Below are positions 1-64,000 of a stretch of DNA of 64,000 nt, in pieces; positions within the stretch are counted from its first letter, which is position 1, and each line of letters begins with the position of its first letter. Origin of the DNA: a virus; IMG/VR virus record IMGVR_UViG_3300025132_000028, positions 8,664 to 72,663 of that record; one strand, given 5' to 3'. The translations under genes were made by a program, and so were the position numbers. The notes under the pieces were generated by a model. That model saw only the letters and a list, made by a program, of their open reading frames with translations. It made no database searches and had not been told where the DNA came from.

Positions 1-3000
1 GATGTTCAAGTTGCATCTGGTCCTATTTCTGAGGTAGAAATTTTTACTCGTCAGGGTGAAGAGTTTTATAAAATTCCTCTTTTTGTTGGATTTAACGAAC
101 AGTCTTTGGTCTCTGGTGAATTCTTTGTTCCAGGTTTTACTAAAAATACTCTACTTGCTTCTGCTAATACCAGAGTTATCAACGTAGATAGTACCGTTGG
201 TTTTTCTAGGAGTGGTTCATTCTTTATTGATTCTCTTGGAATTACTGTAACTTACACTGATAAAAACCTAACTCAATTTTTAGGTTGTTCTGGTTTAACA
301 TCTGATCTACCAGTTGGAAGTGAAGTCAGATCTACAGTTATTGCATATGGTTATGAAGGTGGAGATTCTACTAAAAAGGTAGAAATGAGAATTACTGGAG
401 TTCTCGGAGAGTTTGAGGCTCAAGGAAATAACTATTATCTTGATGTTGGTAATGAAATCTATATCAAGAGTATTGGTGAAAACATTTCTCCACCTGCAGA
501 TCCATTAACATTACCGACTTATAAACAAAGAATCTTTAACTCTTGGATCTATAATATTGCAACAAGATATGAAGTAGCTGAAATTACTGGTTCTACATTG
601 TCTGTTTCAGATAAGTTTGATAAGAGTAATTTAAGAACAGGAGATTCTGTAGAAATTCTTGCTAGAGGAACAAATACAATTACAACAACCGCTGTTGTAA
701 CTGTTATTGATAGCAATACTCTACAATTATCTAATACAACAGGAATTACTACTGATAGAAATTGGGATATTAGAAGAGTAATTAGTAGGGCAACTTCTAG
801 TAATGATTTAATTGAATTTGGAAATCAAACAATTATTTCCAATATTCAAAATGCATATGTTACCAAAAATAAAGTTAATGAGTCCATGTACGTTGCGACT
901 CAAGGTTTACCTTCTTTCTCATTTAGTGTTGATAAAGTTTTTGTCGATTTTAGAGGACAAGATGTTGGTATTGGTCAAATCGATCAATTAGTATCATTCC
1001 AGACAAATTTACCCTTTGTTACAGGTGACGAAATTGTATATGAGGCATTATCTGGATCTACTGCCCTAGAGGGATTAGTAAGTGGTACGAGATACTTTAT
1101 TTGGGTAAATCCAGCTGCTAATAATCAACTAAAACTAGCAAATGCTAGATCGTTTATTGAAGTTAGTAAATTTATTGAATTAAAAACAGGAACAGGTACA
1201 CATAGACTAACTCTTGCTTCTCAGTACGGTAAGAATATACAACCTCAAAAAATTCTAAGGCAATTCCCATTAAAACCAAGTGTTTCTTCTGGTCTTGCTC
1301 AAACCACTTCCTATGGTCCAACAGGAATGTTGATCAATGGTATTGAAATACTAAACTATAAGTCAAATGATTACTTATATTATGGTCCTCTTCAATCTGT
1401 TGAATTAGTTAGTGGTGGTTCTGATTATGATGTTATCAATCCACCAAAAATTACAGTATCTAATCCTGGAGTTGGTGGAACAGTTGCTGTAATTAATCCT
1501 GTTCTTAGTGGATCTCTAAAGTCTTTATATCTTGAAAACAGAGAGTCTTATGATATTGACCAAGTTTTTGGTATCAATATTGAAGGTGGTAATGGAGAAG
1601 GTGCTAGTGGTGAAATTACACTGTCTCAAGATTATACAGAAGCAAATTTCAATGCTAAAGATATTTTAGCAAATGGTGGTGTTGATATTCCTGCGAATAC
1701 ACTTACTTTTATTGGGGAGCATAATTTTAAAACTGGACAAAAAATTGTTTATAATCCAAATGGAAACCAACCATTAGGTGTTGCAATTACATTAGGTTCT
1801 GATGATAATACCCAGTATGATGCTGAAAATACTTTACAATCTGGTGTTGCATATTTTGCCAATGTAATTAACACAACTACTATTAAACTTCATGAAACAG
1901 AAGATGATGCTAATGCAGGTCTTAGTACTGTTGGTATCACAACTTTCAATACTTTAGGTATTCATAAGTTTAGATCTTTTGATTTTAAAAATAAAATTCA
2001 AAATATTTCTGTTGTTACTGAAGGTTCTGGATATAAGAAAAGAACTTATGAAACTAAAACAACAGGTATCAGTACAGGAACTAATTGTTTTATTATAAAA
2101 CAACATGGTTTCCTAGACAATGAAGAAGTAATTTATCAAGCAACTAATTCTATTCGAGAATTAACCACAGAAACAAATTATAGGATTATTCGTATAAATG
2201 CAGATGCGTTTAGATTAGCTCTTTCTGAAACTGATGTTAATAGAGGTAGATATATTTTCCTTAGCGATGTTGGTAGTGGTATTCATACTGTTAAATATCC
2301 AGATATTACTGCTACTGTTGTAGCATCTATTGGTGGAACAACAGTATCCATTCCTTGCGAACCAGATGTAAGAGGTGAGATTATTGGTGCATACTTATCT
2401 GAACCTGGATCAAATTATGGTTCTAAAGTATTAAACTTTGAAAAACCACCTCTAATTACAGTTTCAAGTGGTACTGGAGCACAATTCCAACCATTGATTA
2501 GTAATGGAGTTATTACACAGGTTCAAATCATTGGTGCTGGTTCAAATTATACTTCTGCTCCAGATTTAACAGTTACAGGTCCTACAGGTTCTGGTGCACA
2601 ACTAAAGGCAAAACTTAATGCAAATGGTAAGGTTTCTACAGTTGAGGTAATTTCTGGTGGTTTAAACTACGATGCAGAAGATACAGCTATTGTTGTAAGG
2701 TCTGTAGGACAGTCTGGTATTATTGAATCAACAGTAAGACCATTAACTGTTAATTTGCATGAAAAGTATTCAACAGATGATTTCTTAAATGCTGAGACTC
2801 AATATCCAATTCAATATGCATCTTTAGCATATTCTACAGATCTTCAAACTGATTTTGGAGATTCTCTTGCACAAAGATCTCCTATTATTGGTTGGGCATA
2901 CGATGGAAACCCAATTTTTGGTCCTTTTGCAACAAGAGATCCAAAACAAAACACAGGTATTACAACATATGTTCGTTCTGGATATCAATTAGCGAGTAAT

Positions 3001-6000
3001 CTAGTTCCAAATAGACCAACTGCAGGAGAATATCCCGCTGGTTTCTTTGTTGAAGATTATAAGTTCATGGGAACTGGTGATCTTGATGTTCATAATGGTA
3101 GATGGTTTGTATCTGACGATTTCCCTGATGGAATTTATGGATATGTCGCTACCCTTGAAATAGACCCAGGAACTGGTTTACCAAGAGCATCCTTCCCATA
3201 TTATATTGGAGACACTTATATCGCTCCTAGAGCGTCTCAGTCCATCTCTCAGGACGATGATATTAATGCATTAGATCTTAGTAGGAATACTTATCCTTAC
3301 AGATTAAAAAGTCTTAATGCTAGTTACGATTTTGTTATCGAAGCTGATGAATTAATTGGACAAGAAGGTGTTATTGATTCTGTCTTTACTGGTGGTGTTG
3401 AAGAGTTAGAAATCGTTGAAGCAGGTGATCTTTATAAAGTTGGAAATACTTTACTATTTGATGAAGAAGGAACTAATGGTAATGGGGTATCTGCACAGGT
3501 TTCTTTCATTAAAGGTAAAAGTGTTACTGATTTACAAAGCACTAATGTTCAATTTGATGAGGTAACTTTCCAAAAAACAGGTGATACAGAAATTACAGGA
3601 ATTATTCAACCAAATCATGATTTTAACAATGGTGAGGTTATCGAAATATTTAACACGAATACTGATATTAAAGGTCTTCAAGGATTCCATGTAGTTGGTG
3701 TTGCATCAGAAAGAGCTATACTTTTAGATCCAGTTAAAGCGGGAGCAGTTGGTGTTGTAACTGATCTTATTGTAAGTAGAATACCAGGAAATGTAAGTGG
3801 TGGATCTAGTATTAAATTTAGTGATGGTGAAGTTGCTAAAGTATTAAATGTAATTAAGGGTAAAAATTTAGTACGTATTGAGAGAACAGGTATTGCATCA
3901 TTTAGTGCTTCTGGTACTATCAGTTATCTTCAAGATAGATTCACTATTGCTAGTGATGCTCCACAATTTGTATCTGAATTCTTCCCTAAAAAATTCTTTA
4001 ATCCAAAACAAACAGTTGGTGTAGGTACAACTGTAGGTAATTATGAGACTCTTAGTTATACAGAAAATAACATTGCCCAAACTAGAGTAGTTGAGCATGG
4101 ATCTATTTTCTTAAATAAACATCCTTTCTTGGATGGACAAAAAGCTTTATTTGTTAAGAAATCAGGTCAACTTTCTCTTGGTGTTGCTACTGCAATTGGT
4201 ATTGGAACAACAGCTACTCTTGTTGCCGATTCTTTACCTAGATCAGGTGTCGAACAAGAAGTTTTCATTATATACAAATCAATCAATACAATTGGCATCA
4301 AAACTCAGAAAAATGGTGCTGAATTGTTCTTTACTAGCGATGGTAGTGACGATGATGGATATTTTGTTCAAGGTATCGGTACAGCAGTAAGAGGATCTGT
4401 ATTACAACCAACTACAACAGTTACTACAACTCAAGCTCATGGGTTAAAAATAGGAGATACTGTTAACTTTAATGTAATTGCAAATCAAGAAGTTGGTTTA
4501 GGTGCAAGTTCTAGAGTAAGAATAGAACTTAATTCTGAAGGTTTGATTATTGTTGATTCTCAAGGCATTTCTTCTACTGGCGTTAATACATCGACTAATA
4601 GAATTTCTATTTCAGGTAATAATTTTAGAACAGGTGATAGAGTTTACTATGAACCTAAATCAGAAGTTATTGGTGGACTAGGAACTGGTAGATATTACAT
4701 TTACAGAGATTCTCCTGAAAATTTCAGATTATGTGAAACATATGAAGATTCTGTGGCAGATGTCCCCGTTATAGTTTCTTTAACAAGTATTGGTGGTACG
4801 AGTCATAACTTTGGTTTAATTAATCCAAAAGTAGAAATTCCTAGCAGATCTACAACTGTATTTGATTTACAAAACTATGAGTTAAATGGATATAATTTCA
4901 AAATTTATTATGACCAAGGATTTAATAGTGAGTTTGTAGGAACTGGTCAAAGTACATCTGCTGAAGTTGGTGATGTTCTTGATGCAGAAGATCGTGTAAT
5001 TAGTATTGGTAACACTTATGCTAGATTAGATGTTAATAATAATACCTTCTGTCCTAAGATTCTCTATTATAATGTTACTAAAGATGGAACACCATTAATT
5101 CCAGATAATGATGTAAAAGAAAATAATACTATTAAGTATGTGGATAGTGCATACACTGGTATGTTTACGATCACTGGTATTGGTACTTCCGCAGTTGGAG
5201 TCGGTACTACTACATTTAGTTTTGCGATCGCAAAAAATCCAGAGCAAGTTTCTTATGCTGCAACTGAGGGTAGAAGGTTCTATGCTACTGGTGCTGTTGG
5301 TCCAGAAGGTCCAATTGATCAGATTAGTTTACTATCCAGTGGAGAATTCTATAGAAAATTACCAAGATTCTTAGGTGTTGATTCTGAAAATGGTGATAAC
5401 TCCACTATTAAACCAAAATCAACCAGAATTGGTCAAATTAACTCAATTCAGTTAGTAAATGAAGGATTTAACTATTCTTCTGATACTACTTTAAGACCAA
5501 TTGTTGATGTTCCTACTGTTACTACTATTAGAGACTTTAATACTGTTGGTACAATTAGTATTTTATCTAATGGTAAGAACTATATTTCTGCTCCTAAGTT
5601 AGAACTTGTTGATAGATTTGTAGGTACAAAAGTTCCTGGTGCTAATATTGTTGCAAGAATTAATGAAAACTCAGGTTCTATTGTAGATACAGAAATTGCA
5701 GCTAATCCTGTAGGTCTACAAAATAGAGAGTATAGGTTATATTCAGTTAATAATACAAACGGTATTGTCATCACAAAATCAGAATCTAACCCAACTAGAA
5801 GTGGTATTGTAACATTTACAATTTCTACTCCTGTTCTTGGGTTTAGTTCTCCTCCATTTGCTGTTAATGATGAAGTTTGGATCGAAGGTTTTTCAAAAGA
5901 TTCTGGTTCAGATGGTTATAACTCATCTGATCATCTATACAATTTCTTAAAAGTTAATAATGTTGTAACAACTAATCCATTCTCCTTTGAAGTTGATTAT

Positions 6001-9000
6001 TCAAATTACACATTTAATGTTGGTTTGGGTGTTAGTGATACTCAAAACTTCTCTCGTGTTATTGGTAAAGAAGAACTACCTACATTTAGTATTGGTTTAC
6101 AACAAGCTTCATTTGATAAAAATGAAAAACTACTTGTAAATAATGCAGAGACTGATTTACAAGTTATCTCTTTTGATGCAACTGCTGAAAATATTAAGTT
6201 TGTTGGTACTGCTCCTATTGTTCCTGATGATATTATCATTGGAGCAAAGAGTGGTAGTCAAGCAAAAGTTGTAGAAATCTTAAGATTTGATGGTGTTTAC
6301 AGTGTAGAAGCTGAAACAGATAAGACTATTGAAGGAACATCTGATTCTGGAAAACTAAATTCAAGTGCTCAAGTTATCCAAGATAATAATTATTATCAGA
6401 ATCTTTCATATACACTTAAAACTGAAGTCTCTTATGAAGATTGTATTGATGCGGTAAACAACAGTGTTCACCCAACAGGTCTTAAAAACTTTGTTGATAG
6501 TCAGTTAGTAACTATTGGTAAGAATGCTGGTATTCAAACTTCTACTACTGTTACTAATGCTACAGTAGATCTTGTTGAAGAAGTAAGAGTTGATGATCAA
6601 TATTATTTTGATATAGGTAGAGATGTTAATATTGCAACTAGAAGTGAGGTAGAACTCAGTAATGAGATTGAATTGGAAAATGCAAAATTATCTGACTATT
6701 TTGAATCTATTACAAACAGAGTTCTAAACATTGACGATATTTCAAGTCAGTTTAGTAATATTAGTAATCCAAACACTTTGGATCTATTTGAAAATATTTA
6801 CAGATATCCATTTAACTTTATCTCAAATAGATTCCTTGTTCAAATTACTAGTGAAGATCGTAGAGATTTCCAAGTTTCTGAAATTACTATTCTTCAAGAT
6901 GGAACTAATACTTACTATGCAGAACCAACCTTTAAGAAATTACATAGTACACCACAAGAAATAGGAACTCTTGAAGGTTCTGTAGACACAGAGAATTCAC
7001 AAGTTCGTTTAAGATTCTTCCCTGCTGATCCATTTGATAAAAATTATGATATTAAAGTTCTAAATCAGTTTTATAATACTGAATCAACACTGACTGGTAT
7101 TGGTACCACTGCGTTTGGTTTTGCTGCTCTAATGGGTTCTGATGCTGAAATTGGACCTTCTACATCTAAATCTTTTGTTTCTGTTGCAGCAACAAACTTT
7201 GATTATCTACATTCTCAAGTTGAAGTAGAAACTGTATCTTCTGGTCAAAAAGAGACCATGTTTGTTGAACTGAAAGCAATTCATGATGGAAATGATAGTT
7301 ATATGTCTGAATATAATATCATTCTTTCTGATGGTTCTTTTGGTGGTACTAACGCAGGTGCATTTGGTACATTTGGAACTACTTATGATCCTAGTGGTAA
7401 TAACTTTAGTATTGAATTTTATAATGCTAGACCTTCTGAGTTTGTAAACTTAAAAGCAAGAACATTAGGTTTTGGTAATACTACTGGAACTACTAACAGA
7501 GACTATAGATTCTTAGCAACAGGAATGATTCCTAATAACGAAAGATCTGCTCAGTATTATACTGAATATCAGACTGTTGGTGTTGGATCTACCGCAAACT
7601 TTGCTGGTATTAAGAGTGATATTCAGTCCGTAAACCAGTGTACAATGGTTGTTGGATATGGAAGGACAGTATCTGCCTTCCAGTATATGTTCTTGAATGA
7701 CCAACTTGGTGATTCTCTATACTTCTCGGAATATCCCGTATTATCGGTCGGTAATACGACGGGTCTGGGAACGGTATTTGCCAAATATGATGGTGAAAAG
7801 GCTGTTCTTGTGTTTACACCTGAGGCAGGTATAAATGACAAAATGTTCATGAGAACATTTAATGAAGTCCTTTACTTAGAACTTGAAAGAAATATTGTAA
7901 ATCCATTGGAATATGGAGCAGTTGTTGAAGAAACTTTCAATACTACTTACACAGGTTTGAATTTCAGAAATATCTTTGAATTCCCAATGTTGTGGAATGG
8001 ATATCCAATTTTCTCTAAAACATTTAATCCTTCTAATACTTCTGCACTTAATCTTGCTACTGGTCAATTTACTATTAAAAATCACTTCTTTGCAAGTGGT
8101 CAAGAATTAGAATATCTCCCTGGTGGAACATTTGTTGGTGTTGTCACAGCACCAATGACTCTTGCAAACGGAAATCCTCTACCATCTCCAGTTTACGCAA
8201 TTAAAGATAATGAAGATCAGTTTAGAATCGGTCTCAGCACGGTAGCTGCCTTAGCTGGTATTGGAACTACTTTAGGATCTGTTGGTGCAGGTAATCTTCA
8301 CGAATTTGATTCAACTGGTAAACTATCCAGATCTCTTATTGCGATTGATGGTCTTGTTCAAAAACCACTTACTTGGTCACCAATTACTAGGACTCTAGAG
8401 AATAATACAACTCTTTCTGGTTCTAGTCTTGGTCTTGGTAAAACTTCCACATTTATGGCAGTTTCTGGTATTTCATCTATTGTTCTTGGTGATTTATTTG
8501 AGATTAATGATGAATTTGTACTTGTTGAAGCTGTTGGTGTTGGAACAACTACTACTGATATTAATTCTAGTGGTATTGGTACAATTAACTTATGTAAGAT
8601 TCAACGTGGTTCAGTAGGAACAGCAGCATCGTTCCATGCTAATGGTTCAATAATTCAAAAATACACTGGTTCTTATAACTTCTCTAGAAATAATATTTTC
8701 TTCACTGGTGCTCCTAATGGTGGTAAATCTTCTGATGAAGCATCTACAACTGGTATACCAGAAGCAGGATCTAGTTTTAATGGAAGAGTTTATTTGAGAA
8801 AAAATTATGATTCCAATAAAATCTTTGATGATATTTCTGGTCAGTTTACTGGTATTGCAAAAACATTTACTCTTAGATCTGAAGGTGAAGATATAACTGG
8901 TATTGGTAGTGAAGGTGGTTTTGGTATCTTCTTTGTGAACAATATGTTCCAAAAACCACAAACTCCAAATAACTTTAATGCAAACCTATTCATTAGAGAA

Positions 9001-12000
9001 ACTGGTGGTCAGACTGATCTAACTTTCACTGGTATTCTTAATGAAAGTGGAGATCCTATTGTTTCTGCAACAGATATTAACCAAAATGGTTTACCTAGAG
9101 GTGGTGTTGTTGTTACTTTAGGTTCTAGCGAAGGTAAAGGATTTGCAAACCTAGGTAATCCATCTATTGGTGCTTCTATCAACCATGCAGGTGAAGTTTA
9201 TAAGATTCTGACTGCACCAACAACTCAAGGAATGAGTAGCATTACCAATTATGTCTACGATCATACTATAGGACTTTCTACAGTTACAACCTCACAAGCA
9301 CATGGATTAGAAGCAGGTGATAGTATTGATTTTGTAGGTATTGGATTTACTTGTGTACCAACTAAATCTGGAATTACTACTGGTGTCTTCCCATATACTA
9401 GAGGTCAGAAGAAGACTGTGGTTGACTTCCTTTATGATAATAAAACTGGAATGGCAACAGTAACCACTCTAGAAAGATTTGGTATTTTAGAAGTAGGTGA
9501 GGAAGTATTCTTCAATGGTATTGGTTTCACATGTATTGGTCAAAAGTTTGCTCAAATCAGTCAGAAAGCTGGAATTACAACCACTCTCTTCCCTTGTAGA
9601 GCAGGTATTGCTAAGACTATCTCTGCCTTTAATTATGATAATCAGTCTGGTATTGCTACTATTACTTTGGCAACTCCTCACAGATATGTGGAAGGGGAAA
9701 GACTCTTTATTGAAAATCTTAACTTAAAGTGTGGATATGGTGCTAACATTACTAATGCCATCTATGACGCACCAACAGGTCTTACAACAATAACTACAGC
9801 AACTCCTCATAAATTCTCCAAAGGAGATAAGGTTAGATTGCAGGGTCTTGAATTCTCTTGTGCTGGATATGGAATAACATTTGCTATTTCTACCTTTGAA
9901 TATAATAATTCTACAGGTATTACTACGATTACAACTCCTAGTCCTCATGGAGCACTACCTGGAGAACAGATAAAATTAACTGGTCTTGGATTTACATGTC
10001 CAAAAGTTAATGTTGGAACACCTATTGGATTTACTTATGAACCTTTAACTGGTCTTTCTACAGTCACATTTGCTTCTAATCATGGATTAACAAATGGTGA
10101 TAAAATCTCCATTGGTGCAAGTAGTATTGTATTTACATGTACTTTAGATGGTGGTGCTACAACTCATCCATATCCTCGTCCTACAGACTTTGCATATAAT
10201 AAGTATCTACCAATTTCAGGTGTAACTACAAATTCATTCCAAGTTAATGTTGGAACTGGTGGTACAGGTACATTCCCACATACCTTTGTTAGTGCAACTA
10301 CAAATGCGATTAAAACTCTTAACTATCTTGGAGTAACAACTTCAACATTCCCAGATGGTACACAGGGAAATCAATTCAGAGTTACTAAAGTTCTTTCTCC
10401 AACCAAGATTCTAACAAATGTTGGTATAACTTCTATTCCTCATGTTTATACTGAAGGTGGTGAGGTACAGGTTGGTGTTACATCTCATATCTACCCAACT
10501 GGTAAATATGGATTTGAATTTATTGTTTCTAGCACACCAACTAGAAATAAGTTCAGAGTTAACGTAGGACCTTCCACAATTGCTCACACTTATGTAAGTG
10601 GTGGTACTGCACTTCTTGGATTAAGTACAACCATATATCCATCATCGCAATCAGGTATTGGTCACAGTATAACTGACTTTATTTACGATAATACTACTGG
10701 TCTTTCTACTATTACTGTTGCAAGAAATTCTATACCATTTGCATTGGGTGATAGAGTCAACTTTGCTGGTTTAGGATTTACATGTCCTAGTGGTTTTGCT
10801 GGTCTAACATCAACTATTTTCCCACAATCATTAGGAAGAAAATATAATATTGGAACAGTTTTCTATAATAATGCTACTGGTCTTGCTACTGTAACCACAA
10901 CTGCTGCTCATGATTTTAAAGTAACAGATAGTCTAGATTTACAAAATCTTCTCTTTAATTGTTCTTCAGCATATGCTGGCGTAACTACTCATAGATTCCC
11001 AGATTATGTTGACGAACCTAATAGATCTTACAGAGTTCTAAGAATAGTTGATCCAAATACAATCTGGGTTGATGTTGGTGTTTCTACAATTGTTCACACA
11101 TATAACCTTGGTAGACATACATGGGTAGGAGGAACAGCAAGTAATGCAGTTCAGTCTGGTGGTAATTATGTACATACATTCTTATCTGCTGTAACAAATG
11201 GAGTTACAAGTGACGTTGGTAATTTACCAAACCCAATTACAAACGTAGCATATACTCCTAACACAGGTAATATGGTAATTACCTCTGCTACTCATTTATT
11301 AACAACTTCTAATACACTTACCATCGCTGATAACGCATTGTCCTTCACATGTACAATGGATGGAAATACAGCAACGAAGACTTATCCAAGATCTACTGAC
11401 CCTGTATCTGGACAAACTATTACTATTACAGGAACAACTACTAATACTATTACAATTAACGTTGGAGCATCACCTATTGTTAATCATGATGTAACAAATG
11501 CTACTTATGACAACGATACAGGTGTAATGGTCTTAACTATTGGTGCCCATACTCTAACAACTGGAACCAGTATTAAGATAGCAAACGGAGCATTGAGTTT
11601 TACATGCGAGGACGATAATAATGTAACAACTAAGACTTATCCTCGTGCTAGTGACCCTTATTATGATACTGCAATTAACATTGATGCAGTAGGGGCAGAT
11701 ACTATTACATTAAATGTTGGAATTAATACTCGTGGTACAGTTTCTGCAATTAAGAAAACTGGTCCTTATGAAGTAACCAGACTTCTTGCACCTAGACCAT
11801 ATGATGTAACTAATGCCATCTATGATCCTGTTGTAGGTATCATGACTGTTACTGTTGGTAATGGACATGGTATTTCTGTTGGTGAAACTGTTGATATTGG
11901 AACTAATGCATTAACATTTACCTGTGATATGGATTCCACAGGTTCTCAAAAAACATATCCAAGAAATTTAATTAAAACCTTTACAGCAACTAATGCCATC

Positions 12001-15000
12001 TATGATCCTGTTGTAGGTGTAACAACTATAACTGTTGCTGGTCATGGCATGGATGATGGATGTTGGGTCAAATTAGCAGATGAATCATTATCATTCATAT
12101 GTGGTTATGGTGTAACTACTCATATATTTGTATCTGCAACAACTAATGCTGTTAATGTCCAGAGTGGTGCAGAATCTGGAAATGAAAAGACCCCTAACGC
12201 AGCAACTTATAATGCATCAACAGGTCTTCTTACATTAGGATTTGCAGCTGCTCATGGAATGTCAACTAGTGATACAATTACTCTTGATTTCAATTCATTA
12301 ACATTTACTTGTGCTGCAGATTATCATGCAACAACCCACACATATCCTCGTGTTACTGATCCTATTGCAGGAGTAACCACTGCTGTAACTGTTACATCAG
12401 GAACTGAGTTTACACTTAATGTTGGAGATTCTCTAGGAAGTAAGAGTGCAAAATCATATCCACGTTCTAGTGATCCTATTAGTGGAGAATGGATACAAGT
12501 TTCTAATACTACAACAGATACTTTTGAGATTCAGTCTTTATCTGACAATTCTACCCCATCTACAAACATAGATGCACATACATTTACATCTGCTGTAACA
12601 GGTGGTATTACACATAAAGTAGATAAATCATTCGAGCAACCAGTTTCAGTTGTTGGCGTTGGAAATACTACCATCGATCTTCAAGTTGGTAGATCACCGA
12701 TAGTTAATTTCAACGTAACTAACGCTACATACGAACCAACAACAGGTGTTATGGAGTTGACTATTGGTTCTCATGCTTTTGCAGTCGGTCAACATATAAA
12801 ATTAGCAGATAACTCAATATCATTTACTTGTACTTTAGATGGTAACACTTTAGTCAAGTCATATCCTCGTGCTAGTGGTACTGGTATCAATGCTGGTACT
12901 CCAGATTATGCATATCAGAAATCTTTAGAAATTAGTGCAGTAACCTCAACGACTATTACTATCAATGTCAACTCTAGTGTAGGTCTTTCTTCTATCAGTG
13001 ACTTATCTGCTCATACATTTGATAGTGCAACTGCAGGCGCTGTTATTGCAGGTGGTAACTATGCACATACATTTGTTGGTGTTGCTACTGGTGCTATCAC
13101 AAAAGGTGGTCCTAGATTCAACTGTAACGTCGGTATTACCACTTACAAACACAACTATACACCTTCAATTGGCGTTGGTGAAGTAAGAAAACAGAACTTT
13201 GGTGGTGTAGATGATACCTTTATCGTAACTGGTATTGTCGGTAAGAAGTCGTTTACAATTGATGCTGGTATTTCAACTTATACTCACTTCTACGATGTAG
13301 ATACAAAAAATGCAATCAGTAAGAAGAAACTAAGGACTGATTCATTCATTGTTGATACTATTTACAGTGATAGGTCATTTAGAACTAATGTAGGGGTTTC
13401 TTCATATCGTCACGTATACGATCCAAAACCAAGTAAAGAACCTGGTGGTATTAGTAGTATTACTGGAATGACATACAACACCTCTACTGGTATTGCAACA
13501 TTTACTGTTCCTAATCATGGAGCAATTGGTGGTGAACTAATCAGTATTTCTGGTCTTGCCTTAACTTGTCCTGGCGGTACAGGTATTACAACTCATATTT
13601 TCCCAGATCCTAATGGTTTAAGTAGAAATATTAGCACCGCTAATTATAATAATTTCACAGGTATAATGACAGTGACCACTAACGTTGGTCATGGTGTTAC
13701 ATTTGTTGGTCAGTTTGTAAAACTTGAAAATCTTGGTTTCGCTTGTACTGGCGGAGCTGGTGGAAGTCATACTTTTGTAAGTGCAGCAACTAGCGCAGTC
13801 CAGACTGGTGGTAACTATACACATACATTTGTTCCTCAATTTGGTTTGACACCAGATACTGCTTTGTATGATCCAGTTACAGGTATAATGACTGTTACTA
13901 ATCAGCAATTGACTGTATCAGATGCGATTTATGATCCTGTTAGTGGTGAAATGACATTGACTGTTGGAGTTCATAGATTAACAAATTATGATAGTGTACG
14001 TCTTGACACAGAATCAATATCCTTTAGTTGTGTATTTGAAGGTAAGTTACAAACTAAGGCATATCCAAGATCAAATGGTAATGATTATGTCTATGATAAG
14101 GATTTACCAATCATACGTTATACATCTGACACAATTACAGTCAATGTTAATGGTGGAAAAGGTGCTATCAGTCATGCTGTTCCTCATACCTTCATGAGTG
14201 CTACTTCAAAGGGTGTTAAAGTTAATCATGGATTAAGAAATGGTGATTATATTAAGTTTGATGATTATGCAGTAACATTTACATGTAATAAAGATGGTAA
14301 TGCAACTCTTCATCCATATCCAAGACCTACTGATCCTCTTAGTGGTACATTTACACAGGTTACTGTTGTTGATGAGAACAAATTTAGTGTAGGAGTATTA
14401 ACAGTTACACCTTCCACAGATACTTCAGTTCATACATTTGTATCTGCTCTTGAGGGTGGTATTAAGAAAGAAGTAATTAATAGTGGCGGTGACCATCCAC
14501 ATACATTTGTTGGTACAGCAACTAGTGCAATCCAATCAGGTGGTAATTATGTTCATACATTCTTATCTGCTGTAGCAAACAGTGTTACCTCAAATGTTGG
14601 TAATTTACCTAATGCAGTAACAGATGTAGTATATACACCTTCCAGTGGTGATATGGTAATTACTTCTGCTGCTCATTTATTAACTGGATCAAATACAATT
14701 TCTATTGCTAATAATGGATTATCCTTTACCTGTACAATGGATGGCAATACAGCGACTAAGACATATCCTAGATCAACTGATCCTATTTCTGGAATTGCAA
14801 CTGCTATTACAGCAACAACCACAGATACATTTACAATCAACGTTGGTGCATCACCTATCGTAAATCATGATGTTACGGATGCAACTTATGATGCAGCGAC
14901 AGGTGTGATGGTACTAACAATAGGTGCTCATACATTACCAACTGGAACAAGTGTTAAGATTGCTAATGGTTCACTACCATTTACTTGCACAATGGATGGT

Positions 15001-18000
15001 AATACATCAACGAAGAATTATCCAAGATCTACTGATCCATTCTATGATACTGCTGTTGGTATTGCTTCGACAACCAGTACTACAATCACACTTAATGTAG
15101 GTAAATCTCCTATTCTCCCATTTGATGTTAGTGCTGCAACTTACGATGCTGCTACAGGTGTAATGGTAGTAAACATTGGTGCTCATACCTTAAAAACTGG
15201 AACAAGTGTTAAAATTAATGAAAAATCATTACTATTCACATGTTCACAGGATGATAATGCAACAGTTCATGCATATCCTCGTTCAACTACTGCTTCTCTT
15301 ACCGCAACAACTGGCACAGTTTATGATCCTGTTGTAGGTATCATGACCATCACCACTCCTGCTGCTCATGGAATGAAAAATGGTGATGAAGTTAAATTTG
15401 CTGATGGTGCGGTTTCATTCTCATGTCAATATGGTGTAGGTTCAGCACATACATGGGCTGGTGGAACAGTAACTGATGCTGTTACAATTACTGTTGGTCC
15501 TGTCCAGACAAAACATGATGTAACTAATGCCACATATAATCCTGCAACTGGTGTTATGGTATTTACCATTGGGGCACATAGTTTCACAACTGATGACTTA
15601 GTAGAAATTGGTGCTGAGAAGTTTGCATTTACTTGTACTGCTGACGGTAACGTCAAGACTAAGTATTATCCTCGTGCAACTGATCCTGCATATAATACTC
15701 CTCTATTAATTACTGCTGTAGACCAAGCTGGTGGAACAATCACAGTTAATGTTGGTGCTACTAGTGGAACTGTGGCAACCGCATATCCTCGTTCTACTGA
15801 TTTCATTAGTAATAGGTGGGTTGAAATTTCTAATGTAACCACAAAAACATTTGATGTCCAAGTATTAGATGTAATCCCTTCTACAAATACTGATGCTCAT
15901 ACATTTGTATCTGGAGTTACTAATGGCATCACATTCAAACGTGCAAAAGACCCATACTATAATACTTCTGTTGCTATTGCTGCTACAACTAGTGATACAG
16001 TCAGTTTAAATGTTGGTGTATCAACTATCGTAAATTATAATGTTTCTGATGCGAGTTACGATCCAAATTCAGGTAAAATGGTACTTACCATTGGTTCTCA
16101 TGACTTAGATGTAGGAACAAGTATCAAGATAGCAGATAACTCACTCACATTTACATGTGATAAAGATAATAATGCGACTCAGCATAGTTATCCTAGAACT
16201 CTTATAGAGACTAAAACTGTAACTGATGCTAATTACGATCCTACTACTGGTATGATGGTACTTACTGTTCCTAACCACGGATTTGAGAATGGTAGGCAAA
16301 TTAAGTTAGCAGATAATTCATTAACATTTACTTGTACTCTTGATGGAAATACTACAAATAAAACTTATCCAAGACCAACTGATCCTTTCAGTGGTAAGTG
16401 GATAAAAGTACAAAACGTCACTACAAATACTTTTGAAGTACAAACATTAGCAACTGTACCTTCCACAAACGTTTCTGTACATACATTTGTAAGTGCAACT
16501 GATGAAGGTTTATCACATAAGAGAGATCCATTCTATGATAATAATATTAATATTGAGGCAAGAACTCCAAATACTATTACTGTTAATATTGGTGCAACTC
16601 CAGATCTTCAGCAGAGTACTGGATTAACAGGACCAACATATTTCACTGATGTTCCTATCACTGGATTTAACTATACTAACGCTACTGGTGTTACAACTAT
16701 AACCGCAGTTGGTCATGGACTAACAACAGGTGAAAATGTAAAACTATCTGGTATTGCTTTGACATGTACTTCTGGTATGAAAACATATCCAGATGGTGGA
16801 ACAGGATTCTTCTTCGGAGTAACTAACGTTATTGATGCTAATACTTTCGTAACAAACACAGGTATCTCAACTATAGTACACACATATGTCAGTGGTGGTA
16901 ATGTAAGAACTGGTGTTACAAGTGACAAGTTCCCTAATCCTCAAGGTTCATTTAGTAAGATTGCTAATTTTGAATATAACAATATGACTGGTTTGGCAAC
17001 AGTAACAACCAATGGTTTCAATCAACTTGGAACTGGGCAGTTAATTAACTTTGAAAATATCCATATGCTTTGCCCAATTGGTAGTGGTACTACACATGTA
17101 TTCCCACAAGATACTGGAACAGTTGTTAATATTAGTAACTTCCAATATGATAATCAGTCTGGTATTGCGACCGTTACTACCGCAACCAACCATAATTTTG
17201 TCCGATTTAAGAAGGTTAGATTGCAGGGTATGACCGTATCATGTGCATATGGTTCTAAGACTTATCCAGATAAGCAAACTGACTTTGAATTAACGACTAT
17301 TGTTAACTCAACAACATTTGTAACTAATGTAGGAGTATCAACTCTTGCTCATACATATGTTTCTGGTGGTACTGCAGCAGAAGTTAAATTTGCTGGTCCT
17401 TACACAGTTAAGGAAAGAATTGACAGAAATACATTCACTGTTAATGTTGGTGTTTCTACTTACGTCCATACTTATGATCACTCTGGTAGAGTATCTCCTG
17501 TAAGATATACTGGACCTTATGAAGTACTTGCTATTACTAATAGTAAGGAATATACCATCAATGTTGGAAGATCTCCAATTGCTCATACTTACACTGGTGG
17601 CGGTACATCCAAACCACAACAATACACTGGTCCTTATAAGATAATTGCTGCACCTGACGCAAATACATTAAGAGTAAGAGTTGGTATTTCGACTTATCAA
17701 CACTTCTACGGTAGTGGAGGTATGATTGCTAGGTTACGCTCTGGTATTGCTGAGAAGAAACTAAATCCAGGTCCATTTAGAGTTAAAGATGTATATTCTG
17801 CTACTGAATTTACTACTGACGTTGGTATCTGTACATTTAAACACTTCTATCACTCTGGTGGTAAAGTTGGTAAGGTTAATCAATTCTTCCCTGGTAGTGG
17901 ATTCTATGGAAATAATGTTCCAGTAACAGTAGTTCCTGAAAATGGTGTTGGAAGTGGTTTAACAGTTACTACTACAGTTGGTTTTGGTGGAAGTCTTGTT

Positions 18001-19851
18001 CCTTCTCTAGATTATGTTGGAACTGGATTTACTATTGCTCCAAGGTTAGAAACTCCTGGACCAGCTTATGATGATCTCCCAGTTAGAGGTCTCTTTAGAC
18101 TAGGTATTGGTCAGACAACTGCTACTGGTATTGGATTATCTGTAACTTTAAATGTTGGTGGTATTAGTACTAGTGGTGTTGCATCAGAAACAAGTGGCGT
18201 TAAAAACTTTACAATTGGAAACAGAGGATATGGTTTCCAACTCAATGATAAAGTTAGTCCTGTTGGTTTAGTAACCGCTGCGAAAATCCTTGCTGGATCT
18301 AAGACCGTTGGTTACACAACTGAAACTGAACCATTTGAACTTACAGTTATTGATACATTCTCTGATACTTTCTACGGATGGCAATTCGGTCAACTTGATT
18401 ATATTGATGATATTACTTCATTACAAGATGGTGTAACAAAGAGATTCCCACTATTCCAAAATGAGCAGTTAGTCAGTTTTGAGAAAGCAGATGGAACACC
18501 TATTAGTTTCCCATCACTTCTTATCATCTTTATTAATGGTGTTCTTCAAATTCCAAACAAAGATTACATATTTGAAGGTGGTACTGCATTTGAATTCACA
18601 AGTCCTCCACAAGAGGCAGACCAAGTTACAATTTACTTCTATAGAGGTAGTAATGATGATGTTAATACTGTTAACGTAGTTGAATCCATTAAAATTGGTG
18701 ATGAATTAATCTTAATTAAACCAGTTGGTGTTTCTACTGTTCCAGATCAAGACCCAAGAGTTGTTAATGAAATTGTTGCATCTGATATTCTTGCAACTAA
18801 CTTATACTCTCTACAGGGTATTGATAACAACTTCAAGAGACCTGTTGTTTGGAGAAAACAAAAAGTTGATAGAACTGTTGATGGACGTATTATTCCTAAG
18901 ACTCGTGAAGCACTAGAACCACAAATCTATCCAACAGCAAGAATTATTGGTTCTGCATCTACAACTCAAGATTTCCTCTTCCTTGATAATGCTAGTTTGT
19001 TTAACTATGAAGCAGTGACTCCATCTACCAACTTCGATGGTATCATTACTCAAGGAGAAGATCCAGTTGTAGGTATTCTAAGTGTTGGAGTAAATGCTGG
19101 TACAATTTCTACAATCACTGTTATCAATGGTGGTTCTGGATATACTGGAATCGTAACAATTTCCATATCCAATCCACCTGATATCACGGTTGGTTTTGGA
19201 ACAACTGCATTAGCAACTGCAATTATTTCCAACGGTGCAGTTATTGGTGCAAATATCACCAATGCTGGTAGTGGATATGGAACAAGTGCATATGCGTTAT
19301 TACCAACTCCACCTGTAAGTATTGAAAGTGTTTCATTAATACCAACTGTAAATGGTTATGAAGGTGATATTATTGGAATTGCAACTGCCACTGGAATTGG
19401 TACCAATCTCAGCGTCAAGTTTACTTTAGATCTTCCAAATTCTCCATCAGATACTCTTAGAGATGGAATGAGAATATTTGTTAACAATACTAATGTTGGT
19501 TCAGGTGTAACTTCTATTGATACCAACAACTCTCAAGTAATTGGTATTGGAACAACTGCTTGTGATAACATCTTTAAGGTTCACCAAGTTCAGTATGATG
19601 CAGGTAACGGAATCATAACCGCTTTCTGTAATATTGATTCAAATTCAAATACTTCTGGACTTAATACTGTTGGATTTGCATACACTAATGTCGGTTTCTA
19701 CAGTTGGGGAATTGTTACTGGATTTAGTAGAGGAACTGCTCCAATTGCAATAAATGTTGATGGAAATACGTTCTCTGTTGGTCTCGGATCATACCCACTT
19801 TTCCAGAGAAGAGGGTTTGGTTTAAGGGGTACTGGAGGAATCACAAAATAA
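1..19851 (+). CDS. g7: Giant baseplate wedge initiator gp7-like structural protein, 5' truncated (frame is open from position 1; >6600 aa)
   Basis: Frame 1 is open from base 1 to TAA at 19849-19851. It lies directly upstream of gp8. It contains the YHYH-like segment (SPIIGWAYDGNPIFGP...DLDVHNGR...FPYYIG), the IQDNNYYQNLSY..K...HPTG.K motif and many GxGY/GIGT repeats typical of cyanomyovirus gp7. Confidence 0.85.
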   Translation, partial: DVQVASGPISEVEIFTRQGEEFYKIPLFVGFNEQSLVSGEFFVPGFTKNTLLASANTRVINVDSTVGFSRSGSFFIDSLGITVTYTDKNLTQFLGCSGLTSDLPVGSEVRSTVIAYGYEGGDSTKKVEMRITGVLGEFEAQGNNYYLDVGNEIYIKSIGENISPPADPLTLPTYKQRIFNSWIYNIATRYEVAEITGSTLSVSDKFDKSNLRTGDSVEILARGTNTITTTAVVTVIDSNTLQLSNTTGITTDRNWDIRRVISRATSSNDLIEFGNQTIISNIQNAYVTKNKVNESMYVATQGLPSFSFSVDKVFVDFRGQDVGIGQIDQLVSFQTNLPFVTGDEIVYEALSGSTALEGLVSGTRYFIWVNPAANNQLKLANARSFIEVSKFIELKTGTGTHRLTLASQYGKNIQPQKILRQFPLKPSVSSGLAQTTSYGPTGMLINGIEILNYKSNDYLYYGPLQSVELVSGGSDYDVINPPKITVSNPGVGGTVAVINPVLSGSLKSLYLENRESYDIDQVFGINIEGGNGEGASGEITLSQDYTEANFNAKDILANGGVDIPANTLTFIGEHNFKTGQKIVYNPNGNQPLGVAITLGSDDNTQYDAENTLQSGVAYFANVINTTTIKLHETEDDANAGLSTVGITTFNTLGIHKFRSFDFKNKIQNISVVTEGSGYKKRTYETKTTGISTGTNCFIIKQHGFLDNEEVIYQATNSIRELTTETNYRIIRINADAFRLALSETDVNRGRYIFLSDVGSGIHTVKYPDITATVVASIGGTTVSIPCEPDVRGEIIGAYLSEPGSNYGSKVLNFEKPPLITVSSGTGAQFQPLISNGVITQVQIIGAGSNYTSAPDLTVTGPTGSGAQLKAKLNANGKVSTVEVISGGLNYDAEDTAIVVRSVGQSGIIESTVRPLTVNLHEKYSTDDFLNAETQYPIQYASLAYSTDLQTDFGDSLAQRSPIIGWAYDGNPIFGPFATRDPKQNTGITTYVRSGYQLASNLVPNRPTAGEYPAGFFVEDYKFMGTGDLDVHNGRWFVSDDFPDGIYGYVATLEIDPGTGLPRASFPYYIGDTYIAPRASQSISQDDDINALDLSRNTYPYRLKSLNASYDFVIEADELIGQEGVIDSVFTGGVEELEIVEAGDLYKVGNTLLFDEEGTNGNGVSAQVSFIKGKSVTDLQSTNVQFDEVTFQKTGDTEITGIIQPNHDFNNGEVIEIFNTNTDIKGLQGFHVVGVASERAILLDPVKAGAVGVVTDLIVSRIPGNVSGGSSIKFSDGEVAKVLNVIKGKNLVRIERTGIASFSASGTISYLQDRFTIASDAPQFVSEFFPKKFFNPKQTVGVGTTVGNYETLSYTENNIAQTRVVEHGSIFLNKHPFLDGQKALFVKKSGQLSLGVATAIGIGTTATLVADSLPRSGVEQEVFIIYKSINTIGIKTQKNGAELFFTSDGSDDDGYFVQGIGTAVRGSVLQPTTTVTTTQAHGLKIGDTVNFNVIANQEVGLGASSRVRIELNSEGLIIVDSQGISSTGVNTSTNRISISGNNFRTGDRVYYEPKSEVIGGLGTGRYYIYRDSPENFRLCETYEDSVADVPVIVSLTSIGGTSHNFGLINPKVEIPSRSTTVFDLQNYELNGYNFKIYYDQGFNSEFVGTGQSTSAEVGDVLDAEDRVISIGNTYARLDVNNNTFCPKILYYNVTKDGTPLIPDNDVKENNTIKYVDSAYTGMFTITGIGTSAVGVGTTTFSFAIAKNPEQVSYAATEGRRFYATGAVGPEGPIDQISLLSSGEFYRKLPRFLGVDSENGDNSTIKPKSTRIGQINSIQLVNEGFNYSSDTTLRPIVDVPTVTTIRDFNTVGTISILSNGKNYISAPKLELVDRFVGTKVPGANIVARINENSGSIVDTEIAANPVGLQNREYRLYSVNNTNGIVITKSESNPTRSGIVTFTISTPVLGFSSPPFAVNDEVWIEGFSKDSGSDGYNSSDHLYNFLKVNNVVTTNPFSFEVDYSNYTFNVGLGVSDTQNFSRVIGKEELPTFSIGLQQASFDKNEKLLVNNAETDLQVISFDATAENIKFVGTAPIVPDDIIIGAKSGSQAKVVEILRFDGVYSVEAETDKTIEGTSDSGKLNSSAQVIQDNNYYQNLSYTLKTEVSYEDCIDAVNNSVHPTGLKNFVDSQLVTIGKNAGIQTSTTVTNATVDLVEEVRVDDQYYFDIGRDVNIATRSEVELSNEIELENAKLSDYFESITNRVLNIDDISSQFSNISNPNTLDLFENIYRYPFNFISNRFLVQITSEDRRDFQVSEITILQDGTNTYYAEPTFKKLHSTPQEIGTLEGSVDTENSQVRLRFFPADPFDKNYDIKVLNQFYNTESTLTGIGTTAFGFAALMGSDAEIGPSTSKSFVSVAATNFDYLHSQVEVETVSSGQKETMFVELKAIHDGNDSYMSEYNIILSDGSFGGTNAGAFGTFGTTYDPSGNNFSIEFYNARPSEFVNLKARTLGFGNTTGTTNRDYRFLATGMIPNNERSAQYYTEYQTVGVGSTANFAGIKSDIQSVNQCTMVVGYGRTVSAFQYMFLNDQLGDSLYFSEYPVLSVGNTTGLGTVFAKYDGEKAVLVFTPEAGINDKMFMRTFNEVLYLELERNIVNPLEYGAVVEETFNTTYTGLNFRNIFEFPMLWNGYPIFSKTFNPSNTSALNLATGQFTIKNHFFASGQELEYLPGGTFVGVVTAPMTLANGNPLPSPVYAIKDNEDQFRIGLSTVAALAGIGTTLGSVGAGNLHEFDSTGKLSRSLIAIDGLVQKPLTWSPITRTLENNTTLSGSSLGLGKTSTFMAVSGISSIVLGDLFEINDEFVLVEAVGVGTTTTDINSSGIGTINLCKIQRGSVGTAASFHANGSIIQKYTGSYNFSRNNIFFTGAPNGGKSSDEASTTGIPEAGSSFNGRVYLRKNYDSNKIFDDISGQFTGIAKTFTLRSEGEDITGIGSEGGFGIFFVNNMFQKPQTPNNFNANLFIRETGGQTDLTFTGILNESGDPIVSATDINQNGLPRGGVVVTLGSSEGKGFANLGNPSIGASINHAGEVYKILTAPTTQGMSSITNYVYDHTIGLSTVTTSQAHGLEAGDSIDFVGIGFTCVPTKSGITTGVFPYTRGQKKTVVDFLYDNKTGMATVTTLERFGILEVGEEVFFNGIGFTCIGQKFAQISQKAGITTTLFPCRAGIAKTISAFNYDNQSGIATITLATPHRYVEGERLFIENLNLKCGYGANITNAIYDAPTGLTTITTATPHKFSKGDKVRLQGLEFSCAGYGITFAISTFEYNNSTGITTITTPSPHGALPGEQIKLTGLGFTCPKVNVGTPIGFTYEPLTGLSTVTFASNHGLTNGDKISIGASSIVFTCTLDGGATTHPYPRPTDFAYNKYLPISGVTTNSFQVNVGTGGTGTFPHTFVSATTNAIKTLNYLGVTTSTFPDGTQGNQFRVTKVLSPTKILTNVGITSIPHVYTEGGEVQVGVTSHIYPTGKYGFEFIVSSTPTRNKFRVNVGPSTIAHTYVSGGTALLGLSTTIYPSSQSGIGHSITDFIYDNTTGLSTITVARNSIPFALGDRVNFAGLGFTCPSGFAGLTSTIFPQSLGRKYNIGTVFYNNATGLATVTTTAAHDFKVTDSLDLQNLLFNCSSAYAGVTTHRFPDYVDEPNRSYRVLRIVDPNTIWVDVGVSTIVHTYNLGRHTWVGGTASNAVQSGGNYVHTFLSAVTNGVTSDVGNLPNPITNVAYTPNTGNMVITSATHLLTTSNTLTIADNALSFTCTMDGNTATKTYPRSTDPVSGQTITITGTTTNTITINVGASPIVNHDVTNATYDNDTGVMVLTIGAHTLTTGTSIKIANGALSFTCEDDNNVTTKTYPRASDPYYDTAINIDAVGADTITLNVGINTRGTVSAIKKTGPYEVTRLLAPRPYDVTNAIYDPVVGIMTVTVGNGHGISVGETVDIGTNALTFTCDMDSTGSQKTYPRNLIKTFTATNAIYDPVVGVTTITVAGHGMDDGCWVKLADESLSFICGYGVTTHIFVSATTNAVNVQSGAESGNEKTPNAATYNASTGLLTLGFAAAHGMSTSDTITLDFNSLTFTCAADYHATTHTYPRVTDPIAGVTTAVTVTSGTEFTLNVGDSLGSKSAKSYPRSSDPISGEWIQVSNTTTDTFEIQSLSDNSTPSTNIDAHTFTSAVTGGITHKVDKSFEQPVSVVGVGNTTIDLQVGRSPIVNFNVTNATYEPTTGVMELTIGSHAFAVGQHIKLADNSISFTCTLDGNTLVKSYPRASGTGINAGTPDYAYQKSLEISAVTSTTITINVNSSVGLSSISDLSAHTFDSATAGAVIAGGNYAHTFVGVATGAITKGGPRFNCNVGITTYKHNYTPSIGVGEVRKQNFGGVDDTFIVTGIVGKKSFTIDAGISTYTHFYDVDTKNAISKKKLRTDSFIVDTIYSDRSFRTNVGVSSYRHVYDPKPSKEPGGISSITGMTYNTSTGIATFTVPNHGAIGGELISISGLALTCPGGTGITTHIFPDPNGLSRNISTANYNNFTGIMTVTTNVGHGVTFVGQFVKLENLGFACTGGAGGSHTFVSAATSAVQTGGNYTHTFVPQFGLTPDTALYDPVTGIMTVTNQQLTVSDAIYDPVSGEMTLTVGVHRLTNYDSVRLDTESISFSCVFEGKLQTKAYPRSNGNDYVYDKDLPIIRYTSDTITVNVNGGKGAISHAVPHTFMSATSKGVKVNHGLRNGDYIKFDDYAVTFTCNKDGNATLHPYPRPTDPLSGTFTQVTVVDENKFSVGVLTVTPSTDTSVHTFVSALEGGIKKEVINSGGDHPHTFVGTATSAIQSGGNYVHTFLSAVANSVTSNVGNLPNAVTDVVYTPSSGDMVITSAAHLLTGSNTISIANNGLSFTCTMDGNTATKTYPRSTDPISGIATAITATTTDTFTINVGASPIVNHDVTDATYDAATGVMVLTIGAHTLPTGTSVKIANGSLPFTCTMDGNTSTKNYPRSTDPFYDTAVGIASTTSTTITLNVGKSPILPFDVSAATYDAATGVMVVNIGAHTLKTGTSVKINEKSLLFTCSQDDNATVHAYPRSTTASLTATTGTVYDPVVGIMTITTPAAHGMKNGDEVKFADGAVSFSCQYGVGSAHTWAGGTVTDAVTITVGPVQTKHDVTNATYNPATGVMVFTIGAHSFTTDDLVEIGAEKFAFTCTADGNVKTKYYPRATDPAYNTPLLITAVDQAGGTITVNVGATSGTVATAYPRSTDFISNRWVEISNVTTKTFDVQVLDVIPSTNTDAHTFVSGVTNGITFKRAKDPYYNTSVAIAATTSDTVSLNVGVSTIVNYNVSDASYDPNSGKMVLTIGSHDLDVGTSIKIADNSLTFTCDKDNNATQHSYPRTLIETKTVTDANYDPTTGMMVLTVPNHGFENGRQIKLADNSLTFTCTLDGNTTNKTYPRPTDPFSGKWIKVQNVTTNTFEVQTLATVPSTNVSVHTFVSATDEGLSHKRDPFYDNNINIEARTPNTITVNIGATPDLQQSTGLTGPTYFTDVPITGFNYTNATGVTTITAVGHGLTTGENVKLSGIALTCTSGMKTYPDGGTGFFFGVTNVIDANTFVTNTGISTIVHTYVSGGNVRTGVTSDKFPNPQGSFSKIANFEYNNMTGLATVTTNGFNQLGTGQLINFENIHMLCPIGSGTTHVFPQDTGTVVNISNFQYDNQSGIATVTTATNHNFVRFKKVRLQGMTVSCAYGSKTYPDKQTDFELTTIVNSTTFVTNVGVSTLAHTYVSGGTAAEVKFAGPYTVKERIDRNTFTVNVGVSTYVHTYDHSGRVSPVRYTGPYEVLAITNSKEYTINVGRSPIAHTYTGGGTSKPQQYTGPYKIIAAPDANTLRVRVGISTYQHFYGSGGMIARLRSGIAEKKLNPGPFRVKDVYSATEFTTDVGICTFKHFYHSGGKVGKVNQFFPGSGFYGNNVPVTVVPENGVGSGLTVTTTVGFGGSLVPSLDYVGTGFTIAPRLETPGPAYDDLPVRGLFRLGIGQTTATGIGLSVTLNVGGISTSGVASETSGVKNFTIGNRGYGFQLNDKVSPVGLVTAAKILAGSKTVGYTTETEPFELTVIDTFSDTFYGWQFGQLDYIDDITSLQDGVTKRFPLFQNEQLVSFEKADGTPISFPSLLIIFINGVLQIPNKDYIFEGGTAFEFTSPPQEADQVTIYFYRGSNDDVNTVNVVESIKIGDELILIKPVGVSTVPDQDPRVVNEIVASDILATNLYSLQGIDNNFKRPVVWRKQKVDRTVDGRIIPKTREALEPQIYPTARIIGSASTTQDFLFLDNASLFNYEAVTPSTNFDGIITQGEDPVVGILSVGVNAGTISTITVINGGSGYTGIVTISISNPPDITVGFGTTALATAIISNGAVIGANITNAGSGYGTSAYALLPTPPVSIESVSLIPTVNGYEGDIIGIATATGIGTNLSVKFTLDLPNSPSDTLRDGMRIFVNNTNVGSGVTSIDTNNSQVIGIGTTACDNIFKVHQVQYDAGNGIITAFCNIDSNSNTSGLNTVGFAYTNVGFYSWGIVTGFSRGTAPIAINVDGNTFSVGLGSYPLFQRRGFGLRGTGGITK
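9235..17875 (+). repeat. Intragenic array of split and nested ~100-aa beta-rich modules within gp7
   Basis: Recurrent motifs YD/NxxTGxxTxT..HG, FTC..D...YPRxTDP, TITxNVG and HTF/YVSA/GG occur many times in the translation. Confidence 0.9.
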
Positions 19852-19855
19852 TGAG

Positions 19856-19863
19856 TATAAATA
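19856..19863 (+). promoter_or_regulatory. T4-type late promoter TATAAATA upstream of g8
   Basis: Exact T4 gp55 consensus in the intergenic gap before a structural gene. Confidence 0.75.
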
Positions 19864-19900
19864 ATAACTAGATCCAATGTGTTTTAATTTTTAGAAAGCA

Positions 19901-21457
19901 ATGCCCGCTATAGTATCAGACCAATTCAGGATCCTAAACGCAGCCAATTTCGTGTCTGATGTTTCAGATTCAAATAATTCGTATTATGTCGTTCTTGGAC
20001 TCGCGAACCCAACTCAGGTTGGTTTTGGTAGGAGTTCCAATTGGGATAATTCAACCCCGTATCCAGTAGATGATTTTAATTATTCTAATCATGTTCGCGA
20101 TACCATGCTTTTTGGTAAGAAAATTACCAAAGACAATATCAGAAGATTGATTAGAAGAGTTGACTGGACGCAAGGTACAATTTATGAAATGTACCGACAC
20201 GATTACAGTATTCAAGCTCCATCTCCTGTAACCAACTCTACTAGATTATATGATGCGAACTATTATGTAATGAATTCAGACTTCCAAGTTTATATTTGTT
20301 TACAGAATGGTTCTTCAGGTATCAATACTGTTGGTAATCAATCTCTTGATGAACCAACTTTTACTGATCTTGAACCATCTAAAGCGGGTAATAGTGGAGA
20401 TGGTTATGTTTGGAAATATATGTATACTGTCTCACCTGGAGACATCATTAAGTTTGATACATTAGAATACATCCCGATACCAAATGATTGGGAAACGGTT
20501 ACGGGTCCTGTTGCATCTGTTAGAGATAATGGAAACTCGGATGTAAACCTGAACCAAATTAAAACAGTTTATATTGAAAAACAAGGTGCGGGATATGGTA
20601 TTGGGCAAAACCAACCCGTTGATATTCTTGGCGATGGAACAGGAGGAAAGGCAGTTCTATCTGTAGATTCTTCAGGTAAAGTTACTAGTGCTACTGTATC
20701 ATCTGGTGGTAGTGGTTATTCTTTTGGTATTATTGATTTATCTTCAATTAATACTGGATCTATTACTGACAGAGCATTCTTAATTCCAATCATCCCACCA
20801 ACAAAAGGACATGGTTTTAATGCATATAATGAATTAGGTGCTGACAAAGTTTTGATTTATGCTCGTTTTGACGACATTGGTGATTTCCCAACTTCTACAA
20901 AATTTGCACAAGTTGGTCTACTTAAGAATCCACTTTCTGTTGGTTCAACATCTGTACAGTCTTCAAATTCATTTAGTTCTACAAATGCGATCGTCTTAAA
21001 TACAATTTCTGACGTCACGCAAATTTCAGTAGGATCTAAAATTTCTCAAACTATTGGTACTGGTGTTACTGCCTTTGGATGGATAACATCTTTTGACAAT
21101 ACAACAAATGTTGTTAGATACGCTCAAGATAGATCTTTATACTTTAATCAGTCTACAACAAATCAAGAAGATGACCCATTTGCTTCTCGTCAATCTTTTA
21201 TAAAACATGCTTTTACAAGTGCTGTAGCGAACATCACGATTGGTTCTGCAAGTTGCACAATCAACACAGGATTTACTGGTATTAATACAGTAGGTACTTC
21301 AGGTGCTCTAGTCGATCTTGGAATTAACTTCACAAGTGGTCTTTCTGGTCCAGAAATTGAAGTTTCATCTGGTGAGCTTATATATATTGATAACAGGCAA
21401 ACCGTTTCGAGGAACCTGAGACAAAGAGAAGACGTAAAAATCGTACTGGAATTCTAA
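19901..21457 (+). CDS. g8: Baseplate wedge subunit gp8
   Basis: MPAIVSDQFRILNA start, VYICLQNG...DGYVWKYMY, and C-terminal SGELIYIDNR...QREDVKIVLEF; synteny after gp7. Confidence 0.9.
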   Translation: MPAIVSDQFRILNAANFVSDVSDSNNSYYVVLGLANPTQVGFGRSSNWDNSTPYPVDDFNYSNHVRDTMLFGKKITKDNIRRLIRRVDWTQGTIYEMYRHDYSIQAPSPVTNSTRLYDANYYVMNSDFQVYICLQNGSSGINTVGNQSLDEPTFTDLEPSKAGNSGDGYVWKYMYTVSPGDIIKFDTLEYIPIPNDWETVTGPVASVRDNGNSDVNLNQIKTVYIEKQGAGYGIGQNQPVDILGDGTGGKAVLSVDSSGKVTSATVSSGGSGYSFGIIDLSSINTGSITDRAFLIPIIPPTKGHGFNAYNELGADKVLIYARFDDIGDFPTSTKFAQVGLLKNPLSVGSTSVQSSNSFSSTNAIVLNTISDVTQISVGSKISQTIGTGVTAFGWITSFDNTTNVVRYAQDRSLYFNQSTTNQEDDPFASRQSFIKHAFTSAVANITIGSASCTINTGFTGINTVGTSGALVDLGINFTSGLSGPEIEVSSGELIYIDNRQTVSRNLRQREDVKIVLEF

Positions 21458-21466
21458 TCTGAGACA

Positions 21467-24400
21467 ATGCCACAAAGAACCAATTTAAATATTAATCCAT
21501 ATTATGACGATTTTGACGCAGAAAACAATTACTATAGGGTATTGTTCAAGCCTGGTTTTCCAGTTCAGGCTAGAGAATTAACTACATCTCAATCTATTCT
21601 TCAGAATCAGATTGAGAAATTTGCTAGACATACTTTCAAAGATGGATCTGTTGTAATACCTGGTGGAGTTAGTTATGATTTTGATTATCAATCAATTCAG
21701 ATTGAATCAACTTTCCTTGGTTTGAATGTTGGTGATTATATTACATCTTTTATAGGAAAAGAGATTAGAGGTCAACAAACAGGTCTTGAAGCAAAGATTG
21801 TAAATGTTCTTCTTTCTTCGCAAACATCGAGTGGTAATATTACTCTTTTCATAAAATATACTTCTGGTACATCTGGTAATCAAGTAGGTGCTTTCCAAGA
21901 CGGAGAGACTTTAATTACTGAAGAAAACGTTGTATATGGAAATACAACTATTTCTAGTGGAAACACTTTTGCAGTTACTATTGCAACTAATGCAGCACAA
22001 ATAGGTTCTGCTGCTCACGTAGATGCTGGTACTTTCTTCTTCAGAGGTTATTTTGTTGATGTTAAAAAGCAAACAGTAGTTTTAGACGAAGCCGACGATA
22101 CCCCTTCATACAGAGTTGGTCTTCAAATTAGTGAAGAGATTGTAAACGCAAAGCAAGATAATACTTTATATGATAATGCAAAGGGTTTTACTAACTTTGC
22201 TGCTCCTGGTGCTGATAGATTTAAAATCCAAACTACTTTAGTTAAAAAGAGTCTTACTGATCTTAATGACTCAAGTTTTATTGAACTCTTAAGAGTTGAC
22301 GAAGGTGTACTTTTAAATGTACCCAATAAACCAGCGTATTCTGTTATTAAAGATTATATTGCTGAAAGAGATTTTGAGAGAACTGGTAACTTCTTCGTTG
22401 AACCTTTTGATATTACTTTCCATGAGTGTTTGAATAATAGAAGAGGTAATAATGGTCTGTTTTATGATAATCAAGTAACTGATGAAGGTGCTGTTCCTTC
22501 TAACGATTTAGCTTGTGTTTCTGTAGGTTCTGGTAAAGCATATGTAAAAGGTTATGATATTGATAGACCTGTTGCAACAATTTTAGATATTCCAAAACCA
22601 AGAACAACTCGTAAAATTGAAGATGCTTTTGTTCCATATAATCTAGGTAGTCAAGTTCAAGTAAATAATGTTTATGGACATCCTGCAATTAAGAGAGAAG
22701 TTCAATTATACAGTCAAAGATTAGGTGCTAATGGAACTACTCTTGCGGGTGAAAGAATTGGTGATTGTAGGTGCTATTCTTTTAATTTAACTTCTGGAGA
22801 ATACTTATCTCCTAAAACTCCATTTACTTTATTTGTTTATGATGTAACATTATATCAGAAGTTACATCTTGCTAATCCTCTCAGTGCTGCTCAACTTCCT
22901 GCTGGTGCATATATTACAGGTCAATCTAGTGGTGCATCTGGATATGTAACCGCAGCTGGTACTGGAAGTGCCAAAGTCTTTGTAAGAGATACAAGTGGAA
23001 CTTTCATCCAAGGTGAAACAATTTATATTAATGGCATTAAAGAGAATGCTAGAAAAACTTTAGATGTAAGAGTATATGATAGTACTGATGTAAAATCTGT
23101 TTATCAACAAGCTTCTGCATTAGGTCTACAGGCAAATTTCTATGGTGATGTACTTTTAGTAGGTCAACCTGTTCCTGGATTTAAAGAAACAGACCAATTT
23201 AATATTACTGCTGCTGGTAAAGTATCAATTAACAGTAAAACTCTTACTGGTATTAAAACAGATTCTTTACTCGCTGTTCAGCAAGTTGGTTTTACAACAA
23301 CCACTTTGTATAGAGTAAAAGATATTGCAAAAACTGGACTTGAAGTTACTATAGAAGCAACCACAGATGTTGTTGGAATTACTACTGGTGCTCTTCCTGC
23401 AGCGAATATTACATCAACAATTATTGCTTTTACACCTATTGTACAAAATATTAATCAGGATGAGATGTATGTTTCTCTTCCACAAAGTGATGTTGCTACA
23501 GTAGATTTACAAAATTCAAGTCTTGAGTTTCATACCCAACTTACTGCATTAGCAACTAATGGTTCTGGTGAAATGACAATCACTAATACCAGTGGTGTTC
23601 AAGGTGCTTTATTTGAAGCATTTGATGAAGAAAGATATAGTATTGTTTATTCTGATGGTGTTATTGCAACAATATCATCAAATAAATTTGAATATAACAG
23701 TGGTTCAAATACAATCACAATTAAAGGTTTAAGACAATCTCAAACTAACGTTGTTGCCAATGTTGTGATGAAGAAACCTCAGTTTAAGGCAAAGAGTAAG
23801 GTTGTTAATCGATCACAAGTTGTAAATATTACTAGATCTGCAAATAAACAATCTGGATCTACAGCAAATAATAGTTTAAATGATGGTTTGTCATTTAGTA
23901 CGTTTTTTGGAACTAGAATTCAAGATAAGAAAATTTGTTTGAATTATCCAGAGGTTATTGAAGTTCTTGCTATTCATGAATCTTTTGATTCTAATGCACC
24001 TACATTCGATAAACTAAATCTCACTTCTGTAGAAAATGTACAGACTAGTGCTATTATTGGTGAAAGTATTATTGGTAATGATAGTAAAGCAATTGCAAGA
24101 CTTGTAGCAAAACCTGGTGCTGCTCAAGTAGAGTTTGTATATTTAACTGATGCTAGATTTATTCTTGGGGAAGATATTTCTTTTAATGAGAGTGATATTG
24201 TTGCAAGTATTGATAGTATTGTTAATGGAAGTTATAAAGATATTACTTACAGATATTCATTAAGTAATGGTCAAGAACATGCGTTCTCAAACTATGCTTC
24301 TCTTAGTCGAAGTGCTAGTAGTGGTCAACCTCCAACTAGACAGTTAAAAGTTGTATTTGATTATTACTCTGTTCCTTCTGGTGATGATGGTGATGTTGTA

Positions 24401-27400
24401 ACTGTAGATAGTTACCCACAGTCTGTGTTTAGAGGATTGATCCCAGATATGGAGTCTGAACGGGATGGTTCTACTACTGGTGGTACAAACGTCTTAGACT
24501 TTAGACCTGCTGTTGCCATATACGATCCAGCAACTGCATCAGCACCTCCATTTAGTTTTGCATCTAGAGACTTTGGTGCTCTTAATAAACCAGCTCTACC
24601 TCTAGCAGTTGGGGAAGGATCTTTAGTAAGTTTTGAATATTACTTATCAAGAAAAGATAAACTATTCTTGAATAAAAATGGTGATCTATCTATTGTTCAA
24701 GGTGTGCCTGGTGAAGGTGAACCTGACGATTTAGATGCTGACCATATGTTATTGGGTACTATCAGTTTACCTGCATATACAGATGAAACTGATTCTATTG
24801 ATATTGATTTAGAAAACCCAAGAAGATATACTTTTGCTGATATTGCTAAATTAGATAATAAAATTAGTGCTCTTGAAAATTCAGTTACTCTTTCTATGTT
24901 AGAAGAGGAAACAAAAAACGTTGACATTAGAGATGCAACTGGTAAAGCACGTTTCAAAAATGGTTTCTTTGCTGATAATTTCCAAACTAGTGAACAAATT
25001 GATGATGACCACCCAGATAATAAGTGCGAACAGACCGATGAAGGTAGCGGTACAATTACACCATTACCATCAAACGCATCTTTAAAAACATTAATTGTAA
25101 CTAAAGATGAAACAACATCTGCTACTTACGATAGTACAACTGATTATGACCTTTTAGATGATAATGTTGTTAAGAGGGGTGACCTCTTGATGCTTAAGTA
25201 TGAAGAGAAAGAGTGGGTAAAACAACTTGCAGCAACTGGTGTAAGTAATATTAACCCATTTAATGTTATTACATGGGCAGTTGCAATTACACTAAAACCT
25301 GATATTGATAGTTGGTCTAGAAAAATTCAAACTCAACAAACTGTAAAGATTAAAGGTAAACAAAAAACAGTAAAGGTTGTTACTAAGCGTTATAAGTGGG
25401 TTCGTACTGGTTACTGGTGGGGCTGGTGGGGTCGTTGGCGTTGGTATTGGCGTCGTTATAGATGGAGATGGTGTCATTGGAGTTGGGGGTACTACTGGTA
25501 TCGTCGTGGTTGGAGATATGGATGGAGATGGCGTTACGGTTACTACAGATATCGTTGGAGATACGGCTATTGGGGCTGGTGGGGCTGGGGCAACCGTTGT
25601 ATGCGTCGAGTTGCTACTTACACTACTACTTACAAGAAGGTTGATGTACCAACACCAACGCCTGCAGATAAGGTCGAGAAGATCAAGTCGCAAGCAGAAG
25701 AGTATATGCGTTCTAGAAACGTACTTGTTGATGCACTGTCTTGTAAACCAAAGACTAGGTATTACCACTTCTTTGATGGAAGTAATACTTTGGATATTGT
25801 ACCAAAACTTCTTGAAATCAAGAATGTTACAGCAGCATTCAAAGTTGGTGAAACTGTAATTGGTAAGAGTGGGAAAGCAAGAATTAAGTTCAGAGTTTGT
25901 ACACCTAACCATAAGAGAGGTAAGTATAACAAACCAGATAGAACTTATAGCATAAACCCATACAATACTGCACAGAATATTCCTACGACATATTCTAAGT
26001 CTTCGACAGTCTTAAACGTAGACGTCGCTTCGATGGCGGAGGAAGCACAAGGTTCATTCAGTGGATATGTTGTTAATGGCATGTTACTGACTGGTCAACA
26101 GTCTGGTGCGACTGCAAAGGTAAGTCAGATTCGTTTGGTTTCTGATAAGTTTGGTGATATTCAAGCAACGTTCTTTATCAGAGATCCTCTTGCAAATCCT
26201 GCACCTCCAAACAGATTTAAGACAGGTACTAAGCAATTTGTTCTTAATACTGATATTAACAACACTAAAGCAGTTCCTGGATCTACCAAGATCTCTTCAG
26301 GACAAGCAGATTATAAGTCTACTGGTGTTATTGAAACTTGGAGAACGACAAAGTATAAGGTTTACTTCCATAGAGACCCTCTTGCACAGTCGTTTACAAC
26401 AGATGCTAGTGGTGTATTCCTTACTAGTCTTGACGTTTGGTTCTATACTAAGGATGAAAAACTCCCAGTATTCCTTGAAGTCAGACAAATGCAGTTGGGT
26501 ATTCCAACCAGAAATGTTTTAGAATATTCTGAAGTAAAACTTGATCCAGACCAAGTTACATTGGTTCCTGACACTGGTGCATCTGCAGGTAATAACACTT
26601 ATAAGACCACATTTACATTTAAGTCTCCTGTATTCTGTTCTCCAAACACTGAATTCTGTGTCGTTCTCTTGTCTGAGTCTGATTCTTATGAAGTCTTCCT
26701 TGCAAGGATGGGTTCTAAGACACTCAACTTTAAGGCACTAGGATTAGGTCAGAACTCTCAGCACAGTAAACAGTGGGGTGCTGGTTCTCTATTCAAGTCT
26801 CAGAACGGTTCTATTTGGACTCCAACTCAGGAAGAAGATTTAACATTCAGACTTAAGAGAGCAAACTTTACAGCTACCTCTGGTACTGTTTATATGCACA
26901 ACCCAGATCTTGATGTAAGTAATAATTACATTAGAAGACTCGATCCCGATTCTTTCCAAGTCGTTTCTAGATCTGTAACTGTTGGTATTGATACAGTCAC
27001 AAATGGAACTACCATGGCAGGTATTCTTACTACTGGTAGGAAAATTGGTGAAGCAACTTCTTCTGAAGGTGGTACTTCTGGTAAGTCTTATGTCTTTGGT
27101 ACTATTGAAAGTACTGGTGGTCCTATTGACCTAACATTTGGTTCTTACGCAGGTATTTCTACAGTTGCTATTGGTGGTACTGATTACATCGATGGTCAAT
27201 ATAATAATGTTGATCTGTTCGCTGTTACTGGTAATGGAGTTGGTGCAAAAGCAAACCTCTTTGTTGAAAATGGAAACGTAACTGCTGCTGGTGCAACTAT
27301 TGTAGATGCAGGACATGGTTATACTGTGGGTGATATTATCGGTATTACAACTGCTGATGCTGGTGGTGCTGGTTCTCAATGTCAATTGTCAATTGAAGCA

Positions 27401-28903
27401 ACTAGTGGTGTTGATAGATTATTCCTAGAAGATGTACGTGGTAACACTTTTGTTACTAGTGAAAAACTTGTTTACTTCAATGATTCTGGAACTAGAGTAG
27501 CACTTGCAAACACGACAATTACATTGTCCGCAAGAACTGGTCCTACCTCTAATGAAGGTGACATGATAATTGTTTATCTTCCAAATCATGGAATGTATAG
27601 TGGATCTAACAAGATTACTATTAGTGGATGTAAGGATCTTGCAGATGCAACACAACTATCTGCTGATGTTACTTCTACTAGCACGGTAATTTCTGTTGCT
27701 TCTACCATGGGTTATGAAACATTTGAAGGAATGCCAGTAAGTGCAACAAATCCAGGTTATGTATTAGTTGACGATGAACTTATTTCTTACACTGGTATTG
27801 GTGCGGGAACATTAACTATTGGTACTAGAGGTGTTGATGGTACAGTTTCTACTCCACACACTAACGGAGAAGAAGTTGACCTGTATGAACTACAAGGTGT
27901 ATCTCTCAGAAGAATTAACACAACTCATGACATTGACCCTTATGAGTTTGATATTGATAACTTCTATATCAGAATTCAGAGAGATCAAAATGGTACAACC
28001 AGAAATGATGATGGAACATTGGTTAATGCTCCACTCCTAAGTTTCGCTGATAGTGGAGCTGCTGGTGGTGATGAAATCGATACCACAACTAACTTGTTGT
28101 ACTCTAGCATCAAACCTAACTACAGAGTTATTAAACCTACTGGTAAGACTTCTGTTACTGCACAAGCCAGAACAATCACAGGTACAAGTCCAAGTGGAAA
28201 TGAAGTCTCTTATGTAGATAAGGGTTATGTAAACATTGATCTTGGTAATGTTAATGAGTTTAGAGATGTAAGAATGATTGCTTCTAAAGTTAATGAAGAC
28301 ACATATAACACTGAACTATTCAGGAATAAGTCTTTCACAACTGCGATCACATTACAAACAACAGATACAAATGTATCTCCAACTATTGACTCAACGGTTG
28401 GTGCAACTGAATTTGAATTCTTTAGACTTAATGATCCAGTCAATAATTATGCCCTAGATGGTCGTGTTAACATTGCTGGTGAAGATCCACATGCATCCGC
28501 ATACGTAAGTAAGAATGTTTCGCTTGAGAATGAATCACAAGCACTAAAAGTGATTATTGAAGCATACAGAAGTGACACATCTGATTTCCGTGTTGCATAT
28601 CAACTCCAAACAAGTGCTGAAGGTGGTGCTGCTCCATGGCGTCTCTTCCCTGGTTTTGATAACTTGAAAGACACTGATGGTAACGGATTAGGTGATGAAG
28701 TTATTACTCAATTGAATAATAACGGTAAGCCAGATAGAAAGATCAGAGCATCTGCTCCTTTATCTGATGAATTCATCCAGTATGAGTTTAATGCTCAGAA
28801 CTTAACTGAATTCACAGGATTTAGAGTCAAGATTATGATGTCTGGTACAAATGCTGCTGATCCTCCAAAGTTCAGATCAATCAGAGCGATTGCATACACA
28901 TAG
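21467..28903 (+). CDS. Large virion structural protein, VrlC/DUF4815-like (2478 aa)
   Basis: N-terminal NINPYYDDF...VLFKPGFPVQARELT..QS.LQ.Q, APGADR, RFKNGFFADNF, DPLAQSF and SLFKSQNGS.WT motifs characteristic of the cyanophage VrlC-like protein. Confidence 0.85.
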   Translation: MPQRTNLNINPYYDDFDAENNYYRVLFKPGFPVQARELTTSQSILQNQIEKFARHTFKDGSVVIPGGVSYDFDYQSIQIESTFLGLNVGDYITSFIGKEIRGQQTGLEAKIVNVLLSSQTSSGNITLFIKYTSGTSGNQVGAFQDGETLITEENVVYGNTTISSGNTFAVTIATNAAQIGSAAHVDAGTFFFRGYFVDVKKQTVVLDEADDTPSYRVGLQISEEIVNAKQDNTLYDNAKGFTNFAAPGADRFKIQTTLVKKSLTDLNDSSFIELLRVDEGVLLNVPNKPAYSVIKDYIAERDFERTGNFFVEPFDITFHECLNNRRGNNGLFYDNQVTDEGAVPSNDLACVSVGSGKAYVKGYDIDRPVATILDIPKPRTTRKIEDAFVPYNLGSQVQVNNVYGHPAIKREVQLYSQRLGANGTTLAGERIGDCRCYSFNLTSGEYLSPKTPFTLFVYDVTLYQKLHLANPLSAAQLPAGAYITGQSSGASGYVTAAGTGSAKVFVRDTSGTFIQGETIYINGIKENARKTLDVRVYDSTDVKSVYQQASALGLQANFYGDVLLVGQPVPGFKETDQFNITAAGKVSINSKTLTGIKTDSLLAVQQVGFTTTTLYRVKDIAKTGLEVTIEATTDVVGITTGALPAANITSTIIAFTPIVQNINQDEMYVSLPQSDVATVDLQNSSLEFHTQLTALATNGSGEMTITNTSGVQGALFEAFDEERYSIVYSDGVIATISSNKFEYNSGSNTITIKGLRQSQTNVVANVVMKKPQFKAKSKVVNRSQVVNITRSANKQSGSTANNSLNDGLSFSTFFGTRIQDKKICLNYPEVIEVLAIHESFDSNAPTFDKLNLTSVENVQTSAIIGESIIGNDSKAIARLVAKPGAAQVEFVYLTDARFILGEDISFNESDIVASIDSIVNGSYKDITYRYSLSNGQEHAFSNYASLSRSASSGQPPTRQLKVVFDYYSVPSGDDGDVVTVDSYPQSVFRGLIPDMESERDGSTTGGTNVLDFRPAVAIYDPATASAPPFSFASRDFGALNKPALPLAVGEGSLVSFEYYLSRKDKLFLNKNGDLSIVQGVPGEGEPDDLDADHMLLGTISLPAYTDETDSIDIDLENPRRYTFADIAKLDNKISALENSVTLSMLEEETKNVDIRDATGKARFKNGFFADNFQTSEQIDDDHPDNKCEQTDEGSGTITPLPSNASLKTLIVTKDETTSATYDSTTDYDLLDDNVVKRGDLLMLKYEEKEWVKQLAATGVSNINPFNVITWAVAITLKPDIDSWSRKIQTQQTVKIKGKQKTVKVVTKRYKWVRTGYWWGWWGRWRWYWRRYRWRWCHWSWGYYWYRRGWRYGWRWRYGYYRYRWRYGYWGWWGWGNRCMRRVATYTTTYKKVDVPTPTPADKVEKIKSQAEEYMRSRNVLVDALSCKPKTRYYHFFDGSNTLDIVPKLLEIKNVTAAFKVGETVIGKSGKARIKFRVCTPNHKRGKYNKPDRTYSINPYNTAQNIPTTYSKSSTVLNVDVASMAEEAQGSFSGYVVNGMLLTGQQSGATAKVSQIRLVSDKFGDIQATFFIRDPLANPAPPNRFKTGTKQFVLNTDINNTKAVPGSTKISSGQADYKSTGVIETWRTTKYKVYFHRDPLAQSFTTDASGVFLTSLDVWFYTKDEKLPVFLEVRQMQLGIPTRNVLEYSEVKLDPDQVTLVPDTGASAGNNTYKTTFTFKSPVFCSPNTEFCVVLLSESDSYEVFLARMGSKTLNFKALGLGQNSQHSKQWGAGSLFKSQNGSIWTPTQEEDLTFRLKRANFTATSGTVYMHNPDLDVSNNYIRRLDPDSFQVVSRSVTVGIDTVTNGTTMAGILTTGRKIGEATSSEGGTSGKSYVFGTIESTGGPIDLTFGSYAGISTVAIGGTDYIDGQYNNVDLFAVTGNGVGAKANLFVENGNVTAAGATIVDAGHGYTVGDIIGITTADAGGAGSQCQLSIEATSGVDRLFLEDVRGNTFVTSEKLVYFNDSGTRVALANTTITLSARTGPTSNEGDMIIVYLPNHGMYSGSNKITISGCKDLADATQLSADVTSTSTVISVASTMGYETFEGMPVSATNPGYVLVDDELISYTGIGAGTLTIGTRGVDGTVSTPHTNGEEVDLYELQGVSLRRINTTHDIDPYEFDIDNFYIRIQRDQNGTTRNDDGTLVNAPLLSFADSGAAGGDEIDTTTNLLYSSIKPNYRVIKPTGKTSVTAQARTITGTSPSGNEVSYVDKGYVNIDLGNVNEFRDVRMIASKVNEDTYNTELFRNKSFTTAITLQTTDTNVSPTIDSTVGATEFEFFRLNDPVNNYALDGRVNIAGEDPHASAYVSKNVSLENESQALKVIIEAYRSDTSDFRVAYQLQTSAEGGAAPWRLFPGFDNLKDTDGNGLGDEVITQLNNNGKPDRKIRASAPLSDEFIQYEFNAQNLTEFTGFRVKIMMSGTNAADPPKFRSIRAIAYT

Positions 28904-28908
28904 ACTAT

Positions 28909-28938
28909 AAAAGACACCTAAATATAGGTGTCTTTTTA
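28909..28938 (+). terminator. Perfect 12-bp hairpin followed by a T-run; late promoter CTAAATA (28918-28924) overlaps the loop
   Basis: aaaagacaccta-aata-taggtgtctttt immediately after the VrlC-like stop codon. Confidence 0.7.
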
Positions 28939-28946
28939 ATAATAAA

Positions 28947-29408
28947 ATGTCATCACCTGATCCTGACTTATCAGCTTTTAATGAATTTGCCTTTCAAACT
29001 ATCTTGGATCAATACCAAGAAGATGAAATTTGGAAGATGTATAAAGATCAGCAAAAACTTGATGATCAATTAAAAGAGGAAGAAAAAGAAATTGAATACA
29101 TTGAAGAAGCAAGAGAAGGCGATGAGGAATTTTCTTTAATGAATTTTACTGAAGAATTTGATATCAGACCAGTAGCAGATAATCCTGGTCTTTATAAAGA
29201 TATGAGTACTGGTGCAGTTTTAAATATGGACAATACTGCTTTTAAGATGTATCAAACTAACAAAATAAGATCTGAAGCAGTCCAAAGAAAACAAGAAGAG
29301 ACAAATGAAAAAGTTTCTAAAATGGATCTTGAAGTGGAAGAAATGAAAGGAGATCTTAAAGAATTGAAAGGTTTAATTAGAGATTTGATAAAAGGACTAA
29401 ATAACTAA
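28947..29408 (+). CDS. Hypothetical protein (acidic N-terminus, C-terminal coiled coil)
   Basis: 153-aa ORF downstream of a late promoter; PGLYKDMSTGAVLN...LKELKGLI pattern seen in cyanophage genes at this position. Confidence 0.7.
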   Translation: MSSPDPDLSAFNEFAFQTILDQYQEDEIWKMYKDQQKLDDQLKEEEKEIEYIEEAREGDEEFSLMNFTEEFDIRPVADNPGLYKDMSTGAVLNMDNTAFKMYQTNKIRSEAVQRKQEETNEKVSKMDLEVEEMKGDLKELKGLIRDLIKGLNN

Positions 29409-29428
29409 ACGGTATATATTTTTTTCTG

Positions 29429-29767
29429 ATGGCAGCAGTTTACAATAAAAATATTGTTATTAATACTGGTTCAACTTTCAATGAGACCTATAACTTAAGA
29501 AATCCAGATGAGACTTCTTACAGTTTAGTTGGTGCTGGAATGAGTGGTATTTTGAAAAAACATCCTGGTGCTAGTTCTGGAGTTGGTTTTGCAATGACTT
29601 CTACTGATCTTGCAGGAGGAGAATTAAAATTGACAATGACCTCAACAGATACTAACAAATTAAAAGAAGGTCGTTACAGATATGATGTTTTGGTCACAGA
29701 ATCTGGTGGAGATAAAGTCCATATTATAGAAGGTTCAGCAATGGTAAGAGCAGGAGTAACCACATGA
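29429..29767 (+). CDS. Small putative virion structural protein (Ig-like fold)
   Basis: 112-aa ORF with LKEGRYRYDV...IIEG motif, preceded by CTAAATA at 29397-29403. Confidence 0.7.
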   Translation: MAAVYNKNIVINTGSTFNETYNLRNPDETSYSLVGAGMSGILKKHPGASSGVGFAMTSTDLAGGELKLTMTSTDTNKLKEGRYRYDVLVTESGGDKVHIIEGSAMVRAGVTT

Positions 29768-29901
29768 CTTATACTCAAAAAATAATTGTTCCTAAAAACG
29801 GAGAAGTAGATACAAAGTTAATTAAAACCTCTACTGCCCAGAAGGTAAGCGTTCTAAATAATAATAATAAAGATAATATTGACATTACTATAAGCGGGTA
29901 A
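29764..29901 (+). CDS. Short hypothetical protein (45 aa), not in the ORF track
   Basis: ATGA overlap with the upstream stop; reads MTYTQKIIVPKNGEV...ITISG*; fills the gap before g13. Confidence 0.45.
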   Translation: MTYTQKIIVPKNGEVDTKLIKTSTAQKVSVLNNNNKDNIDITISG

Positions 29902-29903
29902 AT

Positions 29904-30746
29904 ATGGCAAAACCATCTACCAGAGAAGGATTTAAAGACTATTGCCTAAGGCAATTGGGTGCTCCTGTATTAGAAATCAACGTTGATGATGACCAACTAG
30001 ATGATTTGGTGGATGATGCTTTGCAGTTTTGGCAAGAGAGACATTTTGATGGAACGGAAAGTCAATATTTAAAATATAAGATTACACAAGATGATATTGA
30101 TAGAGGAAAGGCAAGGGTTGGAAATCAAGGTGCAGGTATTACTACAACAACAGATAGTGCTACTATTGTTGGAAGTAGTGTTGGTTTTAACTTTGAAGAA
30201 AATAGTAACTTTTTAAAAATTCCAGATGATGTTATCGGAGTAAATAAAGTATTCAGATTTGACAGTAGTACCATTTCTAGTGGAATGTTCAGTGTTAAAT
30301 ATCAATTATTTTTAAATGACATTTATTTCTTAGGTGCTAGTGAGTTATTAAGTTACTCTATGGTCAAGAGTCACTTGGAGACTATTGATAGGTTACTTAC
30401 AACTGATAAGCAAATAAGATTCAATAAAACTCAAGGAAAACTTTATATTGATATTGAGTGGAATAATGCAACTCCAGATGATTATATTATTATTGATTGT
30501 TACAGAGCACTTGATCCATCAACCAATCAGTTAGTTTGGAATAATTATTTCTTAAAACGATATGCCACCGCATTGATTAAAAGACAATGGGGTCAAAACT
30601 TAATTAAATTTCAAGGTGTAAAACTTCCTGGTGGTATTGAATTAAATGGCAGACCAATATATGATGATGCTGAAAGAGAACTTACTGAATTGAGACAGGC
30701 AATGATTAGTGAATACGAACTTCCACCTTTTGATCTTATCGGATAA
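29904..30746 (+). CDS. g13: Neck protein gp13
   Basis: YCLRQLGAPVLEINV..DQ.DD and KRQWGQNL.KF.GV.LPGG..LNG motifs. Confidence 0.93.
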   Translation: MAKPSTREGFKDYCLRQLGAPVLEINVDDDQLDDLVDDALQFWQERHFDGTESQYLKYKITQDDIDRGKARVGNQGAGITTTTDSATIVGSSVGFNFEENSNFLKIPDDVIGVNKVFRFDSSTISSGMFSVKYQLFLNDIYFLGASELLSYSMVKSHLETIDRLLTTDKQIRFNKTQGKLYIDIEWNNATPDDYIIIDCYRALDPSTNQLVWNNYFLKRYATALIKRQWGQNLIKFQGVKLPGGIELNGRPIYDDAERELTELRQAMISEYELPPFDLIG

Positions 30747-32131
30747 TGGCACTCAATCCCTTTTTTATACAAGGTTCATCTGGAGAACAGAACCTTGTAC
30801 AAGATTTAATCAACGAACAGTTGAGGATGTATGGTATTGATGTAACCTACATTCCAAGGAAGTTTGTAAATAAACAATCAATTATAGAAGAAGTACAATC
30901 ATCAAAATTTGATGATAATTTTACCATTGAAGCATATTTGCAAAACTATGATGGGTTCCAAGGTAATGGAGATATTCTAACAAAATTTGGAATCACTCTA
31001 AAAGATGAAGTACAATTAATTATTTCTAAAGAGAGGTTTACTGATTTTATCCGTCCATTCATGGATCAGATGGATGATGATGAAGTTGAATTTTTTGATA
31101 CCCCTAGAGAGGGAGATTTAATATACTTCCCACTTGGGAAAAAGTTATTTGAGATCAAGTATGTAGAAGTAGAAAAACCATTCTTCATGCTTCGTAAAAA
31201 CTACGTTTTTGAACTTAGATGTGAACTCTTTGAATACGAGAATGAGGTTCTTGATACTGGTATTGATTCTATTGATAAGACAGTTCTTGACGAAGGATTC
31301 ATCACCACATTAAACATTGTAGGAAATGGAAGCACTGCTCTAGGAACTGCAAGTACAACTACTGGTTATGTTGGTCAAGTATTCTTACAAAATGATGGAT
31401 ATGGATTTACTAGTACTCCTTTAGTAACATTCACTTCTCCTCCAGTTGGATTTACAACTGCTACTGCTGTTGCAATCACAACTACCATGGGAACATTACG
31501 AGCGGTAGAAGCAATCAGATTGACAAATGCTGGTTATGGATATAGTGAAAAACCAACCATCTTTATCACAGGTGGTGGTGGATCTGGTGCAATTGCAACC
31601 TGTACTTTTGTGGTTGGATCTGGAACTTCCTTCGGTGTTGGAGAAATTACTGTTGGAACATCAGGAACTCAATATGCTGCTTCACCAACTGTTGCTATTG
31701 GAACTGCTCCAGCTGGTGGAGTTGATGCAACTGCATTTGCAACTCTTAATTCCAGAGGTCAGGTTAATAATGTATACATTACCAATGCAGGTACTGGATA
31801 TACCGAAGCACCTTCTGTAACCTTCTCTGGTGCTCCTCAGAACGGTTCTGGCAGTTATGTATACAATGAACTAGTTACTGGGCAATCAAGCAATACAACA
31901 GCAAGAGTTAGGGAATGGGATGCAACCACTAATGTTCTTAAGGTTGGTATTGTTACTGGAACCTTCTATGATGGAGAAACAGTTGTTGGTTCTGCGTCTT
32001 CTGCTACATATACTGTGAGAACATATACTTTTGAAGATACTTACGATGCTTTCAATGAAGGTGATGTCTTTGAGACAGAGGCAGATTTAATCGTAGATTT
32101 CTCTGAAAGAAACCCATTTGGTGATTTCTAA
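30746..32131 (+). CDS. g14: Neck protein gp14 with inserted GxGY/PTV repeat domain
   Basis: EQNLVQDLINE.L.MYG, KFG, PREGDLIYFP, ELFEY..E..DTG and C-terminal DFSE.NPFG. Confidence 0.92.
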   Translation: MALNPFFIQGSSGEQNLVQDLINEQLRMYGIDVTYIPRKFVNKQSIIEEVQSSKFDDNFTIEAYLQNYDGFQGNGDILTKFGITLKDEVQLIISKERFTDFIRPFMDQMDDDEVEFFDTPREGDLIYFPLGKKLFEIKYVEVEKPFFMLRKNYVFELRCELFEYENEVLDTGIDSIDKTVLDEGFITTLNIVGNGSTALGTASTTTGYVGQVFLQNDGYGFTSTPLVTFTSPPVGFTTATAVAITTTMGTLRAVEAIRLTNAGYGYSEKPTIFITGGGGSGAIATCTFVVGSGTSFGVGEITVGTSGTQYAASPTVAIGTAPAGGVDATAFATLNSRGQVNNVYITNAGTGYTEAPSVTFSGAPQNGSGSYVYNELVTGQSSNTTARVREWDATTNVLKVGIVTGTFYDGETVVGSASSATYTVRTYTFEDTYDAFNEGDVFETEADLIVDFSERNPFGDF

Positions 32132-32985
32132 TGTTAGGACAGTATTACTACCACGAAATCTTAAGAAAAACAATTATTGGTTTCGGAACTTTATTTAATA
32201 ATATTCAACTACGCCATCAAGATGCTGCTGGTAAGGATATTAGTGCGATCAAAGTTCCCCTAGCATATGGTCCTGCACAAAAATTCTTGGCAAGAATTGA
32301 GCAAGGTAAAACAAACGAGAGAGACATTGCAATTACTTTACCACGAATGTCATTTGAAATGACTGGTATTGAGTATGATGCAACAAGAAAAACAGGAATT
32401 ACTCAAACATTCAAAACCACTATGAAATCTAGTGGTGATATGAAAAAGGTATTCATGCCTGTTCCTTATACTCTTAGTTTTTCATTATCAATTTTTACAA
32501 AATTGAACGATGATGCTTTACAAATTATTGAACAGATATTACCTTATTTCCAACCAAGTTTTAATATTACAATAGATCTAGTAAGTTCTATTGGAGAAAA
32601 AAGAGATATTCCAGTTACATTAAACAATATTAGTTTTTCTGATGAATATGAGGGAGACTTTACAACTCGTAGAGCACTCATTTATACATTGACTTTTTCT
32701 GCAAAAACTCAACTCTTCGGTGCAATCGCAGATTCTCCAGATGGAATCATCAAGAAGGTTATGGTCGATATCTACCAAGATACAAATACAAGGACTGCAA
32801 GAAAGAGTGTCAGATATACAACTACACCAAAAGCGAAGAAAGATTACGACAACGACGGAGCGATTACTGCTGCCGATGATCCATTAGTTGAAGCTGGTGA
32901 TGACTTTGGATTTAATGAAAGTACATCAATTTATTTGACTCCAACTAAATATAGTCCAAGTGAAGGTAAGGATGTTGACGGATGA
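32131..32985 (+). CDS. g15: Tail sheath stabilizer / tail completion protein gp15
   Basis: YYYHEILRK.IIGFGTLFN, VPLAYGP..KF, LPRMSFE and QIIEQILPYFQP motifs. Confidence 0.93.
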   Translation: MLGQYYYHEILRKTIIGFGTLFNNIQLRHQDAAGKDISAIKVPLAYGPAQKFLARIEQGKTNERDIAITLPRMSFEMTGIEYDATRKTGITQTFKTTMKSSGDMKKVFMPVPYTLSFSLSIFTKLNDDALQIIEQILPYFQPSFNITIDLVSSIGEKRDIPVTLNNISFSDEYEGDFTTRRALIYTLTFSAKTQLFGAIADSPDGIIKKVMVDIYQDTNTRTARKSVRYTTTPKAKKDYDNDGAITAADDPLVEAGDDFGFNESTSIYLTPTKYSPSEGKDVDG

Positions 32986-33410
32986 TGAAAGATAATAAAT
33001 TTGACCAAATTAATGAAGCATTAGATACATCAATTGAATCTAGTATTACTGAGATTCAGAAAGATGCTGTGCCAGTTCCTAAACAAGAAACAAATGATGT
33101 AGGTAAAGATTATGAATACACTAGAGGTAACTTGTATTCTTTAATTGAAAAGGGACAAGAAGCACTCAACGGAATCATGGAACTAGCAGCAGAGAGTGAC
33201 AGTCCTAGAGCATATGAAGTTGCTGGTCAAATTTTAAAAAGTGTTGGTGACACTACAGATAAACTTTTAGATTTACAAAAGAAATTGAAAGATATTGAGG
33301 AAGATACTGGAAAACCAATAGGTGGTAATATAACTAATAATGCTGTTTTTGTTGGGTCAACTACAGAGTTACAGAAATTGTTAAAGAAAGGATTACTAAA
33401 TAATAAGTAA
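32982..33410 (+). CDS. g16: Terminase small subunit gp16
   Basis: DYEYTR.NL, SPRAYEVA and FVGSTTELQK motifs. Confidence 0.92.
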   Translation: MMKDNKFDQINEALDTSIESSITEIQKDAVPVPKQETNDVGKDYEYTRGNLYSLIEKGQEALNGIMELAAESDSPRAYEVAGQILKSVGDTTDKLLDLQKKLKDIEEDTGKPIGGNITNNAVFVGSTTELQKLLKKGLLNNK

Positions 33411-33427
33411 CTGTTCTATCATTTACG

Positions 33428-34348
33428 ATGAGATTAGATGAAAACAAAAGTGGTGATAGTTCTTTGCGTGACTGGTTTAGCAAGAGTCGCTCTTCTGATG
33501 GTACCCCTGGTTGGGTTCAAATGGGCGGTAAATACTCAGGAAAACCCTGTGCTAAACAACCAGGACAAAAGACTAAACCAAAATGCGGATCTTCTAAGAT
33601 GAAGAGCAACCTTAATAAAAAGGAAGAGGATTCTGCTTTTCGTCGTAAGAACCGTCAAGATCCTAACCCAAATAGAAAAGGTAAGGCAAAGAACGTAGCA
33701 ACAGAACAAATGAAAACATTTAACACATTTTTTGAGGGCAAGAAAGATGCCTGTTATACGAAAGTAAAATCTCGTTATTCAGTTTGGCCAAGTGCTTATG
33801 CAAGCGGTGCACTTGTCAAATGCCGAAAAGTTGGTGCAAAGAATTGGGGAAATAAAACTAAGAAAGAAGAATTTGAAGGTACAACGACCTTTGCTAAATT
33901 CCAATCAGAATGTTGGAAAACGCATAAAAAAGTAGGAATGAAAATGAAAGGAGGCAAGTTGGTAAATGATTGTCGCCCTAAGAATGAAGAAGTTACTAAC
34001 GAAGCGAAAAATTGTTGGAAAGGTTATGAGAAAAAAGGATCCCAAAAACTATTCGGAAAAACGTACAACCGCTGTGTAAAAAAAGAGGAGACAACTAATG
34101 TCGAAGAAGGAGCAGCATGGACAAAAAAGTCAGGACAAAGTAAGTCAGGAGGACTTAACGAAAAAGGCAGAAAAAGTTACGAACGCGAAAATCCTGGATC
34201 TGACCTTAAAGCACCTAGCAAGAAGGTTGGAAACAAGCGTAGGTCATCATTCTGCGCTCGAATGAAAGGAATGAGAAAGAGACAGAAACCATCTAACAAT
34301 ACAGGTGATGATAGATTATCTAAGTCACTCAGAGCATGGAACTGTTAA
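33428..34348 (+). CDS. Basic, Cys-containing modular hypothetical protein (putative internal head protein)
   Basis: 306-aa Lys-rich ORF after late promoter CTAAATA (33396-33402); modules WPSAYASG, two CWKxx...C units and GGLN.KGR...SFCARM...SLRAWNC. Confidence 0.75.
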   Translation: MRLDENKSGDSSLRDWFSKSRSSDGTPGWVQMGGKYSGKPCAKQPGQKTKPKCGSSKMKSNLNKKEEDSAFRRKNRQDPNPNRKGKAKNVATEQMKTFNTFFEGKKDACYTKVKSRYSVWPSAYASGALVKCRKVGAKNWGNKTKKEEFEGTTTFAKFQSECWKTHKKVGMKMKGGKLVNDCRPKNEEVTNEAKNCWKGYEKKGSQKLFGKTYNRCVKKEETTNVEEGAAWTKKSGQSKSGGLNEKGRKSYERENPGSDLKAPSKKVGNKRRSSFCARMKGMRKRQKPSNNTGDDRLSKSLRAWNC

Positions 34349-34349
34349 G

Positions 34350-34859
34350 ATGAAAAGTTTTCAACAGTTTATGGCAGAGGGTAACCCTACTACCCGTATG
34401 ATGCAGAAGTCTCAGACACAACAGACTGGTAACATTAGTGCCGATCGTGGAACTAATGAAAAAGCAAACAGAGTAAAACGTAAAGGTCTCGAAACAGATT
34501 TAAAGAAGAAAGGAATTGGATACAAAAAGGGAGTTGGTGAATATAAATATTCATCAGGAGAAGGTACAGGACGTGAGGTTTCATACCAAACAAGTCCTAA
34601 ACCAGGAATGTCCAAACGTCGTTTTGGAAAGGTCATGCGTCGTCTCGGTAGAAAGCATGGTCAAGAGTCTGTAATTACAAAGGATAAAAACAAACCTGCA
34701 AGATTACATGACACCGAATCTAAAAAACCTAGTCCCTCCTTTGGTATAGGTAAATCAAAACCAGGTAAGAATCCTTCTGGTATGGGTCAAACTTCTGGCA
34801 CAAAAGTTAGAAGTGGAAAACTAGGTAAAACTAATAAACCTGCATTTCATTATAATTAA
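34350..34859 (+). CDS. Basic hypothetical protein beginning with a capsid-targeting-like sequence (MKSFQQFMAE)
   Basis: ATG at 34350 follows the upstream stop. The N-terminus resembles the T4 internal protein CTS MKTYQEFIAE. ISADRG and QESV motifs are present. Confidence 0.75.
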   Translation: MKSFQQFMAEGNPTTRMMQKSQTQQTGNISADRGTNEKANRVKRKGLETDLKKKGIGYKKGVGEYKYSSGEGTGREVSYQTSPKPGMSKRRFGKVMRRLGRKHGQESVITKDKNKPARLHDTESKKPSPSFGIGKSKPGKNPSGMGQTSGTKVRSGKLGKTNKPAFHYN

Positions 34860-34860
34860 C

Positions 34861-34935
34861 ATGCCTATTTTTGTTATTGCTGTAGTGCTCATTGTTACAA
34901 CAGGAGCATTTATAAGATATTATGACCCCCATTAA
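34861..34935 (+). CDS. Putative 24-aa single-TM peptide
   Basis: MPIFVIAVVLIVTTGAFIRYYDPH* exactly fills the gap between the previous stop and g17. Confidence 0.45.
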   Translation: MPIFVIAVVLIVTTGAFIRYYDPH

Positions 34936-34938
34936 ACT

Positions 34939-36594
34939 ATGAGTGAGAATGTATATCTTGGTAATCCAAATCTAAAAAGAGCAAATACTCAAATTCAATT
35001 TACTGAGGATCAAGTTGTTGAGTTCCTCAAATGTAAAGATGATCCTGTATATTTTGCTTTAAATTATATAAAGATTGTTTCTCTTGATGAGGGAGAAGTT
35101 CCCTTTAAGATGTATGCTTTTCAAGAGAAGTTGGTAAAAAGATTTCATGCGAATAGATTTAACATCTGTAAGATGCCACGACAGACAGGTAAGTCTACAA
35201 CTTGCGTGTCGTATCTCTTACACTATGCTCTCTTTAATGCCAATGTTAATATTGCTATTCTGGCAAACAAAGCATCAACTGCAAGAGATCTACTAAACAG
35301 ATTACAATTTGCATACGAAAAACTGCCCAAATGGATGCAGCAAGGAATCCTTGTGTATAATAAAGGTTCCATGGAATTGGAGAATGGATCTAAAATTATC
35401 GCAGCATCTACGTCTGCATCTGCTGTTCGTGGTGGATCTTATAATATCATATTCTTAGACGAATTTGCGTTCATCCCGAATCATATTGCTGAACAATTCT
35501 TTGCATCTGTTTATCCTACTATTTCTTCTGGTAAAAACACCAAAGTAATTATGGTATCTACCCCTCACGGGATGAATCATTTTTACAGATATTGGCATGA
35601 TGCTGAAAGAGGAGAAAATGAATATGTACCTACTGAAGTTCACTGGTCAGAAGTACCAGGCAGAGATGCTGTATGGAAAGAGCAAACAATCAAGAACACT
35701 TCTGAATCACAGTTTAGAGTTGAGTTTGAATGTGAATTCTTAGGATCTGTTGATACCTTAATTGCACCATCAAAACTGAAAACGATGGTTTATGAAAATC
35801 CATCCACACAAAATGCTGGTTTGGATGTATATGAACAACCTAAAGACAATCATGATTATATGATTACAGTTGACGTTGCAAGAGGTGTTGGTTTTGACTA
35901 CTCTGCATTTGTTGTAGTTGATATTACTGAGTTTCCACATCGTCTTGTAGCAAAATATAGAAATAATGAAATCAAACCTATGTTGTTTCCAAATATTATT
36001 TGGCAAGTAGGAAAGAATTACAATAACGCATACATCTTATGTGAGGTAAATGATATTGGTGATCAAGTTGCATCAATAATTCAATATGATCTTGAGTATC
36101 AAAATCTTCTTATGTGTTCTATGAGAGGTAGAGCAGGTCAAGTTGTTGGACAAGGTTTCTCTGGTAAGAAGACTCAACTAGGTGTAAAAATGTCCAAGAC
36201 AGTAAAAAAAGTTGGATCATTAAACCTTAAGACAATGATTGAGGGTGATAAAGTTATCATTAATGATTATGATATCATCTCAGAACTTACTACATTCATA
36301 TCTAAAAGCAATTCATTTGAGGCAGAAGAAGGATGTAATGATGACCTTGCTATGTGTCTTGTAATATATGCATGGTTAGTTGCCCAAGATTATTTTAAAG
36401 AACTTACCGATCAAGATGTTCGTAAAAGGTTATATGAAGAACAGAAAAATCAAATTGAACAGGACATGGCACCATTTGGTTTTATAGATGATGGTTTAGA
36501 CAGTGATACATTTGTAGATGCAGAAGGAGACCGATGGAATAAAGCTTCAGATGAATATGGCGAAAGATCATATATGTGGGATTATCTTTCTTGA
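34939..36594 (+). CDS. g17: Terminase large subunit gp17
   Basis: Walker A PRQTGKS, Walker B IFLDE, STPHG, nuclease DVARG...DDLA; N-terminal YLGNPNLK. Confidence 0.97.
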   Translation: MSENVYLGNPNLKRANTQIQFTEDQVVEFLKCKDDPVYFALNYIKIVSLDEGEVPFKMYAFQEKLVKRFHANRFNICKMPRQTGKSTTCVSYLLHYALFNANVNIAILANKASTARDLLNRLQFAYEKLPKWMQQGILVYNKGSMELENGSKIIAASTSASAVRGGSYNIIFLDEFAFIPNHIAEQFFASVYPTISSGKNTKVIMVSTPHGMNHFYRYWHDAERGENEYVPTEVHWSEVPGRDAVWKEQTIKNTSESQFRVEFECEFLGSVDTLIAPSKLKTMVYENPSTQNAGLDVYEQPKDNHDYMITVDVARGVGFDYSAFVVVDITEFPHRLVAKYRNNEIKPMLFPNIIWQVGKNYNNAYILCEVNDIGDQVASIIQYDLEYQNLLMCSMRGRAGQVVGQGFSGKKTQLGVKMSKTVKKVGSLNLKTMIEGDKVIINDYDIISELTTFISKSNSFEAEEGCNDDLAMCLVIYAWLVAQDYFKELTDQDVRKRLYEEQKNQIEQDMAPFGFIDDGLDSDTFVDAEGDRWNKASDEYGERSYMWDYLS

Positions 36595-36824
36595 TGGAAT
36601 TTGATTTAGATGAGAACCTGTCATTAGGTCATTTGTTACTTTCTGATAGACAGTGTAGGACTTGTAGACAGACAAAAAATTTAGTTGATGGGTTTTATCG
36701 TACTAGGAAAGATAGAGGACCAGTTGAATCATCATACTCATATGAATGCAAAAAATGCACTATTGAAAGGGTAAAGAACAAAAAATTGACAACTAATGAA
36801 AGGTGGCAATATCCTGACTGGTAG
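36594..36824 (+). CDS. Small Zn-finger hypothetical protein (CxxC...FY...CxxC)
   Basis: TGATG overlap with the g17 stop; CRTC and CKKC; C-terminal W.YPDW. Confidence 0.7.
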   Translation: MEFDLDENLSLGHLLLSDRQCRTCRQTKNLVDGFYRTRKDRGPVESSYSYECKKCTIERVKNKKLTTNERWQYPDW

Positions 36825-36909
36825 TAAGTTCACGCTAAGTTTCCCCTGTGTAAAGGTTCAAAACAATAAATATTTCTAGACTATTTCTGAGTACGCCAAG
36901 GAGTAACAA

Positions 36910-39165
36910 ATGGGCTATCTAAACTTAGCATCTCCAGGTATTCTGGTTAGAGAAGTTGACTTGACCACTGGTAGAGTGGATGCAACTTCTGATAGTATCG
37001 GAGCGCTATGTTCGCCTTTTGCAAAAGGTCCTGTAAGCCAAGCAACACTCATCGAGAGTGAGCAAGATTTGCTCAACATTTTCGGATCTGCATACAGTGC
37101 AGATAGACATTATGAGCATTGGATTTCGGCTTCTTCATACCTTGCATATGGAGGTGCATTACGTGTTGTCAGAGCTGACGGCACTGCACTAAAGAATGCA
37201 TGTGCTGACGATACACCAGGTATTGCCTTTACGGGGACTGCTATTAAAATTAAAAACGATCTGGATTTTGAATCGACTGGATATCTAGAAAACGGTATTA
37301 GTGGTGTTTCTTTCGTTGCACAAACACCAGGTACATGGGCAAATAACGTAACTATCTGCGTTGTTGACGGTCAAGCCGATCAACAAATGACTGGTATTAA
37401 TACAACACAGTTTGCATCTGTCGTTGGTGTTGGTACTACACAAAGTGTAAGAGTAACACACTCTCTACAAGTTGGTTATGGTGTAACACAAGCAGTTCCT
37501 GCTAACACAGTTCTTGCTGGTGCTGGTTCTACATCACTATTGGATGGATTTTTCAAAGGTGTTATTACTGGTATTAGTAGTGCTAAAGGTGGTACTGTTG
37601 ATGTTAAATTCCATTCTCATGTTTCTACAGCAGGTACTGAAACTGAGGTAGATTACACGCCAACTGGTATCTATAGATTTGGAGATACTGGATCACTTGC
37701 TTTCCATACTGTTGACGGTGTAACAATCGGTGTTACTACGTTAACTAATTCGGATGTTGCTTATGGTACTACTTCTTATACTGGCGAGAACGATTGGTTT
37801 GATAACCAATACGTAGGTATTGATAATAATAACTTTAAGTGGAACGCTGTAGCAGATCGTCCTGGTACTTCTCAGTATTGTTCTGAGAGAAACTCCAGAC
37901 ATGACGAAATGCACATCCTTGTCATTGATGACAAAGGTTTAATTACAGGTGTTCCTGGTCAAATTTTAGAGAAGCACTTTAATCTTTCCAAAGCAAAGGA
38001 TGCAACTTCTTCTGTTGCAACACCTTCATGGTATAGAAAGTATCTTGTCGAAGATTCAGATTACATCTTCGGTGGTAACCAACCTGTTGGTGTTACTACT
38101 TCTAGTTTCCAGAAAGATAAGTTTGAGCAAGACAGTGACGTTAACTGGAACCAAGATGCACAAGACATCAGTTTTGCTGGTAGAGGTGCTTGGAAGGTTG
38201 TAATGTCTAAGGGCGTTAACTACGCTGCATCTGGTTTAACTGGTGAATTTGCTGCTTCAGTTGGCAACATCTATGCTGGTTATGAATTGTTTGAGAATCC
38301 TGAAGAGATTGAAATTAACTTCCTCATCATGGGTTCTGCGAACTACAGCAAAGAAGGTGCTGCTGCAATTGCAAACAAACTAATTGAAGTTGCAGAATTA
38401 AGAAAGGATGCTGTTGCATTCATTTCTCCTTATAGAGGTGCATTCTTAACAGACGATGCCCTCAACCCAACATCTGAGATCTTAGCTAAGATCACAGGAT
38501 ACTATGCTCCTGTCACATCATCATCTTTCGCTGTTCTTGATTCTGGTTACAAGTATACCTTTGACCGTTTCAACAAAGAGTTTAGATGGGTTCCAATGAA
38601 CGCTGATATCGCTGGTCTTTGTGCTAGAACTGATATCAATAACTTCCCATGGTACTCACCTGCTGGTACTTCCAGAGGTGCGATCCTTAACGCTGTTAAA
38701 CTTGCGTTCAATCCTGGCAAGAGAGCAAGAGACGAACTTTATTCTAATAGAATTAACCCAATCACCTTTAATCCAGGTGGCGGTATCATTCTATTTGGTG
38801 ATAAGACTGGTCTTGCTAAAGCATCTGCATTCGACAGAATCAACGTCCGTCGTTTGTTCATCTTCCTAGAGAAGGCGATATCAGCTGCTGCTAGAGATCA
38901 ACTCTTTGAGTTCAACGATGATATTACAAGAACAAACTTTGTAAATATCATTGAACCATTCTTACGTGATGTTCAGGCAAAGAGAGGTATTAGTGACTTC
39001 TTAGTTGTTTGTGATGAAACTAACAACACTCCTGACGTTATTGATCGTAACGAATTTATTGCAGACATATTCATTAAGCCTGCACGTTCCATCAACTTCA
39101 TCGGTCTTACATTCGTTGCTACTAGAACTGGCATCTCGTTTGAAGAAGTCGTTGGTAGAGTTTAA
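36910..39165 (+). CDS. g18: Tail sheath protein gp18
   Basis: SPGILVREVDLT, PWYSPAG..RG, SAFDRINVRRLF and FEFND motifs; late promoter-like AATAAATA at 36865-36872. Confidence 0.97.
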   Translation: MGYLNLASPGILVREVDLTTGRVDATSDSIGALCSPFAKGPVSQATLIESEQDLLNIFGSAYSADRHYEHWISASSYLAYGGALRVVRADGTALKNACADDTPGIAFTGTAIKIKNDLDFESTGYLENGISGVSFVAQTPGTWANNVTICVVDGQADQQMTGINTTQFASVVGVGTTQSVRVTHSLQVGYGVTQAVPANTVLAGAGSTSLLDGFFKGVITGISSAKGGTVDVKFHSHVSTAGTETEVDYTPTGIYRFGDTGSLAFHTVDGVTIGVTTLTNSDVAYGTTSYTGENDWFDNQYVGIDNNNFKWNAVADRPGTSQYCSERNSRHDEMHILVIDDKGLITGVPGQILEKHFNLSKAKDATSSVATPSWYRKYLVEDSDYIFGGNQPVGVTTSSFQKDKFEQDSDVNWNQDAQDISFAGRGAWKVVMSKGVNYAASGLTGEFAASVGNIYAGYELFENPEEIEINFLIMGSANYSKEGAAAIANKLIEVAELRKDAVAFISPYRGAFLTDDALNPTSEILAKITGYYAPVTSSSFAVLDSGYKYTFDRFNKEFRWVPMNADIAGLCARTDINNFPWYSPAGTSRGAILNAVKLAFNPGKRARDELYSNRINPITFNPGGGIILFGDKTGLAKASAFDRINVRRLFIFLEKAISAAARDQLFEFNDDITRTNFVNIIEPFLRDVQAKRGISDFLVVCDETNNTPDVIDRNEFIADIFIKPARSINFIGLTFVATRTGISFEEVVGRV

Positions 39166-39187
39166 TTTTAATCCCAGGTAAACAACA

Positions 39188-39814
39188 ATGGCACACAGAG
39201 GGCAACAAAATTCGATTGCTACCAAATCTAGGACAATCGATGACTTTAAACAAAGACTAATTGGGGGCGGTTCAAGAAGCAACCTATTTGAGGTTGTTAT
39301 GAACTTCCCTGAAGGAGTTGTAGGAGCTGATGTTACGGATATCGAACTTAAGTCTCGTTTCCTTATCAAAGCAGCACAACTTCCCGCATCCAATGTCACA
39401 CCAATCGAAGTACCTTTCAGAGGAAGAACTCTGAAAGTTGCTGGTGACAGAACATTTGATGCATGGACAGTCACAGTAATTAACGATACTGATTTCGCAC
39501 TTCGTTCTTCTTTTGAGAGATGGATGAACTTTATTAATAAGGTATCCGATGCTTCAGGTAGAGTAAATCCTGAAGATTACCAAGTAGACGCTTGGATTCA
39601 TCAACTTGGTAGAGCAGATGTTTCACCTAATGGTGAGCAACCAAGTTCTGACTCATTACCTATTCTAAGAACGTATCATTTCTATAATATCTTCCCAACT
39701 CAGGTAGCACCTATCGAAGTTTCTTATGAAACAACCGATACTATCGAAGAGTTTACTGTTGAATTACAAGTTCAGTGGTGGGAAGCAGGTGGAAATGGCG
39801 GATCTGTAGAGTGA
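39188..39814 (+). CDS. g19: Tail tube protein gp19
   Basis: GGGSRSNLFEV, LPAS, FRGR.LKVAGDRTF..WT.TVIND and IEEFTV motifs. Confidence 0.96.
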   Translation: MAHRGQQNSIATKSRTIDDFKQRLIGGGSRSNLFEVVMNFPEGVVGADVTDIELKSRFLIKAAQLPASNVTPIEVPFRGRTLKVAGDRTFDAWTVTVINDTDFALRSSFERWMNFINKVSDASGRVNPEDYQVDAWIHQLGRADVSPNGEQPSSDSLPILRTYHFYNIFPTQVAPIEVSYETTDTIEEFTVELQVQWWEAGGNGGSVE

Positions 39815-39851
39815 TAAATAGTTAAACAGTAGTCACAAGTTTAACTATAAA

Positions 39852-41456
39852 ATGGCGAAACTATTTGGTTTTTCAATTGAAGACAAAAAGGGCGATAAAA
39901 AGCCTAAAGGCGTAGTCTCCCCTGTCCCCGAAAATAACGAGGACGGGGTTGATTACTATATGAGTAGTGGCTTTTATGGTCAGTATGTAGATATTGAGGG
40001 TGTCTTTAAAAATGAACAAGACTTAATGCGTAGATATCGTGAGATGGCGTTACACCCAGAGTGTGACAATGCTATCGAAGATGTTGTAAATGAAGCAATT
40101 GTTTCAGACTTAAACGATTCTCCAGTTGAAATTGAGTTATCTAATCTTAATGCTAGTGAACCACTAAAGAAAATTATTAGAGAAGAGTTCAAATATATTA
40201 AAGATCTTCTATCATTTGATAAGAAGTGTCATGAGATATTCCGTAATTGGTATGTTGACGGAAGAGTTTATTATCATAAGGTAATTGATTTAGATAAACC
40301 TTCAGAAGGAATTAAAGAAATCAGGCACATGGATGCCATGAAAGTGAAATATATGAGAGTCCTTAAAAAAGAAAAGGGCAATGAGTTGCAAATTGCACAA
40401 AATTATGTGCCTGGTAGAAATAATACAATAGCTTTAAAAGATCCTCAGATCGATGAATTTTTTGCATTTAGTCCTGATAGGAAAGCATATAGTTCAAACG
40501 CACAAAAAACAGTCAAAATTGCACCCGATGCTGTAACCTATATCACATCTGGATTAGTAGATAGAAATAAACATTTAACACTATCATATCTTCATAAAGC
40601 AATCAAGGGTCTTAATCAACTTCGCATGATCGAAGATGCACTTGTTATCTACAGATTATCAAGAGCACCCGAAAGAAGAATTTTCTACATTGATGTTGGT
40701 AATCTTCCAAAAGTAAAATCTGAGCAATACCTCAGAGATGTTATGAATCGTTATCGTAACAAATTAGTTTACGATGCAAACACTGGTGAGATTCGTGATG
40801 ATCGTAAGCACATGAGTATGCTTGAAGATTTCTGGTTACCTCGTCGTGAAGGTGGTAGAGGAACTGAAATCTCTACACTTCCTGGTGGTCAAAATCTTGG
40901 AGAACTTGCTGACATTGAATATTTCCAAAAGAAACTATATCGTGCACTGAATGTTCCTGAGTCTAGAATTGCTGGAAGTGGTGATGGTTTTAATCTTGGT
41001 AGAAGTTCTGAAATTCAAAGAGACGAATTAAAATTCAACAAATTTGTTGGACGTTTGAGAAAGAGATTTAGTAATGTATTCCTTGATCTTTTAAAGACAC
41101 AATTAATTCTAAAAAATATTGTTACTCCAGATGACTGGGAGGTTCTATCTGAGCATATCCAGTTTGATTACTTAAAAGATAATCATTTCTCTGAACTAAA
41201 AGAGAATGAAATGATTACTTCTAGAGTAACATTAGCATCTCAAGTAGAACCATATTTGGGTAAGTACTATTCTGTTGAATATGTTAGACGCCATGTTCTT
41301 CATCAAACTGATGAAGAAATTAGAGAGATTGATAAACAGATTGATCAAGAAATTGAAAATGGAATTCTTCCTGATCCTAATGCTCCAGTCGATGAAATGG
41401 GTAATCCCATAGAAGGTGGAGGGGAAGAAATTAACCCCGAAGGTGGGGAAATATAA
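39852..41456 (+). CDS. g20: Portal vertex protein gp20
   Basis: NQLRMIEDALVIYRLSRAPERRIFYIDVGNLPK and EDFWLPRREGGRGTEI.TLPGG motifs. Confidence 0.98.
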   Translation: MAKLFGFSIEDKKGDKKPKGVVSPVPENNEDGVDYYMSSGFYGQYVDIEGVFKNEQDLMRRYREMALHPECDNAIEDVVNEAIVSDLNDSPVEIELSNLNASEPLKKIIREEFKYIKDLLSFDKKCHEIFRNWYVDGRVYYHKVIDLDKPSEGIKEIRHMDAMKVKYMRVLKKEKGNELQIAQNYVPGRNNTIALKDPQIDEFFAFSPDRKAYSSNAQKTVKIAPDAVTYITSGLVDRNKHLTLSYLHKAIKGLNQLRMIEDALVIYRLSRAPERRIFYIDVGNLPKVKSEQYLRDVMNRYRNKLVYDANTGEIRDDRKHMSMLEDFWLPRREGGRGTEISTLPGGQNLGELADIEYFQKKLYRALNVPESRIAGSGDGFNLGRSSEIQRDELKFNKFVGRLRKRFSNVFLDLLKTQLILKNIVTPDDWEVLSEHIQFDYLKDNHFSELKENEMITSRVTLASQVEPYLGKYYSVEYVRRHVLHQTDEEIREIDKQIDQEIENGILPDPNAPVDEMGNPIEGGGEEINPEGGEI

Positions 41457-41497
41457 ATAAATATTAGGATTATAATTTTTATATAAAAAATCAAACT

Positions 41498-41788
41498 ATG
41501 AAACCTACTGCTGAACTAACTGATATGTTGACTGGCGGAACTTCTAATACAGAGGTTGCTGACAAGATCAAAGAGCTTTTGTACGCAAAAGCAGCTGAAA
41601 AAGTTGACGCTTTCCGTCCTCAAGTTGCCGATACTTTTTTTGGTCAACCTGAGCAAGAGGAAGAGGGTGAAGCAAGTGCTGAGGTAGAAACTGAAGTTGG
41701 CGATGAATCCGAAACTCAAGTAGATGTCGAAGCAAGTGCGGAAACAGATACTGAAGAAACCGTAACCGATGAAGAGGAAAAAGAATGA
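41498..41788 (+). CDS. Acidic prohead core protein (gp67-like position)
   Basis: 96-aa, very Glu-rich ORF between g20 and g21; TATAAATA at 41452-41459. Confidence 0.65.
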   Translation: MKPTAELTDMLTGGTSNTEVADKIKELLYAKAAEKVDAFRPQVADTFFGQPEQEEEGEASAEVETEVGDESETQVDVEASAETDTEETVTDEEEKE

Positions 41789-42054
41789 CTCAACGAGTTA
41801 ATCTAATTGCAAATGAACAGGCATCGCCAACAACCGCAGGTACTGCAAGCAGTATCAGTAAAGCAACTTGTGTAAGACTTTACAACCAGACTGGTGCTGA
41901 TGTTGTTGTTAATGTGAGTGCCACTGTTGGTGCAGCAAGTACAAATCAATTTACTATGTCAGCAGGTAGGACTGAATTTTTGGAAAAACTATCTACCGAT
42001 GTTATTTTTACAGGTTCTGCAATTAAAGCAGCAAAGGTAGGATTTACAAACTAA
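41785..42054 (+). CDS. Conserved cyanophage hypothetical protein upstream of g21
   Basis: 89-aa ORF with ATGA coupling; A.CVRLYN...EK...D...KVGFT pattern. Confidence 0.7.
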   Translation: MTQRVNLIANEQASPTTAGTASSISKATCVRLYNQTGADVVVNVSATVGAASTNQFTMSAGRTEFLEKLSTDVIFTGSAIKAAKVGFTN

Positions 42055-42059
42055 GAACC

Positions 42060-42707
42060 ATGAAACTAATTAGAGAAGAAATCGAAAATGTAGAAGTCGT
42101 AACTGAAGAAGTTAACGGTAAAAAGAAACTACATATCGAAGGTGTTTTCCTACAGGGTGAAATCAAGAATCGCAATGGACGTATGTATCCAATGAATGTT
42201 CTTGATAAAGAAGTATCACGTTACAACGAAGGTTTTGTAACGAAAGGTCGTGCACTTGGAGAATTAGGGCATCCTGATGGTCCTGTTGTAAACCTTGATC
42301 GTGTTTCTCATAAGATTACCTCTCTTGTAAAAGAGGGTTCAAACTATATTGGAAAGGCGAGAATACTTGATACTCCCATGGGAAAAATAGCAGCTTCTCT
42401 TTTAGATGAAGGAGTAAAACTAGGTGTTTCATCTCGTGGTATTGGTTCTTTAGTCAAGCAAGAAAGTTGCAGTGTAGTCGGTGATGACTTCATCCTTGCA
42501 ACTGCTGCTGATATAGTAGCAGATCCTTCTGCTCCTGATGCTTTTGTTAATGGAGTAATGGAAGGAAAAGAGTGGGTTTGGGAAGGTGGTTCTATTCGCG
42601 AAGCAGCTGCTGAAAAGGCAAGAATTGCTATCGAGAATGCAGTAACCCAACGAGAATTAGAAGAACAGAAACTCTCAATGTTCAATAATTTTCTCTTAAA
42701 TCTATAA
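42060..42707 (+). CDS. g21: Prohead protease gp21
   Basis: MKLIREE, NRNGR.YP, GELGHP, GVSSRG.GS and D.VADPSAPDA motifs. Confidence 0.97.
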   Translation: MKLIREEIENVEVVTEEVNGKKKLHIEGVFLQGEIKNRNGRMYPMNVLDKEVSRYNEGFVTKGRALGELGHPDGPVVNLDRVSHKITSLVKEGSNYIGKARILDTPMGKIAASLLDEGVKLGVSSRGIGSLVKQESCSVVGDDFILATAADIVADPSAPDAFVNGVMEGKEWVWEGGSIREAAAEKARIAIENAVTQRELEEQKLSMFNNFLLNL

Positions 42708-42711
42708 ACTC

Positions 42712-42719
42712 TATAAATA
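42712..42719 (+). promoter_or_regulatory. T4-type late promoter TATAAATA upstream of g22
   Basis: Exact consensus in the intergenic gap. Confidence 0.75.
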
Positions 42720-42772
42720 AGTATAGATTAAAACAATTTTGTAACAATTTTGTTTTTGTCGGAGAGTAAACA

Positions 42773-43870
42773 ATGTCCGTTGGTAACCAATTAAAAGAAA
42801 TGGCAGAAAGCGTAGTAACCAAAGGGGCACAATCTGCAGAACCTATGCAGAAGACCCCCAATTATGTCCCAGGTCAGGCATCTGTAGAAGATCTTGGCGG
42901 GCCATCCCCAGAAAATTACAAACCAGATGATGATTCAGCTAAACTGAAGACTCCATCTGCTGTTGTCGCAAAACCACCAGGAAAACCAGGTGCTAAGGCA
43001 GATTCTATGCCAAAAGCTCCTGATTATGCACCTGGTAAAGGTGGCGCTGACAGTTACAGCACTGGTAGTGGTAAAGCAAAGACTAAGGTTGAAGAGACCG
43101 AAGTTGAAGGTGATGTAGTTGAAGAAGAAAAAATCGAAACTACTGGAGATATTAATATCGATGTCACCGACGACATTAATGCAATGTTTAATGGTGAAGA
43201 ACTCTCCGAGGAATTCAAAGGTAAAGCAGCAACAATTTTTGAAGCTGCTGTTCGTGCTAAAGTTAACGAACTTGCAGAGTCTATCGAAAAGCAGTATGCA
43301 GATGCAGCTGCTGAAGAAGTCACTGAGTTCAAGACTGAACTAACAGAAAGAATTGACAGCTACCTTGAGTACGTTGCCAATGAATGGTTCAGTTCTAATC
43401 AACTTGCAGTTGAGCACGGACTCAAAACAGAAATGACTGAATCATTCCTTAAAGGAATGAAAGGTCTATTTGAAGATCATTATGTATCCATCCCTGAAGA
43501 TAAATATGATGTACTTGAGGCTTTAAGCGTCAAGTTAGATGAAATGGAAACAAAACTCAACGAGCAGATTGAAGCTAACGTCACACTTCACTCAAAACTA
43601 TCTGAGTCTACTAAGGCTGAGATCGTAAGTGAAATATCCCGTGGTTTAGCTGAGTCTCAAAAAGATAAACTCGCCTCTCTTGCAGAAGGTGTTGAGTTTG
43701 AGAGTGAAAAACAATTTACAGAGAAGTTGAATACTATTAAAGAATCTTATTTCTCTAACGGTACAACTACTCAAATTAGTGATCAGGCAGAGGTACCCTC
43801 ATCGGATAAAGGGGAAACCGCATCTATGTCTGCTTACATCAGAGCACTAGGTAAGTACTCTGGAAAGTGA
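42773..43870 (+). CDS. g22: Prohead scaffold protein gp22
   Basis: LSEEFK.KA.TIFEAA, D.YL.YV..EW, ESF..G.K.LF and IKESYF motifs. Confidence 0.95.
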   Translation: MSVGNQLKEMAESVVTKGAQSAEPMQKTPNYVPGQASVEDLGGPSPENYKPDDDSAKLKTPSAVVAKPPGKPGAKADSMPKAPDYAPGKGGADSYSTGSGKAKTKVEETEVEGDVVEEEKIETTGDINIDVTDDINAMFNGEELSEEFKGKAATIFEAAVRAKVNELAESIEKQYADAAAEEVTEFKTELTERIDSYLEYVANEWFSSNQLAVEHGLKTEMTESFLKGMKGLFEDHYVSIPEDKYDVLEALSVKLDEMETKLNEQIEANVTLHSKLSESTKAEIVSEISRGLAESQKDKLASLAEGVEFESEKQFTEKLNTIKESYFSNGTTTQISDQAEVPSSDKGETASMSAYIRALGKYSGK

Positions 43871-43914
43871 TTTTTATATGATTATACAAACTCAAACATC
43901 TCACATTCTCTAAA

Positions 43915-45345
43915 ATGTTAGGCAATGCCAATTACTTAGAGGAGAAGTGGGCTCCTCTTCTCGACGCTGAAGGCGTTGAGAAAATCTCAGACCCACATAG
44001 AAGAGCAGTTACTGCTGCTATTCTAGAGAACCAAGAAAAAGCACTTAAAGAAGAAGCAGGCTTGCTACAAGAAGCACCTACTTCTGGTTTTGGTGGTGCT
44101 CTTTCAGGTGGTGCAGACTTTAAAGGTGGTGCACTTACTTCTACTGGTTCACCCACCGCAGGTTTCGACCCAGTTTTAATTTCATTGATCAGAAGATCAA
44201 TGCCAAACTTGGTTGCTTATGACCTTGCTGGTGTTCAACCAATGAACGGTCCTACAGGACTTATCTTCGCAATGAGATCTAAGTTCGTTAATGACGACGG
44301 TACACTAGGTAGCGAAGCATTATTCAACGAGCCAGATACAACCTTCTCTGGTTTATCAACCGCTAAGGGACAAACACTTGGTGCAGACTACACTGGTGCT
44401 ACTGATGGTGGCGCTGCTGTTGGTTTCGGTACTACCGAGCAACAAGGTGCTAATCCTGGTCTTCTTACTCTTAATGCTGACGGCAAGAGCTACAACGTAG
44501 GTCAAGCAATGAGCACTGCTGAGGCAGAAGCACTTGGTGATGCTGGTAACGCTTTCCGCGAAATGTCATTCAGCATCGAGAAAGTTGCTGTTCAGGCACG
44601 TTCAAGAGCGCTAAAGGCAGAGTACAGTTTGGAACTAGCACAGGATCTCCGCGCTATTCATGGTTTAGATGCTGAGGCTGAACTCGCAAATATTCTCTCA
44701 ACAGAGATTCTTGCTGAGATCAACCGCGAAGTTATCAGAACCATCTATAAGTCTGCTGAGGCAGGTGCTCAGAACAACGTTGCAACCGCTGGTGCGTTTG
44801 ACTTAGACGTTGACTCCAATGGTAGATGGTCAGTTGAGAAGTTCAAAGGTTTACTTTTCCAAATCGAGAGAGACGCTAACGCGATCGCACAAAGAACTCG
44901 TAGAGGAAAGGGTAACATAATCCTATGTTCTTCTGATGTTGCTTCTGCATTAACAATGGCTGGTGTATTAGATTACACACCTGCACTTAATGCTAACCTT
45001 AACGTTGATGACACTGGTAATACATTTGCTGGTACAATCAATGGTAAGTACAGAGTATTCATCGACCCATTCTCAGGTGGTCAGAACGCTTCTGGCGCTC
45101 AGTACTACGTTGTTGGTTACAAAGGTACTTCACCTTATGATGCTGGATTATTCTACTGTCCTTACGTTCCATTACAGATGGTAAGAGCAGTTGGAGAAAA
45201 CACATTCCAACCAAAAATCGGGTTTAAGACTCGTTACGGTATGGTTTCTAACCCATTTGCTGAAGGCGACAATGCTGGTGCAGGTCGTATCTTCGCTGGT
45301 GTTAACAGATACTATAGACGTGTACGTGTTGACAACTTAATGTAA
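43915..45345 (+). CDS. g23: Major capsid protein gp23
   Basis: KW.PLL, DPVLISLIRRSMP, GVQPM.GPTGLIFAMR, ELAQDL.AIHG and FQP.IGFKTRYG motifs. Confidence 0.99.
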   Translation: MLGNANYLEEKWAPLLDAEGVEKISDPHRRAVTAAILENQEKALKEEAGLLQEAPTSGFGGALSGGADFKGGALTSTGSPTAGFDPVLISLIRRSMPNLVAYDLAGVQPMNGPTGLIFAMRSKFVNDDGTLGSEALFNEPDTTFSGLSTAKGQTLGADYTGATDGGAAVGFGTTEQQGANPGLLTLNADGKSYNVGQAMSTAEAEALGDAGNAFREMSFSIEKVAVQARSRALKAEYSLELAQDLRAIHGLDAEAELANILSTEILAEINREVIRTIYKSAEAGAQNNVATAGAFDLDVDSNGRWSVEKFKGLLFQIERDANAIAQRTRRGKGNIILCSSDVASALTMAGVLDYTPALNANLNVDDTGNTFAGTINGKYRVFIDPFSGGQNASGAQYYVVGYKGTSPYDAGLFYCPYVPLQMVRAVGENTFQPKIGFKTRYGMVSNPFAEGDNAGAGRIFAGVNRYYRRVRVDNLM

Positions 45346-45366
45346 GCGAGATGCTTATATTTTTCC

Positions 45367-45395
45367 AAGAGACTCCTTAGGGGGTCTCTTTTTTT
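45367..45395 (+). terminator. Rho-independent terminator after g23
   Basis: aagagactcc-ttag-ggggtctctt followed by a T-run. Confidence 0.85.
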
Positions 45396-45402
45396 GTCAA
45401 GA

Positions 45403-45432
45403 TCTCCTGACACTAAATAATGTTACAGGAGG
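45403..45432 (+). promoter_or_regulatory. Hairpin sequestering the AGGAGG RBS, with late promoter CTAAATA in its loop
   Basis: tctcctg-aca / tgt-ta-caggagg inverted repeat; CTAAATA at 45413-45419. Confidence 0.6.
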
Positions 45433-45441
45433 CTAAGACAA

Positions 45442-45618
45442 ATGTTACACTTATTAGGTAAAGGAATTCAACCAGAATGGGATGATGAGAAGCATGATAG
45501 AGATGAGGTCTTTGCTTTTCTGTGTTACCGTGGAATTCACTATGCAAAAACTGTTTATATAGATTTTACGATGGAAGGTCCATCTTGGTTTCTAAGAAAT
45601 CCTAGAAAGGGGGAGTAG
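45442..45618 (+). CDS. Small protein (58 aa) with a DUF4278-like LxYRG motif
   Basis: Strong RBS AGGAGG upstream; MLHLLGKG...FLCYRGIHY...PRKGE*; below the ORF-track size cutoff. Confidence 0.65.
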   Translation: MLHLLGKGIQPEWDDEKHDRDEVFAFLCYRGIHYAKTVYIDFTMEGPSWFLRNPRKGE

Positions 45619-45697
45619 GCATTTCTTTTTATTAAGAAATACCCGACTAAGTATAAATTTTTTAGTAAATAGTTATGTGTTTAATTCAAAACAATTC

Positions 45698-45850
45698 ATG
45701 CATAATCTAATACCACGCAGCGAATTAGACTCGTGGCAACACAACAGTAGATCAGACGACGAGACGATCAATGACTACTATGAATGTCTAGTTGAATGCG
45801 ATTCAAGACAAAACGAATGCAAACGAATATGTAGAGAAATTCTACAATAA
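45698..45850 (+). CDS. Small four-Cys protein (50 aa)
   Basis: MHNLIP...DYYECLVECDSRQNECKRICREILQ* (Cx3C-x6-Cx3C), followed by a terminator. Confidence 0.7.
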   Translation: MHNLIPRSELDSWQHNSRSDDETINDYYECLVECDSRQNECKRICREILQ

Positions 45851-45854
45851 ATAC

Positions 45855-45879
45855 AGGGGGTCAAGAGACCTCCTTTTTT
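45855..45879 (+). terminator. Rho-independent terminator
   Basis: agggggtc-aaga-gacctcct followed by a T-run. Confidence 0.8.
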
Positions 45880-45899
45880 ATGTAATGAAATAAAAGACA

Positions 45900-46055
45900 A
45901 TGAAAGTCTTAACTCATCCTCTGACGATCTGTAACCTAATCATAGTAGGGTCTCTCGTCATGATCGAAACATTCCACATAAGATATCACGATAGAGGGTT
46001 GACACAATGTGATGGGTCTGTTATAATGAAAGAGTTGGACGCAACATGGGAGTGA
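45900..46055 (+). CDS. Small hypothetical protein with a hydrophobic N-terminal segment (51 aa)
   Basis: MKVLTHPLTICNLIIVGSLVMIETFH...; its 3' part overlaps the sigma70 promoter. Confidence 0.4.
   Translation: MKVLTHPLTICNLIIVGSLVMIETFHIRYHDRGLTQCDGSVIMKELDATWE
45999..46027 (+). promoter_or_regulatory. Consensus sigma70-type (early/middle) promoter
   Basis: TTGACA-N17-TATAAT with an extended TG; directly upstream of the structured RNA. Confidence 0.85.
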
Positions 46056-46215
46056 CTGAATAAACTTACTGGCAACCGCTAGTTAAGGTGATGAGACACA
46101 GGTGGTGCTGCTACGAAAGTAGAACCGATCAACCAATCGGGTCTCAGGCAATAACGTTTTTACTTCTGTAGTAATGCCCGTTATTTGTTGGTATACAGGA
46201 TTCCAACCTCCCTCC
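46047..46215 (+). ncRNA. Structured RNA, probably the manA RNA motif
   Basis: Nested stems gggag/ctccc, tgagac/gtctca, ctac-GAAA-gtag, ccgat/atcgg, aataacg/cgttatt and gttgg/ccaac. It lies upstream of a phosphomannomutase, the typical manA context in cyanophages. The family assignment is from recall, not a covariance search. Confidence 0.7.
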
Positions 46216-46239
46216 TTTTTTATTATGGTTTGTTTTCGT

Positions 46240-46263
46240 AGGGTGGTATGACCACCCTTTTTT
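46240..46263 (+). terminator. Intrinsic terminator between the manA-like RNA and the PMM start codon
   Basis: agggtggt-atg-accaccct followed by T5. Confidence 0.75.
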
Positions 46264-46269
46264 AATGCT

Positions 46270-46989
46270 ATGAAGAAATTTATTTTTGATGTAGACGGGA
46301 CTTTAACAGAAAGTCGAAAACCTATGGACATGGGGTTCATGGCAGAGTTTATAAAGTTTGAATGTAAATTTGATACCTACTTAGTCACTGGAAGTGATAG
46401 AGATAAAACAGTAGAGCAAGTAGGACTTGATGTTTATAATCGTGCTGTTAGAGTTTTTAATTGTTCTGGAGCAGACATATATGTAAGAGATAAGAATGTT
46501 TATAGATCAAAATGGCAACCACCAAGAAGTTTAGTTAATTTTCTTAGTGATGAATTAGATTACAGCACCTTTCCACATAAAACAGGTAATCATATTGAAC
46601 ATAGACCTGGTGGAATAAACTTTAGTATTATTGGAAGGGGTGATAATAGTATGGAATATAGGAAAGAATATGTAAAATGGGATATTAATACTGATGAAAG
46701 AATTAGTATTGCAGATAGAATTATAAATGAGTTCCCTTATTTAAATATTCAGATAGGTGGACAAACAGGATTAGATATATCAGATAATGATAAGAGCCAG
46801 ATATTAAAATATTTTAGTCCTTTTGATGAAATACATTTCTTTGGTGATATGATGAAGGAAGGACAGAACGATTATCCTTTAGCAGAGGCACTAAGGGAAT
46901 GGGGCGGTTATCCGCACTGTGTTAAAAACTGGGAGGATACCCGAACCGAACTCAGAAAATATGTGGAACTTGACACACTTATAGTATAG
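46270..46989 (+). CDS. HAD-IIB phosphomannomutase-like protein (eukaryote-type PMM family)
   Basis: FDVDGTLT..R motif I, VTGSD, IE.R.G.INFS..GR, IGGQ..LDI and FFGD....G.ND. Confidence 0.85.
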   Translation: MKKFIFDVDGTLTESRKPMDMGFMAEFIKFECKFDTYLVTGSDRDKTVEQVGLDVYNRAVRVFNCSGADIYVRDKNVYRSKWQPPRSLVNFLSDELDYSTFPHKTGNHIEHRPGGINFSIIGRGDNSMEYRKEYVKWDINTDERISIADRIINEFPYLNIQIGGQTGLDISDNDKSQILKYFSPFDEIHFFGDMMKEGQNDYPLAEALREWGGYPHCVKNWEDTRTELRKYVELDTLIV

Positions 46990-47003
46990 TGCTATACTAA
47001 ATA
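46970..47003 (+). promoter_or_regulatory. sigma70-type promoter overlapping a late promoter
   Basis: TTGACA-N17-TATACT (46970-46998) runs straight into CTAAATA. Confidence 0.7.
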
Positions 47004-47006
47004 ACA

Positions 47007-47083
47007 TTACGAGGACTCGAAAGATCGTAACCCTGCGTAGAAAAATCACCCTTGTCGGGGGTGACATCATCCGCAGGTTTTTT
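47007..47083 (+). ncRNA. Candidate structured 5' leader RNA of the OMP-like gene
   Basis: Stems ttacga/tcgtaa (with an inner tc-GAAA-ga), cctgcg/cgcagg and tcaccc/gggtga, then a T-run. Confidence 0.5.
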
Positions 47084-47110
47084 AGTATCTGCGAGACAAG
47101 AAAAAAACAA

Positions 47111-47467
47111 ATGATCAAATCAACAATCGCTGCAGTAGCAGCATCTCCATTCCTATTCGCTGGTGCAGCCTTTGCTGGTCCATACGTCAATTTGGAAGCA
47201 ACTGGTTCATACCCTGATGGTTCTTATACATCTGGCGGACTAGAAGCAGTAGTTGGATATGAAGGAGAAACACCTAGTGGAATTGGTTGGTATGTATCTG
47301 GTGGTCCTACAGTGACTCACACAGAAACTACTGATGAGTTCGGTGATGTAGAATTCATTGGATACCTTGGTGGTTCTTATGATAAGTTCTACGGTGAAAT
47401 CTCAGGTGTAACTGCAGAAGACGATATCGACTGGGGTGCTAAAGCAGGTGTGAAGTTCACATTCTAA
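47111..47467 (+). CDS. Small outer-membrane beta-barrel-like protein with signal peptide
   Basis: Signal peptide ending AAFA|GPYVN, alternating beta strands and C-terminal GVKFTF (terminal Phe). Confidence 0.8.
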   Translation: MIKSTIAAVAASPFLFAGAAFAGPYVNLEATGSYPDGSYTSGGLEAVVGYEGETPSGIGWYVSGGPTVTHTETTDEFGDVEFIGYLGGSYDKFYGEISGVTAEDDIDWGAKAGVKFTF

Positions 47468-47472
47468 ATTAG

Positions 47473-47501
47473 TAGACAATAATACATCTAGATGTTATAA
47501 T
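47473..47501 (+). promoter_or_regulatory. Putative sigma70-type promoter
   Basis: TAGACA-N17-TATAAT with an extended TG; the spacer contains the palindrome acatctagatgt. Confidence 0.5.
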
Positions 47502-47502
47502 T

Positions 47503-47527
47503 AGGGTGCGACGGCACCCTTTTTTTA
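47503..47527 (+). terminator. Rho-independent terminator
   Basis: agggtgc-gacg-gcaccct followed by T7. Confidence 0.85.
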
Positions 47528-47558
47528 TGTTGTCAGATAAATAAAAATAAAAGGCGAA

Positions 47559-48098
47559 ATGTCTACGAATCGGTTTTACGCGAAAGAAATACAGAATAGG
47601 AATTATTTGTCCCCAGTAGGGTTCAAGTTTGCACTAACAAAATATCCTAAAGTTTCTTTCCTAGCAAATAGAGCAACAATACCAAGTATCCAAGCAGGTA
47701 CTGCTATCCAACCATCCTACCTTAAGGATGTTAATGTTCCTGGTGATAAACTAGTATATGATGATTTCCAATTAACATTCATTGTGGATGAGAATATGGA
47801 AAATTATATGAGTATTCATAATTGGTTAGTTGGATTAACATATCCAGAATCAGTACAACAATTTACTGATCAAATTGCTGGTGATATGAAAAATCAATTT
47901 AGTGAAGGAACTTTACTTATTCTTAATAGTAGTTTCCAAACTCAGACACAGGTTAAATTTAGGGAACTATTCCCAATATCACTAACTCCTCTTGAGTTCT
48001 TAGCTGATGAAACTGAAACAAACTACTTTACAGCAACAGCATCTTTCAAGTATACTATTTACAATATATTCGCAGCGGACGGTAGAACTCCTTTATGA
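47559..48098 (+). CDS. g3: Tail tube terminator / tail completion protein gp3
   Basis: N.LSP.GFKF, PGDKL.Y..F...F.VDE.MENY and FP.SL..L.F motifs; late promoter-like GATAAATA at 47536-47543. Confidence 0.9.
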   Translation: MSTNRFYAKEIQNRNYLSPVGFKFALTKYPKVSFLANRATIPSIQAGTAIQPSYLKDVNVPGDKLVYDDFQLTFIVDENMENYMSIHNWLVGLTYPESVQQFTDQIAGDMKNQFSEGTLLILNSSFQTQTQVKFRELFPISLTPLEFLADETETNYFTATASFKYTIYNIFAADGRTPL

Positions 48099-48523
48099 AT
48101 CTAAGTGACATTGAAAAGATGTGGGAGAAAGACTCTCGTATCGATCCAGATAATTTACATACAGAATCTCAAAATATTCCTTCTTTACATGCGAAGTATC
48201 ATCAACTTCACAATCAATTTGTGCAACTAAAAATTCAGGCAAAGACTAAGTATGATAATGTTTACTTAGAACGTCATGTTTATTACTCAGGAAAGGCAGA
48301 TCCAGAGATCTATGAGAAAGAACCTTTCCCGTATAAAGTTAGAGATAAAGAAGCAATGGACAGATATATGAGGGCAGATGATAAAGTTGCTCTTGCACAA
48401 CAGAAAATATCTCTCTATGAAATGATCATTAAATACCTTGAGGATATTATCAAATGTATCCATAATAGAAGTTATCATATCAATAATTCTATTGAGTGGC
48501 ACAAGTTCCAAGGAGGATTCTAA
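48095..48523 (+). CDS. uvsY: Recombination mediator UvsY
   Basis: W..D..ID..NL..E...IP.LHAKY, YY.GKA and NRSY.I.N.IEW..F motifs. Confidence 0.92.
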   Translation: MNLSDIEKMWEKDSRIDPDNLHTESQNIPSLHAKYHQLHNQFVQLKIQAKTKYDNVYLERHVYYSGKADPEIYEKEPFPYKVRDKEAMDRYMRADDKVALAQQKISLYEMIIKYLEDIIKCIHNRSYHINNSIEWHKFQGGF

Positions 48524-49428
48524 TGGCAACAAGTTTAGTCACTGGTGGTGCAGGATTTATAGGATCTAATCTAGTGGATAAACTCCTTGAAATGGGACAT
48601 AAAGTTATTGTTATTGATAATGAATATTCTGATGCTCATGATCAGTTTTACTATAATGACAAAGCATATTATGTGAAACAAGATATTTGTAGTTATCAAC
48701 GCACTAGAATTTTTTATCATGATGTAGATTATGTGTTTCATATTGCAGCAGAAGCACGTATTCAACCCGCTGTTGAAAATCCCCTTAATGCAGTTAGAAT
48801 CAATGCTCTCGGTACAGCAACTGTTCTTCAGTGTGCTCGTGAAGCAGGTGTTAAAAAAGTAATGTATTCTTCTACGTCTTCTGCATATGGTCTTGCCAAT
48901 GAATCACCTAATGTAGAAACACAACCTAATGACTGTTTGAATCCATACTCAGTCTCTAAAGTTGCAGGAGAAAATCTATGTAAGATGTATACTGAACTCT
49001 TTGATCTTCCTACTGTCATCTTCAGATACTTTAATGTATATGGTGAGAGACAACCATTAAGAGGACAGTATGTACCAGTGGTTGGTATATTTTTAAGACA
49101 ACTTGCAGCAGGTGAACCACTTACTATTTGTGGTGATGGAGAACAACGTAGGGACTTTGTACATGTCAGTGATGTTTGTAATGCAAATATAATGGCAGCA
49201 ATATCAAATCCTGATGAGGATGCTTATGGTCAGATATATAATATTGGTTGTGGTATAAACTATTCAATCAATCAGATTGCTAATATGATTTCTGATAATC
49301 AGGTTACTCTTCCAGGTCGACCTGGTGAGTGTAGAGTTACCCAAGCAAATACTGATAAGGTAAGAAAAACCTTTGGTTGGAAACCACAAGTAGATCTTGA
49401 AGATTGGATTATTGCTAATGTTTTTTGA
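48523..49428 (+). CDS. NAD-dependent nucleotide-sugar epimerase/dehydratase (GalE/WcaG-like)
   Basis: TGGAGFIGS, YSVSK (YxxxK), RYFNVYG and GDGEQRRDFVHV; ATG overlaps the uvsY stop. Confidence 0.92.
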   Translation: MATSLVTGGAGFIGSNLVDKLLEMGHKVIVIDNEYSDAHDQFYYNDKAYYVKQDICSYQRTRIFYHDVDYVFHIAAEARIQPAVENPLNAVRINALGTATVLQCAREAGVKKVMYSSTSSAYGLANESPNVETQPNDCLNPYSVSKVAGENLCKMYTELFDLPTVIFRYFNVYGERQPLRGQYVPVVGIFLRQLAAGEPLTICGDGEQRRDFVHVSDVCNANIMAAISNPDEDAYGQIYNIGCGINYSINQIANMISDNQVTLPGRPGECRVTQANTDKVRKTFGWKPQVDLEDWIIANVF

Positions 49429-49876
49429 AAAATTGAGTTTGGTTACGGGTGGGTTTGATCCTATCCACAGTGGACATATAAGATATTTTGAGAGAGCAAA
49501 GGATCTTTCAAACTATCTCGTGGTTGGTTTGAATGGAGATCCTTGGTTGAAGAGAAAGAAAGGACAGTATTTTCAATGTTGGACTGAGAGAGCAGAGATT
49601 GTTAGGAATTTAAATATGGTTGATGCTGTCATATCTTGGGAAGATGCAGATGACAGTGCCTGTGGTGCAATTGAAAAGTGTTTGGATATTGCTGATACCG
49701 TTATTTTTTGTAATGGTGGTGATAGAGGTAAATTTAATACACCAGAAACTGATAAGTATGGTGGAGATCCACGAGTACAATTTGAATTTGGTATTGGTGG
49801 TGAAGATAAAATGAATAGTAGTTCATGGATTCTTCATGGGTATTTTGAAAGACAACGTAAGATATTAGGCATATAA
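49418..49876 (+). CDS. Cytidylyltransferase-family (HxGH) nucleotidyltransferase, TagD/RfaE-like
   Basis: TGGFDPIHSGH, NGGDR and K.NSSSWIL motifs. Confidence 0.88.
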   Translation: MFFEKLSLVTGGFDPIHSGHIRYFERAKDLSNYLVVGLNGDPWLKRKKGQYFQCWTERAEIVRNLNMVDAVISWEDADDSACGAIEKCLDIADTVIFCNGGDRGKFNTPETDKYGGDPRVQFEFGIGGEDKMNSSSWILHGYFERQRKILGI

Positions 49877-49911
49877 GACCCATCTAAATAACCATAGATG
49901 ACATGTGGATT

Positions 49912-51378
49912 ATGTCAAACTTGGTTATTAAAAAGAAGAACGAAGTATTTTTAGAGATACTTGCCGAACCACACGTCTGTCATGAACTGTCAGATCATTT
50001 TACTTTTGAGGTTCCTGGCGCAAAGTTCATGCCTCAGTATAGAAGTAAGTACTGGGACGGAAAGATTAGATTGTTTGATTCTAGAAAAAATCAAATTTAC
50101 GTTGGGTTGCTTGATAAACTGGTAAGTTTTTGTAAGAATTATGAATACGAATATGAATTTTTAAATAACAAATACTATGGTACTCCCTTTGAAGTCAATG
50201 AGAATATCTCATATGAGGGTGTCAAGGATTACGTAACATCAATATCAAAATATAAACCTAGAGACTATCAGATTGATGGCATATATGATGCCTTAAAAAA
50301 TAATCGTAAACTATTGATAGCTCCAACTGCTTCAGGAAAGTCGCTGATGATATACGGGATTGTGAGATATTTTGTTGAAAAAAAGCAAAATACTCTGATT
50401 GTTGTTCCCACGACTTCCCTTGTAGAACAAATGTATAAAGACTTTGCGGACTATGGTTGGGATGTTGGTTCATATTGTCACAAGATATATGCAGGAAAAG
50501 AAAGAGAAACAGACTCTCAGGTTATTATAACCACTTGGCAATCAATTTACAAGTTACCTCGTAAATATTTTGAAAGATTTTCTGTAGTGATAGGTGATGA
50601 AGCACACCAGTTTAAAAGTAAATCACTGATATCTATAATGACAAAACTTGGAAATGCCAAGTATCGTTATGGTTTTACAGGAACTCTTGATGGTACACAG
50701 ACTCATAAGTGGGTGTTAGAGGGTCTTTTCGGACCTTCTTATAAAATTATTCGTACTGACGAATTGATGGAGAAAGGTTATCTTGCCAACTTAGATATTA
50801 AAATTATTCTACTCAAGCATCCTCCTAAAAAGTTTGAGGTATTTGAAGATGAAATACAGTATATTATAAAACACGAGCAAAGAAACAACTTCATTAAAAA
50901 CCTGACATTAGATCTAAAAGGTAATACTCTAGTTCTTTTCAATAGAGTGGAAGATCATGGTATGCCTCTTTTTGAATTAATAAATAGTAGTACGAGTAAT
51001 AAAAAAGTCTTCTTCATCTACGGCGGTGTAAATGTAGAATCTCGTGAGGAAGTAAGAGCAATTGCTGAAAAGGAAGATAATGCAATCATAGTTGCTTCTT
51101 ACGGTACATTTTCAACTGGTATAAACATTAAAAAACTGCACAATGTTATCTTTGCTTCTCCTTCTAAATCTAGGATTCGTAACCTTCAAAGCATTGGACG
51201 AGTACTTAGGAGGGGAAAAAATAAATCTATGGCAACCCTATACGACATTGCAGATGACATCAGTTACAAAACAAGAAAAAATTATACACTCAATCATATG
51301 ATTGAAAGAGTTAAGATTTACTCAGAAGAGAATTTTAACTATGATATAGTAAACGTTACTTTAAAAAATAATGGATGA
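49912..51378 (+). CDS. uvsW: DNA helicase UvsW
   Basis: WDGKIRLF, PRDYQ, APTASGKS, DEAH and LQSIGRVLR motifs. Confidence 0.96.
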   Translation: MSNLVIKKKNEVFLEILAEPHVCHELSDHFTFEVPGAKFMPQYRSKYWDGKIRLFDSRKNQIYVGLLDKLVSFCKNYEYEYEFLNNKYYGTPFEVNENISYEGVKDYVTSISKYKPRDYQIDGIYDALKNNRKLLIAPTASGKSLMIYGIVRYFVEKKQNTLIVVPTTSLVEQMYKDFADYGWDVGSYCHKIYAGKERETDSQVIITTWQSIYKLPRKYFERFSVVIGDEAHQFKSKSLISIMTKLGNAKYRYGFTGTLDGTQTHKWVLEGLFGPSYKIIRTDELMEKGYLANLDIKIILLKHPPKKFEVFEDEIQYIIKHEQRNNFIKNLTLDLKGNTLVLFNRVEDHGMPLFELINSSTSNKKVFFIYGGVNVESREEVRAIAEKEDNAIIVASYGTFSTGINIKKLHNVIFASPSKSRIRNLQSIGRVLRRGKNKSMATLYDIADDISYKTRKNYTLNHMIERVKIYSEENFNYDIVNVTLKNNG

Positions 51379-51796
51379 CACTTATTACGCACTTATAAAA
51401 CTGAAGACTGGCGAGGAAATTATCTCTCATATCTTTTCTGATGATGAGAATGAAGACCCGATTATATGTTTGGGTTCTCCTGTAACAATTGAAATTACTA
51501 GCAGATCAAATCATAATGTCTTAAAATTTGAACCTTGGATAAAGGTTTGTCTTGAAGAAACACTGTTCATAAAACTTAGTGATGTAATTACTATGACTGA
51601 ATTACCTGAAAACAATTATTATGTACAGTGCTACAAAGAATACGTCAAGGCGGGTTTTCAGGATGTCAACCTCCCTAACAACCCTAAGAGTAAAACGAGA
51701 GGAGTTAAACTCAATAGGACAATGGGTTCTCTTGGCACAGTAGAAGATGCAAGAAAGACCCTAGAGAAATGCTTAAGACTTAAATTAGATACTTAA
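51371..51796 (+). CDS. Conserved hypothetical protein (Sm-like fold) between uvsW and g55
   Basis: IKL.TGEEI and F.PW motifs; conserved T4-like position. Confidence 0.75.
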   Translation: MDDTYYALIKLKTGEEIISHIFSDDENEDPIICLGSPVTIEITSRSNHNVLKFEPWIKVCLEETLFIKLSDVITMTELPENNYYVQCYKEYVKAGFQDVNLPNNPKSKTRGVKLNRTMGSLGTVEDARKTLEKCLRLKLDT

Positions 51797-51823
51797 TATA
51801 TCCCTCTGAACCTCCACAAGGTT

Positions 51824-51852
51824 ATTGTACATACATTAAGAACACTTGTCAA
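51824..51852 (-). promoter_or_regulatory. Antisense sigma70-type promoter, divergent from the g55 promoter
   Basis: The minus strand reads TTGACA-N17-TACAAT. Confidence 0.5.
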
Positions 51853-51874
51853 GCTCTGCTTAAAGTGTTATAAT
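51846..51874 (+). promoter_or_regulatory. sigma70-type promoter for g55
   Basis: TTGTCA-N17-TATAAT with an extended TG. Confidence 0.75.
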
Positions 51875-51896
51875 AAAACCATGATAAAGGTAAATA

Positions 51897-52373
51897 ATGC
51901 CCAAAGCCAGATCTGAACATTATGTTAATAATAAGCAACTCTTAGAAGCACTTATTGTTTACAAAAGCAAAGTAAAAGAAGCACTAGAGAACGAGAAACA
52001 AAAACCTCGTATCACGAACTATCTTGGTGAGTGCTTCTTGAAGATAGCAACACACTTGTCATATAAACCAAACTTTGTTAATTATATGTTCCGTGAAGAT
52101 ATGATTTCTGATGGTATAGAGAACTGTGTTCAGTACATCAATAACTTTGATCCTGAAAAGTCAAGGAACCCATTTGCTTATTTTACTCAGATCATCCATT
52201 ACGCTTTTCTGAGACGTATTCAAAAAGAGAAAAAGCAGATGGAGATTAAGAATAAAATTTTAGAGAAGACTGGTTATGACCAAGTTTTCAAGGTTGATGA
52301 TAATGTTTTGAGTAATAGTAAAAGTGATTATAATTCAATTAAAGATAATGTGCAGTATAGATTGAAAAAATGA
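51897..52373 (+). CDS. g55: Late transcription sigma factor gp55
   Basis: HYVNN, PNF..Y..R..MISDG.EN and NPFAYFTQI...AF.RRI.KEK motifs. Confidence 0.96.
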   Translation: MPKARSEHYVNNKQLLEALIVYKSKVKEALENEKQKPRITNYLGECFLKIATHLSYKPNFVNYMFREDMISDGIENCVQYINNFDPEKSRNPFAYFTQIIHYAFLRRIQKEKKQMEIKNKILEKTGYDQVFKVDDNVLSNSKSDYNSIKDNVQYRLKK

Positions 52374-53653
52374 ATACTGAATTTAAGAAGATTAAAATTG
52401 CTGTAATTGGAACAGGGACAGCAGGTTGTATTCAGACTCTTCAGTTCTCTCAAGAATTAAATTTTCAATATTTTGAACTTGATTGGATTTATGATCCAGA
52501 AACTCCCATCTTTGGAATTGGAGAAGCAACTACACCTCACATTCCTCAGATTTTAAGAAGATCTAAATTTAGTACTGATATGCTTTTTAATGAATTAAAA
52601 GGTAGTCTTAAGTATGGAGTCAGGTTTTTTAATTGGGGAAAGAAAAATAAAAGATTTGAACATGACTTTGGGGTAGGTCAATATGGTATTCATATGGATA
52701 CAAGTGCCTTAAGTACTTTTACATTAAAACATATAGAAAAAATTGAAGGAACTAACATTAAAGTTGTTCCTGAAAAAGTAGACACTATCGAATCTTTGCC
52801 TAGCGGATGTGTTGTCAACGGACGTAATTATAATTTTGTTGTTGATTGTAGTGGAAATGAACCTTTGTTATACAAAGATGAGTATATAGAATCTGAATTA
52901 CCTACTGTCGATTCAGCAGTCATCTACAGGAGAATGTCTGCTGGCAATTGGAATCATACTGTTCACTTTGCTCATGAAAATGGTTGGATGTTTGGTATTC
53001 CTTTGAAAGATCGTCAAACTTGGGGATATACTTTTAGTAGTAAATTTACTACAGAAGAAGAAGCAAGAGAAGGATTACAAAAAATGCTTCCAGATGAAGA
53101 TGTATCTACAGCAAAATACGTTACTTGGAAACCTCAGTTTGCATCTTTTTTAATTGATGATAACGGTGTTTATGCTAGAAATGGAAATGCTGCAGGATTC
53201 ATGGAACCTCTACAAAGTCTCTCTGGTCTTCATACACATCAAATTTCTAAAGTTTTGGTTGACTATGTAAATGATGATGCATCTAAACAAGATGTGAATA
53301 CTGCTATTATTAGTAGTGAAAAAGAATGGATTGAAGGTTTAGCATACCATTATCAAATGGGATCTTCTTTTGATAGTCCATTTTGGGATGATGTTTCAGA
53401 GAGAGCAAAGAAGTTTTTAGAAAAAGAAAAATGTTCTGAGAGTGATATTTGGGATATCTACAAAGAAGATCCCAAAGATGTAGAAAGAGTTACATTAGGT
53501 TGCTTTGAGATACTTGATTTGGTACAATTGTCTCATGGTTTAGACACTCCAACTGCAAGTATTTTTGATCCTTGGAAACTTGCTGATCCTGATTTACAAA
53601 GTGTAGAATCATTTTGGGGAAGTCAAAACAGTATTGAGGATTATTTAAAATGA
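52370..53653 (+). CDS. Flavin-dependent tryptophan halogenase-like protein
   Basis: GTGTAG FAD motif, G.GEAT.P, K.G..F..W, VDCSG, GWMFGIP (WxWxIP variant), GNAAGF.EPL.S and SPFW. Confidence 0.82.
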   Translation: MNTEFKKIKIAVIGTGTAGCIQTLQFSQELNFQYFELDWIYDPETPIFGIGEATTPHIPQILRRSKFSTDMLFNELKGSLKYGVRFFNWGKKNKRFEHDFGVGQYGIHMDTSALSTFTLKHIEKIEGTNIKVVPEKVDTIESLPSGCVVNGRNYNFVVDCSGNEPLLYKDEYIESELPTVDSAVIYRRMSAGNWNHTVHFAHENGWMFGIPLKDRQTWGYTFSSKFTTEEEAREGLQKMLPDEDVSTAKYVTWKPQFASFLIDDNGVYARNGNAAGFMEPLQSLSGLHTHQISKVLVDYVNDDASKQDVNTAIISSEKEWIEGLAYHYQMGSSFDSPFWDDVSERAKKFLEKEKCSESDIWDIYKEDPKDVERVTLGCFEILDLVQLSHGLDTPTASIFDPWKLADPDLQSVESFWGSQNSIEDYLK

Positions 53654-54693
53654 ATGTAGCAGTAATTACTGACCAACACTTTGGTGCTCGTAAGAATTCT
53701 CAAACTTTCCATAATTATTTTTTAGATTTTTATAATGAGGTTTTCTTTCCAGAACTAGAAAAACGCAAGATCACAACAGTCATTGACATGGGTGATACAT
53801 TTGACAATCGCCGTGGCATTGATTTCTGGGCACTTGATTGGGCAAAGAAAAACTATTATGATCGTCTTGCTGAGATGGGAATTGAAGTACATACGATCGT
53901 TGGTAACCATACCGCTTATTACAAAAATACAAATAATTTAACAAGTGTTGGATTATTTTTAAGAGAGTATGACAATATAAAAATTTATCCAGATCCCCAA
54001 GAAGTAAGTATTGGTGGTCGTGATATTTTATTTTTACCTTGGGTTAATAAAGAAAACGAAAAAGAAAGTTTTGAATGTATCAAAAAGTCATCATCTAAAC
54101 TTGCAATGGGACACCTTGAACTCAAAGGATTTAAAGTTAACCATCATGTTGTTATGGAGCATGGTAGTATGGACGTTAACCTCCTTAACAAGTTTGATAA
54201 GGTATACTCTGGACATTTTCATACAAGATCAAATAATGGAACTGTCTACTACCTAGGCAACCCTTACGAGATCTATTGGAATGATGTAAATGATAATCGT
54301 GGTTTCCATATCCTTGATCTGGATACCCTAGAAACCACTGCTATCAATAATCCCTTTTCGATGTATAAGCACATCTATTACGAAGATACCCCTAGACAAA
54401 CTTTTAACTTTAGTAACTATAAAAATAAAATTGTTAAAGTTATTGTTAGAAAGAAAAGTAGTGAAAAGGATTTTGAGAAGTTCATTGACAAACTCCTCTC
54501 AGTAAATGTTTATGACCTTAAGGTTGTTGAAAACTTTGAGATGATAGATGCAGGTGATATCCAGATTGAAGAATCTGAGAATACTATTTCTATCCTGAGC
54601 AAGTATATTGAAGAGTCTGAAGGTGATTTAGATAAGTCTAACTTGAAGAAACTTATTAATGAGATATATAATGAAGCATGCGAAATAGCGTAA
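53650..54693 (+). CDS. g47: Recombination endonuclease subunit gp47 (Mre11/SbcD-like)
   Basis: TDQHFG, GD.FD, GNH and SGHFH phosphoesterase motifs. Confidence 0.95.
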   Translation: MNVAVITDQHFGARKNSQTFHNYFLDFYNEVFFPELEKRKITTVIDMGDTFDNRRGIDFWALDWAKKNYYDRLAEMGIEVHTIVGNHTAYYKNTNNLTSVGLFLREYDNIKIYPDPQEVSIGGRDILFLPWVNKENEKESFECIKKSSSKLAMGHLELKGFKVNHHVVMEHGSMDVNLLNKFDKVYSGHFHTRSNNGTVYYLGNPYEIYWNDVNDNRGFHILDLDTLETTAINNPFSMYKHIYYEDTPRQTFNFSNYKNKIVKVIVRKKSSEKDFEKFIDKLLSVNVYDLKVVENFEMIDAGDIQIEESENTISILSKYIEESEGDLDKSNLKKLINEIYNEACEIA

Positions 54694-54975
54694 ATGTTCC
54701 TTCTCATCAATCAAGAACAAAACGTCAATGATGGCGCTTATTGTGTCTTCGACAAAAAAGGAGAGAAAATATTATTTCTTTTTGAAGAGGTTGACGACGC
54801 AGAAAGATATGCTATAATGTTAAATGAGTTTGCAGATACTGAAGTAGAAGCAGTTGAAATAGATAAAGAACCCGCCATAAAAGCTTGTAAGCATCACGGT
54901 TACAAGTACGCAATTATATCACCCAATGATATTGTGATCCTTCCCTCTCATTATGATCTCGTTTCAGACAATTAA
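54694..54975 (+). CDS. Hypothetical protein (DUF3110-like)
   Basis: GAY...L.LFEE.DDA.RYA..L motif; lies between g47 and g46. Confidence 0.7.
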   Translation: MFLLINQEQNVNDGAYCVFDKKGEKILFLFEEVDDAERYAIMLNEFADTEVEAVEIDKEPAIKACKHHGYKYAIISPNDIVILPSHYDLVSDN

Positions 54976-56662
54976 ATGGAAAAACTTTCTCTCTACTGGA
55001 AATCAATTTACTGAAATAAATTTTCAAAAAAGCGATACTACCTTAATTATTGGCACAAATGGTGCAGGTAAGTCCACTGTTTTGGATGCACTTTGTTTCG
55101 GTTTGTTTAATAAACCATTCAGAAAGATCTATAAATCTCAATTAATTAATACCATCAATGAAAAAGATTGTATGGTTGAGGTTGAGTTTTCTATTGGAAG
55201 TAGACAGTATCTTGTCAGAAGGGGAATTAAACCATCTGTCTTTGAGATACACCAAAACGGTAAATGTTTAGATCAACTTGCAAACGCAGTAGATCAACAA
55301 AAGTATCTGGAACAAAATATTTTAAAACTTAACTTTAAGTCTTTTACTCAGATAGTCATTCTAGGTAGTAGTTCTTTCGTTCCCTTTATGCAGTTATCTG
55401 CACCAGGACGTAGAGAAGTCATTGAAGATATCCTTGACATTAAAATATTTTCTTCAATGAATGAAGTGGTTAAAAATAAACTTAGAGGTATTAGAGATAA
55501 TGTTAAAGTCCTTGACCTTAAGAAAGAAAATCTTTCTGATAAAATTTCTATGCAGAAAAACTTTATCAAGGAACTTGAGGGACAGGGACAAGAAAGAATT
55601 AAGAAAAAGAAGAATACTCTTAATGAATTAGTGGTTGAGAATGAGGAGTTGTTAGAAAGCAACGAGGTTAAAAATAAAGAATTGTTAACAATTTCTAACA
55701 AAATGACTGATGTATCAAATGCAACAGTAAACCTCAAGAAGCTAGGTACTTTGAAAGGTCGGGTATCTAATAAAGTATCAACCGCAACTTCTGATCTCAA
55801 GTTCTTTAAAGAAAATACGGTTTGCCCAACATGTACTCAGCACATAGAAGAAGAGTTTAGGTTAAATAAAGTTGTTGATGCTCAATCTAAACTAGATGAG
55901 TTGTCCAGTGGTCTTGATGATCTACTGGAAACCATAAAAACCGAAGAGACTAGAGAGCATCTTTTCAATAAACTATCTAAAGAGGTAACTAGACTCACAC
56001 ATGAAATTTCTAACAATAATATCAGAATATCTGGGATTCATAAACAATCCAAGAATCTGGGAAACGAAATTCAAACTATTACCAGTAACTTACAGAACAA
56101 AAATTCTGAACATGAGAAATTAGAAACTTTTAAACAAGACCTAGAATCTTCTTACAATAAAATAACTGAACAAAAAATTAAAGAACGTGATTATGATTTT
56201 GTGTATTCCCTCCTTAAGGATGGTGGTGTAAAAACAAAGATCATCAAAAAGTATCTGCCACTTATTAATCAGCAGATCAATAGGTATCTACAGATGATGG
56301 ACTTTTACATCAATTTCACCCTTGACGAGGAATTTAACGAAAGCGTAAAGTCTCCTATCCATGAGGACTTTTCATACGCTTCATTTTCTGAAGGTGAGAA
56401 AATGCGAATCGATTTAGCACTACTTTTTACATGGAGGGAGGTAGCACGATTTAAAAACTCAACTAACACAAATCTACTAATCATGGACGAGGTGTTTGAC
56501 AGTTCACTGGATACTTTCGGTACAGATGAGTTTATGAAAATTATTAGATATGTTCTTAAAGGAGCAAACATTTTCATCATCTCACACAAAACTGAACTAC
56601 TTGACAAATTTTCAGCAACAATTAAATTTGAAAAGATCAAGGGATTTAGTCACCTACTATAA
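54953..56662 (+). CDS. g46: Recombination ATPase subunit gp46 (Rad50/SbcC-like)
   Basis: GTNGAGKS, CPTC zinc hook, FSEGE signature, MDE and ISH motifs. Confidence 0.96.
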   Translation: MISFQTIKWKNFLSTGNQFTEINFQKSDTTLIIGTNGAGKSTVLDALCFGLFNKPFRKIYKSQLINTINEKDCMVEVEFSIGSRQYLVRRGIKPSVFEIHQNGKCLDQLANAVDQQKYLEQNILKLNFKSFTQIVILGSSSFVPFMQLSAPGRREVIEDILDIKIFSSMNEVVKNKLRGIRDNVKVLDLKKENLSDKISMQKNFIKELEGQGQERIKKKKNTLNELVVENEELLESNEVKNKELLTISNKMTDVSNATVNLKKLGTLKGRVSNKVSTATSDLKFFKENTVCPTCTQHIEEEFRLNKVVDAQSKLDELSSGLDDLLETIKTEETREHLFNKLSKEVTRLTHEISNNNIRISGIHKQSKNLGNEIQTITSNLQNKNSEHEKLETFKQDLESSYNKITEQKIKERDYDFVYSLLKDGGVKTKIIKKYLPLINQQINRYLQMMDFYINFTLDEEFNESVKSPIHEDFSYASFSEGEKMRIDLALLFTWREVARFKNSTNTNLLIMDEVFDSSLDTFGTDEFMKIIRYVLKGANIFIISHKTELLDKFSATIKFEKIKGFSHLL

Positions 56663-56844
56663 TGAAACTTCCAAACTGGCAACACCACTCCAAAAAAGAA
56701 AAGAAACGACACCTAAAACCACAGGCATTGCGTCAAGCAAGGAAGCGACGTGGACAGTTAATAAAGTGTCTACTCAACCGTCCCAAGGGGCGGTTTTCTC
56801 GTTATTATAGGTATATACGAAACGAACACTATGTACGCATTTAA
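56662..56844 (+). CDS. Small basic conserved cyanophage protein
   Basis: MKLPNWQHHSKK...LKPQALRQA; TAATG coupling to g46. The 3' end overlaps regulatory elements. Confidence 0.6.
   Translation: MKLPNWQHHSKKEKKRHLKPQALRQARKRRGQLIKCLLNRPKGRFSRYYRYIRNEHYVRI
56750..56775 (+). promoter_or_regulatory. Imperfect palindromic motif GACAGT..AATAAAGTGTCyAC, copy 1
   Basis: gtggacagttaataaagtgtctactc upstream of the vWA/peptidase gene; near-identical copy at 60430. Confidence 0.6.
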
Positions 56845-59008
56845 TGAAGTTAAGGGACATCTTGCTAGACTCCTTGCCACAGAAAACCTTATTGTAGAAA
56901 ACCGTGAAGTAGCGACTGCTTCATTCAATGTTGAAACTCGTACTCTTATTCTACCCCTCTGGGAAAAGGCAGAAGACATCGTGTATGATCTTCTAGTATC
57001 TCATGAGGTTGGACATGCTCTATACACTCCACAACAGGAATGGAAGGTAACCTATCCACATCTTCCACAGTCCTATGTAAACATCACTGAGGATGCCCGT
57101 GTTGAGAAGTTGATGAAGAGAAGATATGCAGGTCTTACTAAAACATTCTTCAATGGTTACAAATCACTTCATAGGCAAGACTTCTTTGAACTTGCTGAAG
57201 ATGACTTAAGTTCTTACAGTTTTATTGACCGTATCAATTTATATTTCAAAGTTGGTAACTTTGTTACTCTTCCTTTCAATGAAGCAGAAAAACCATTCGT
57301 TAAGAAAGTAGGTGATGCAGAAACTTTTGATGAAGCACTTAAAATTGCTGATGAAATCTTCAAGTATGTAAAAGAAGAAAATGAAAGAAAGCAAGAGTCA
57401 TTAAAAGATTTACCTACTCCTGATAGATCTGAAGAGTTTGAAGGAGGAAATACTCCTACAGAATCATCTGACGAAGAACCTACATCTGATGAAGAACCTA
57501 ACTCAACTGCAGAAGTTGAAGTAAAGAAAGATGATCAGGATGATGAAAAGTCTGAAGTAACCAAAACTGAGAGGACTGGTGGTTCCCATGGTGATGAACA
57601 AGTAAAAACTGATGATATCTTTACTAAGAACGTCTCAGACCTTAACAACGAAAACAGTAAAGGATCTCCTATCTATATGGAGTTACCTAAAATCAATCTT
57701 GATAATCTTGTAATTTCTAACTCTGAGATTTACAAGACAATAACTGAATACTGGACAGAAGAAAAGAGACGTATTGAAGAGTCTAACCCTAAATACGATT
57801 CAACTAAACTCTTTGCAACTGTTGATGAAAGTTTTGCAAAGTTTAAAAAGTCTGCACAAAAGGAGGTAAACTATCTTGTCAAAGAATTCGAGTGTAAAAA
57901 ATCTGCTGACGCATATGCCCGTGCTACTACTAGTCGGACTGGTATTCTCGATACAACTTTATTACACACTTACAAATATAATGAAGACGTCTTCAAAAAA
58001 GTCACAGTAGTTCCAGATGGTAAGAATCATGGATTGATATTTGTACTTGATTGGTCTGGTTCTATGCAACATCAGTTGTTGGAAACTTTGAAACAGATGT
58101 ACAATCTACTGTGGTTCTGTAAAAAATGTCAAATTCCTTTTGAGGTTTATGCCTTTACTAATGAATACAAAATCAGAACTCGTACTATGGATGAAGTCAA
58201 GAGTATGACTCCTGTTGATGAGATAAAACCAAATCAATTCAATATTCCTGAAGAGTTTAGTATGCTTAACTTGTTCACTAGTAAAGTAAGAACTCCTGAA
58301 CTTAATGAACAGATGAAATTAATTTTCCGTATTGCACATGGATTCTCTCATAGTTTCTATGATGTACACTACAGTTATCCTTATGCTCTTGGGTTATCAG
58401 GAACTCCTTTGAATGAAGCACTAACATCTCTTGATGCAATTATTCCTCAGTTCAAACAGGAAAACAAACTTCAGAAAGTTCATTGTATTGTTCTTACTGA
58501 TGGAGAAGCACAATGTAGTAAAATGAATTCTGTTGTTAAGAGACCTTGGGAAGATGAGTCATATATGGGTACTCGTGGTATTGGTCAAAGAGTGATTCTT
58601 CGTAATCGTAAGAATGGACATTCTTATACCTTTAATGACTGGTGGGGAAATCATACAAAGAGTTTCAACCGTTATATTAAAGATCAATTCCCAGAAGTAA
58701 ACTTGATTGGTATTCGTGTTTGTGCTACTCGTGACTTTAGTTCTTTCCTTCGTGATGGACTTGATCAAGAGTGTAAGGAATATGAGAAAATATTAAATGA
58801 GTGGAGAAAGAGTCGTGCTGTTGCTTTTGATGGATATGGTTATAACAAACAGTTTGCTATCGCATCAAGTGCTCTAAATAATGATACAGAGTTTGAAGTT
58901 AAAGAAGATGCTACTAAGGCACAGATCAAGAGAGCATTTGGTAAGTCACTTAAAACTAAGAAGATGAACAAAAAGATTCTCTCAGAATTCATCTCAATGG
59001 TGGCATAA
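56831..59008 (+). CDS. Metallopeptidase-like (HEVGH) plus vWA-domain protein (CobT-like partner of MoxR ATPase)
   Basis: LA.LLATENL, HEVGH, N..ED.R.E, acidic linker, MIDAS DWSGS, GTPL and LTDG. Confidence 0.85.
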   Translation: MYAFNEVKGHLARLLATENLIVENREVATASFNVETRTLILPLWEKAEDIVYDLLVSHEVGHALYTPQQEWKVTYPHLPQSYVNITEDARVEKLMKRRYAGLTKTFFNGYKSLHRQDFFELAEDDLSSYSFIDRINLYFKVGNFVTLPFNEAEKPFVKKVGDAETFDEALKIADEIFKYVKEENERKQESLKDLPTPDRSEEFEGGNTPTESSDEEPTSDEEPNSTAEVEVKKDDQDDEKSEVTKTERTGGSHGDEQVKTDDIFTKNVSDLNNENSKGSPIYMELPKINLDNLVISNSEIYKTITEYWTEEKRRIEESNPKYDSTKLFATVDESFAKFKKSAQKEVNYLVKEFECKKSADAYARATTSRTGILDTTLLHTYKYNEDVFKKVTVVPDGKNHGLIFVLDWSGSMQHQLLETLKQMYNLLWFCKKCQIPFEVYAFTNEYKIRTRTMDEVKSMTPVDEIKPNQFNIPEEFSMLNLFTSKVRTPELNEQMKLIFRIAHGFSHSFYDVHYSYPYALGLSGTPLNEALTSLDAIIPQFKQENKLQKVHCIVLTDGEAQCSKMNSVVKRPWEDESYMGTRGIGQRVILRNRKNGHSYTFNDWWGNHTKSFNRYIKDQFPEVNLIGIRVCATRDFSSFLRDGLDQECKEYEKILNEWRKSRAVAFDGYGYNKQFAIASSALNNDTEFEVKEDATKAQIKRAFGKSLKTKKMNKKILSEFISMVA

Positions 59009-59010
59009 AT

Positions 59011-59652
59011 ATGGATATGAGGTATGAAGAAGGTGATGAGGGGTATATGCAAAGACACGTTTTTGCTAGTCCAGATGATCCATTTTACGATTATAAGGAT
59101 GCTACCCCAGATGTCAAAAGTATCATTCATTGTATAAATTTGCACGGAGATAATTTAGTTGGTGCTGAGATAGGAGTTCATGTCGGGGAAAGTTTTTTAA
59201 CTTTATTACAAAACTGCCCTAACATTTCAAAACTTTATGGTGTTGATTCTTATGTTCCGTATGTTGATTATTTAAAAGAGGATAGCGAAAGTTATAATCC
59301 AATTGTAGTAGATAAAAAACAAATTGAATATATTAAATTAATTTCATATCACAATCAGGAATTCTCTGGTCATAAAGATAAAATTGTTTTCTATGAAATG
59401 GATAGCAATGAAGCAGCAAAAAAAGTAGAAGATAAATCTTTAGACTTTATTTTTATTGATAGTTACTGTTCATTTGAACAAGCAAAAAATGATATAAAAG
59501 TTTGGTATCCGAAAGTAAAAGATGGAGGAATTTTTGCAGGTCATGATTGGACTATACAGTTAGTTGAATTAGCAGTAATGAAGTTTAGAGAAAGTGAAAA
59601 TATAAAGTCTCGAATGAGTACATATAACGATACTTGGATCTGGTATAAATAA
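59011..59652 (+). CDS. Class I SAM-dependent methyltransferase (Methyltransf_24-like)
   Basis: GAEIGV..G.S, LYGVD, LDFIFID and W.PKVK.GGIFAGHD motifs. Confidence 0.85.
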   Translation: MDMRYEEGDEGYMQRHVFASPDDPFYDYKDATPDVKSIIHCINLHGDNLVGAEIGVHVGESFLTLLQNCPNISKLYGVDSYVPYVDYLKEDSESYNPIVVDKKQIEYIKLISYHNQEFSGHKDKIVFYEMDSNEAAKKVEDKSLDFIFIDSYCSFEQAKNDIKVWYPKVKDGGIFAGHDWTIQLVELAVMKFRESENIKSRMSTYNDTWIWYK

Positions 59653-59671
59653 ATTGATATAATATAACATT

Positions 59672-60433
59672 ATGGCAACTATCTGGAGTGTTGATGAACT
59701 AGTAGAAGCATCTGCTGTAAATCCCATAGAAGAAATTGATAAAAAATATTATGAATACGGACCAGGATTTGGATACTATATCCTTAGTAATGTCTACAAA
59801 AACTTTGATAAGTTTAGAGAAGTAGTCCGCTCCTGTCCTGTATATCCAAATATTATGAGTAAACTTAATCCGTTTTATACGGGTACAGTTCCTGATCCAT
59901 TAGTTGCAAAGGTGAGAGATACATTATCTACAGAGAAGTGGCACACTCCAGTTTCTTCGTATATTAATTATTATCATCACTCAATTATTACTGCAACTAA
60001 AGCACAAGCATGGCCACATAGTGATAGTTTTGAAGGTAGTGGTAGAGTTTTAGTTTGTAATGGTTGGTTATCTGAACATAACCCTAAGAATAAAACTTGT
60101 TTCTACTACAATAAAAAAACTGGAAAATATACTTGGACTGAAAAAGAATATGCAAGTGCTGTTCCTAATTGGAGAAGAAGAGCAGATAATAAATTTAGAA
60201 ACTTTGTTGAAGATGATACCTTAGTAAAGGTTGCTGAAGCATCAACTGAACCAGGAACAATCAGTATATATTTTAGTGATCAGATCCATGCCCCACATGT
60301 TGATTATGATGCAACAGATGAAAGACACTCCTATGTTTTGATGTTTGGAGATAATGCATACATGCAAGACACTGGTGGTCCTGATGAGAATGCTTTGAAA
60401 CCACCTAATTCAATGTCAGGTATGCTACTGTGA
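59672..60433 (+). CDS. Putative 2OG-Fe(II) oxygenase-fold protein
   Basis: PHSD (HxD), T.FY, and distal IH.P...R pattern; TATAAATA at 59644-59651. Confidence 0.6.
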   Translation: MATIWSVDELVEASAVNPIEEIDKKYYEYGPGFGYYILSNVYKNFDKFREVVRSCPVYPNIMSKLNPFYTGTVPDPLVAKVRDTLSTEKWHTPVSSYINYYHHSIITATKAQAWPHSDSFEGSGRVLVCNGWLSEHNPKNKTCFYYNKKTGKYTWTEKEYASAVPNWRRRADNKFRNFVEDDTLVKVAEASTEPGTISIYFSDQIHAPHVDYDATDERHSYVLMFGDNAYMQDTGGPDENALKPPNSMSGMLL

Positions 60434-60487
60434 CAGTATAATAAAGTGTCCACTCTGTATTGCATTGGTGGTAGGATGTATTATAAT
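60430..60487 (+). promoter_or_regulatory. Motif copy 2 plus a sigma70-like promoter upstream of cobS
   Basis: gtgacagtataataaagtgtccactc followed by TTGCAT-N16-TATAAT. Confidence 0.6.
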
Positions 60488-60513
60488 ATTAATATAAATC
60501 AAACAACTTTATC

Positions 60514-62615
<2,102 letters not shown>

Positions 62616-62623
62616 ATCTGATC

Positions 62624-63316
62624 ATGAAATTGAGAAAACATTTTACTATGAAACTATCTGAAAAAACAACTTCTTTGCTCAAGAACTTTTCTTCTATCAA
62701 CGGTTCTATTCTAGTTAAGGAGGGCACTTCAATCAAAACTATGTCTCCCATGAAAAATATTCTTGCGGAAGCAGTTATTGATGAGGACATGCCAAGGGAC
62801 TTTGCAATTTATGATTTGCCACAGTTCCTGAATACCATTGATCTGATGGACGGTCCTTTGCTTGATTTTACTAATGAACACTATGTTGTTATCAAACGTG
62901 AACGCAGTAAGTTTAAGTATTGGTTCTGCGATCATACCTTAGTTCCTTCACTTCCAGAGAAAACAATTGAGTTACCTAGTAGGGATGTTTGTTTTCAACT
63001 AGAACAAGAACAACTACGTCAATTGACTCGTGCTGCTGATGTTCTTGGTCTTCCAGATATGTCTGCTATTGGCGATCGTAATTCTATCAAACTTGTTGCT
63101 CGTGATAAGAACAATCAAACTTCTAATGACTATTCAATTGAAGTGGGAAGAACAGATAAAGAATTTATATTTAATTTTAAAAGAGAGAATATCAAGATCA
63201 TTCCAGAATCTTATGATGTTGTTATCTCTAAGAAACAACTTGCTAGTTTTAGTAACACAAAACTAAACCTTAATTATTTTATTGCACTTGAACCAGATTC
63301 AGTCTACAACGACTAA
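62624..63316 (+). CDS. g45: DNA polymerase sliding clamp gp45
   Basis: MKLS..T..LLKNFS.IN.SI, F.IYDL..FL and Y.IALE.DS; start may be at 62648. Confidence 0.95.
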   Translation: MKLRKHFTMKLSEKTTSLLKNFSSINGSILVKEGTSIKTMSPMKNILAEAVIDEDMPRDFAIYDLPQFLNTIDLMDGPLLDFTNEHYVVIKRERSKFKYWFCDHTLVPSLPEKTIELPSRDVCFQLEQEQLRQLTRAADVLGLPDMSAIGDRNSIKLVARDKNNQTSNDYSIEVGRTDKEFIFNFKRENIKIIPESYDVVISKKQLASFSNTKLNLNYFIALEPDSVYND

Positions 63317-63331
63317 ATCTATTACTTTATT

Positions 63332-64000
63332 ATGTCTGATTTTCTTTGGGTCGAAAAATACCGACCTAAAACTATTGATGATTGTATTTTACCCACTTCT
63401 ATTAAGACAACCTTTAAAGACTTTCTTGAGAAAGGTGAGGTTCCTAACCTCTTACTATCAGGTCCTCCTGGTGTAGGTAAAACTACAGTCGCTAAAGCAC
63501 TATGTGAAGAACTTGGAGCAGATTACTATGTTATCAATGGATCTGACGAGGGAAGATTTCTAGATACGGTACGGAACCAAGCAAAGAACTTTGCAGCAAC
63601 CGTATCACTTTCTTCTGATGCAAAACATAAAGTCATCATTATTGATGAAGCAGATAACACAGGGAATGATGTACAACTTCTCTTACGTGCTAATATCGAA
63701 GCATTTTATAATAACTGCCGATTTATTTTTACCTGTAACTATAAAAATAAAATTATTGAACCTCTCCACTCCCGATGTGCAGTTGTAGAGTTCAATATCA
63801 AAGGTAAGATGAAGACTCAACTTGCTGCAAGTTTCTATGGACATCTTCGTACTATCCTACAGAAAGAACAAGTTGAGTCAGATGATAAAGTCCTGATTGA
63901 AATTATACAAAAACACTTTCCTGATTGGCGACGTATTCTAAATGAGTGTCAGCGATACTCTGCTAGTGGAAAGATTGACTCAGGCATTCTTGTTGAGATG
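63332..64000 (+). CDS. g44: Clamp loader large subunit gp44, 3' truncated
   Basis: MSDFLWVEKYRP, GPPGVGKT, INGSDEG, IIDEAD, PLHSRC and FPD.RR.LNE; no stop before the window ends. Confidence 0.95.
   Translation, partial: MSDFLWVEKYRPKTIDDCILPTSIKTTFKDFLEKGEVPNLLLSGPPGVGKTTVAKALCEELGADYYVINGSDEGRFLDTVRNQAKNFAATVSLSSDAKHKVIIIDEADNTGNDVQLLLRANIEAFYNNCRFIFTCNYKNKIIEPLHSRCAVVEFNIKGKMKTQLAASFYGHLRTILQKEQVESDDKVLIEIIQKHFPDWRRILNECQRYSASGKIDSGILVEM

Follow-up and report, generated by a model that had tools for sequence, protein, structure and literature searches.

How can a single protein carry a run of first halves of a repeat unit and, far downstream, a run of second halves? This question is raised by a giant reading frame at nt 1..19851 (+) of the window, the whole stretch of 64,000 nucleotides of viral DNA analysed here. 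The last 6616 codons and the stop of this frame lie inside the window and its ATG lies 397 codons upstream, giving ~7013 aa in total.

A giant gp7-like protein and its repeat unit

The protein matches the family PHROG 2885 ('baseplate wedge subunit') on both sides of a repeat region of 2875 aa (aa 3081-5955; nt 9241..17865 (+)). Residues 4-3067 correspond to profile positions 269-3330 and the C-terminal 658 aa to positions 3525-4177, with E-values of 0 (aa 4-1499), 1e-283 (aa 1501-3078) and 1e-126 (last 658 aa); the repeat region itself corresponds to only ~195 positions of the family profile. The upstream ORF end (phrog_219) and the downstream ORF (phrog_438) both belong to baseplate wedge families and are gp6-like and gp8-like. 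The resulting gene order, gp6 - gp7 - gp8, is also annotated in P-SSM2, P-HM1, S-T4, Sf-CH5, S-CAM7 and S-SM2. The giant ORF is thus a putative cyanomyovirus gp7-like baseplate wedge protein, its kinship to T4 gp7 being given by database labels.

The repeat region contains 28 barrel units (D01-D28) of ~80-90 residues. Each consists of an N-half of two hairpins with a conserved Cys at its end, a linker of the T-T-x-F-P or Y-P-R type, and a C-half that closes with an H-T-F/Y strand. These three parts had been proposed from the letters of the sequence, and hidden Markov models (HMMs) derived from the protein itself recover them far above chance. With the N-half HMM there are 27 full matches (i-E 3e-11 to 1e-22) and one split match, and with the type-A C-half HMM 11 full matches and one split match (hmm 1-11 and 16-31). 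All 28 units match a single 92-position whole-unit HMM, 13 of them completely; its many partial matches are complementary, for example 1-40/43-92, 1-53/54-84, 2-47/48-92 and 3-17/19-92. A regular-expression search gave each domain exactly one linker motif, 28 in all.

The unit also matches tail-fibre PHROGs and BFVD models of cyanophage tail-fibre-like proteins. A single-unit sequence search of the PDB returned no chain at E < 0.1, and a Pfam search with the region and the units returned no family above its cut-off. Membership in E1_FCCH (PF16190) was considered and rejected: the region scores 20.8 bits against a cut-off of 29.5 bits, and one of 13 single units matches (E 0.011).

Order of the half-units

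The original prediction held that whole units had repeatedly been inserted into loops of other units, like nested parentheses, and proposed that the order of the halves be parsed as balanced brackets. The order does balance. There are 28 N-halves and 28 C-halves, and 44 tokens resolve into 28 domains, 15 of which are hosts, with a maximum depth of 7; this parse uses a tolerance of 20 profile positions, the tolerance and thresholds having been chosen after the data were seen. With the tokens shuffled, 244 of 200,000 orders parse at equal tolerance. The parse of the real order fails when the tolerance is lowered to 12, because the HMM alignments end before the long linkers in D02 and D03. Insertion of whole units is supported by the complementary profile pieces, the balanced parse, matching subtypes and one linker per domain.

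In the resulting map (nt of the window, all (+)), the outermost unit is D01 (9241..17865; pieces 9241-9393 and 17767-17865; depth 1; hmm 1-51/60-92; subtype A/A), a split domain enclosing D02 and D15. D02 (9421..13425; pieces 9421-9540 and 13336-13425; depth 2; hmm 2-41/60-89) is split and has its linker motif at aa 3193. D03 (9619..13299; pieces 9619-9753 and 13210-13299; depth 3; hmm 1-46/60-89; orphan linker at aa 3542) has two split sites and encloses D04 and D07. Split D04 (9748..10608; pieces 9748-9864 and 10471-10608; depth 4; hmm 1-40/43-92) encloses split D05 (9886..10464; pieces 9886-10002 and 10330-10464; depth 5), which encloses the contiguous D06 (10027..10296; depth 6; hmm 3-92, E 1e-33). 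This opening had been largely anticipated. Five N-halves run in series (D01-D05, nt 9241-10002) and a single complete unit follows (D06, nt 10027-10296); the C-half series expected after it is present (nt 10330-10608), its members numbering two.

D07 (10669..13164; depth 4) consists of three pieces (10669-10830, 11755-11787 and 13117-13164; hmm 1-53/59-69/74-89), its C-half HMM matches being complementary (1-11 and 16-31), and encloses D08-D11 and D14. D08 (10849..11112; hmm 1-92), D09 (11236..11487; hmm 1-86) and D10 (11491..11748; hmm 1-85) are contiguous. D11 (11806..12705; pieces 11806-11967 and 12619-12705; depth 5; hmm 1-53/54-84) is split around D12 (11989..12594; pieces 11989-12141 and 12445-12594; depth 6; hmm 2-54/46-92), itself split around the contiguous D13 (12196..12447; hmm 2-84), the deepest unit, at depth 7. 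The contiguous D14 (12715..13029; hmm 1-92) is followed by short H-T-F repeats (nt 13012-13116).

The second branch begins with the split domain D15 (13459..17724; pieces 13459-13611 and 17623-17724; depth 2; hmm 1-53/59-92). D16 (13630..17607; pieces 13630-13758 and 17506-17607; depth 3; hmm 1-43/59-92; orphan linker at aa 5640) has two split sites and encloses D17, D19-D21, D24, D26 and D27. D17 (13858..14448; pieces 13858-13902 and 14224-14448; depth 4; hmm 3-17/19-92) is split within its N-half hairpin, with complementary N-half HMM matches (3-16 and 18-40), around the contiguous D18 (13915..14202; hmm 1-92). The contiguous D19 (14617..14868; hmm 1-86) and D20 (14872..15114) form a tandem array. 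D21 (15127..16035; pieces 15127-15288 and 15931-16035; depth 4; hmm 1-54/49-85) is split around D22 (15310..15915; pieces 15310-15453 and 15778-15915; depth 5; hmm 2-47/48-92), which is split around the contiguous D23 (15520..15777; depth 6; hmm 1-84). Split D24 (16042..16599; pieces 16042-16200 and 16522-16599; depth 4; hmm 1-53/54-79) encloses the contiguous D25 (16219..16497; hmm 1-92, E 3e-37). After the contiguous D26 (16657..16896; hmm 1-92), split D27 (16960..17490; pieces 16960-17115 and 17392-17490; depth 4; hmm 1-54/60-92) encloses the contiguous D28 (17131..17367; hmm 1-92). The four stacked C-halves predicted near the end of the region are found at nt 17392-17865.

Circular permutation of the unit, suggested near nt 11110 and 14500, did not hold up. 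At both places the element of the terminal H-T-F strand recurs in tandem, in copies of 18-19 residues, at nt 11095..11235 (+) after D08 (aa 3699-3745) and at nt 14431..14616 (+) after D17 (aa 4811-4872). The units behind these strands, D09 and D19, match the unit HMM from 1 to 86 in normal order. The copy number of the short repeats varies among close relatives: the related locus L027 has gained one 18-19-aa copy behind D17 and L029 has lost one, and for the array after D08 the variation is seen at the paralogous array.

Each of the 15 split domains is thus made of complementary ranges of one profile; host and insert belong to the same family, and the inserts themselves host inserts, down to depth 7. 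We favor the reading, to which we give a probability of roughly three in four, that aa 3081-5955 form a self-closing tree of 28 homologous barrels, their halves paired as brackets, as an appendage on the baseplate wedge. Of this explanation, the analysis shows the grammar of the sequence, the conservation of that grammar and a single predicted nest of three levels. At no fewer than four loop sites, barrels would have taken up other whole barrels, either single or in tandem: behind the Cys, behind the linker, within the hairpin of the C-half and within that of the N-half. The chain would therefore run out through N-halves and back through the matching C-halves. Fifteen barrels would be built from segments 90 to 2790 residues apart, on seven nesting levels. 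D01 would join both ends of the 2875-residue appendage, which could therefore sit in the conserved gp7 scaffold as a single insertion.

Alternatively, N-halves and C-halves may be two autonomous mini-modules that occur in runs and fold alone or pack with their neighbors, the bracket order being a by-product of local tandem duplication. Runs of like halves do exist, as in the five N-halves and four C-halves above, and tandem copies in this region are actively gained and lost. However, the balanced counts and the parse, matched by so few shuffles, speak against autonomous halves, as do three orphan linkers exactly where the parse places them. Splits also occur inside halves with complementary coordinates (3-17/19-92 and 1-11/16-31), which would be unexpected for autonomous halves. 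The subtypes (A or B) of N-half and C-half agree in 14 of the 15 split domains, the lone mismatch being D17, with weak scores. Across the 13 split domains tested, the N-half and C-half similarity matrices correlate with r 0.41, a value reached by one of 20,000 shuffles of the C-halves. When the shuffling is confined to subtypes, the observed r is attained in 1834 of 20,000 cases, which is not significant, and this failure of similarity to resolve specific partners counts for autonomous halves. On balance we consider them improbable.

Predicted fold and partners of the halves

The original prediction also called for structure models of a nested fragment, in search of barrels made of discontiguous segments. 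Such barrels are found together in one AlphaFold2 (AF2) model of a three-level nest of 295 aa (pTM 0.42, moderate confidence), their placement being read from first-to-last aligned ranges. Barrel alignments for D04 span model residues 1..295 with ~80 residues aligned, a further ~80-residue barrel alignment spans 41..247, and the range 88..198, that of D06, aligns as a single barrel. The two long spans, which do not correspond to adjacent halves, are again at odds with autonomous modules. The predicted unit is a barrel of ~80 residues, compact, closed and antiparallel, and can be superposed on FCCH domains of solved structure (the E1 FCCH-like six-stranded beta-barrel); in its predicted fold it is similar to both the E1 FCCH barrel and the endosialidase beta-barrel. 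For the 843-residue D07 region (aa 3553-4395; alignment of 5 near-identical rows), AF2 gave a mean pLDDT of 31.5, too low for a usable model of this long-range closure, which leaves autonomous halves some room.

The halves could also complement each other between chains, either between gp7 copies or in a trimeric fibre, to give an intertwined oligomer and no intramolecular tree. Phage fibres are commonly intertwined trimers, and the sequence gives no distinction between cis and trans for the long-range domains D01-D03, D07, D15 and D16. A complex prediction of the D15 and D16 N-halves (aa 4485-4588) with the D16 and D15 C-halves (aa 5832-5912) gave a score of 0.18, below the mark of 0.32, and so speaks neither for nor against their pairing. 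Against trans pairing, the AF2 model, a monomer, closes D04 and D05 in cis, and T4 gp7 is present in one copy per wedge. The balanced counts in one chain and the short segments connecting host and insert would likewise favor cis. Pairing between chains seems to us about as unlikely as autonomous halves. In the bracket-paired tree, all long-range closures would follow from the order of the pieces, and the nested barrels would presumably fold from the inside out.

Relatives and comparison with known systems

Since the region is highly repetitive and comes from a 72.7-kb viral metagenome record with ~38% estimated completeness, mis-joined repeats might in principle have scrambled the half-units during assembly. 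The frame, however, is uninterrupted over 19.8 kb, and independent contigs run colinear to the window: L001-L004 do so across the first nest and the initial part of the repeat region, and L026-L028 do so at ~90%, differing solely by whole units. The same nesting is also found in sequenced isolates (P-SSM2, S-T4, Sf-CH5 and S-CAM7). An assembly artefact is therefore very improbable.

Among other gp7 proteins, across which a comparison of nesting had been proposed, P-SSM2 carries a bracket-balanced nest of 10 domains with depth 3, and the nests of S-T4, Sf-CH5 and S-CAM7 are balanced as well; the gp7 of S-SM2, like that of S-SRM01, has no such barrel units. Under strict settings (E < 0.01 across the full protein; tolerance 20), one of six other unit-bearing gp7 proteins balances, and four of six do so under relaxed settings. 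The strict failures are due to weak short first-hairpin pieces, spurious matches outside the region and one 24-position gap; the relaxed parse fails for P-HM1 and ACG-2014f, with one weak extra token each. Unit matches are present in 96 of 100 related loci (972 matches, 439 of them partial), and the breakpoints of the partial matches cluster at hmm ~16-27, 40-47 and 52-55. The D05(D06) nest is retained at 41-47% identity in 11 viral contigs.

The predicted expandability of the appendage is supported by close relatives with 91-95% identity: the difference between them amounts to exactly one 85-aa unit. The block aa 4951-5035, in the D19-D20 tandem array, is missing in L029, and L027 has one extra 85-aa unit there. 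That these indels are whole units is a further point against autonomous halves. On a larger scale, the D11 and D21 nests are colinear, with 127 of 297 aligned positions identical, and at the sequence level are a duplication of an entire three-level nest.

Cyanophage tail-fibre-like proteins are filled with the same unit, and on this ground the tree probably serves for surface adhesion or spacing, as a modular appendage that expands and contracts rapidly and is borne by each of the six baseplate wedges. In its fullest form, the proposal is that all 2875 residues fold in cis into a single rooted 28-barrel tree, whose outermost barrel draws together segments ~2800 residues apart. Such a tree would exceed, both in size and in depth (7 levels), every homotypic recursive insertion described to date. 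It would change in size through the duplication of whole units in loops and tandem arrays, growing and shrinking, and would serve each wedge as a branched, evolvable host-surface adhesion organ that changes size without disturbing the gp7 scaffold. We regard this fuller version as an even bet.

Giant gp7 genes have been noted before. In P-SSM2 (orf111/113) and P-SSM4 (orf080), very large ORFs homologous to gp7, the baseplate wedge initiator, were reported to contain 'complex repeat motifs' and were proposed to build a baseplate-anchored structure resembling a tail fibre (PMC1079782). That gene and the present one are the same, and P-SSM2 gp7 has the same units in nested order, but the protein studied here has about three times the units (28 versus 10) and deeper nesting (7 versus 3 levels). 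In its treatment of gp7-fibre fusions, that paper describes repeats and fusion, not discontiguous or nested domains, and no prior description of nesting in cyanophage gp7 was found in the open-access literature searched. The E1 FCCH domain and the FCCH-like decoration domains of phage tail proteins are known as single domains, whereas the gp7 units form self-nested arrays.

If the tree is correct, it offers a way for a baseplate protein to bear so huge an appendage, namely as one insert that closes on itself, and a natural test bed for the folding of discontiguous domains thousands of residues apart. The copy-number-variable units, common to tail-fibre-like proteins, may give a handle on host-range evolution. 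For annotators and structure predictors there is a warning: in such giant genes, bracket order and not adjacency should decide which repeat 'halves' are paired.

Domain insertion is usually limited to one level. The deepest printed case found is the Si3 insertion of the cyanobacterial RNA polymerase beta' subunit (rpoC2), with eight domains in a six-level recursive architecture at residues 463-1007 of Prochlorococcus rpoC2 (PMC13114784). Si3 and gp7 are alike in one respect: a small beta domain is recursively inserted into loops of its own copies, in a discontiguous A1-B1-C-B2-A2 pattern with multi-insert nodes. They appear to differ in the domain itself, Si3 being described there as made of hybrid-motif/HABAS domains, whereas the gp7 unit is a barrel with FCCH domains as its best matches; VIA-align of the gp7 model gave no RNA polymerase chain among the 50 matches listed, and a chain missing from that list may still share the fold. 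They differ in context (a virion baseplate protein versus a polymerase), in the variation of unit copy number between close relatives of gp7, and in scale, the gp7 region having 28 domains, 7 levels and 2875 residues. The giant gp7 looks like an unusually extreme build of a modular, copy-number-variable virus-tail appendage: in a protein of their virion, abundant marine phages have apparently taken the insertion principle of Si3 as far as seven levels and 28 domains.

Giant gp7 and its repeat unit

The ORF carrying the nested region is a giant gp7 homologue, given its match to PHROG 2885 ('baseplate wedge subunit', 4179 positions), its gene order and its closest named DNA matches, gp7 of P-HM1 and P-HM2. 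The window covers bases 8664-72663 of a viral record of 72.7 kb, and window 1-19851 (+) is one open frame entering from beyond the 5′ end. An ATG 397 codons upstream of the window (position 310 of L109, the upstream part of the same record; G000:C1:7473) gives a protein of ~7013 residues (full-length residue number = window residue number + 397), which exceeds gp7 in all eight named phages whose genomes were compared (3895-5195 aa). Residues 4-3067 correspond to profile positions 269-3330 of PHROG 2885 and the last 658 residues of the ORF to positions 3525-4177, so that the nested repeat region of ~2880 residues corresponds to only ~195 profile positions. The ORF ending just upstream matches phrog_219, a baseplate wedge family. 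Downstream, nt 19901-21457 encode a gp8-like baseplate wedge subunit (phrog_438, E 2e-148). The protein encoded by nt 21467-28903 (2478 aa) matches phrog_358 and carries the annotation VrlC/VriC-like in related phages. The order gp25-gp6-gp7-gp8-VrlC is common to annotated cyanomyoviruses and the window.

The only Pfam match above cut-off in the 6616 residues is the YHYH domain PF14240 (E 9e-24; window 2614-3159, aa 872-1053), in the conserved N-terminal part of giant gp7. The N-terminal scaffold has N-half-like matches at aa 566-588, 1191-1220 and 1471-1494 (nt ~1696-4482), all of them weak (i-E 1.5e-4 to 0.03). They carry the same strand-H-G-loop-G-D motif as the N-halves, a hint that more divergent barrels of this kind may exist outside the repeat region.

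The repeat unit consists of an N-half ending at a conserved Cys, a linker and a C-half ending in an H-T-F/Y strand. Separate HMMs bear out that both halves are real repeat elements. An N-half HMM, seeded from regex anchors within the window's own protein, detects 27 N-halves over their full length (i-E 3e-11 to 1e-22) and one whose two pieces, 4619-4636 (hmm 3-16) and 4738-4764 (hmm 18-40), flank a complete unit. A type-A C-half HMM, seeded by coordinates from six C-halves, converges on 11 full matches and one split match, the pieces of which (3919-3934, hmm 1-11, and 4372-4389, hmm 16-31) are 440 residues apart. The order of halves described in the original prediction is also recovered: five N-halves in series (nt 9241-10002), one complete unit (nt 10027-10296), two C-halves in series (nt 10330-10608) and, near the end, four stacked C-halves (nt 17392-17865).

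A whole-unit HMM of 92 positions, built from 13 uninterrupted units, recovers these units with E 1e-20 to 3e-37, together with a series of partial matches having mutually complementary profile coordinates. Examples are 3250-3288 (hmm 1-40) with 3491-3534 (hmm 43-92), 3936-3989 (hmm 1-53) with 4207-4235 (hmm 54-84), 5104-5151 (hmm 2-47) with 5260-5305 (hmm 48-92), and 4620-4634 (hmm 3-17) with 4742-4816 (hmm 19-92). Among the window's 96 stop-to-stop segments of at least 80 residues, the unit is confined to this ORF; it matches no Pfam family above threshold in a Pfam search, and has no solved relative detectable by sequence search. It does match tail fibre protein PHROGs 5342 and 17885 and virion structural protein PHROGs. 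Its matches among BFVD models (46 at E <= 0.001) include tail-fibre-like proteins from cyanophages and the baseplate wedge initiator of S-SSM7. Six columns (Y, G, H, C, P and D) are invariant across the 13 uninterrupted units (aa 3079-5958); a putative metal site might involve the conserved His and Cys together with the His that ends many of the units.

Bracket order of the domains

Merging the unit-HMM and C-half-HMM matches yielded 44 tokens, of which 13 are complete and 31 are partial. These were read by a stack parser in which a token starting at profile position <=6 opens a domain, and every later-starting token has to extend the topmost open domain, <=20 profile positions from where that domain stopped. 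The balance of N-halves and C-halves expected for nested brackets is obtained at this tolerance: the observed order parses fully into 28 closed domains (D01-D28), 15 of them split, with a maximum depth of 7 and an empty stack at the end. When the partial tokens are shuffled, 244 of 200,000 orders parse. The 20-position tolerance was chosen after the data were seen, and the observed order fails at 12 positions because the D02 and D03 alignments stop before their long linkers.

The outermost domain, D01 (residues 3081-3131 and 5923-5955), holds D02 and D15. D02 holds D03, which holds D04 (holding D05, which holds D06) and also D07. One loop of D07 carries D08, D09 and D10, and another carries D11 (holding D12, which holds D13) and D14. 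D15 holds D16; one loop of D16 carries D17 (holding D18), D19, D20, D21 (holding D22, which holds D23), D24 (holding D25) and D26, and another carries D27 (holding D28). The leaves of the tree are 13 units. Host domains are broken after the conserved Cys (hmm ~40-47), after the linker (hmm ~53-59), in the C-half hairpin (hmm 69-74) or in the N-half hairpin (hmm 17-19). Break positions cluster likewise among 972 unit matches (533 complete, 439 partial) in 96 of 100 related viral loci, which are partly redundant and cut at their ends: N-side pieces end mostly at hmm 40-43 and 52-55, and C-side pieces start mostly at hmm 16-27 and 44-55.

There are other data, independent of the parse, that bear on the pairing. 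First, the halves were scored with HMMs of subtypes A and B, for which uninterrupted units were the only source; of the 15 split domains, 14 have bracket-matched halves of one subtype, whereas D17, with weak scores, does not. Second, similarity among N-halves correlates with similarity among C-halves (r = 0.41 between the matrices), a value reached by 1 of 20,000 reassignments of C-halves (13 split domains tested). Sequence similarity thus supports pairing by subtype without singling out the individual partner, because 1834 of 20,000 reassignments within subtypes also reach the observed r. Third, a regex for the linker motif (T-T-x-F-P or Y-P-R type) has 28 occurrences, exactly one per domain when each is assigned to the innermost domain. 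The three 'orphan' linkers (aa 3193, 3542 and 5640) sit where nesting would put them, each separating the pieces of one domain (D02, D03 and D16, respectively), and the linkers of D06, D05, D04 and D03 are in mirror order to their N-halves.

Predicted fold and copy-number changes

Residues 3246-3540 (D04 holding D05 holding D06) were folded from an alignment of 16 rows, including four relatives 94-99% identical and eleven 41-47% identical that cover D05 and D06. The AF2 model is almost all beta (mean pLDDT 71.2, pTM 0.42). Its structural matches include the UBA1 FCCH domain (9mc4_A: 9.8; 2.3; 81 aligned residues; model range 41..247; 4p22_B: 9.7), the FCCH domain 2v31 (8.6), the phage FCWL1 protein 9jlf_E (8.6), the phi92 endosialidase beta-barrel (4hiz_A 255-338; 8.6), 8qq5_A (8.2; 81 aligned residues; model range 1..295) and the N4 tail protein 9lc0_I (6.9; 86 aligned residues; model range 88..198). 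Several more among the matches listed have ~78-81 aligned residues across model range 1..295. The model predicts a compact barrel of ~80 residues drawn from 207 or 295 model residues, which would fit nesting and not neighbour pairing because the middle of the model (88..198) forms a separate barrel of its own. Barrels made of discontiguous segments, as originally proposed, are therefore what the predicted fold contains. We infer the long-range closures (D01-D03, D07, D15 and D16) from sequence logic alone, because the AF2 model of the 843-residue D07 region has pLDDT 31.5 and complex prediction for trans-complementation gave no verdict.

Whole units are gained and lost in the D19-D20 tandem array: compared with the window, the close relative L027 (91% identity) has one extra 85-residue unit and L029 (95% identity) one fewer. 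The nests of D11 and D21 (303 and 305 aa, respectively) are colinear, with 127 of 297 aligned positions identical, which indicates at the sequence level that a whole three-level nest was duplicated.

The ends of some units are followed by tandem repeats of 18-19 residues, composed of an H-T-F strand and a G-G-N-Y turn (window 11095-11235, 13012-13116, 13768-13839 and 14431-14616). Near nt 11110 and 14500, where circular permutation had been suggested, two or three copies of the H-T-F element, spaced by 18-19 residues, come after the ends of D08 and D17, and the following units match the unit HMM from position 1 in normal order. One copy of the short repeat is gained in L027 and one lost in L029. 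Circular permutation is not supported, and we read the arrays as a separate short tandem repeat of the terminal strand-turn element.

Other gp7 proteins and known systems

The D05(D06) nest is preserved in eleven contigs at 41-47% identity. In the gp7 of P-SSM2 (5195 aa) the N-half, unit, C-half order is present, and in several places one or two whole units separate a first hairpin from the remainder of its host unit. With thresholds loosened inside the repeat region, the parse is balanced in four of six unit-bearing gp7 proteins: P-SSM2 (10 domains, depth 3), S-T4 (6 domains, depth 3), Sf-CH5 (7 domains, depth 3) and S-CAM7 (2 domains, depth 2). The parse fails for P-HM1 and for ACG-2014f, in either case over a single weak token too many; under strict thresholds only P-HM1 parses. 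No unit is detectable in the gp7 of S-SM2 (4156 aa) or S-SRM01 (3895 aa), which share the conserved C-terminal part. This makes the nested module lineage-specific within cyanomyoviruses. P-HM1 has a second ORF annotated as gp7 (PHM1_095, 32935-40212 of its locus L102; 2425 aa), without any copy of the barrel unit.

The complementary-half grammar, its conservation, whole-unit indels and one predicted nest of FCCH-like barrels are established here. The chain would leave the gp7 scaffold at about residue 3080, run outward through N-halves and return through C-halves to about residue 5955, so that the whole appendage would be one insert that closes on itself, with barrel D01 as its root. The innermost units may fold first and draw the halves of their hosts together, giving a branched bead-tree on each baseplate wedge. 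A putative role in adhering to the host surface, or in keeping a distance from it, is suggested because the units are common to fibre-like proteins and FCCH domains decorate other phage tails (PMC13576161).

Complex repeats were reported in P-SSM2 orf111 by Sullivan et al. (2005), who proposed that the giant gp7 fusions form baseplate-anchored structures resembling fibres (PMC1079782). No account of domain nesting in gp7 of cyanophages was found in the open-access main texts searched. Cyanobacterial RNA polymerase offers a published case of recursive homotypic insertion, in the Si3 region of beta′ (PMC13114784); the words 'phage' and 'viral' are absent from the paper. Given this precedent and the literature on gp7, we rate the principle as already known and the fold, the host protein, the scale and the copy-number dynamics as new. 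Si3 comprises eight domains at six levels in ~545 residues; the parse of the window's gp7 gives 28 domains at 7 levels in 2875 residues.

Follow-up and report, generated by a model that had tools for sequence, protein, structure and literature searches.

A 75-residue segment rich in Trp, Arg, Tyr and Gly (positions 25385..25609, plus strand; protein residues 1307-1381), found in the VrlC/DUF4815 protein of an abundant, uncultured marine cyanophage, is read in frame and is selectively maintained by purifying selection, and it is not an artefact of assembly or reading frame. Its composition, its pN/pS and 10 further metagenome contigs carry this finding. The segment forms a loop whose extreme composition is without a described counterpart, and its function is a matter of what we infer. 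Our preferred reading, to which we give a probability of about 0.4, is that this hyper-aromatic loop is a multivalent adhesive pad at the baseplate periphery that binds host LPS or glycan. All positions refer to the window, the 64,000-nt stretch of viral DNA that was analysed as a whole.

The segment contains 21 Trp (28%), 19 Arg (25%), 14 Tyr, 11 Gly, two Lys, two Cys and one each of Val, Thr, His, Ser, Asn and Met, with no Asp or Glu, and the earlier note's hand count of about 21 Trp, 19 Arg, 14 Tyr and no acidic residues is exact. It holds 21 of the 29 Trp residues of the protein (binomial P of at least 21 Trp in 75 = 1.6e-34, with the Trp rate taken from the remainder of the protein, 8/2403), while none of the other ORFs of at least 150 aa in the window exceeds 4 Trp in any 75-aa stretch. 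At the DNA level, its 225 nt comprise 91 G, 68 T, 38 A and 28 C. GC content and GC skew are both 0.54 at 25400-25599, against a GC of ~0.30-0.37 in bins more than ~200 nt from the segment (up to 0.44 further downstream), which bears out the description of a G-rich island in AT-rich DNA. An N-terminal YWWGWWG unit (segment residues 10-16; 25412..25432, plus strand) is invariant in a sister lineage and aligns by MAFFT to the W-x2-W-x3-W motif of the family, and a C-terminal YWGWWGWG unit (segment residues 61-68; 25565..25588, plus strand) has a GWWGWG core that is also invariant in the sister lineage. The pair is visible in the DNA as repeat family D1. The rough symmetry suggested in the earlier note holds as far as similar W/G units occur at both ends, but the second unit is a direct repeat of the first and the arrangement is not a palindrome. 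Within the segment, the aromatic residues show a recurrence at lag 2, cationic residues alternate with them at odd lags, and Gly is spaced at turn-like intervals. Small 9-nt duplications are present, and because only three short tandem rows were found, the segment is not a microsatellite. A variable region of a diversity-generating retroelement was also considered and rejected: the stretch 25300-25700 occurs in a single copy in the 72.6-kb record (a ~38% complete fragment), and the haplotype differences in the segment are not confined to adenines, which argues against such an element.

The peptide reads exactly from 25385-25609, in frame with the ORF at 21467-28903. Because the segment contains few A, a Gly/Val frame (+1) and a Pro/Thr frame on the minus strand are likewise open; in all, stops are absent from the three forward frames and from one reverse frame along its length. 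These open frames and the 9-nt duplications are what would be expected if the true product were the Gly/Val frame, hidden by compensating frameshifts or assembly errors, or if the segment were a recent slippage expansion without selection. The variation among related sequences argues against both. Eleven contigs from separate assemblies (the window and 10 further ones) represent four DNA haplotypes of the same length without indels, and Logan contigs from two DNA runs and one RNA run cover the segment with 0 gaps. Replacements among the haplotypes are limited to Trp, Tyr, Arg, Gly, His, Ser and Asn; in the most variable stretch (segment residues 47-55; 25523..25549, plus strand) they stay within Trp, Tyr, Arg and Gly, and Arg codons change from AGA to CGT or CGC with the residue unchanged. 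Synonymous change is concentrated in frame 0, with a pN/pS of 0.22 in the W/R/Y frame of the segment compared with 0.98 and 1.42 in the other two frames; the flanks have a pN/pS of 0.12 in frame 0. Values of ~1 or more also rule out an overlapping gene in the other frames or strand. The ends of the segment are better conserved than its middle. The Gly/Val frame is not conserved in homologues, and the Trp frame is retained in the sister lineage, which is ~67% identical overall. An artefact is hardly credible, and the W/R/Y frame withstands both the frameshift errors and the alternative frame that the earlier note had named as possible refutations.

VrlC is a homologue of gp117, the arm scaffold protein found in phage 812 (PDB 9euf). 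The gene (21467..28903, plus strand) encodes 2478 aa. PF16075 matches the protein with an E of 3.2e-59 and 201.2 bits (gathering cut-off 30), phrog_358 covers it end to end, and 9euf is matched by phmmer in 4 blocks (E 2.3e-29). In the structural comparison (VIA), 9euf is matched with a Z of 10.7 and 193 aligned residues, and residues 30-378 of a model of the ancestral type superpose on 9euf chain 590-777 with a Z of 10.9 and an rmsd of 2.6 over 110 residues; the unrelated rows ranking next after 9euf have Z values of 8.1 and 6.7. These matches uphold the initial assignment to a VrlC-like virion protein. A gp8-like baseplate wedge/arm-segment gene (19901..21457, plus strand; PF09215 E 4.6e-15, phrog_438 E 1.8e-148) lies immediately 5' of VrlC, and neck, terminase and sheath genes lie downstream, placing VrlC in a baseplate/tail module. 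No tRNA gene was found in the 64-kb window, and hence no phage tRNA-Trp there. Phage 812 gp117 (9euf and other PDB entries; A511 homologue) belongs to the same family: its N-terminal, central and distal blocks align with VrlC, the beta-sandwich that bears the loop site is common to both (34% identity over the 110 superposed residues), and a gp8-like arm-segment gene adjoins the arm scaffold gene in phage 812 as it does here. However, gp117 has 1152 aa, it carries only a short KRFWRHNESYYG at the site in the HMMER alignment, without a Trp-rich insert, and phage 812 infects a Gram-positive host (Staphylococcus), unlike the cyanophage here.

The loop site lies in an Ig/macroglobulin-like beta-sandwich of VrlC that takes up roughly residues 1270-1640. 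In phage 812, an elbow domain is located at the arm periphery (PMC13433997), and the sandwich carrying the segment is probably this "elbow"; the main text of that paper gives no residue ranges for the 812 domains, and the mapping of chain 590-777 is our own. Across the family, the site is a hypervariable loop, 57-431 aa long among 60 measured homologues, and several cyanomyovirus homologues lack the subdomain; given this range of lengths and these absences, the subdomain is accessory and dispensable for assembly. Homologues that retain it have an invariant W-x2-W-x3-W motif. By alignment, the segment is an extreme elaboration of the W-x2-W-x3-W-x-G motif and the low-complexity stretch that follows it in these relatives. 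The charge of the site is positive in 32, negative in 32 and neutral in 4 of 68 homologues, so that a cationic site is rejected as a family-wide trait, and the aromatic content there (median 0.079) is no higher than elsewhere in the protein. Because the site is neither systematically cationic nor enriched in aromatics, the adhesive reading does not generalise from the relatives.

Long beta-strands are predicted on both sides of the segment. A Lys/Thr/Val-rich beta-hairpin (protein residues 1280-1312; 25304..25402, plus strand; DSSP strands 240-256 and 259-272 of the model) leads into it, and a return strand, VATYTTTYKKVDVP (protein residues 1382-1395; 25610..25651, plus strand; DSSP strand 342-355 of the model), follows it. 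In the model, the segment lies between these strands, at the tip of a beta-ribbon. The strand-like flanking arms suggested in the earlier note are thus predicted as long strands (1280-1296, 1299-1312 and 1382-1395), but at a pLDDT of only ~55-69 (upstream hairpin ~58-69). The suggestion of a hairpin tip agrees with the position of the segment at the end of the predicted ribbon, but no hairpin or knob is modelled there: AF2 gives no confident fold for the segment, with a pLDDT below 50 throughout and model residues 271-343 as coil. A two-copy complex prediction for residues 1290-1396 (5-row alignment, run without controls) scored 0.00 against a mark of 0.42, a result that speaks neither for nor against self-association.

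In the sister lineage the Trp skeleton of the segment persists, with 16 Trp aligned, and His, Gly or Ala mostly stand in place of Arg. The best 75-aa stretch has a net charge of +18 here and only +6 in the sister lineage, which has even more Trp, and the loss of Arg with retention of Trp weakens a strictly cationic, indolicidin-like mechanism of the kind first envisaged; the aromatic part looks selected. Both Cys residues are present in 4 of 4 haplotypes; the sister lineage has neither. The Trp content of the loop is 28-40% across the clade, and this richness persists in DNA of ~35% GC although the Trp codon is G-rich. The clade is widespread in marine metagenomes: the segment stretch is present in 20 runs from 15 studies, and the 90% cluster of the clade has 145 member sequences. 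Among the 152 family proteins scanned (150 among the matches listed from a search of 1.84 billion representatives, together with P0004 and P0005), the Trp-rich loop is restricted to this one clade, and a word search of 5.8 billion clusters yielded no further carriers of it. A word search for the segment alone in longer proteins gave 12 candidates, of which one was a match and came from a fragment of the same gene; no small homologous protein was found. The ESM Atlas search with a 91-aa stretch gave no usable match, and all sequence matches in the PDB to the 356-aa surroundings (E <=10), L23 and hyaluronidase among them, were at chance level. Scanning IMG/VR for the WWGWWG codon pattern returned at least 119 stretches; among the matches listed, the pattern lies inside a long VrlC ORF at two loci only (L028 and L049), and the remaining ones are off-frame short ORFs. 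Our literature search found no description of a Trp-rich baseplate or cyanophage feature of this sort, and no structure of a T4-like cyanophage baseplate surfaced in it.

Arg/Trp-rich peptides include indolicidin, tritrpticin, the Trp-rich domain of puroindoline and synthetic (RW)n. Antimicrobial and cell-penetrating peptides of this class share with the segment the combination of Trp and Arg, the absence of acidic residues and alternating R/W runs such as RWRWYWRRYRWRW, and by analogy a similarly strong affinity for anionic lipid or LPS interfaces would be expected. However, they are free peptides of ~6-20 residues, whereas the segment makes up 75 residues of an internal loop in one continuous ORF of 2478 aa, and the sister lineage has lost most of the Arg. 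The aromatic platforms of lectins and CBMs and the YG repeats of PF01473 have in common with the segment an enrichment in Trp, Tyr, His and Arg and many YG and WG dipeptides. No match to the PF01473 choline-binding repeats was found, the Pfam scan of the whole protein (E <=0.01) giving DUF4815 only, and these repeats have ~20 residues, whereas the units of the segment are irregular and have 3-19. Tryptophan-zipper beta-hairpins and the "stalk and knob" loops of bovine ultralong CDR-H3 are further comparators. The likeness to them is one of architecture only, a long predicted beta-ribbon with an unusual tip rising from an Ig-like sandwich, in which cross-strand Trp pairing may be possible; the segment is coil in the model, and its period-2 aromatic pattern fits strands.

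In the adhesive reading that we prefer, the loop would be solvent-exposed on the arm periphery and would act as a low-specificity sticky pad; each arm would bear a single copy, provided that the copy number matches that of phage 812. Through its Trp and Tyr residues the pad would stack against sugar rings and partition into the LPS/outer-membrane interface, Arg, or His in the sister lineage, would make contacts with phosphates or carboxylates, and the loop would help to fix the baseplate to the cyanobacterial surface around contraction. We infer the exposure, the ligand and the timing, and a Prochlorococcus host is assumed. Aromatic residues, Trp most of all, stack on carbohydrates (PMC6152320, PMC5726637), and binding to membranes is a property of Arg/Trp peptides (PMC4053608). 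By our estimate, interfacial free energy sums to -34 kcal/mol over the segment and to -59 over the best 75-aa stretch of the sister lineage; across the family, the median of the best stretches is +2.7. As a counterpoint, so hydrophobic a loop could equally be buried against another virion protein. A bolder proposal is that the loop is a virion-borne membrane-active module of the (RW)n type, one per arm, that enters the picocyanobacterial LPS/outer-membrane interface, anchors there irreversibly or destabilises it locally, and takes over the role of short tail fibres, which are missing from these phages; this we regard as unlikely.

Burial within the virion is a real though doubtful possibility, in which the aromatic loop would plug into a trimeric fibre or RBP, or would glue arm to arm until a trigger. 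In phage 812, docking loops of the arm scaffold fit hydrophobic residues into trimer crevices, the elbow domain faces the adjacent arm, and attachment of RBP2 is tentatively assigned to a part close to the elbow (PMC13433997); conservation of Trp rather than charge, and of the ends rather than the middle, would suit such a contact. However, those docking loops have 28 and 40 residues and lie nearer the N-terminus (docking loop 1, bulge domain), several cyanomyovirus homologues build baseplates without the subdomain, and no partner was found. It is rather unlikely that the loop is a self-contained spacer, in which Trp pairs across strands and cation-pi contacts between Arg and Trp would hold together a rigid, aromatic-stacked beta-hairpin or meander, and which would only alter arm geometry or stability without an external ligand. 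The lag-2 and odd-lag patterns resemble amphipathic beta-strands, the Gly spacing is turn-like, direct W/G units lie at the two ends, the Cys pair, kept in four haplotypes and lost together in the sister lineage, fits a disulfide, and the site accepts almost any length and composition across the family. Yet AF2 does not fold the segment, and relatives have Thr/Ser-rich inserts or none. Trp is also a costly and rare residue, and its retention at 28-40% in a mere spacer seems improbable. A loop that perforates membranes like an (RW)n antimicrobial peptide, or that binds DNA or RNA, as the earlier note had proposed, is very unlikely: the resemblance in composition to Arg/Trp antimicrobial peptides and the charge of +18 point that way, but the sister lineage combines its lower charge with more Trp, nothing puts the segment near the genome, and the segment belongs to a peripheral arm protein, whereas the piercing parts of known contractile tails are the central spike, hub and tube (PMC13433997).

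In cyanomyoviruses, pelagimyophages and many other phages, the large two-layered baseplates are built by arm scaffolds of the VrlC type, and a loop with 28-40% Trp under selection in an AT-rich genome is among the most extreme natural aromatic sequences that we traced. If the loop is an adhesin, it would provide a fibre-independent contact between phage and host surface, with a bearing on host range and on resistance by cell-surface change. Should it be a latch or a spacer, nature would have supplied a case in which to test Trp/Arg "sticker" chemistry within a folded machine. If the membrane-active module is true, the loop would be the first natural antimicrobial-peptide-like sequence to serve structurally in adsorption, and very long natural Trp-rich binders of membranes could be drawn from it.

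The Trp/Arg/Tyr-rich segment (75 aa; window 25385-25609, + strand) lies in frame within a single ORF of 2,478 aa encoding the VrlC protein (21467-28903, +), and its translation is exactly the peptide quoted in the earlier note. Counting confirmed 21 W, 19 R and 14 Y, with 11 G, 2 K, 2 C, one each of V, T, H, S, N and M, and no D or E. The segment holds 21 of the 29 Trp residues of the protein (P for at least 21 Trp in 75 aa, 1.6e-34, taking the Trp frequency outside the segment as background), and every other window ORF of at least 150 aa has at most 4 Trp in any 75-aa stretch. The segment DNA is the G-rich island previously described (G, 91 of 225 nt; GC 0.54; GC skew 0.54), compared to a surrounding GC of ~0.30-0.37 in bins more than ~200 nt distant and up to 0.44 further downstream. 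Several GGGG runs occur on the coding strand at 25414-25431 and 25567-25599; no canonical array of four G3+ tracts was seen. The W/G unit thought to make the segment symmetric is indeed found near both ends, but as a direct repeat. The segment is not a microsatellite, its short repeats amounting to a 12-nt unit and two 9-nt duplications.

The protein belongs to a known family, and its assignment to VrlC/DUF4815 holds (Pfam DUF4815, E 3.2e-59; PHROGs phrog_358, end to end). Its sole PDB sequence match is a 1152-aa "DUF4815 domain-containing protein / ORF65" of the phage 812 baseplate (9euf and other entries; E 2.3e-29, four collinear blocks). In the structural report (PMC13433997), this is the arm scaffold protein gp117, which joins the wedge module by its N-terminus, holds tripod-protein trimers with two docking loops, and contributes beta-strands from its linkers between dimers of the gp8-like arm segment protein. 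The same text describes an "elbow" domain, a double beta-sandwich at the arm periphery oriented to the neighbouring arm, and a part near the elbow by which RBP2 is thought to be attached. Two earlier papers (PMC4621102, PMC7029224) describe VrlC as the protein of two-layered baseplates that, in cyano- and pelagimyophages, stands in place of T4 gp7. In the window, VrlC is directly preceded by the gp8-like gene (19901-21457, +) and is followed further on by genes for the neck, terminase and sheath. Immediately upstream of the gp8-like gene is a giant ORF (106-19851, +; 6,581 aa; start possibly before the listed TTG), whose sole Pfam match at gathering score is a YHYH domain (PF14240, E 1e-23) at ~residues 837-1018 of the first part. 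In related phages a "host recognition cluster" has been described between vrlC and gp14; here VrlC and the neck genes have just two small genes between them (28947-29767), annotated "virion structural protein" (phrog_473) and "tail fiber assembly" (phrog_3304), so this cluster is very short in the window.

Because A is scarce in the stretch, two other frames are likewise open across the segment, giving a Gly/Val-rich ORF of 160 aa in the +1 frame (25377-25859) and a Pro/Thr-rich ORF of 206 aa on the minus strand (25292-25912), and the reading frame therefore needed testing. Besides the source record, a 72.6-kb IMG/VR virus record, 10 contigs (six from IMG/VR, four from metagenomes) also encode the 451-aa region, at equal length and with 94-96% identity; together with the window they comprise 8 distinct 1,353-nt sequences, among which the 225-nt segment has 4 haplotypes. 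Replacements among the haplotypes are confined to W, Y, R, G, H, S and N; a single base change would not suffice for several of them (TGG/TAT, AGA/TGG, AAC or CAC/TGG), which need two or three. Synonymous variation alone is seen at 10 codons, for instance where Arg AGA becomes CGT or CGC. Summed over all sequence pairs (Nei-Gojobori), pN/pS in the W/R/Y frame is 0.22 for the segment and 0.12 for its flanks, compared to 0.98 and 1.42 for the segment in the other two forward frames. Selection thus favours the W/R/Y frame over the Gly/Val alternative raised earlier, and since the other forward frames have pN/pS of ~1 or more, the overlapping 160-aa and 206-aa ORFs were rejected as genes. The stretch is present in 20 public sequencing runs from 15 studies. 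Logan contigs from two DNA runs, one of which (X4) may be the source, match it without gaps, and contigs from a metatranscriptome run are ungapped over 25100-25535 and 25607-25900, with DNA carry-over possible in that RNA library. Raw reads from one run gave no match to the stretch. Equal lengths in the 10 further contigs and the ungapped Logan contigs argue against the frameshift errors that the earlier note had considered. Taken with the second lineage described below, these results indicate that the segment is genuine, read in the W/R/Y frame, and under purifying selection for aromatic composition; an artefact is extremely improbable.

The second lineage (P0005, locus L028; 67% identity over the 451-aa region) carries a W/G/H/Y-rich version at the equivalent site. 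Sixteen Trp are common to the two in the alignment, but where the window has Arg the second lineage mostly has His, Gly, Ala or Trp; the selected feature is therefore the Trp skeleton rather than positive charge. Cys 30 (25472-25474) and Cys 72 (25598-25600) of the segment are retained in all four haplotypes, with a synonymous TGT/TGC change in one of the two codons, whereas L028 has Gly and Ala at these positions; with two lineages compared, joint retention and joint loss are compatible with a disulfide pair.

In cultured cyanophages and IMG/VR relatives, the site is flanked by the conserved blocks NVNPF...L.P..D.W and (Y/F)MRSRN, between which length and composition vary (57-431 aa, median 138, in 60 homologues matched by the motif pair). 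Many homologues share a layout of a helix (EGNY...), W-x2-W-x3-W-x-G, a Thr/Ser/Arg-rich low-complexity stretch, QSRTG and a return strand. The three Trp of the motif are invariant in 33 of 33 sequences (alignment A4), and MAFFT aligned it with GYWWGWWGRWRW of the window. The whole subdomain is absent from several cyanophage homologues, so that the loop is accessory, being deletable in relatives. Among 152 family proteins scanned, only the window's own cluster (P0004) and P0005 reach at least 22 Trp per 75 aa; P0011 has 14 in a W/R-rich stretch at the same site that includes acidic residues, and the remainder have at most 8. Milder W/R-rich stretches were seen at the same site in P0011 (~1143-1225), P0039 (~1600-1650) and P0155 (~1035-1060), and Trp/Arg enrichment therefore arose repeatedly or is graded. 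Across 68 homologues, the charge at the site is positive in as many cases as it is negative (32 each) and neutral in 4, and the median aromatic fraction is 0.079. A cationic or aromatic character of the site thus cannot be generalised from relatives.

AF2 modelling of residues 1041-1640 (31-row alignment) gave a mean pLDDT of 72 with confident flanking domains. The segment (model residues 271-343) is predicted as coil with pLDDT <50, bracketed by long strands (240-256/259-272 and 342-355), in keeping with the beta-strand-like arms proposed earlier. The model of an ancestral-type homologue (P0084, 421-aa part, 33-row alignment; mean pLDDT 85) shows the same long beta-ribbon, which ends in the helix and Trp motif. 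It matches 9euf chain 590-777 with Z 10.9 (rmsd 2.6 over 110 residues, 34% identity), and the window model matches 9euf with Z 10.7; the next-best matches are macroglobulin/Ig-like sandwiches (Z 6.7 and 8.1, respectively). The models place the segment within the arm scaffold, inserted into one loop of an Ig/MG-like sandwich. Two beta-rich blocks follow one another in the 9euf chain (590-777 and 791-959), and this sandwich, being the first of them, probably corresponds to the peripheral 812 elbow, which the cited text describes without residue numbers.

Our tentative preference is for a multivalent pad, in which the loop would be exposed on the baseplate arm and would adhere to LPS or glycan of the cell surface (probability roughly 0.4). 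This preference follows from the stacking of Trp and Tyr on sugars (PMC6152320, PMC5726637), from membrane binding by Arg/Trp peptides (PMC4053608), and from Wimley-White sums of -34 kcal/mol for the segment and -59 for the best 75-aa stretch of the sister lineage, compared to a family median of +2.7 for the best such stretch. The likeness to Arg/Trp antimicrobial peptides is one of composition only, and the segment, unlike them, is not a free peptide; perforation of the envelope or nucleic-acid binding, as the earlier note proposed, is improbable. A role as a buried docking or latch element, for which phage 812 offers analogies in its hydrophobic docking loops and in an elbow oriented from arm to arm, would be less likely than the pad. 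Somewhat more doubtful still is a rigid spacer formed by the segment folding on itself into an aromatic hairpin or meander, which would fit the period-2 spacing of aromatic residues, the conserved ends and variable middle of the segment, and the coupled fate of its two Cys.

The segment has no Pfam match besides DUF4815 and no look-alike in the ESM Atlas; a word search with it found no other protein, the one match among 12 candidates being a fragment of the same gene, and literature searches found no published description of it. It is an extreme insert, matching none of the tested families, in an already known baseplate protein and at a position already established as variable, and its composition together with the conservation of that composition would surprise a specialist.

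Follow-up and report, generated by a model that had tools for sequence, protein, structure and literature searches.

A 64-kb stretch of viral DNA, referred to here as the window, carries a structured RNA of the manA family between a consensus promoter and an intrinsic terminator, directly ahead of a gene for a phosphomannomutase (PMM)-like protein (Table 1). This arrangement raises the question of whether the RNA senses a metabolite on behalf of PMM or is itself the product of the locus. On balance, comparison with about 100 related loci leads us to lean towards the second reading, in which the unit 45999-46263 works autonomously, as an early gene whose product is a self-assembling manA RNA, and PMM is expressed by read-through rather than being governed by a metabolite sensor.

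The RNA is a textbook copy of the marine-phage manA family and as such already known. Its predicted identity was borne out by Rfam, where the match far exceeds the gathering score of 55.2 bits; manA is the single family to reach its gathering score across the whole window, and the 72.6-kb contig holds one copy and no second. The setting is that of the family, namely a T4-like cyanophage of marine type, with gp21, gp22 and gp23 upstream, UvsY- and UvsW-like genes downstream, and a same-strand gene directly behind the RNA. The fold consists of a 5′ hairpin (46033-46046), a closing helix and seven more helices. The closing helix GGGAG/CTCCC is present where it had been predicted and corresponds to the [[[[[ ]]]]] columns of the Rfam model. 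Over 103 distinct copies, 98.2% of the 4727 cells of the fold are paired, versus 30-51% in slid controls, and 22 of its 46 pairs display compensatory (two-sided) changes, a count reached by none of 500 shuffles. In the closing helix, an A-U pair is replaced by U-A in six of the 103 copies and a G-C pair by A-U in two, with one unpaired cell.

Table 1. Features of the manA–PMM unit (window coordinates)
Feature	Position	Strand	Details
Sigma-70-type (early-type) promoter	45999-46027	+	TTGACA, 17-nt spacer, TGnTATAAT; 12/12 (promoter scan; letters checked)
manA RNA, Rfam RF01745, full length	46033-46217	+	188.2 bits, E 6.8e-51, model 1-192 of 192
Closing helix, 5′ strand GGGAG	46048-46052	+	Covaries with 46208-46212
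Loop L5, GGUGGUG	46101-46107	+	UGGU/ACCA complementarity to 46130-46136; invariant in 102/103 copies
Loop L6, GNRA tetraloop GAAA	46115-46118	+	GNRA in at least 66/103 copies (RNAfold)
Loop L7, CAACCAA, L5 partner	46130-46136	+	
Loop segment L8, CUGUA	46166-46170	+	Complementary to 46194-46198
Loop segment L9, UACAG, L8 partner	46194-46198	+	
Closing helix, 3′ strand CUCCC	46208-46212	+	Within 46206-46213, the originally predicted antiterminator strand
First U tract, UUUUUU	46216-46221	+	3 nt past closing helix
Intrinsic terminator	46240-46263	+	8-bp stem (5 G-C pairs), 3-nt loop, U6; −12.6 kcal/mol
PMM-like HAD-family gene, 239 aa	46270-46989	+	Pfam PF03332 (eukaryotic-type phosphomannomutase), E 3.8e-22; HAD motif DVDGT

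The window copy is 92-98% identical to the copies of P-RSM6, P-SSM3, P-SSM4, MED4-213 and P-HM1, while the flanks do not align, and manA keeps an identity of 86-96% even between loci at which the PMM proteins share no more than 56-75%. At these loci, it is the RNA that is conserved. Just two ORFs overlap the unit, one of 51 aa that spans the promoter and one of 85 aa in antisense orientation, neither of which is conserved as coding sequence. A small frame inside manA (MGVTE and a stop codon, 46046-46063) and the SD/anti-SD resemblance of GGGAG/CCUCC were also considered; both were dropped, as nothing was found to support them.

The perfect TTGACA-N17-TATAAT promoter of the original prediction is indeed present, with the −35 element at 45999-46004 and the −10 element, preceded by TG, at 46022-46027. 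It is the sole 12/12 match among 26 promoter-like sites between 43000 and 50000, and it ends 5 nt before position 1 of the manA model. From this spacing, transcription is predicted to start at about 46033-46035, on the opening bases of the model. The association extends to the family: a promoter matching at least 10 of 12 positions lies within 50 nt upstream of manA in 100 of 102 copies, which we count in favour of the RNA being a gene of its own, and in 95 of the 102 the match is at least 11/12.

At the other end of the unit, the terminator was likewise found as predicted. Its letters are AGGGTGGT (46240-46247), a loop ATG, ACCACCCT (46251-46258) and a T run to 46263, after which AATGCT (6 nt) leads to the PMM start codon at 46270. 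Terminator-like sites number 12 in the scanned region versus 4.1 expected; taken together, promoter, manA RNA and terminator in the window are far beyond chance. With its own promoter, its own intrinsic terminator and no ORF between them, the locus is laid out like a free-standing small-RNA gene. A T run of at least five within 12 nt 3′ of manA, comparable to the first U tract of the window, is found in 41 of 105 copies. In 915 kb of retrieved DNA, the strand that carries manA has six hairpins of the window type (GGGTGGT..ACCACC), each directly behind manA. In four of these six copies, a stretch of about 70 nt, with TGTTATAAT and a ribosome site AAGGAG in it, separates the terminator from Hsp20; in those four, the terminator would close the RNA unit. 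Read by its letters alone, TGTTATAAT resembles a fresh promoter-like −10 element; the promoter scan of one such locus (L021) did not call it a promoter because it has no −35 match.

Between the end of the manA promoter (46027) and 46602, the promoter scan found no promoter-like site, so PMM must be transcribed by read-through. Since the gene follows the U tract so closely and has no promoter of its own, its expression depends on the terminator, which is also where a regulator would act. The original prediction placed a ligand-operated OFF switch here and saw its expression platform in the sequence: the closing helix would be locked by a ligand, possibly a sugar phosphate or NDP-sugar, 46206-46213 could then no longer pair with 46240-46247, the terminator would form, and PMM would be turned off. 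The underlying complementarity is real, as ACCTCCCT (46206-46213) matches the 5′ arm of the terminator at seven of eight positions and has a U.U in the middle. The claimed mutual exclusivity holds on paper, but for the full transcript the predicted structure combines the manA fold with the terminator. If the transcript stops at 46250, before the 3′ arm of the terminator, it is predicted to form the antiterminator with pair probabilities of 0.81-0.96, and truncated transcripts of all six window-type copies do the same in prediction (0.74-0.85). That this terminator type is found only behind manA, that PMM has no other promoter, that manA was rated a probable riboswitch when it was described (table entry 'y'; Weinberg 2010, PMC2864571), and that PMM, mannose-6-phosphate isomerase and transaldolase follow some copies all speak for such a switch.

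We nevertheless consider it quite improbable. The antiterminator is much weaker than the terminator (−7.3 versus −12.6 kcal/mol), and among 131 unrelated terminators of the same phage contigs, 18 (13.7%) have an arm that pairs with the tail at least as well. Complementarity between tail and arm is therefore not beyond chance; any tail rich in C and U shows as much with the G-rich terminator arms found in these phages. In such genomes, a neat pairing of terminator against antiterminator carries little evidential weight when the tail is C/U-rich. Nor is the alternative pairing kept in homologs to the extent that the original prediction called for: of the 41 manA copies with a hairpin, eight are predicted to form it, six of these from a single terminator family, and none of the 20 copies with hp2, a conserved, uncatalogued hairpin that is the commonest hairpin type behind manA, is predicted to do so. 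At the five other manA–PMM junctions, either there is no hairpin and thus no such pairing, or the pairing does not exceed −5.5 kcal/mol in strength. The six window-type copies are invariant at the paired positions and so carry no covariation signal either way; a switch may be confined to this sub-family. The RNA also has no known ligand: none was given in Weinberg 2010 (PMC2864571), as the original prediction had recognized, later papers, in the parts available to us, repeat the word 'candidate', and none is reported in the literature we found, 16 years after the motif was described. Furthermore, folding and assembly of manA RNAs are reported to be ligand-free (10.64898/2026.07.01.735769). With a pairing that is weak and unconserved, a mixed set of genes behind the RNA (see below) and folding that takes place in the absence of ligand, the idea of a ligand-operated switch is left unsupported.

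What follows manA varies widely. Among the 105 copies, a hairpin is lacking in 50, hp2 is present in 27 and a plain terminator in 21, and seven are directly followed by a tRNA gene (ARAGORN), with one further tRNA case in L013 (Rfam). Rfam returned no family for hp2 at the gathering score or at E up to 1. The next ORF encodes gp32 in 23 cases, transaldolase in 13, DUF6561 in nine, ThyX in seven, PMM in six and Hsp20 in five, the others including mannose-6-phosphate isomerase. This heterogeneity, with gp32 the commonest neighbour, reveals no single metabolic theme among copies that precede gp32, transaldolase, ThyX, Hsp20, PMM and tRNA genes alike. A terminator riboswitch would be expected to keep an arm that competes with an aptamer strand across homologs and to control genes of one ligand-tied pathway; we found neither. 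Even where the gene behind manA is the same, the junction is not. PMM orthologs follow manA at five other loci, and the six manA–PMM junctions fall into four architectures. The PMMs of L057 and L096 are 96.1% identical, yet a hairpin is present in one and not in the other; those of L019 and L020 are 94.8% identical, one without a hairpin and one with hp2. The PMM homolog of P-TIM68 has no manA upstream. The sequence after manA is freely swapped between nothing, a terminator, a special hairpin and a tRNA.

In the 50 hairpin-less copies, the next ORF is often 11-55 nt away behind an unstructured A/C-rich spacer, and PMM itself directly follows manA at 11 nt in L096 and at 15 nt in L019. Here manA is the 5′ leader of an mRNA, so the term 'free-standing' fits the window locus and not the family. 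In keeping with this, nearly all copies were described as closely preceding a gene of the same orientation (Weinberg 2010, PMC2864571, as far as the portion available to us goes). The RNA might thus be a ligand-free cis-acting leader that stabilises or localises its own mRNA or boosts its translation, with the terminator of the window as a leaky attenuator that sets the level of PMM. We regard this as unlikely, as it leaves unexplained the strong terminators followed by a fresh promoter-like element and the copies followed by tRNA genes. Nor does it account for the invariance or covariation of the loops involved in contacts between molecules.

These loops come from a preprint of July 2026 (bioRxiv 10.64898/2026.07.01.735769), in which manA RNAs are reported to build pentamer-based cages by self-assembly in vitro, one loop contacting another. 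According to the parts available to us, RF01745 RNAs fold without ligand and form 8-, 10- and 60-mers, at about 3 mg/mL RNA and 10 mM Mg with an annealing step at 50 C. The contacts are an L5-L7′ kissing loop, an L8-L9′ kissing loop and an L6 GNRA loop-receptor interaction, and assemblies of the A0F1 type are held by the two kissing loops; those same parts do not deal with genes, promoters or a cellular function. We transferred the L5-L9 numbering to the window RNA from the order of the helices and the GNRA loop. On its letters, the window RNA carries the elements of an A0F1-type interface, with UGGU/ACCA in L5/L7, CUGUA/UACAG in L8/L9 and GAAA in L6. The pair C46166-G46198 between L8 and L9 is C-G in 91 of 103 copies, A-U in 11 and otherwise in one. 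The contacts seen by cryo-EM thus appear to be invariant or covarying in natural copies. By analogy, the window copy may form oligomers as well, and assembly may also take place in cells.

An autonomous manA gene could then work as follows. Host RNA polymerase would start at the sigma-70-type consensus, such that, from the spacing, the first bases transcribed are those of the manA fold. The RNA of about 185 nt folds, as the model score and the covariation show, into the multi-helix structure known for the family, with GGGAG/CUCCC closing it. Most transcripts would probably end at the U tract or the hairpin terminator (46216-46263), yielding an RNA of about 190-230 nt. This free RNA would be the product, its copies presumably associating through L5-L7 and L8-L9 into pentamer-based closed particles like those observed by cryo-EM for other manA RNAs. 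PMM would be made by polymerases that pass the terminator, which would act as a constitutive attenuator and not under the control of a ligand.

The strand shared by closing helix and antiterminator allows a further variant, in which nascent RNA captured by manA oligomers has its closing helix stabilised, so that read-through into PMM falls as manA accumulates. Such self-sensing would join the shared strand 46206-46213 to the reported self-assembly and would explain why the terminator type travels only with manA; being purely inferential and facing the same conservation objections as the riboswitch, it strikes us as extremely unlikely. The most far-reaching scenario combines several of these elements: early manA RNA floods infected picocyanobacteria and builds RNA-only pentamers and closed shells, terminator-less copies tether mRNAs such as those of gp32, transaldolase and PMM, and PMM read-through in the terminator sub-family of the window responds to the state of assembly, the whole amounting to an RNA organelle of phage origin whose attenuator senses the RNA itself. 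We consider this very doubtful.

For RNA libraries, the material covered was assembled contigs (Logan), which cannot show transcript ends. Contigs at least 90% like the manA part occur in all four runs (three studies), with a summed word depth of 15 to about 1800 that is pooled over relatives; depth on the PMM body is about 1-30, again pooled over relatives, and these values cannot rank genes. Among the RNA-library pieces listed, 46238-46273 has no cover, an absence that proves nothing. Several loose contig ends in these libraries belong to relatives with other junctions, including hp2 and an AAGACC..GGTCTT terminator. The leader at 47004-47110 matched no Rfam family at the gathering score or at E up to 1. 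Scanning genome contigs with a degenerate 20-mer yielded 35 matches, roughly what chance would produce, and 14 of them were checked by Rfam. Three of the 14 (L141, L152 and L138) hold a full manA, on short or phage-sized contigs in single-cell/MAG records, and among the 14 of 35 matches checked there was no evidence of a chromosomal host copy. The literature we found reports neither transcript ends nor a function for manA; in the part of the P-HM2 RNA-seq study available to us (PMC5082946), per-gene values are confined to the supplement.

For manA, an orphan, 'riboswitch candidate' has been the label since 2010. With the report of 2026, it is also the first natural RNA described as forming an icosahedral-like cage in vitro. 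How phages make the RNA is addressed in neither line of work. The window locus and its roughly 100 relatives provide a view of this, in that the RNA nearly always comes with a strong promoter of its own, a swappable downstream part and, across natural copies, invariant or covarying loop contacts. Instead of ligand screens, the sensible experiments are accordingly those that map transcripts, determine the oligomer state and mutate the loops, for which the cultured phages P-HM2 (host MED4; manA lies ahead of gp32), P-RSM6 and P-SSM3 (host NATL2A) are suitable.

Compared with manA as catalogued in Rfam (Weinberg et al. 2010, PMC2864571, as far as seen in the part available to us), the window has the same full-length RNA, the same T4-like cyanophage setting and a mannose-pathway gene behind it. 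It likewise belongs to the family of the A0F1 manA RNAs in the accessible part of the preprint (10.64898/2026.07.01.735769), with complementary L5/L7 and L8/L9 and a GNRA L6, a likeness at the level of sequence. The RNA itself does not differ from the Rfam family; the terminator of the window is one of several junction types and lies outside the family model. The purine and SAM-I riboswitches are of the terminator type. The window resembles them in its promoter-proximal structured RNA and in a closing helix whose 3′ strand could pair with a terminator arm; unlike them, it has no known ligand, its switching helix is unconserved and there is no coherent regulon. ROOL, GOLLD and OLE are large phage-associated structured RNAs that multimerise and often adjoin tRNA genes. 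Like these, manA is phage-borne and highly structured, has no known ligand and forms homo-oligomeric particles (for manA, in vitro), and some of its copies lie directly before tRNA genes; unlike them, it is shorter than 200 nt and unrelated in sequence, and about half of its copies are mRNA leaders.

Consensus promoter, manA RNA (Rfam RF01745), closing stem, terminator hairpin and phosphomannomutase-like gene (PMM), as described in the original prediction, were all recovered by promoter scanning and by Rfam and Pfam searches (Table). The promoter is the only one of 26 promoter-like sites in 43000–50000 to score 12/12, and manA occurs once in the whole contig. No separate promoter-like site for PMM came up in the promoter scan, which suggests read-through from the upstream unit. 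The reading toward which we lean, on balance, is that 45999–46263 is an autonomous early gene with the manA RNA as its product. From the consensus promoter, transcripts would begin exactly where the manA fold begins; the RNA bears all loops of the self-assembling type and is followed by an ordinary intrinsic terminator, and PMM would be made by terminator read-through at a fixed rate.

Table. Features of the manA-PMM unit and its surroundings (window positions)
Feature	Position	Strand	Remarks
Prohead protease-like, scaffold-like and capsid-like ORFs	42060-45345		Upstream of short-unit island
Promoter	45999-46027	+	TTGACA-17-TATAAT, extended -10
manA RF01745, full length	46033-46217	+	188.2 bits (gathering score 55.2), E 6.8e-51
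Closing helix	46048-46052 / 46208-46212		GGGAG / CUCCC
L5	46101-46107		GGUGGUG; UGGU complementary to L7 ACCA
L6	46115-46118		GAAA
L7	46130-46136		CAACCAA
L8	46166-46170		CUGUA
L9	46194-46198		UACAG
U6 tract	46216-46221		
Terminator hairpin	46240-46263		8-bp stem, 3-nt loop, U6
PMM ORF	46270-46989	+	239 aa; starts six bases past terminator; PF03332, E 3.8e-22; HAD motif DVDGT
Cyanophage outer-membrane-protein-like gene	47111-47467		PF24653
Tail-tube-like, UvsY-like and UvsW-like ORFs			Downstream of short-unit island

The original prediction was a metabolite riboswitch that turns PMM off by termination, its antiterminator formed by the manA tail (46206–46213) and the terminator 5′ arm (46240–46247). 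This pairing does exist on paper, as seven pairs flanking a U·U, at −7.3 kcal/mol versus −12.6 kcal/mol for the terminator. In the fold computed for the complete transcript (−65.0 kcal/mol), the Rfam structure and the terminator occur together. For a transcript ending at 46250, with the 3′ arm missing, antiterminator pairing is predicted at probabilities of 0.81–0.96. These values take no account of native tertiary contacts. By thermodynamics alone, switching would be "not absurd". However, the complementarity is at chance level, because terminator arms in these phages are rich in G and the manA tail in C and U: of 131 distinct terminator-like hairpins elsewhere in the same contigs, among the matches listed, 18 (13.7%) match or beat the window duplex of −10.0 kcal/mol when paired with the window's tail, and 26 reach −9.

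Comparison with homologs also went against the pairing, which is largely absent from them. Among the matches listed, 41 copies have a hairpin and U tract; folding of truncated transcripts gave 8 of these a predicted antiterminator (mean probability above 0.5), but none of the 20 with the most frequent hairpin type. Six of the eight, the window copy included, belong to a single family of homologous terminators; the others are loci L072 and L091. Among the matches listed, all six same-strand occurrences of this GGGTGGT..ACCACC type in 915 kb lie behind manA, and all six keep the pairing with zero variation, so a switch may exist that is restricted to this sub-family. In four of them, a stretch of about 70 nt bearing TGTTATAAT and an AAGGAG site separates the terminator from Hsp20; this −10 was not listed by the promoter scanner because it lacks a −35. 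From this layout, the terminator at the four Hsp20 loci closes the RNA unit.

PMM orthologs lie behind manA in five further loci among the matches listed. The junction is an unrelated terminator in L057 (duplex −5.5) and a different hairpin, hp2, in L020 and L075 (−1.3 and 0.3); L096 and L019 have no hairpin, the ATG lying 11 and 15 nt past the closing helix. The PMM proteins of L057 and L096 are 96.1% identical and those of L019 and L020 94.8%, with a hairpin only in L057 and L020, respectively; such near-identical pairs differing by a whole module indicate that hairpin modules are gained or lost quickly. The RNA is 86–96% identical across loci whose PMM proteins are 56–75% identical, and the window copy is 92–98% identical to several cultured-phage copies, the alignment ending at the RNA ends. 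In phage P-TIM68, the PMM homolog sits in a packed operon from which manA is absent. Chance, conservation and same-gene-pair comparisons thus leave the switchable expression platform unsupported, and we regard a metabolite riboswitch as doubtful.

To place the unit within its family, we compared canonical cyanophage-type copies from at least 119 viral contigs sharing a 16-base manA motif; with the window, 107 records contain both RNA ends and 105 at least 150 nt downstream. Among the matches listed, 100 of the 102 copies with enough sequence have a promoter of at least 10/12 within 50 nt upstream (11/12 in 77, 12/12 in 18). Downstream, again among the matches listed, 50/105 reach the next gene without any hairpin, 27 have hp2, 21 a plain terminator and 7 a tRNA gene. 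Half of the family copies are therefore mRNA leaders and not free-standing genes, which weakens the autonomous-gene reading; that manA is a ligand-free cis-acting leader seems to us unlikely, if less so than the riboswitch. manA-like sequence also occurs in four RNA-library runs from three studies, in assembled contigs that carry no ends, strand or level and whose covered part excludes the terminator.

The genes behind manA have no single metabolic theme. When sizeable ORFs were clustered and one representative per cluster searched against Pfam, the next ORFs among the matches listed were gp32 (23), transaldolase (13), DUF6561 (9), ThyX (7), a 58-aa protein (6), PMM (6), Hsp20 (5), 2OG-Fe(II) oxygenase (4), mannose-6-phosphate isomerase (2) and singletons, a list that matches that in the accessible text of Weinberg 2010 (PMC2864571). 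In cultured phages, manA precedes transaldolase (P-RSM6), gp32 (P-HM2) and small hypothetical genes behind pstS (P-SSM3). The P-HM2 GenBank record (L159, 956–1130) has hypothetical ORFs PHM2_011 and PHM2_012 annotated over manA, upstream of gp32; these are probably not genes. The DUF6561 protein of about 100 aa (L001, L013, L036, L042, L046, L082, L088, L118, L119) resembles Sm-like proteins weakly (E 0.0004, short of the cut-off) and might, quite speculatively, be an RNA-binding partner.

According to the accessible part of a cryo-EM preprint (bioRxiv 10.64898/2026.07.01.735769), RF01745 RNAs refolded without ligand form discrete closed oligomers in vitro, one variant a 60-subunit icosahedral-like cage and others decamers or octamers, all built from pentamers through intermolecular L5-L7′ and L8-L9′ kissing loops; a Photobacterium variant uses L5-L7′, L3-L8′ and an L6 GNRA loop-receptor contact. 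That part does not address promoters, neighboring genes or in-cell function. The window RNA appears to possess the corresponding loops, a correspondence resting on numbering the helices in Rfam order with L6 as the GNRA loop. An alignment of 103 distinct natural copies among the matches listed gives the nested helices strong support: 98.2% of their cells are paired and 22 of 46 pairs changed on both sides; 0/500 shuffles did as well, and slid controls were 30–51% paired. Within the same alignment, the closing helix changes from A-U to U-A in six copies and from G-C to A-U in two, L5-L7 is invariant, and an L8-L9 pair is C-G in 91 and A-U in 11, the sole exception being an alignment slip in L001. 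The 11 A-U copies all fall in one clade, so the change may be a single event; covariation itself is blind to pairing within versus between molecules, and it is the preprint that places this contact between them. The autonomous-gene reading is weakened by assembly being known in vitro only, from sequences other than the window's, and by PMM depending on the terminator, exactly where regulation would be expected; an attenuator sensing the assembly state of the manA RNA itself would act there, and we consider it very improbable.

The parent IMG/VR contig (72.6 kb, rated 38% complete) has a gene order of the T4-like cyanomyovirus type. Between its capsid and tail-tube-like genes, 45367–47520 reads as an island of short early-type units, where terminator-like hairpins (45367, 45855, 46240, 47503) interleave with promoter-like sites (45394, 45999, 46970, 47473). 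Another strong promoter, TTGACA-17-TATACT (11/12, including TG), overlaps the PMM end (region 46970–47110). Between it and the PF24653 gene is a 105-nt leader with three hairpins (z −2.24). Four marine virus records share this leader at 73–76% conservation, and with E up to 1 no Rfam family matches it. At 48496–49876, 1.5 kb 3′ of PMM, are an NAD-dependent epimerase/GDP-mannose-dehydratase-family gene and a cytidylyltransferase-like gene, so the phage carries several sugar-nucleotide genes; the Rfam search found no wcaG RNA in the window.

With nothing new in its sequence or fold, the window manA is a typical representative of an RNA family on record since 2010. Our additions are modest: the near-universal private promoter and the junction-type count (both among the matches listed), the changes in hairpin presence between almost identical PMM genes, covariation among natural copies at a contact seen by cryo-EM, and, among the matches listed, a manA-specific 3′ hairpin absent from Rfam. 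This hairpin, hp2, reads AGACC-UAAGA-UGC-A-ACUC...GAGU-CGG-GCA-GAU-GGUCU with a variable apical stem (for example L011:3487–3545, L033, L020, L075); Rfam searches gave no family for it, whether at the gathering score or with E relaxed to 1. It lies directly 3′ of manA, all 28 occurrences being within 40 nt and 20 of 27 copies having a U tract among the matches listed, and is absent from the window. Tandem G-A/A-G pairs adjoin its 3-nt bulge, and it looks kink-turn-like.

The seven tRNA genes among the matches listed (L002, L022, L037, L068, L100, L111, L117) start 8–19 nt past the manA closing helix with no intervening terminator and encode tRNA-Asn, or tRNA-Asp in L111; in L013, a tRNA found by Rfam follows manA plus hp2, and the same letters recur in L036, L046 and L088. 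manA, or its 5′ motif beside tRNAs, was also seen in L141 and L137, contigs assigned to a Prochlorococcus single-cell genome and a Synechococcus MAG; since their lengths of 189 and 194 kb fit a cyanomyovirus genome, they probably represent phage DNA deposited with cellular genomes. ROOL and GOLLD RNAs are likewise often found next to tRNA genes, and the adjacency of manA to tRNA genes resembles theirs.
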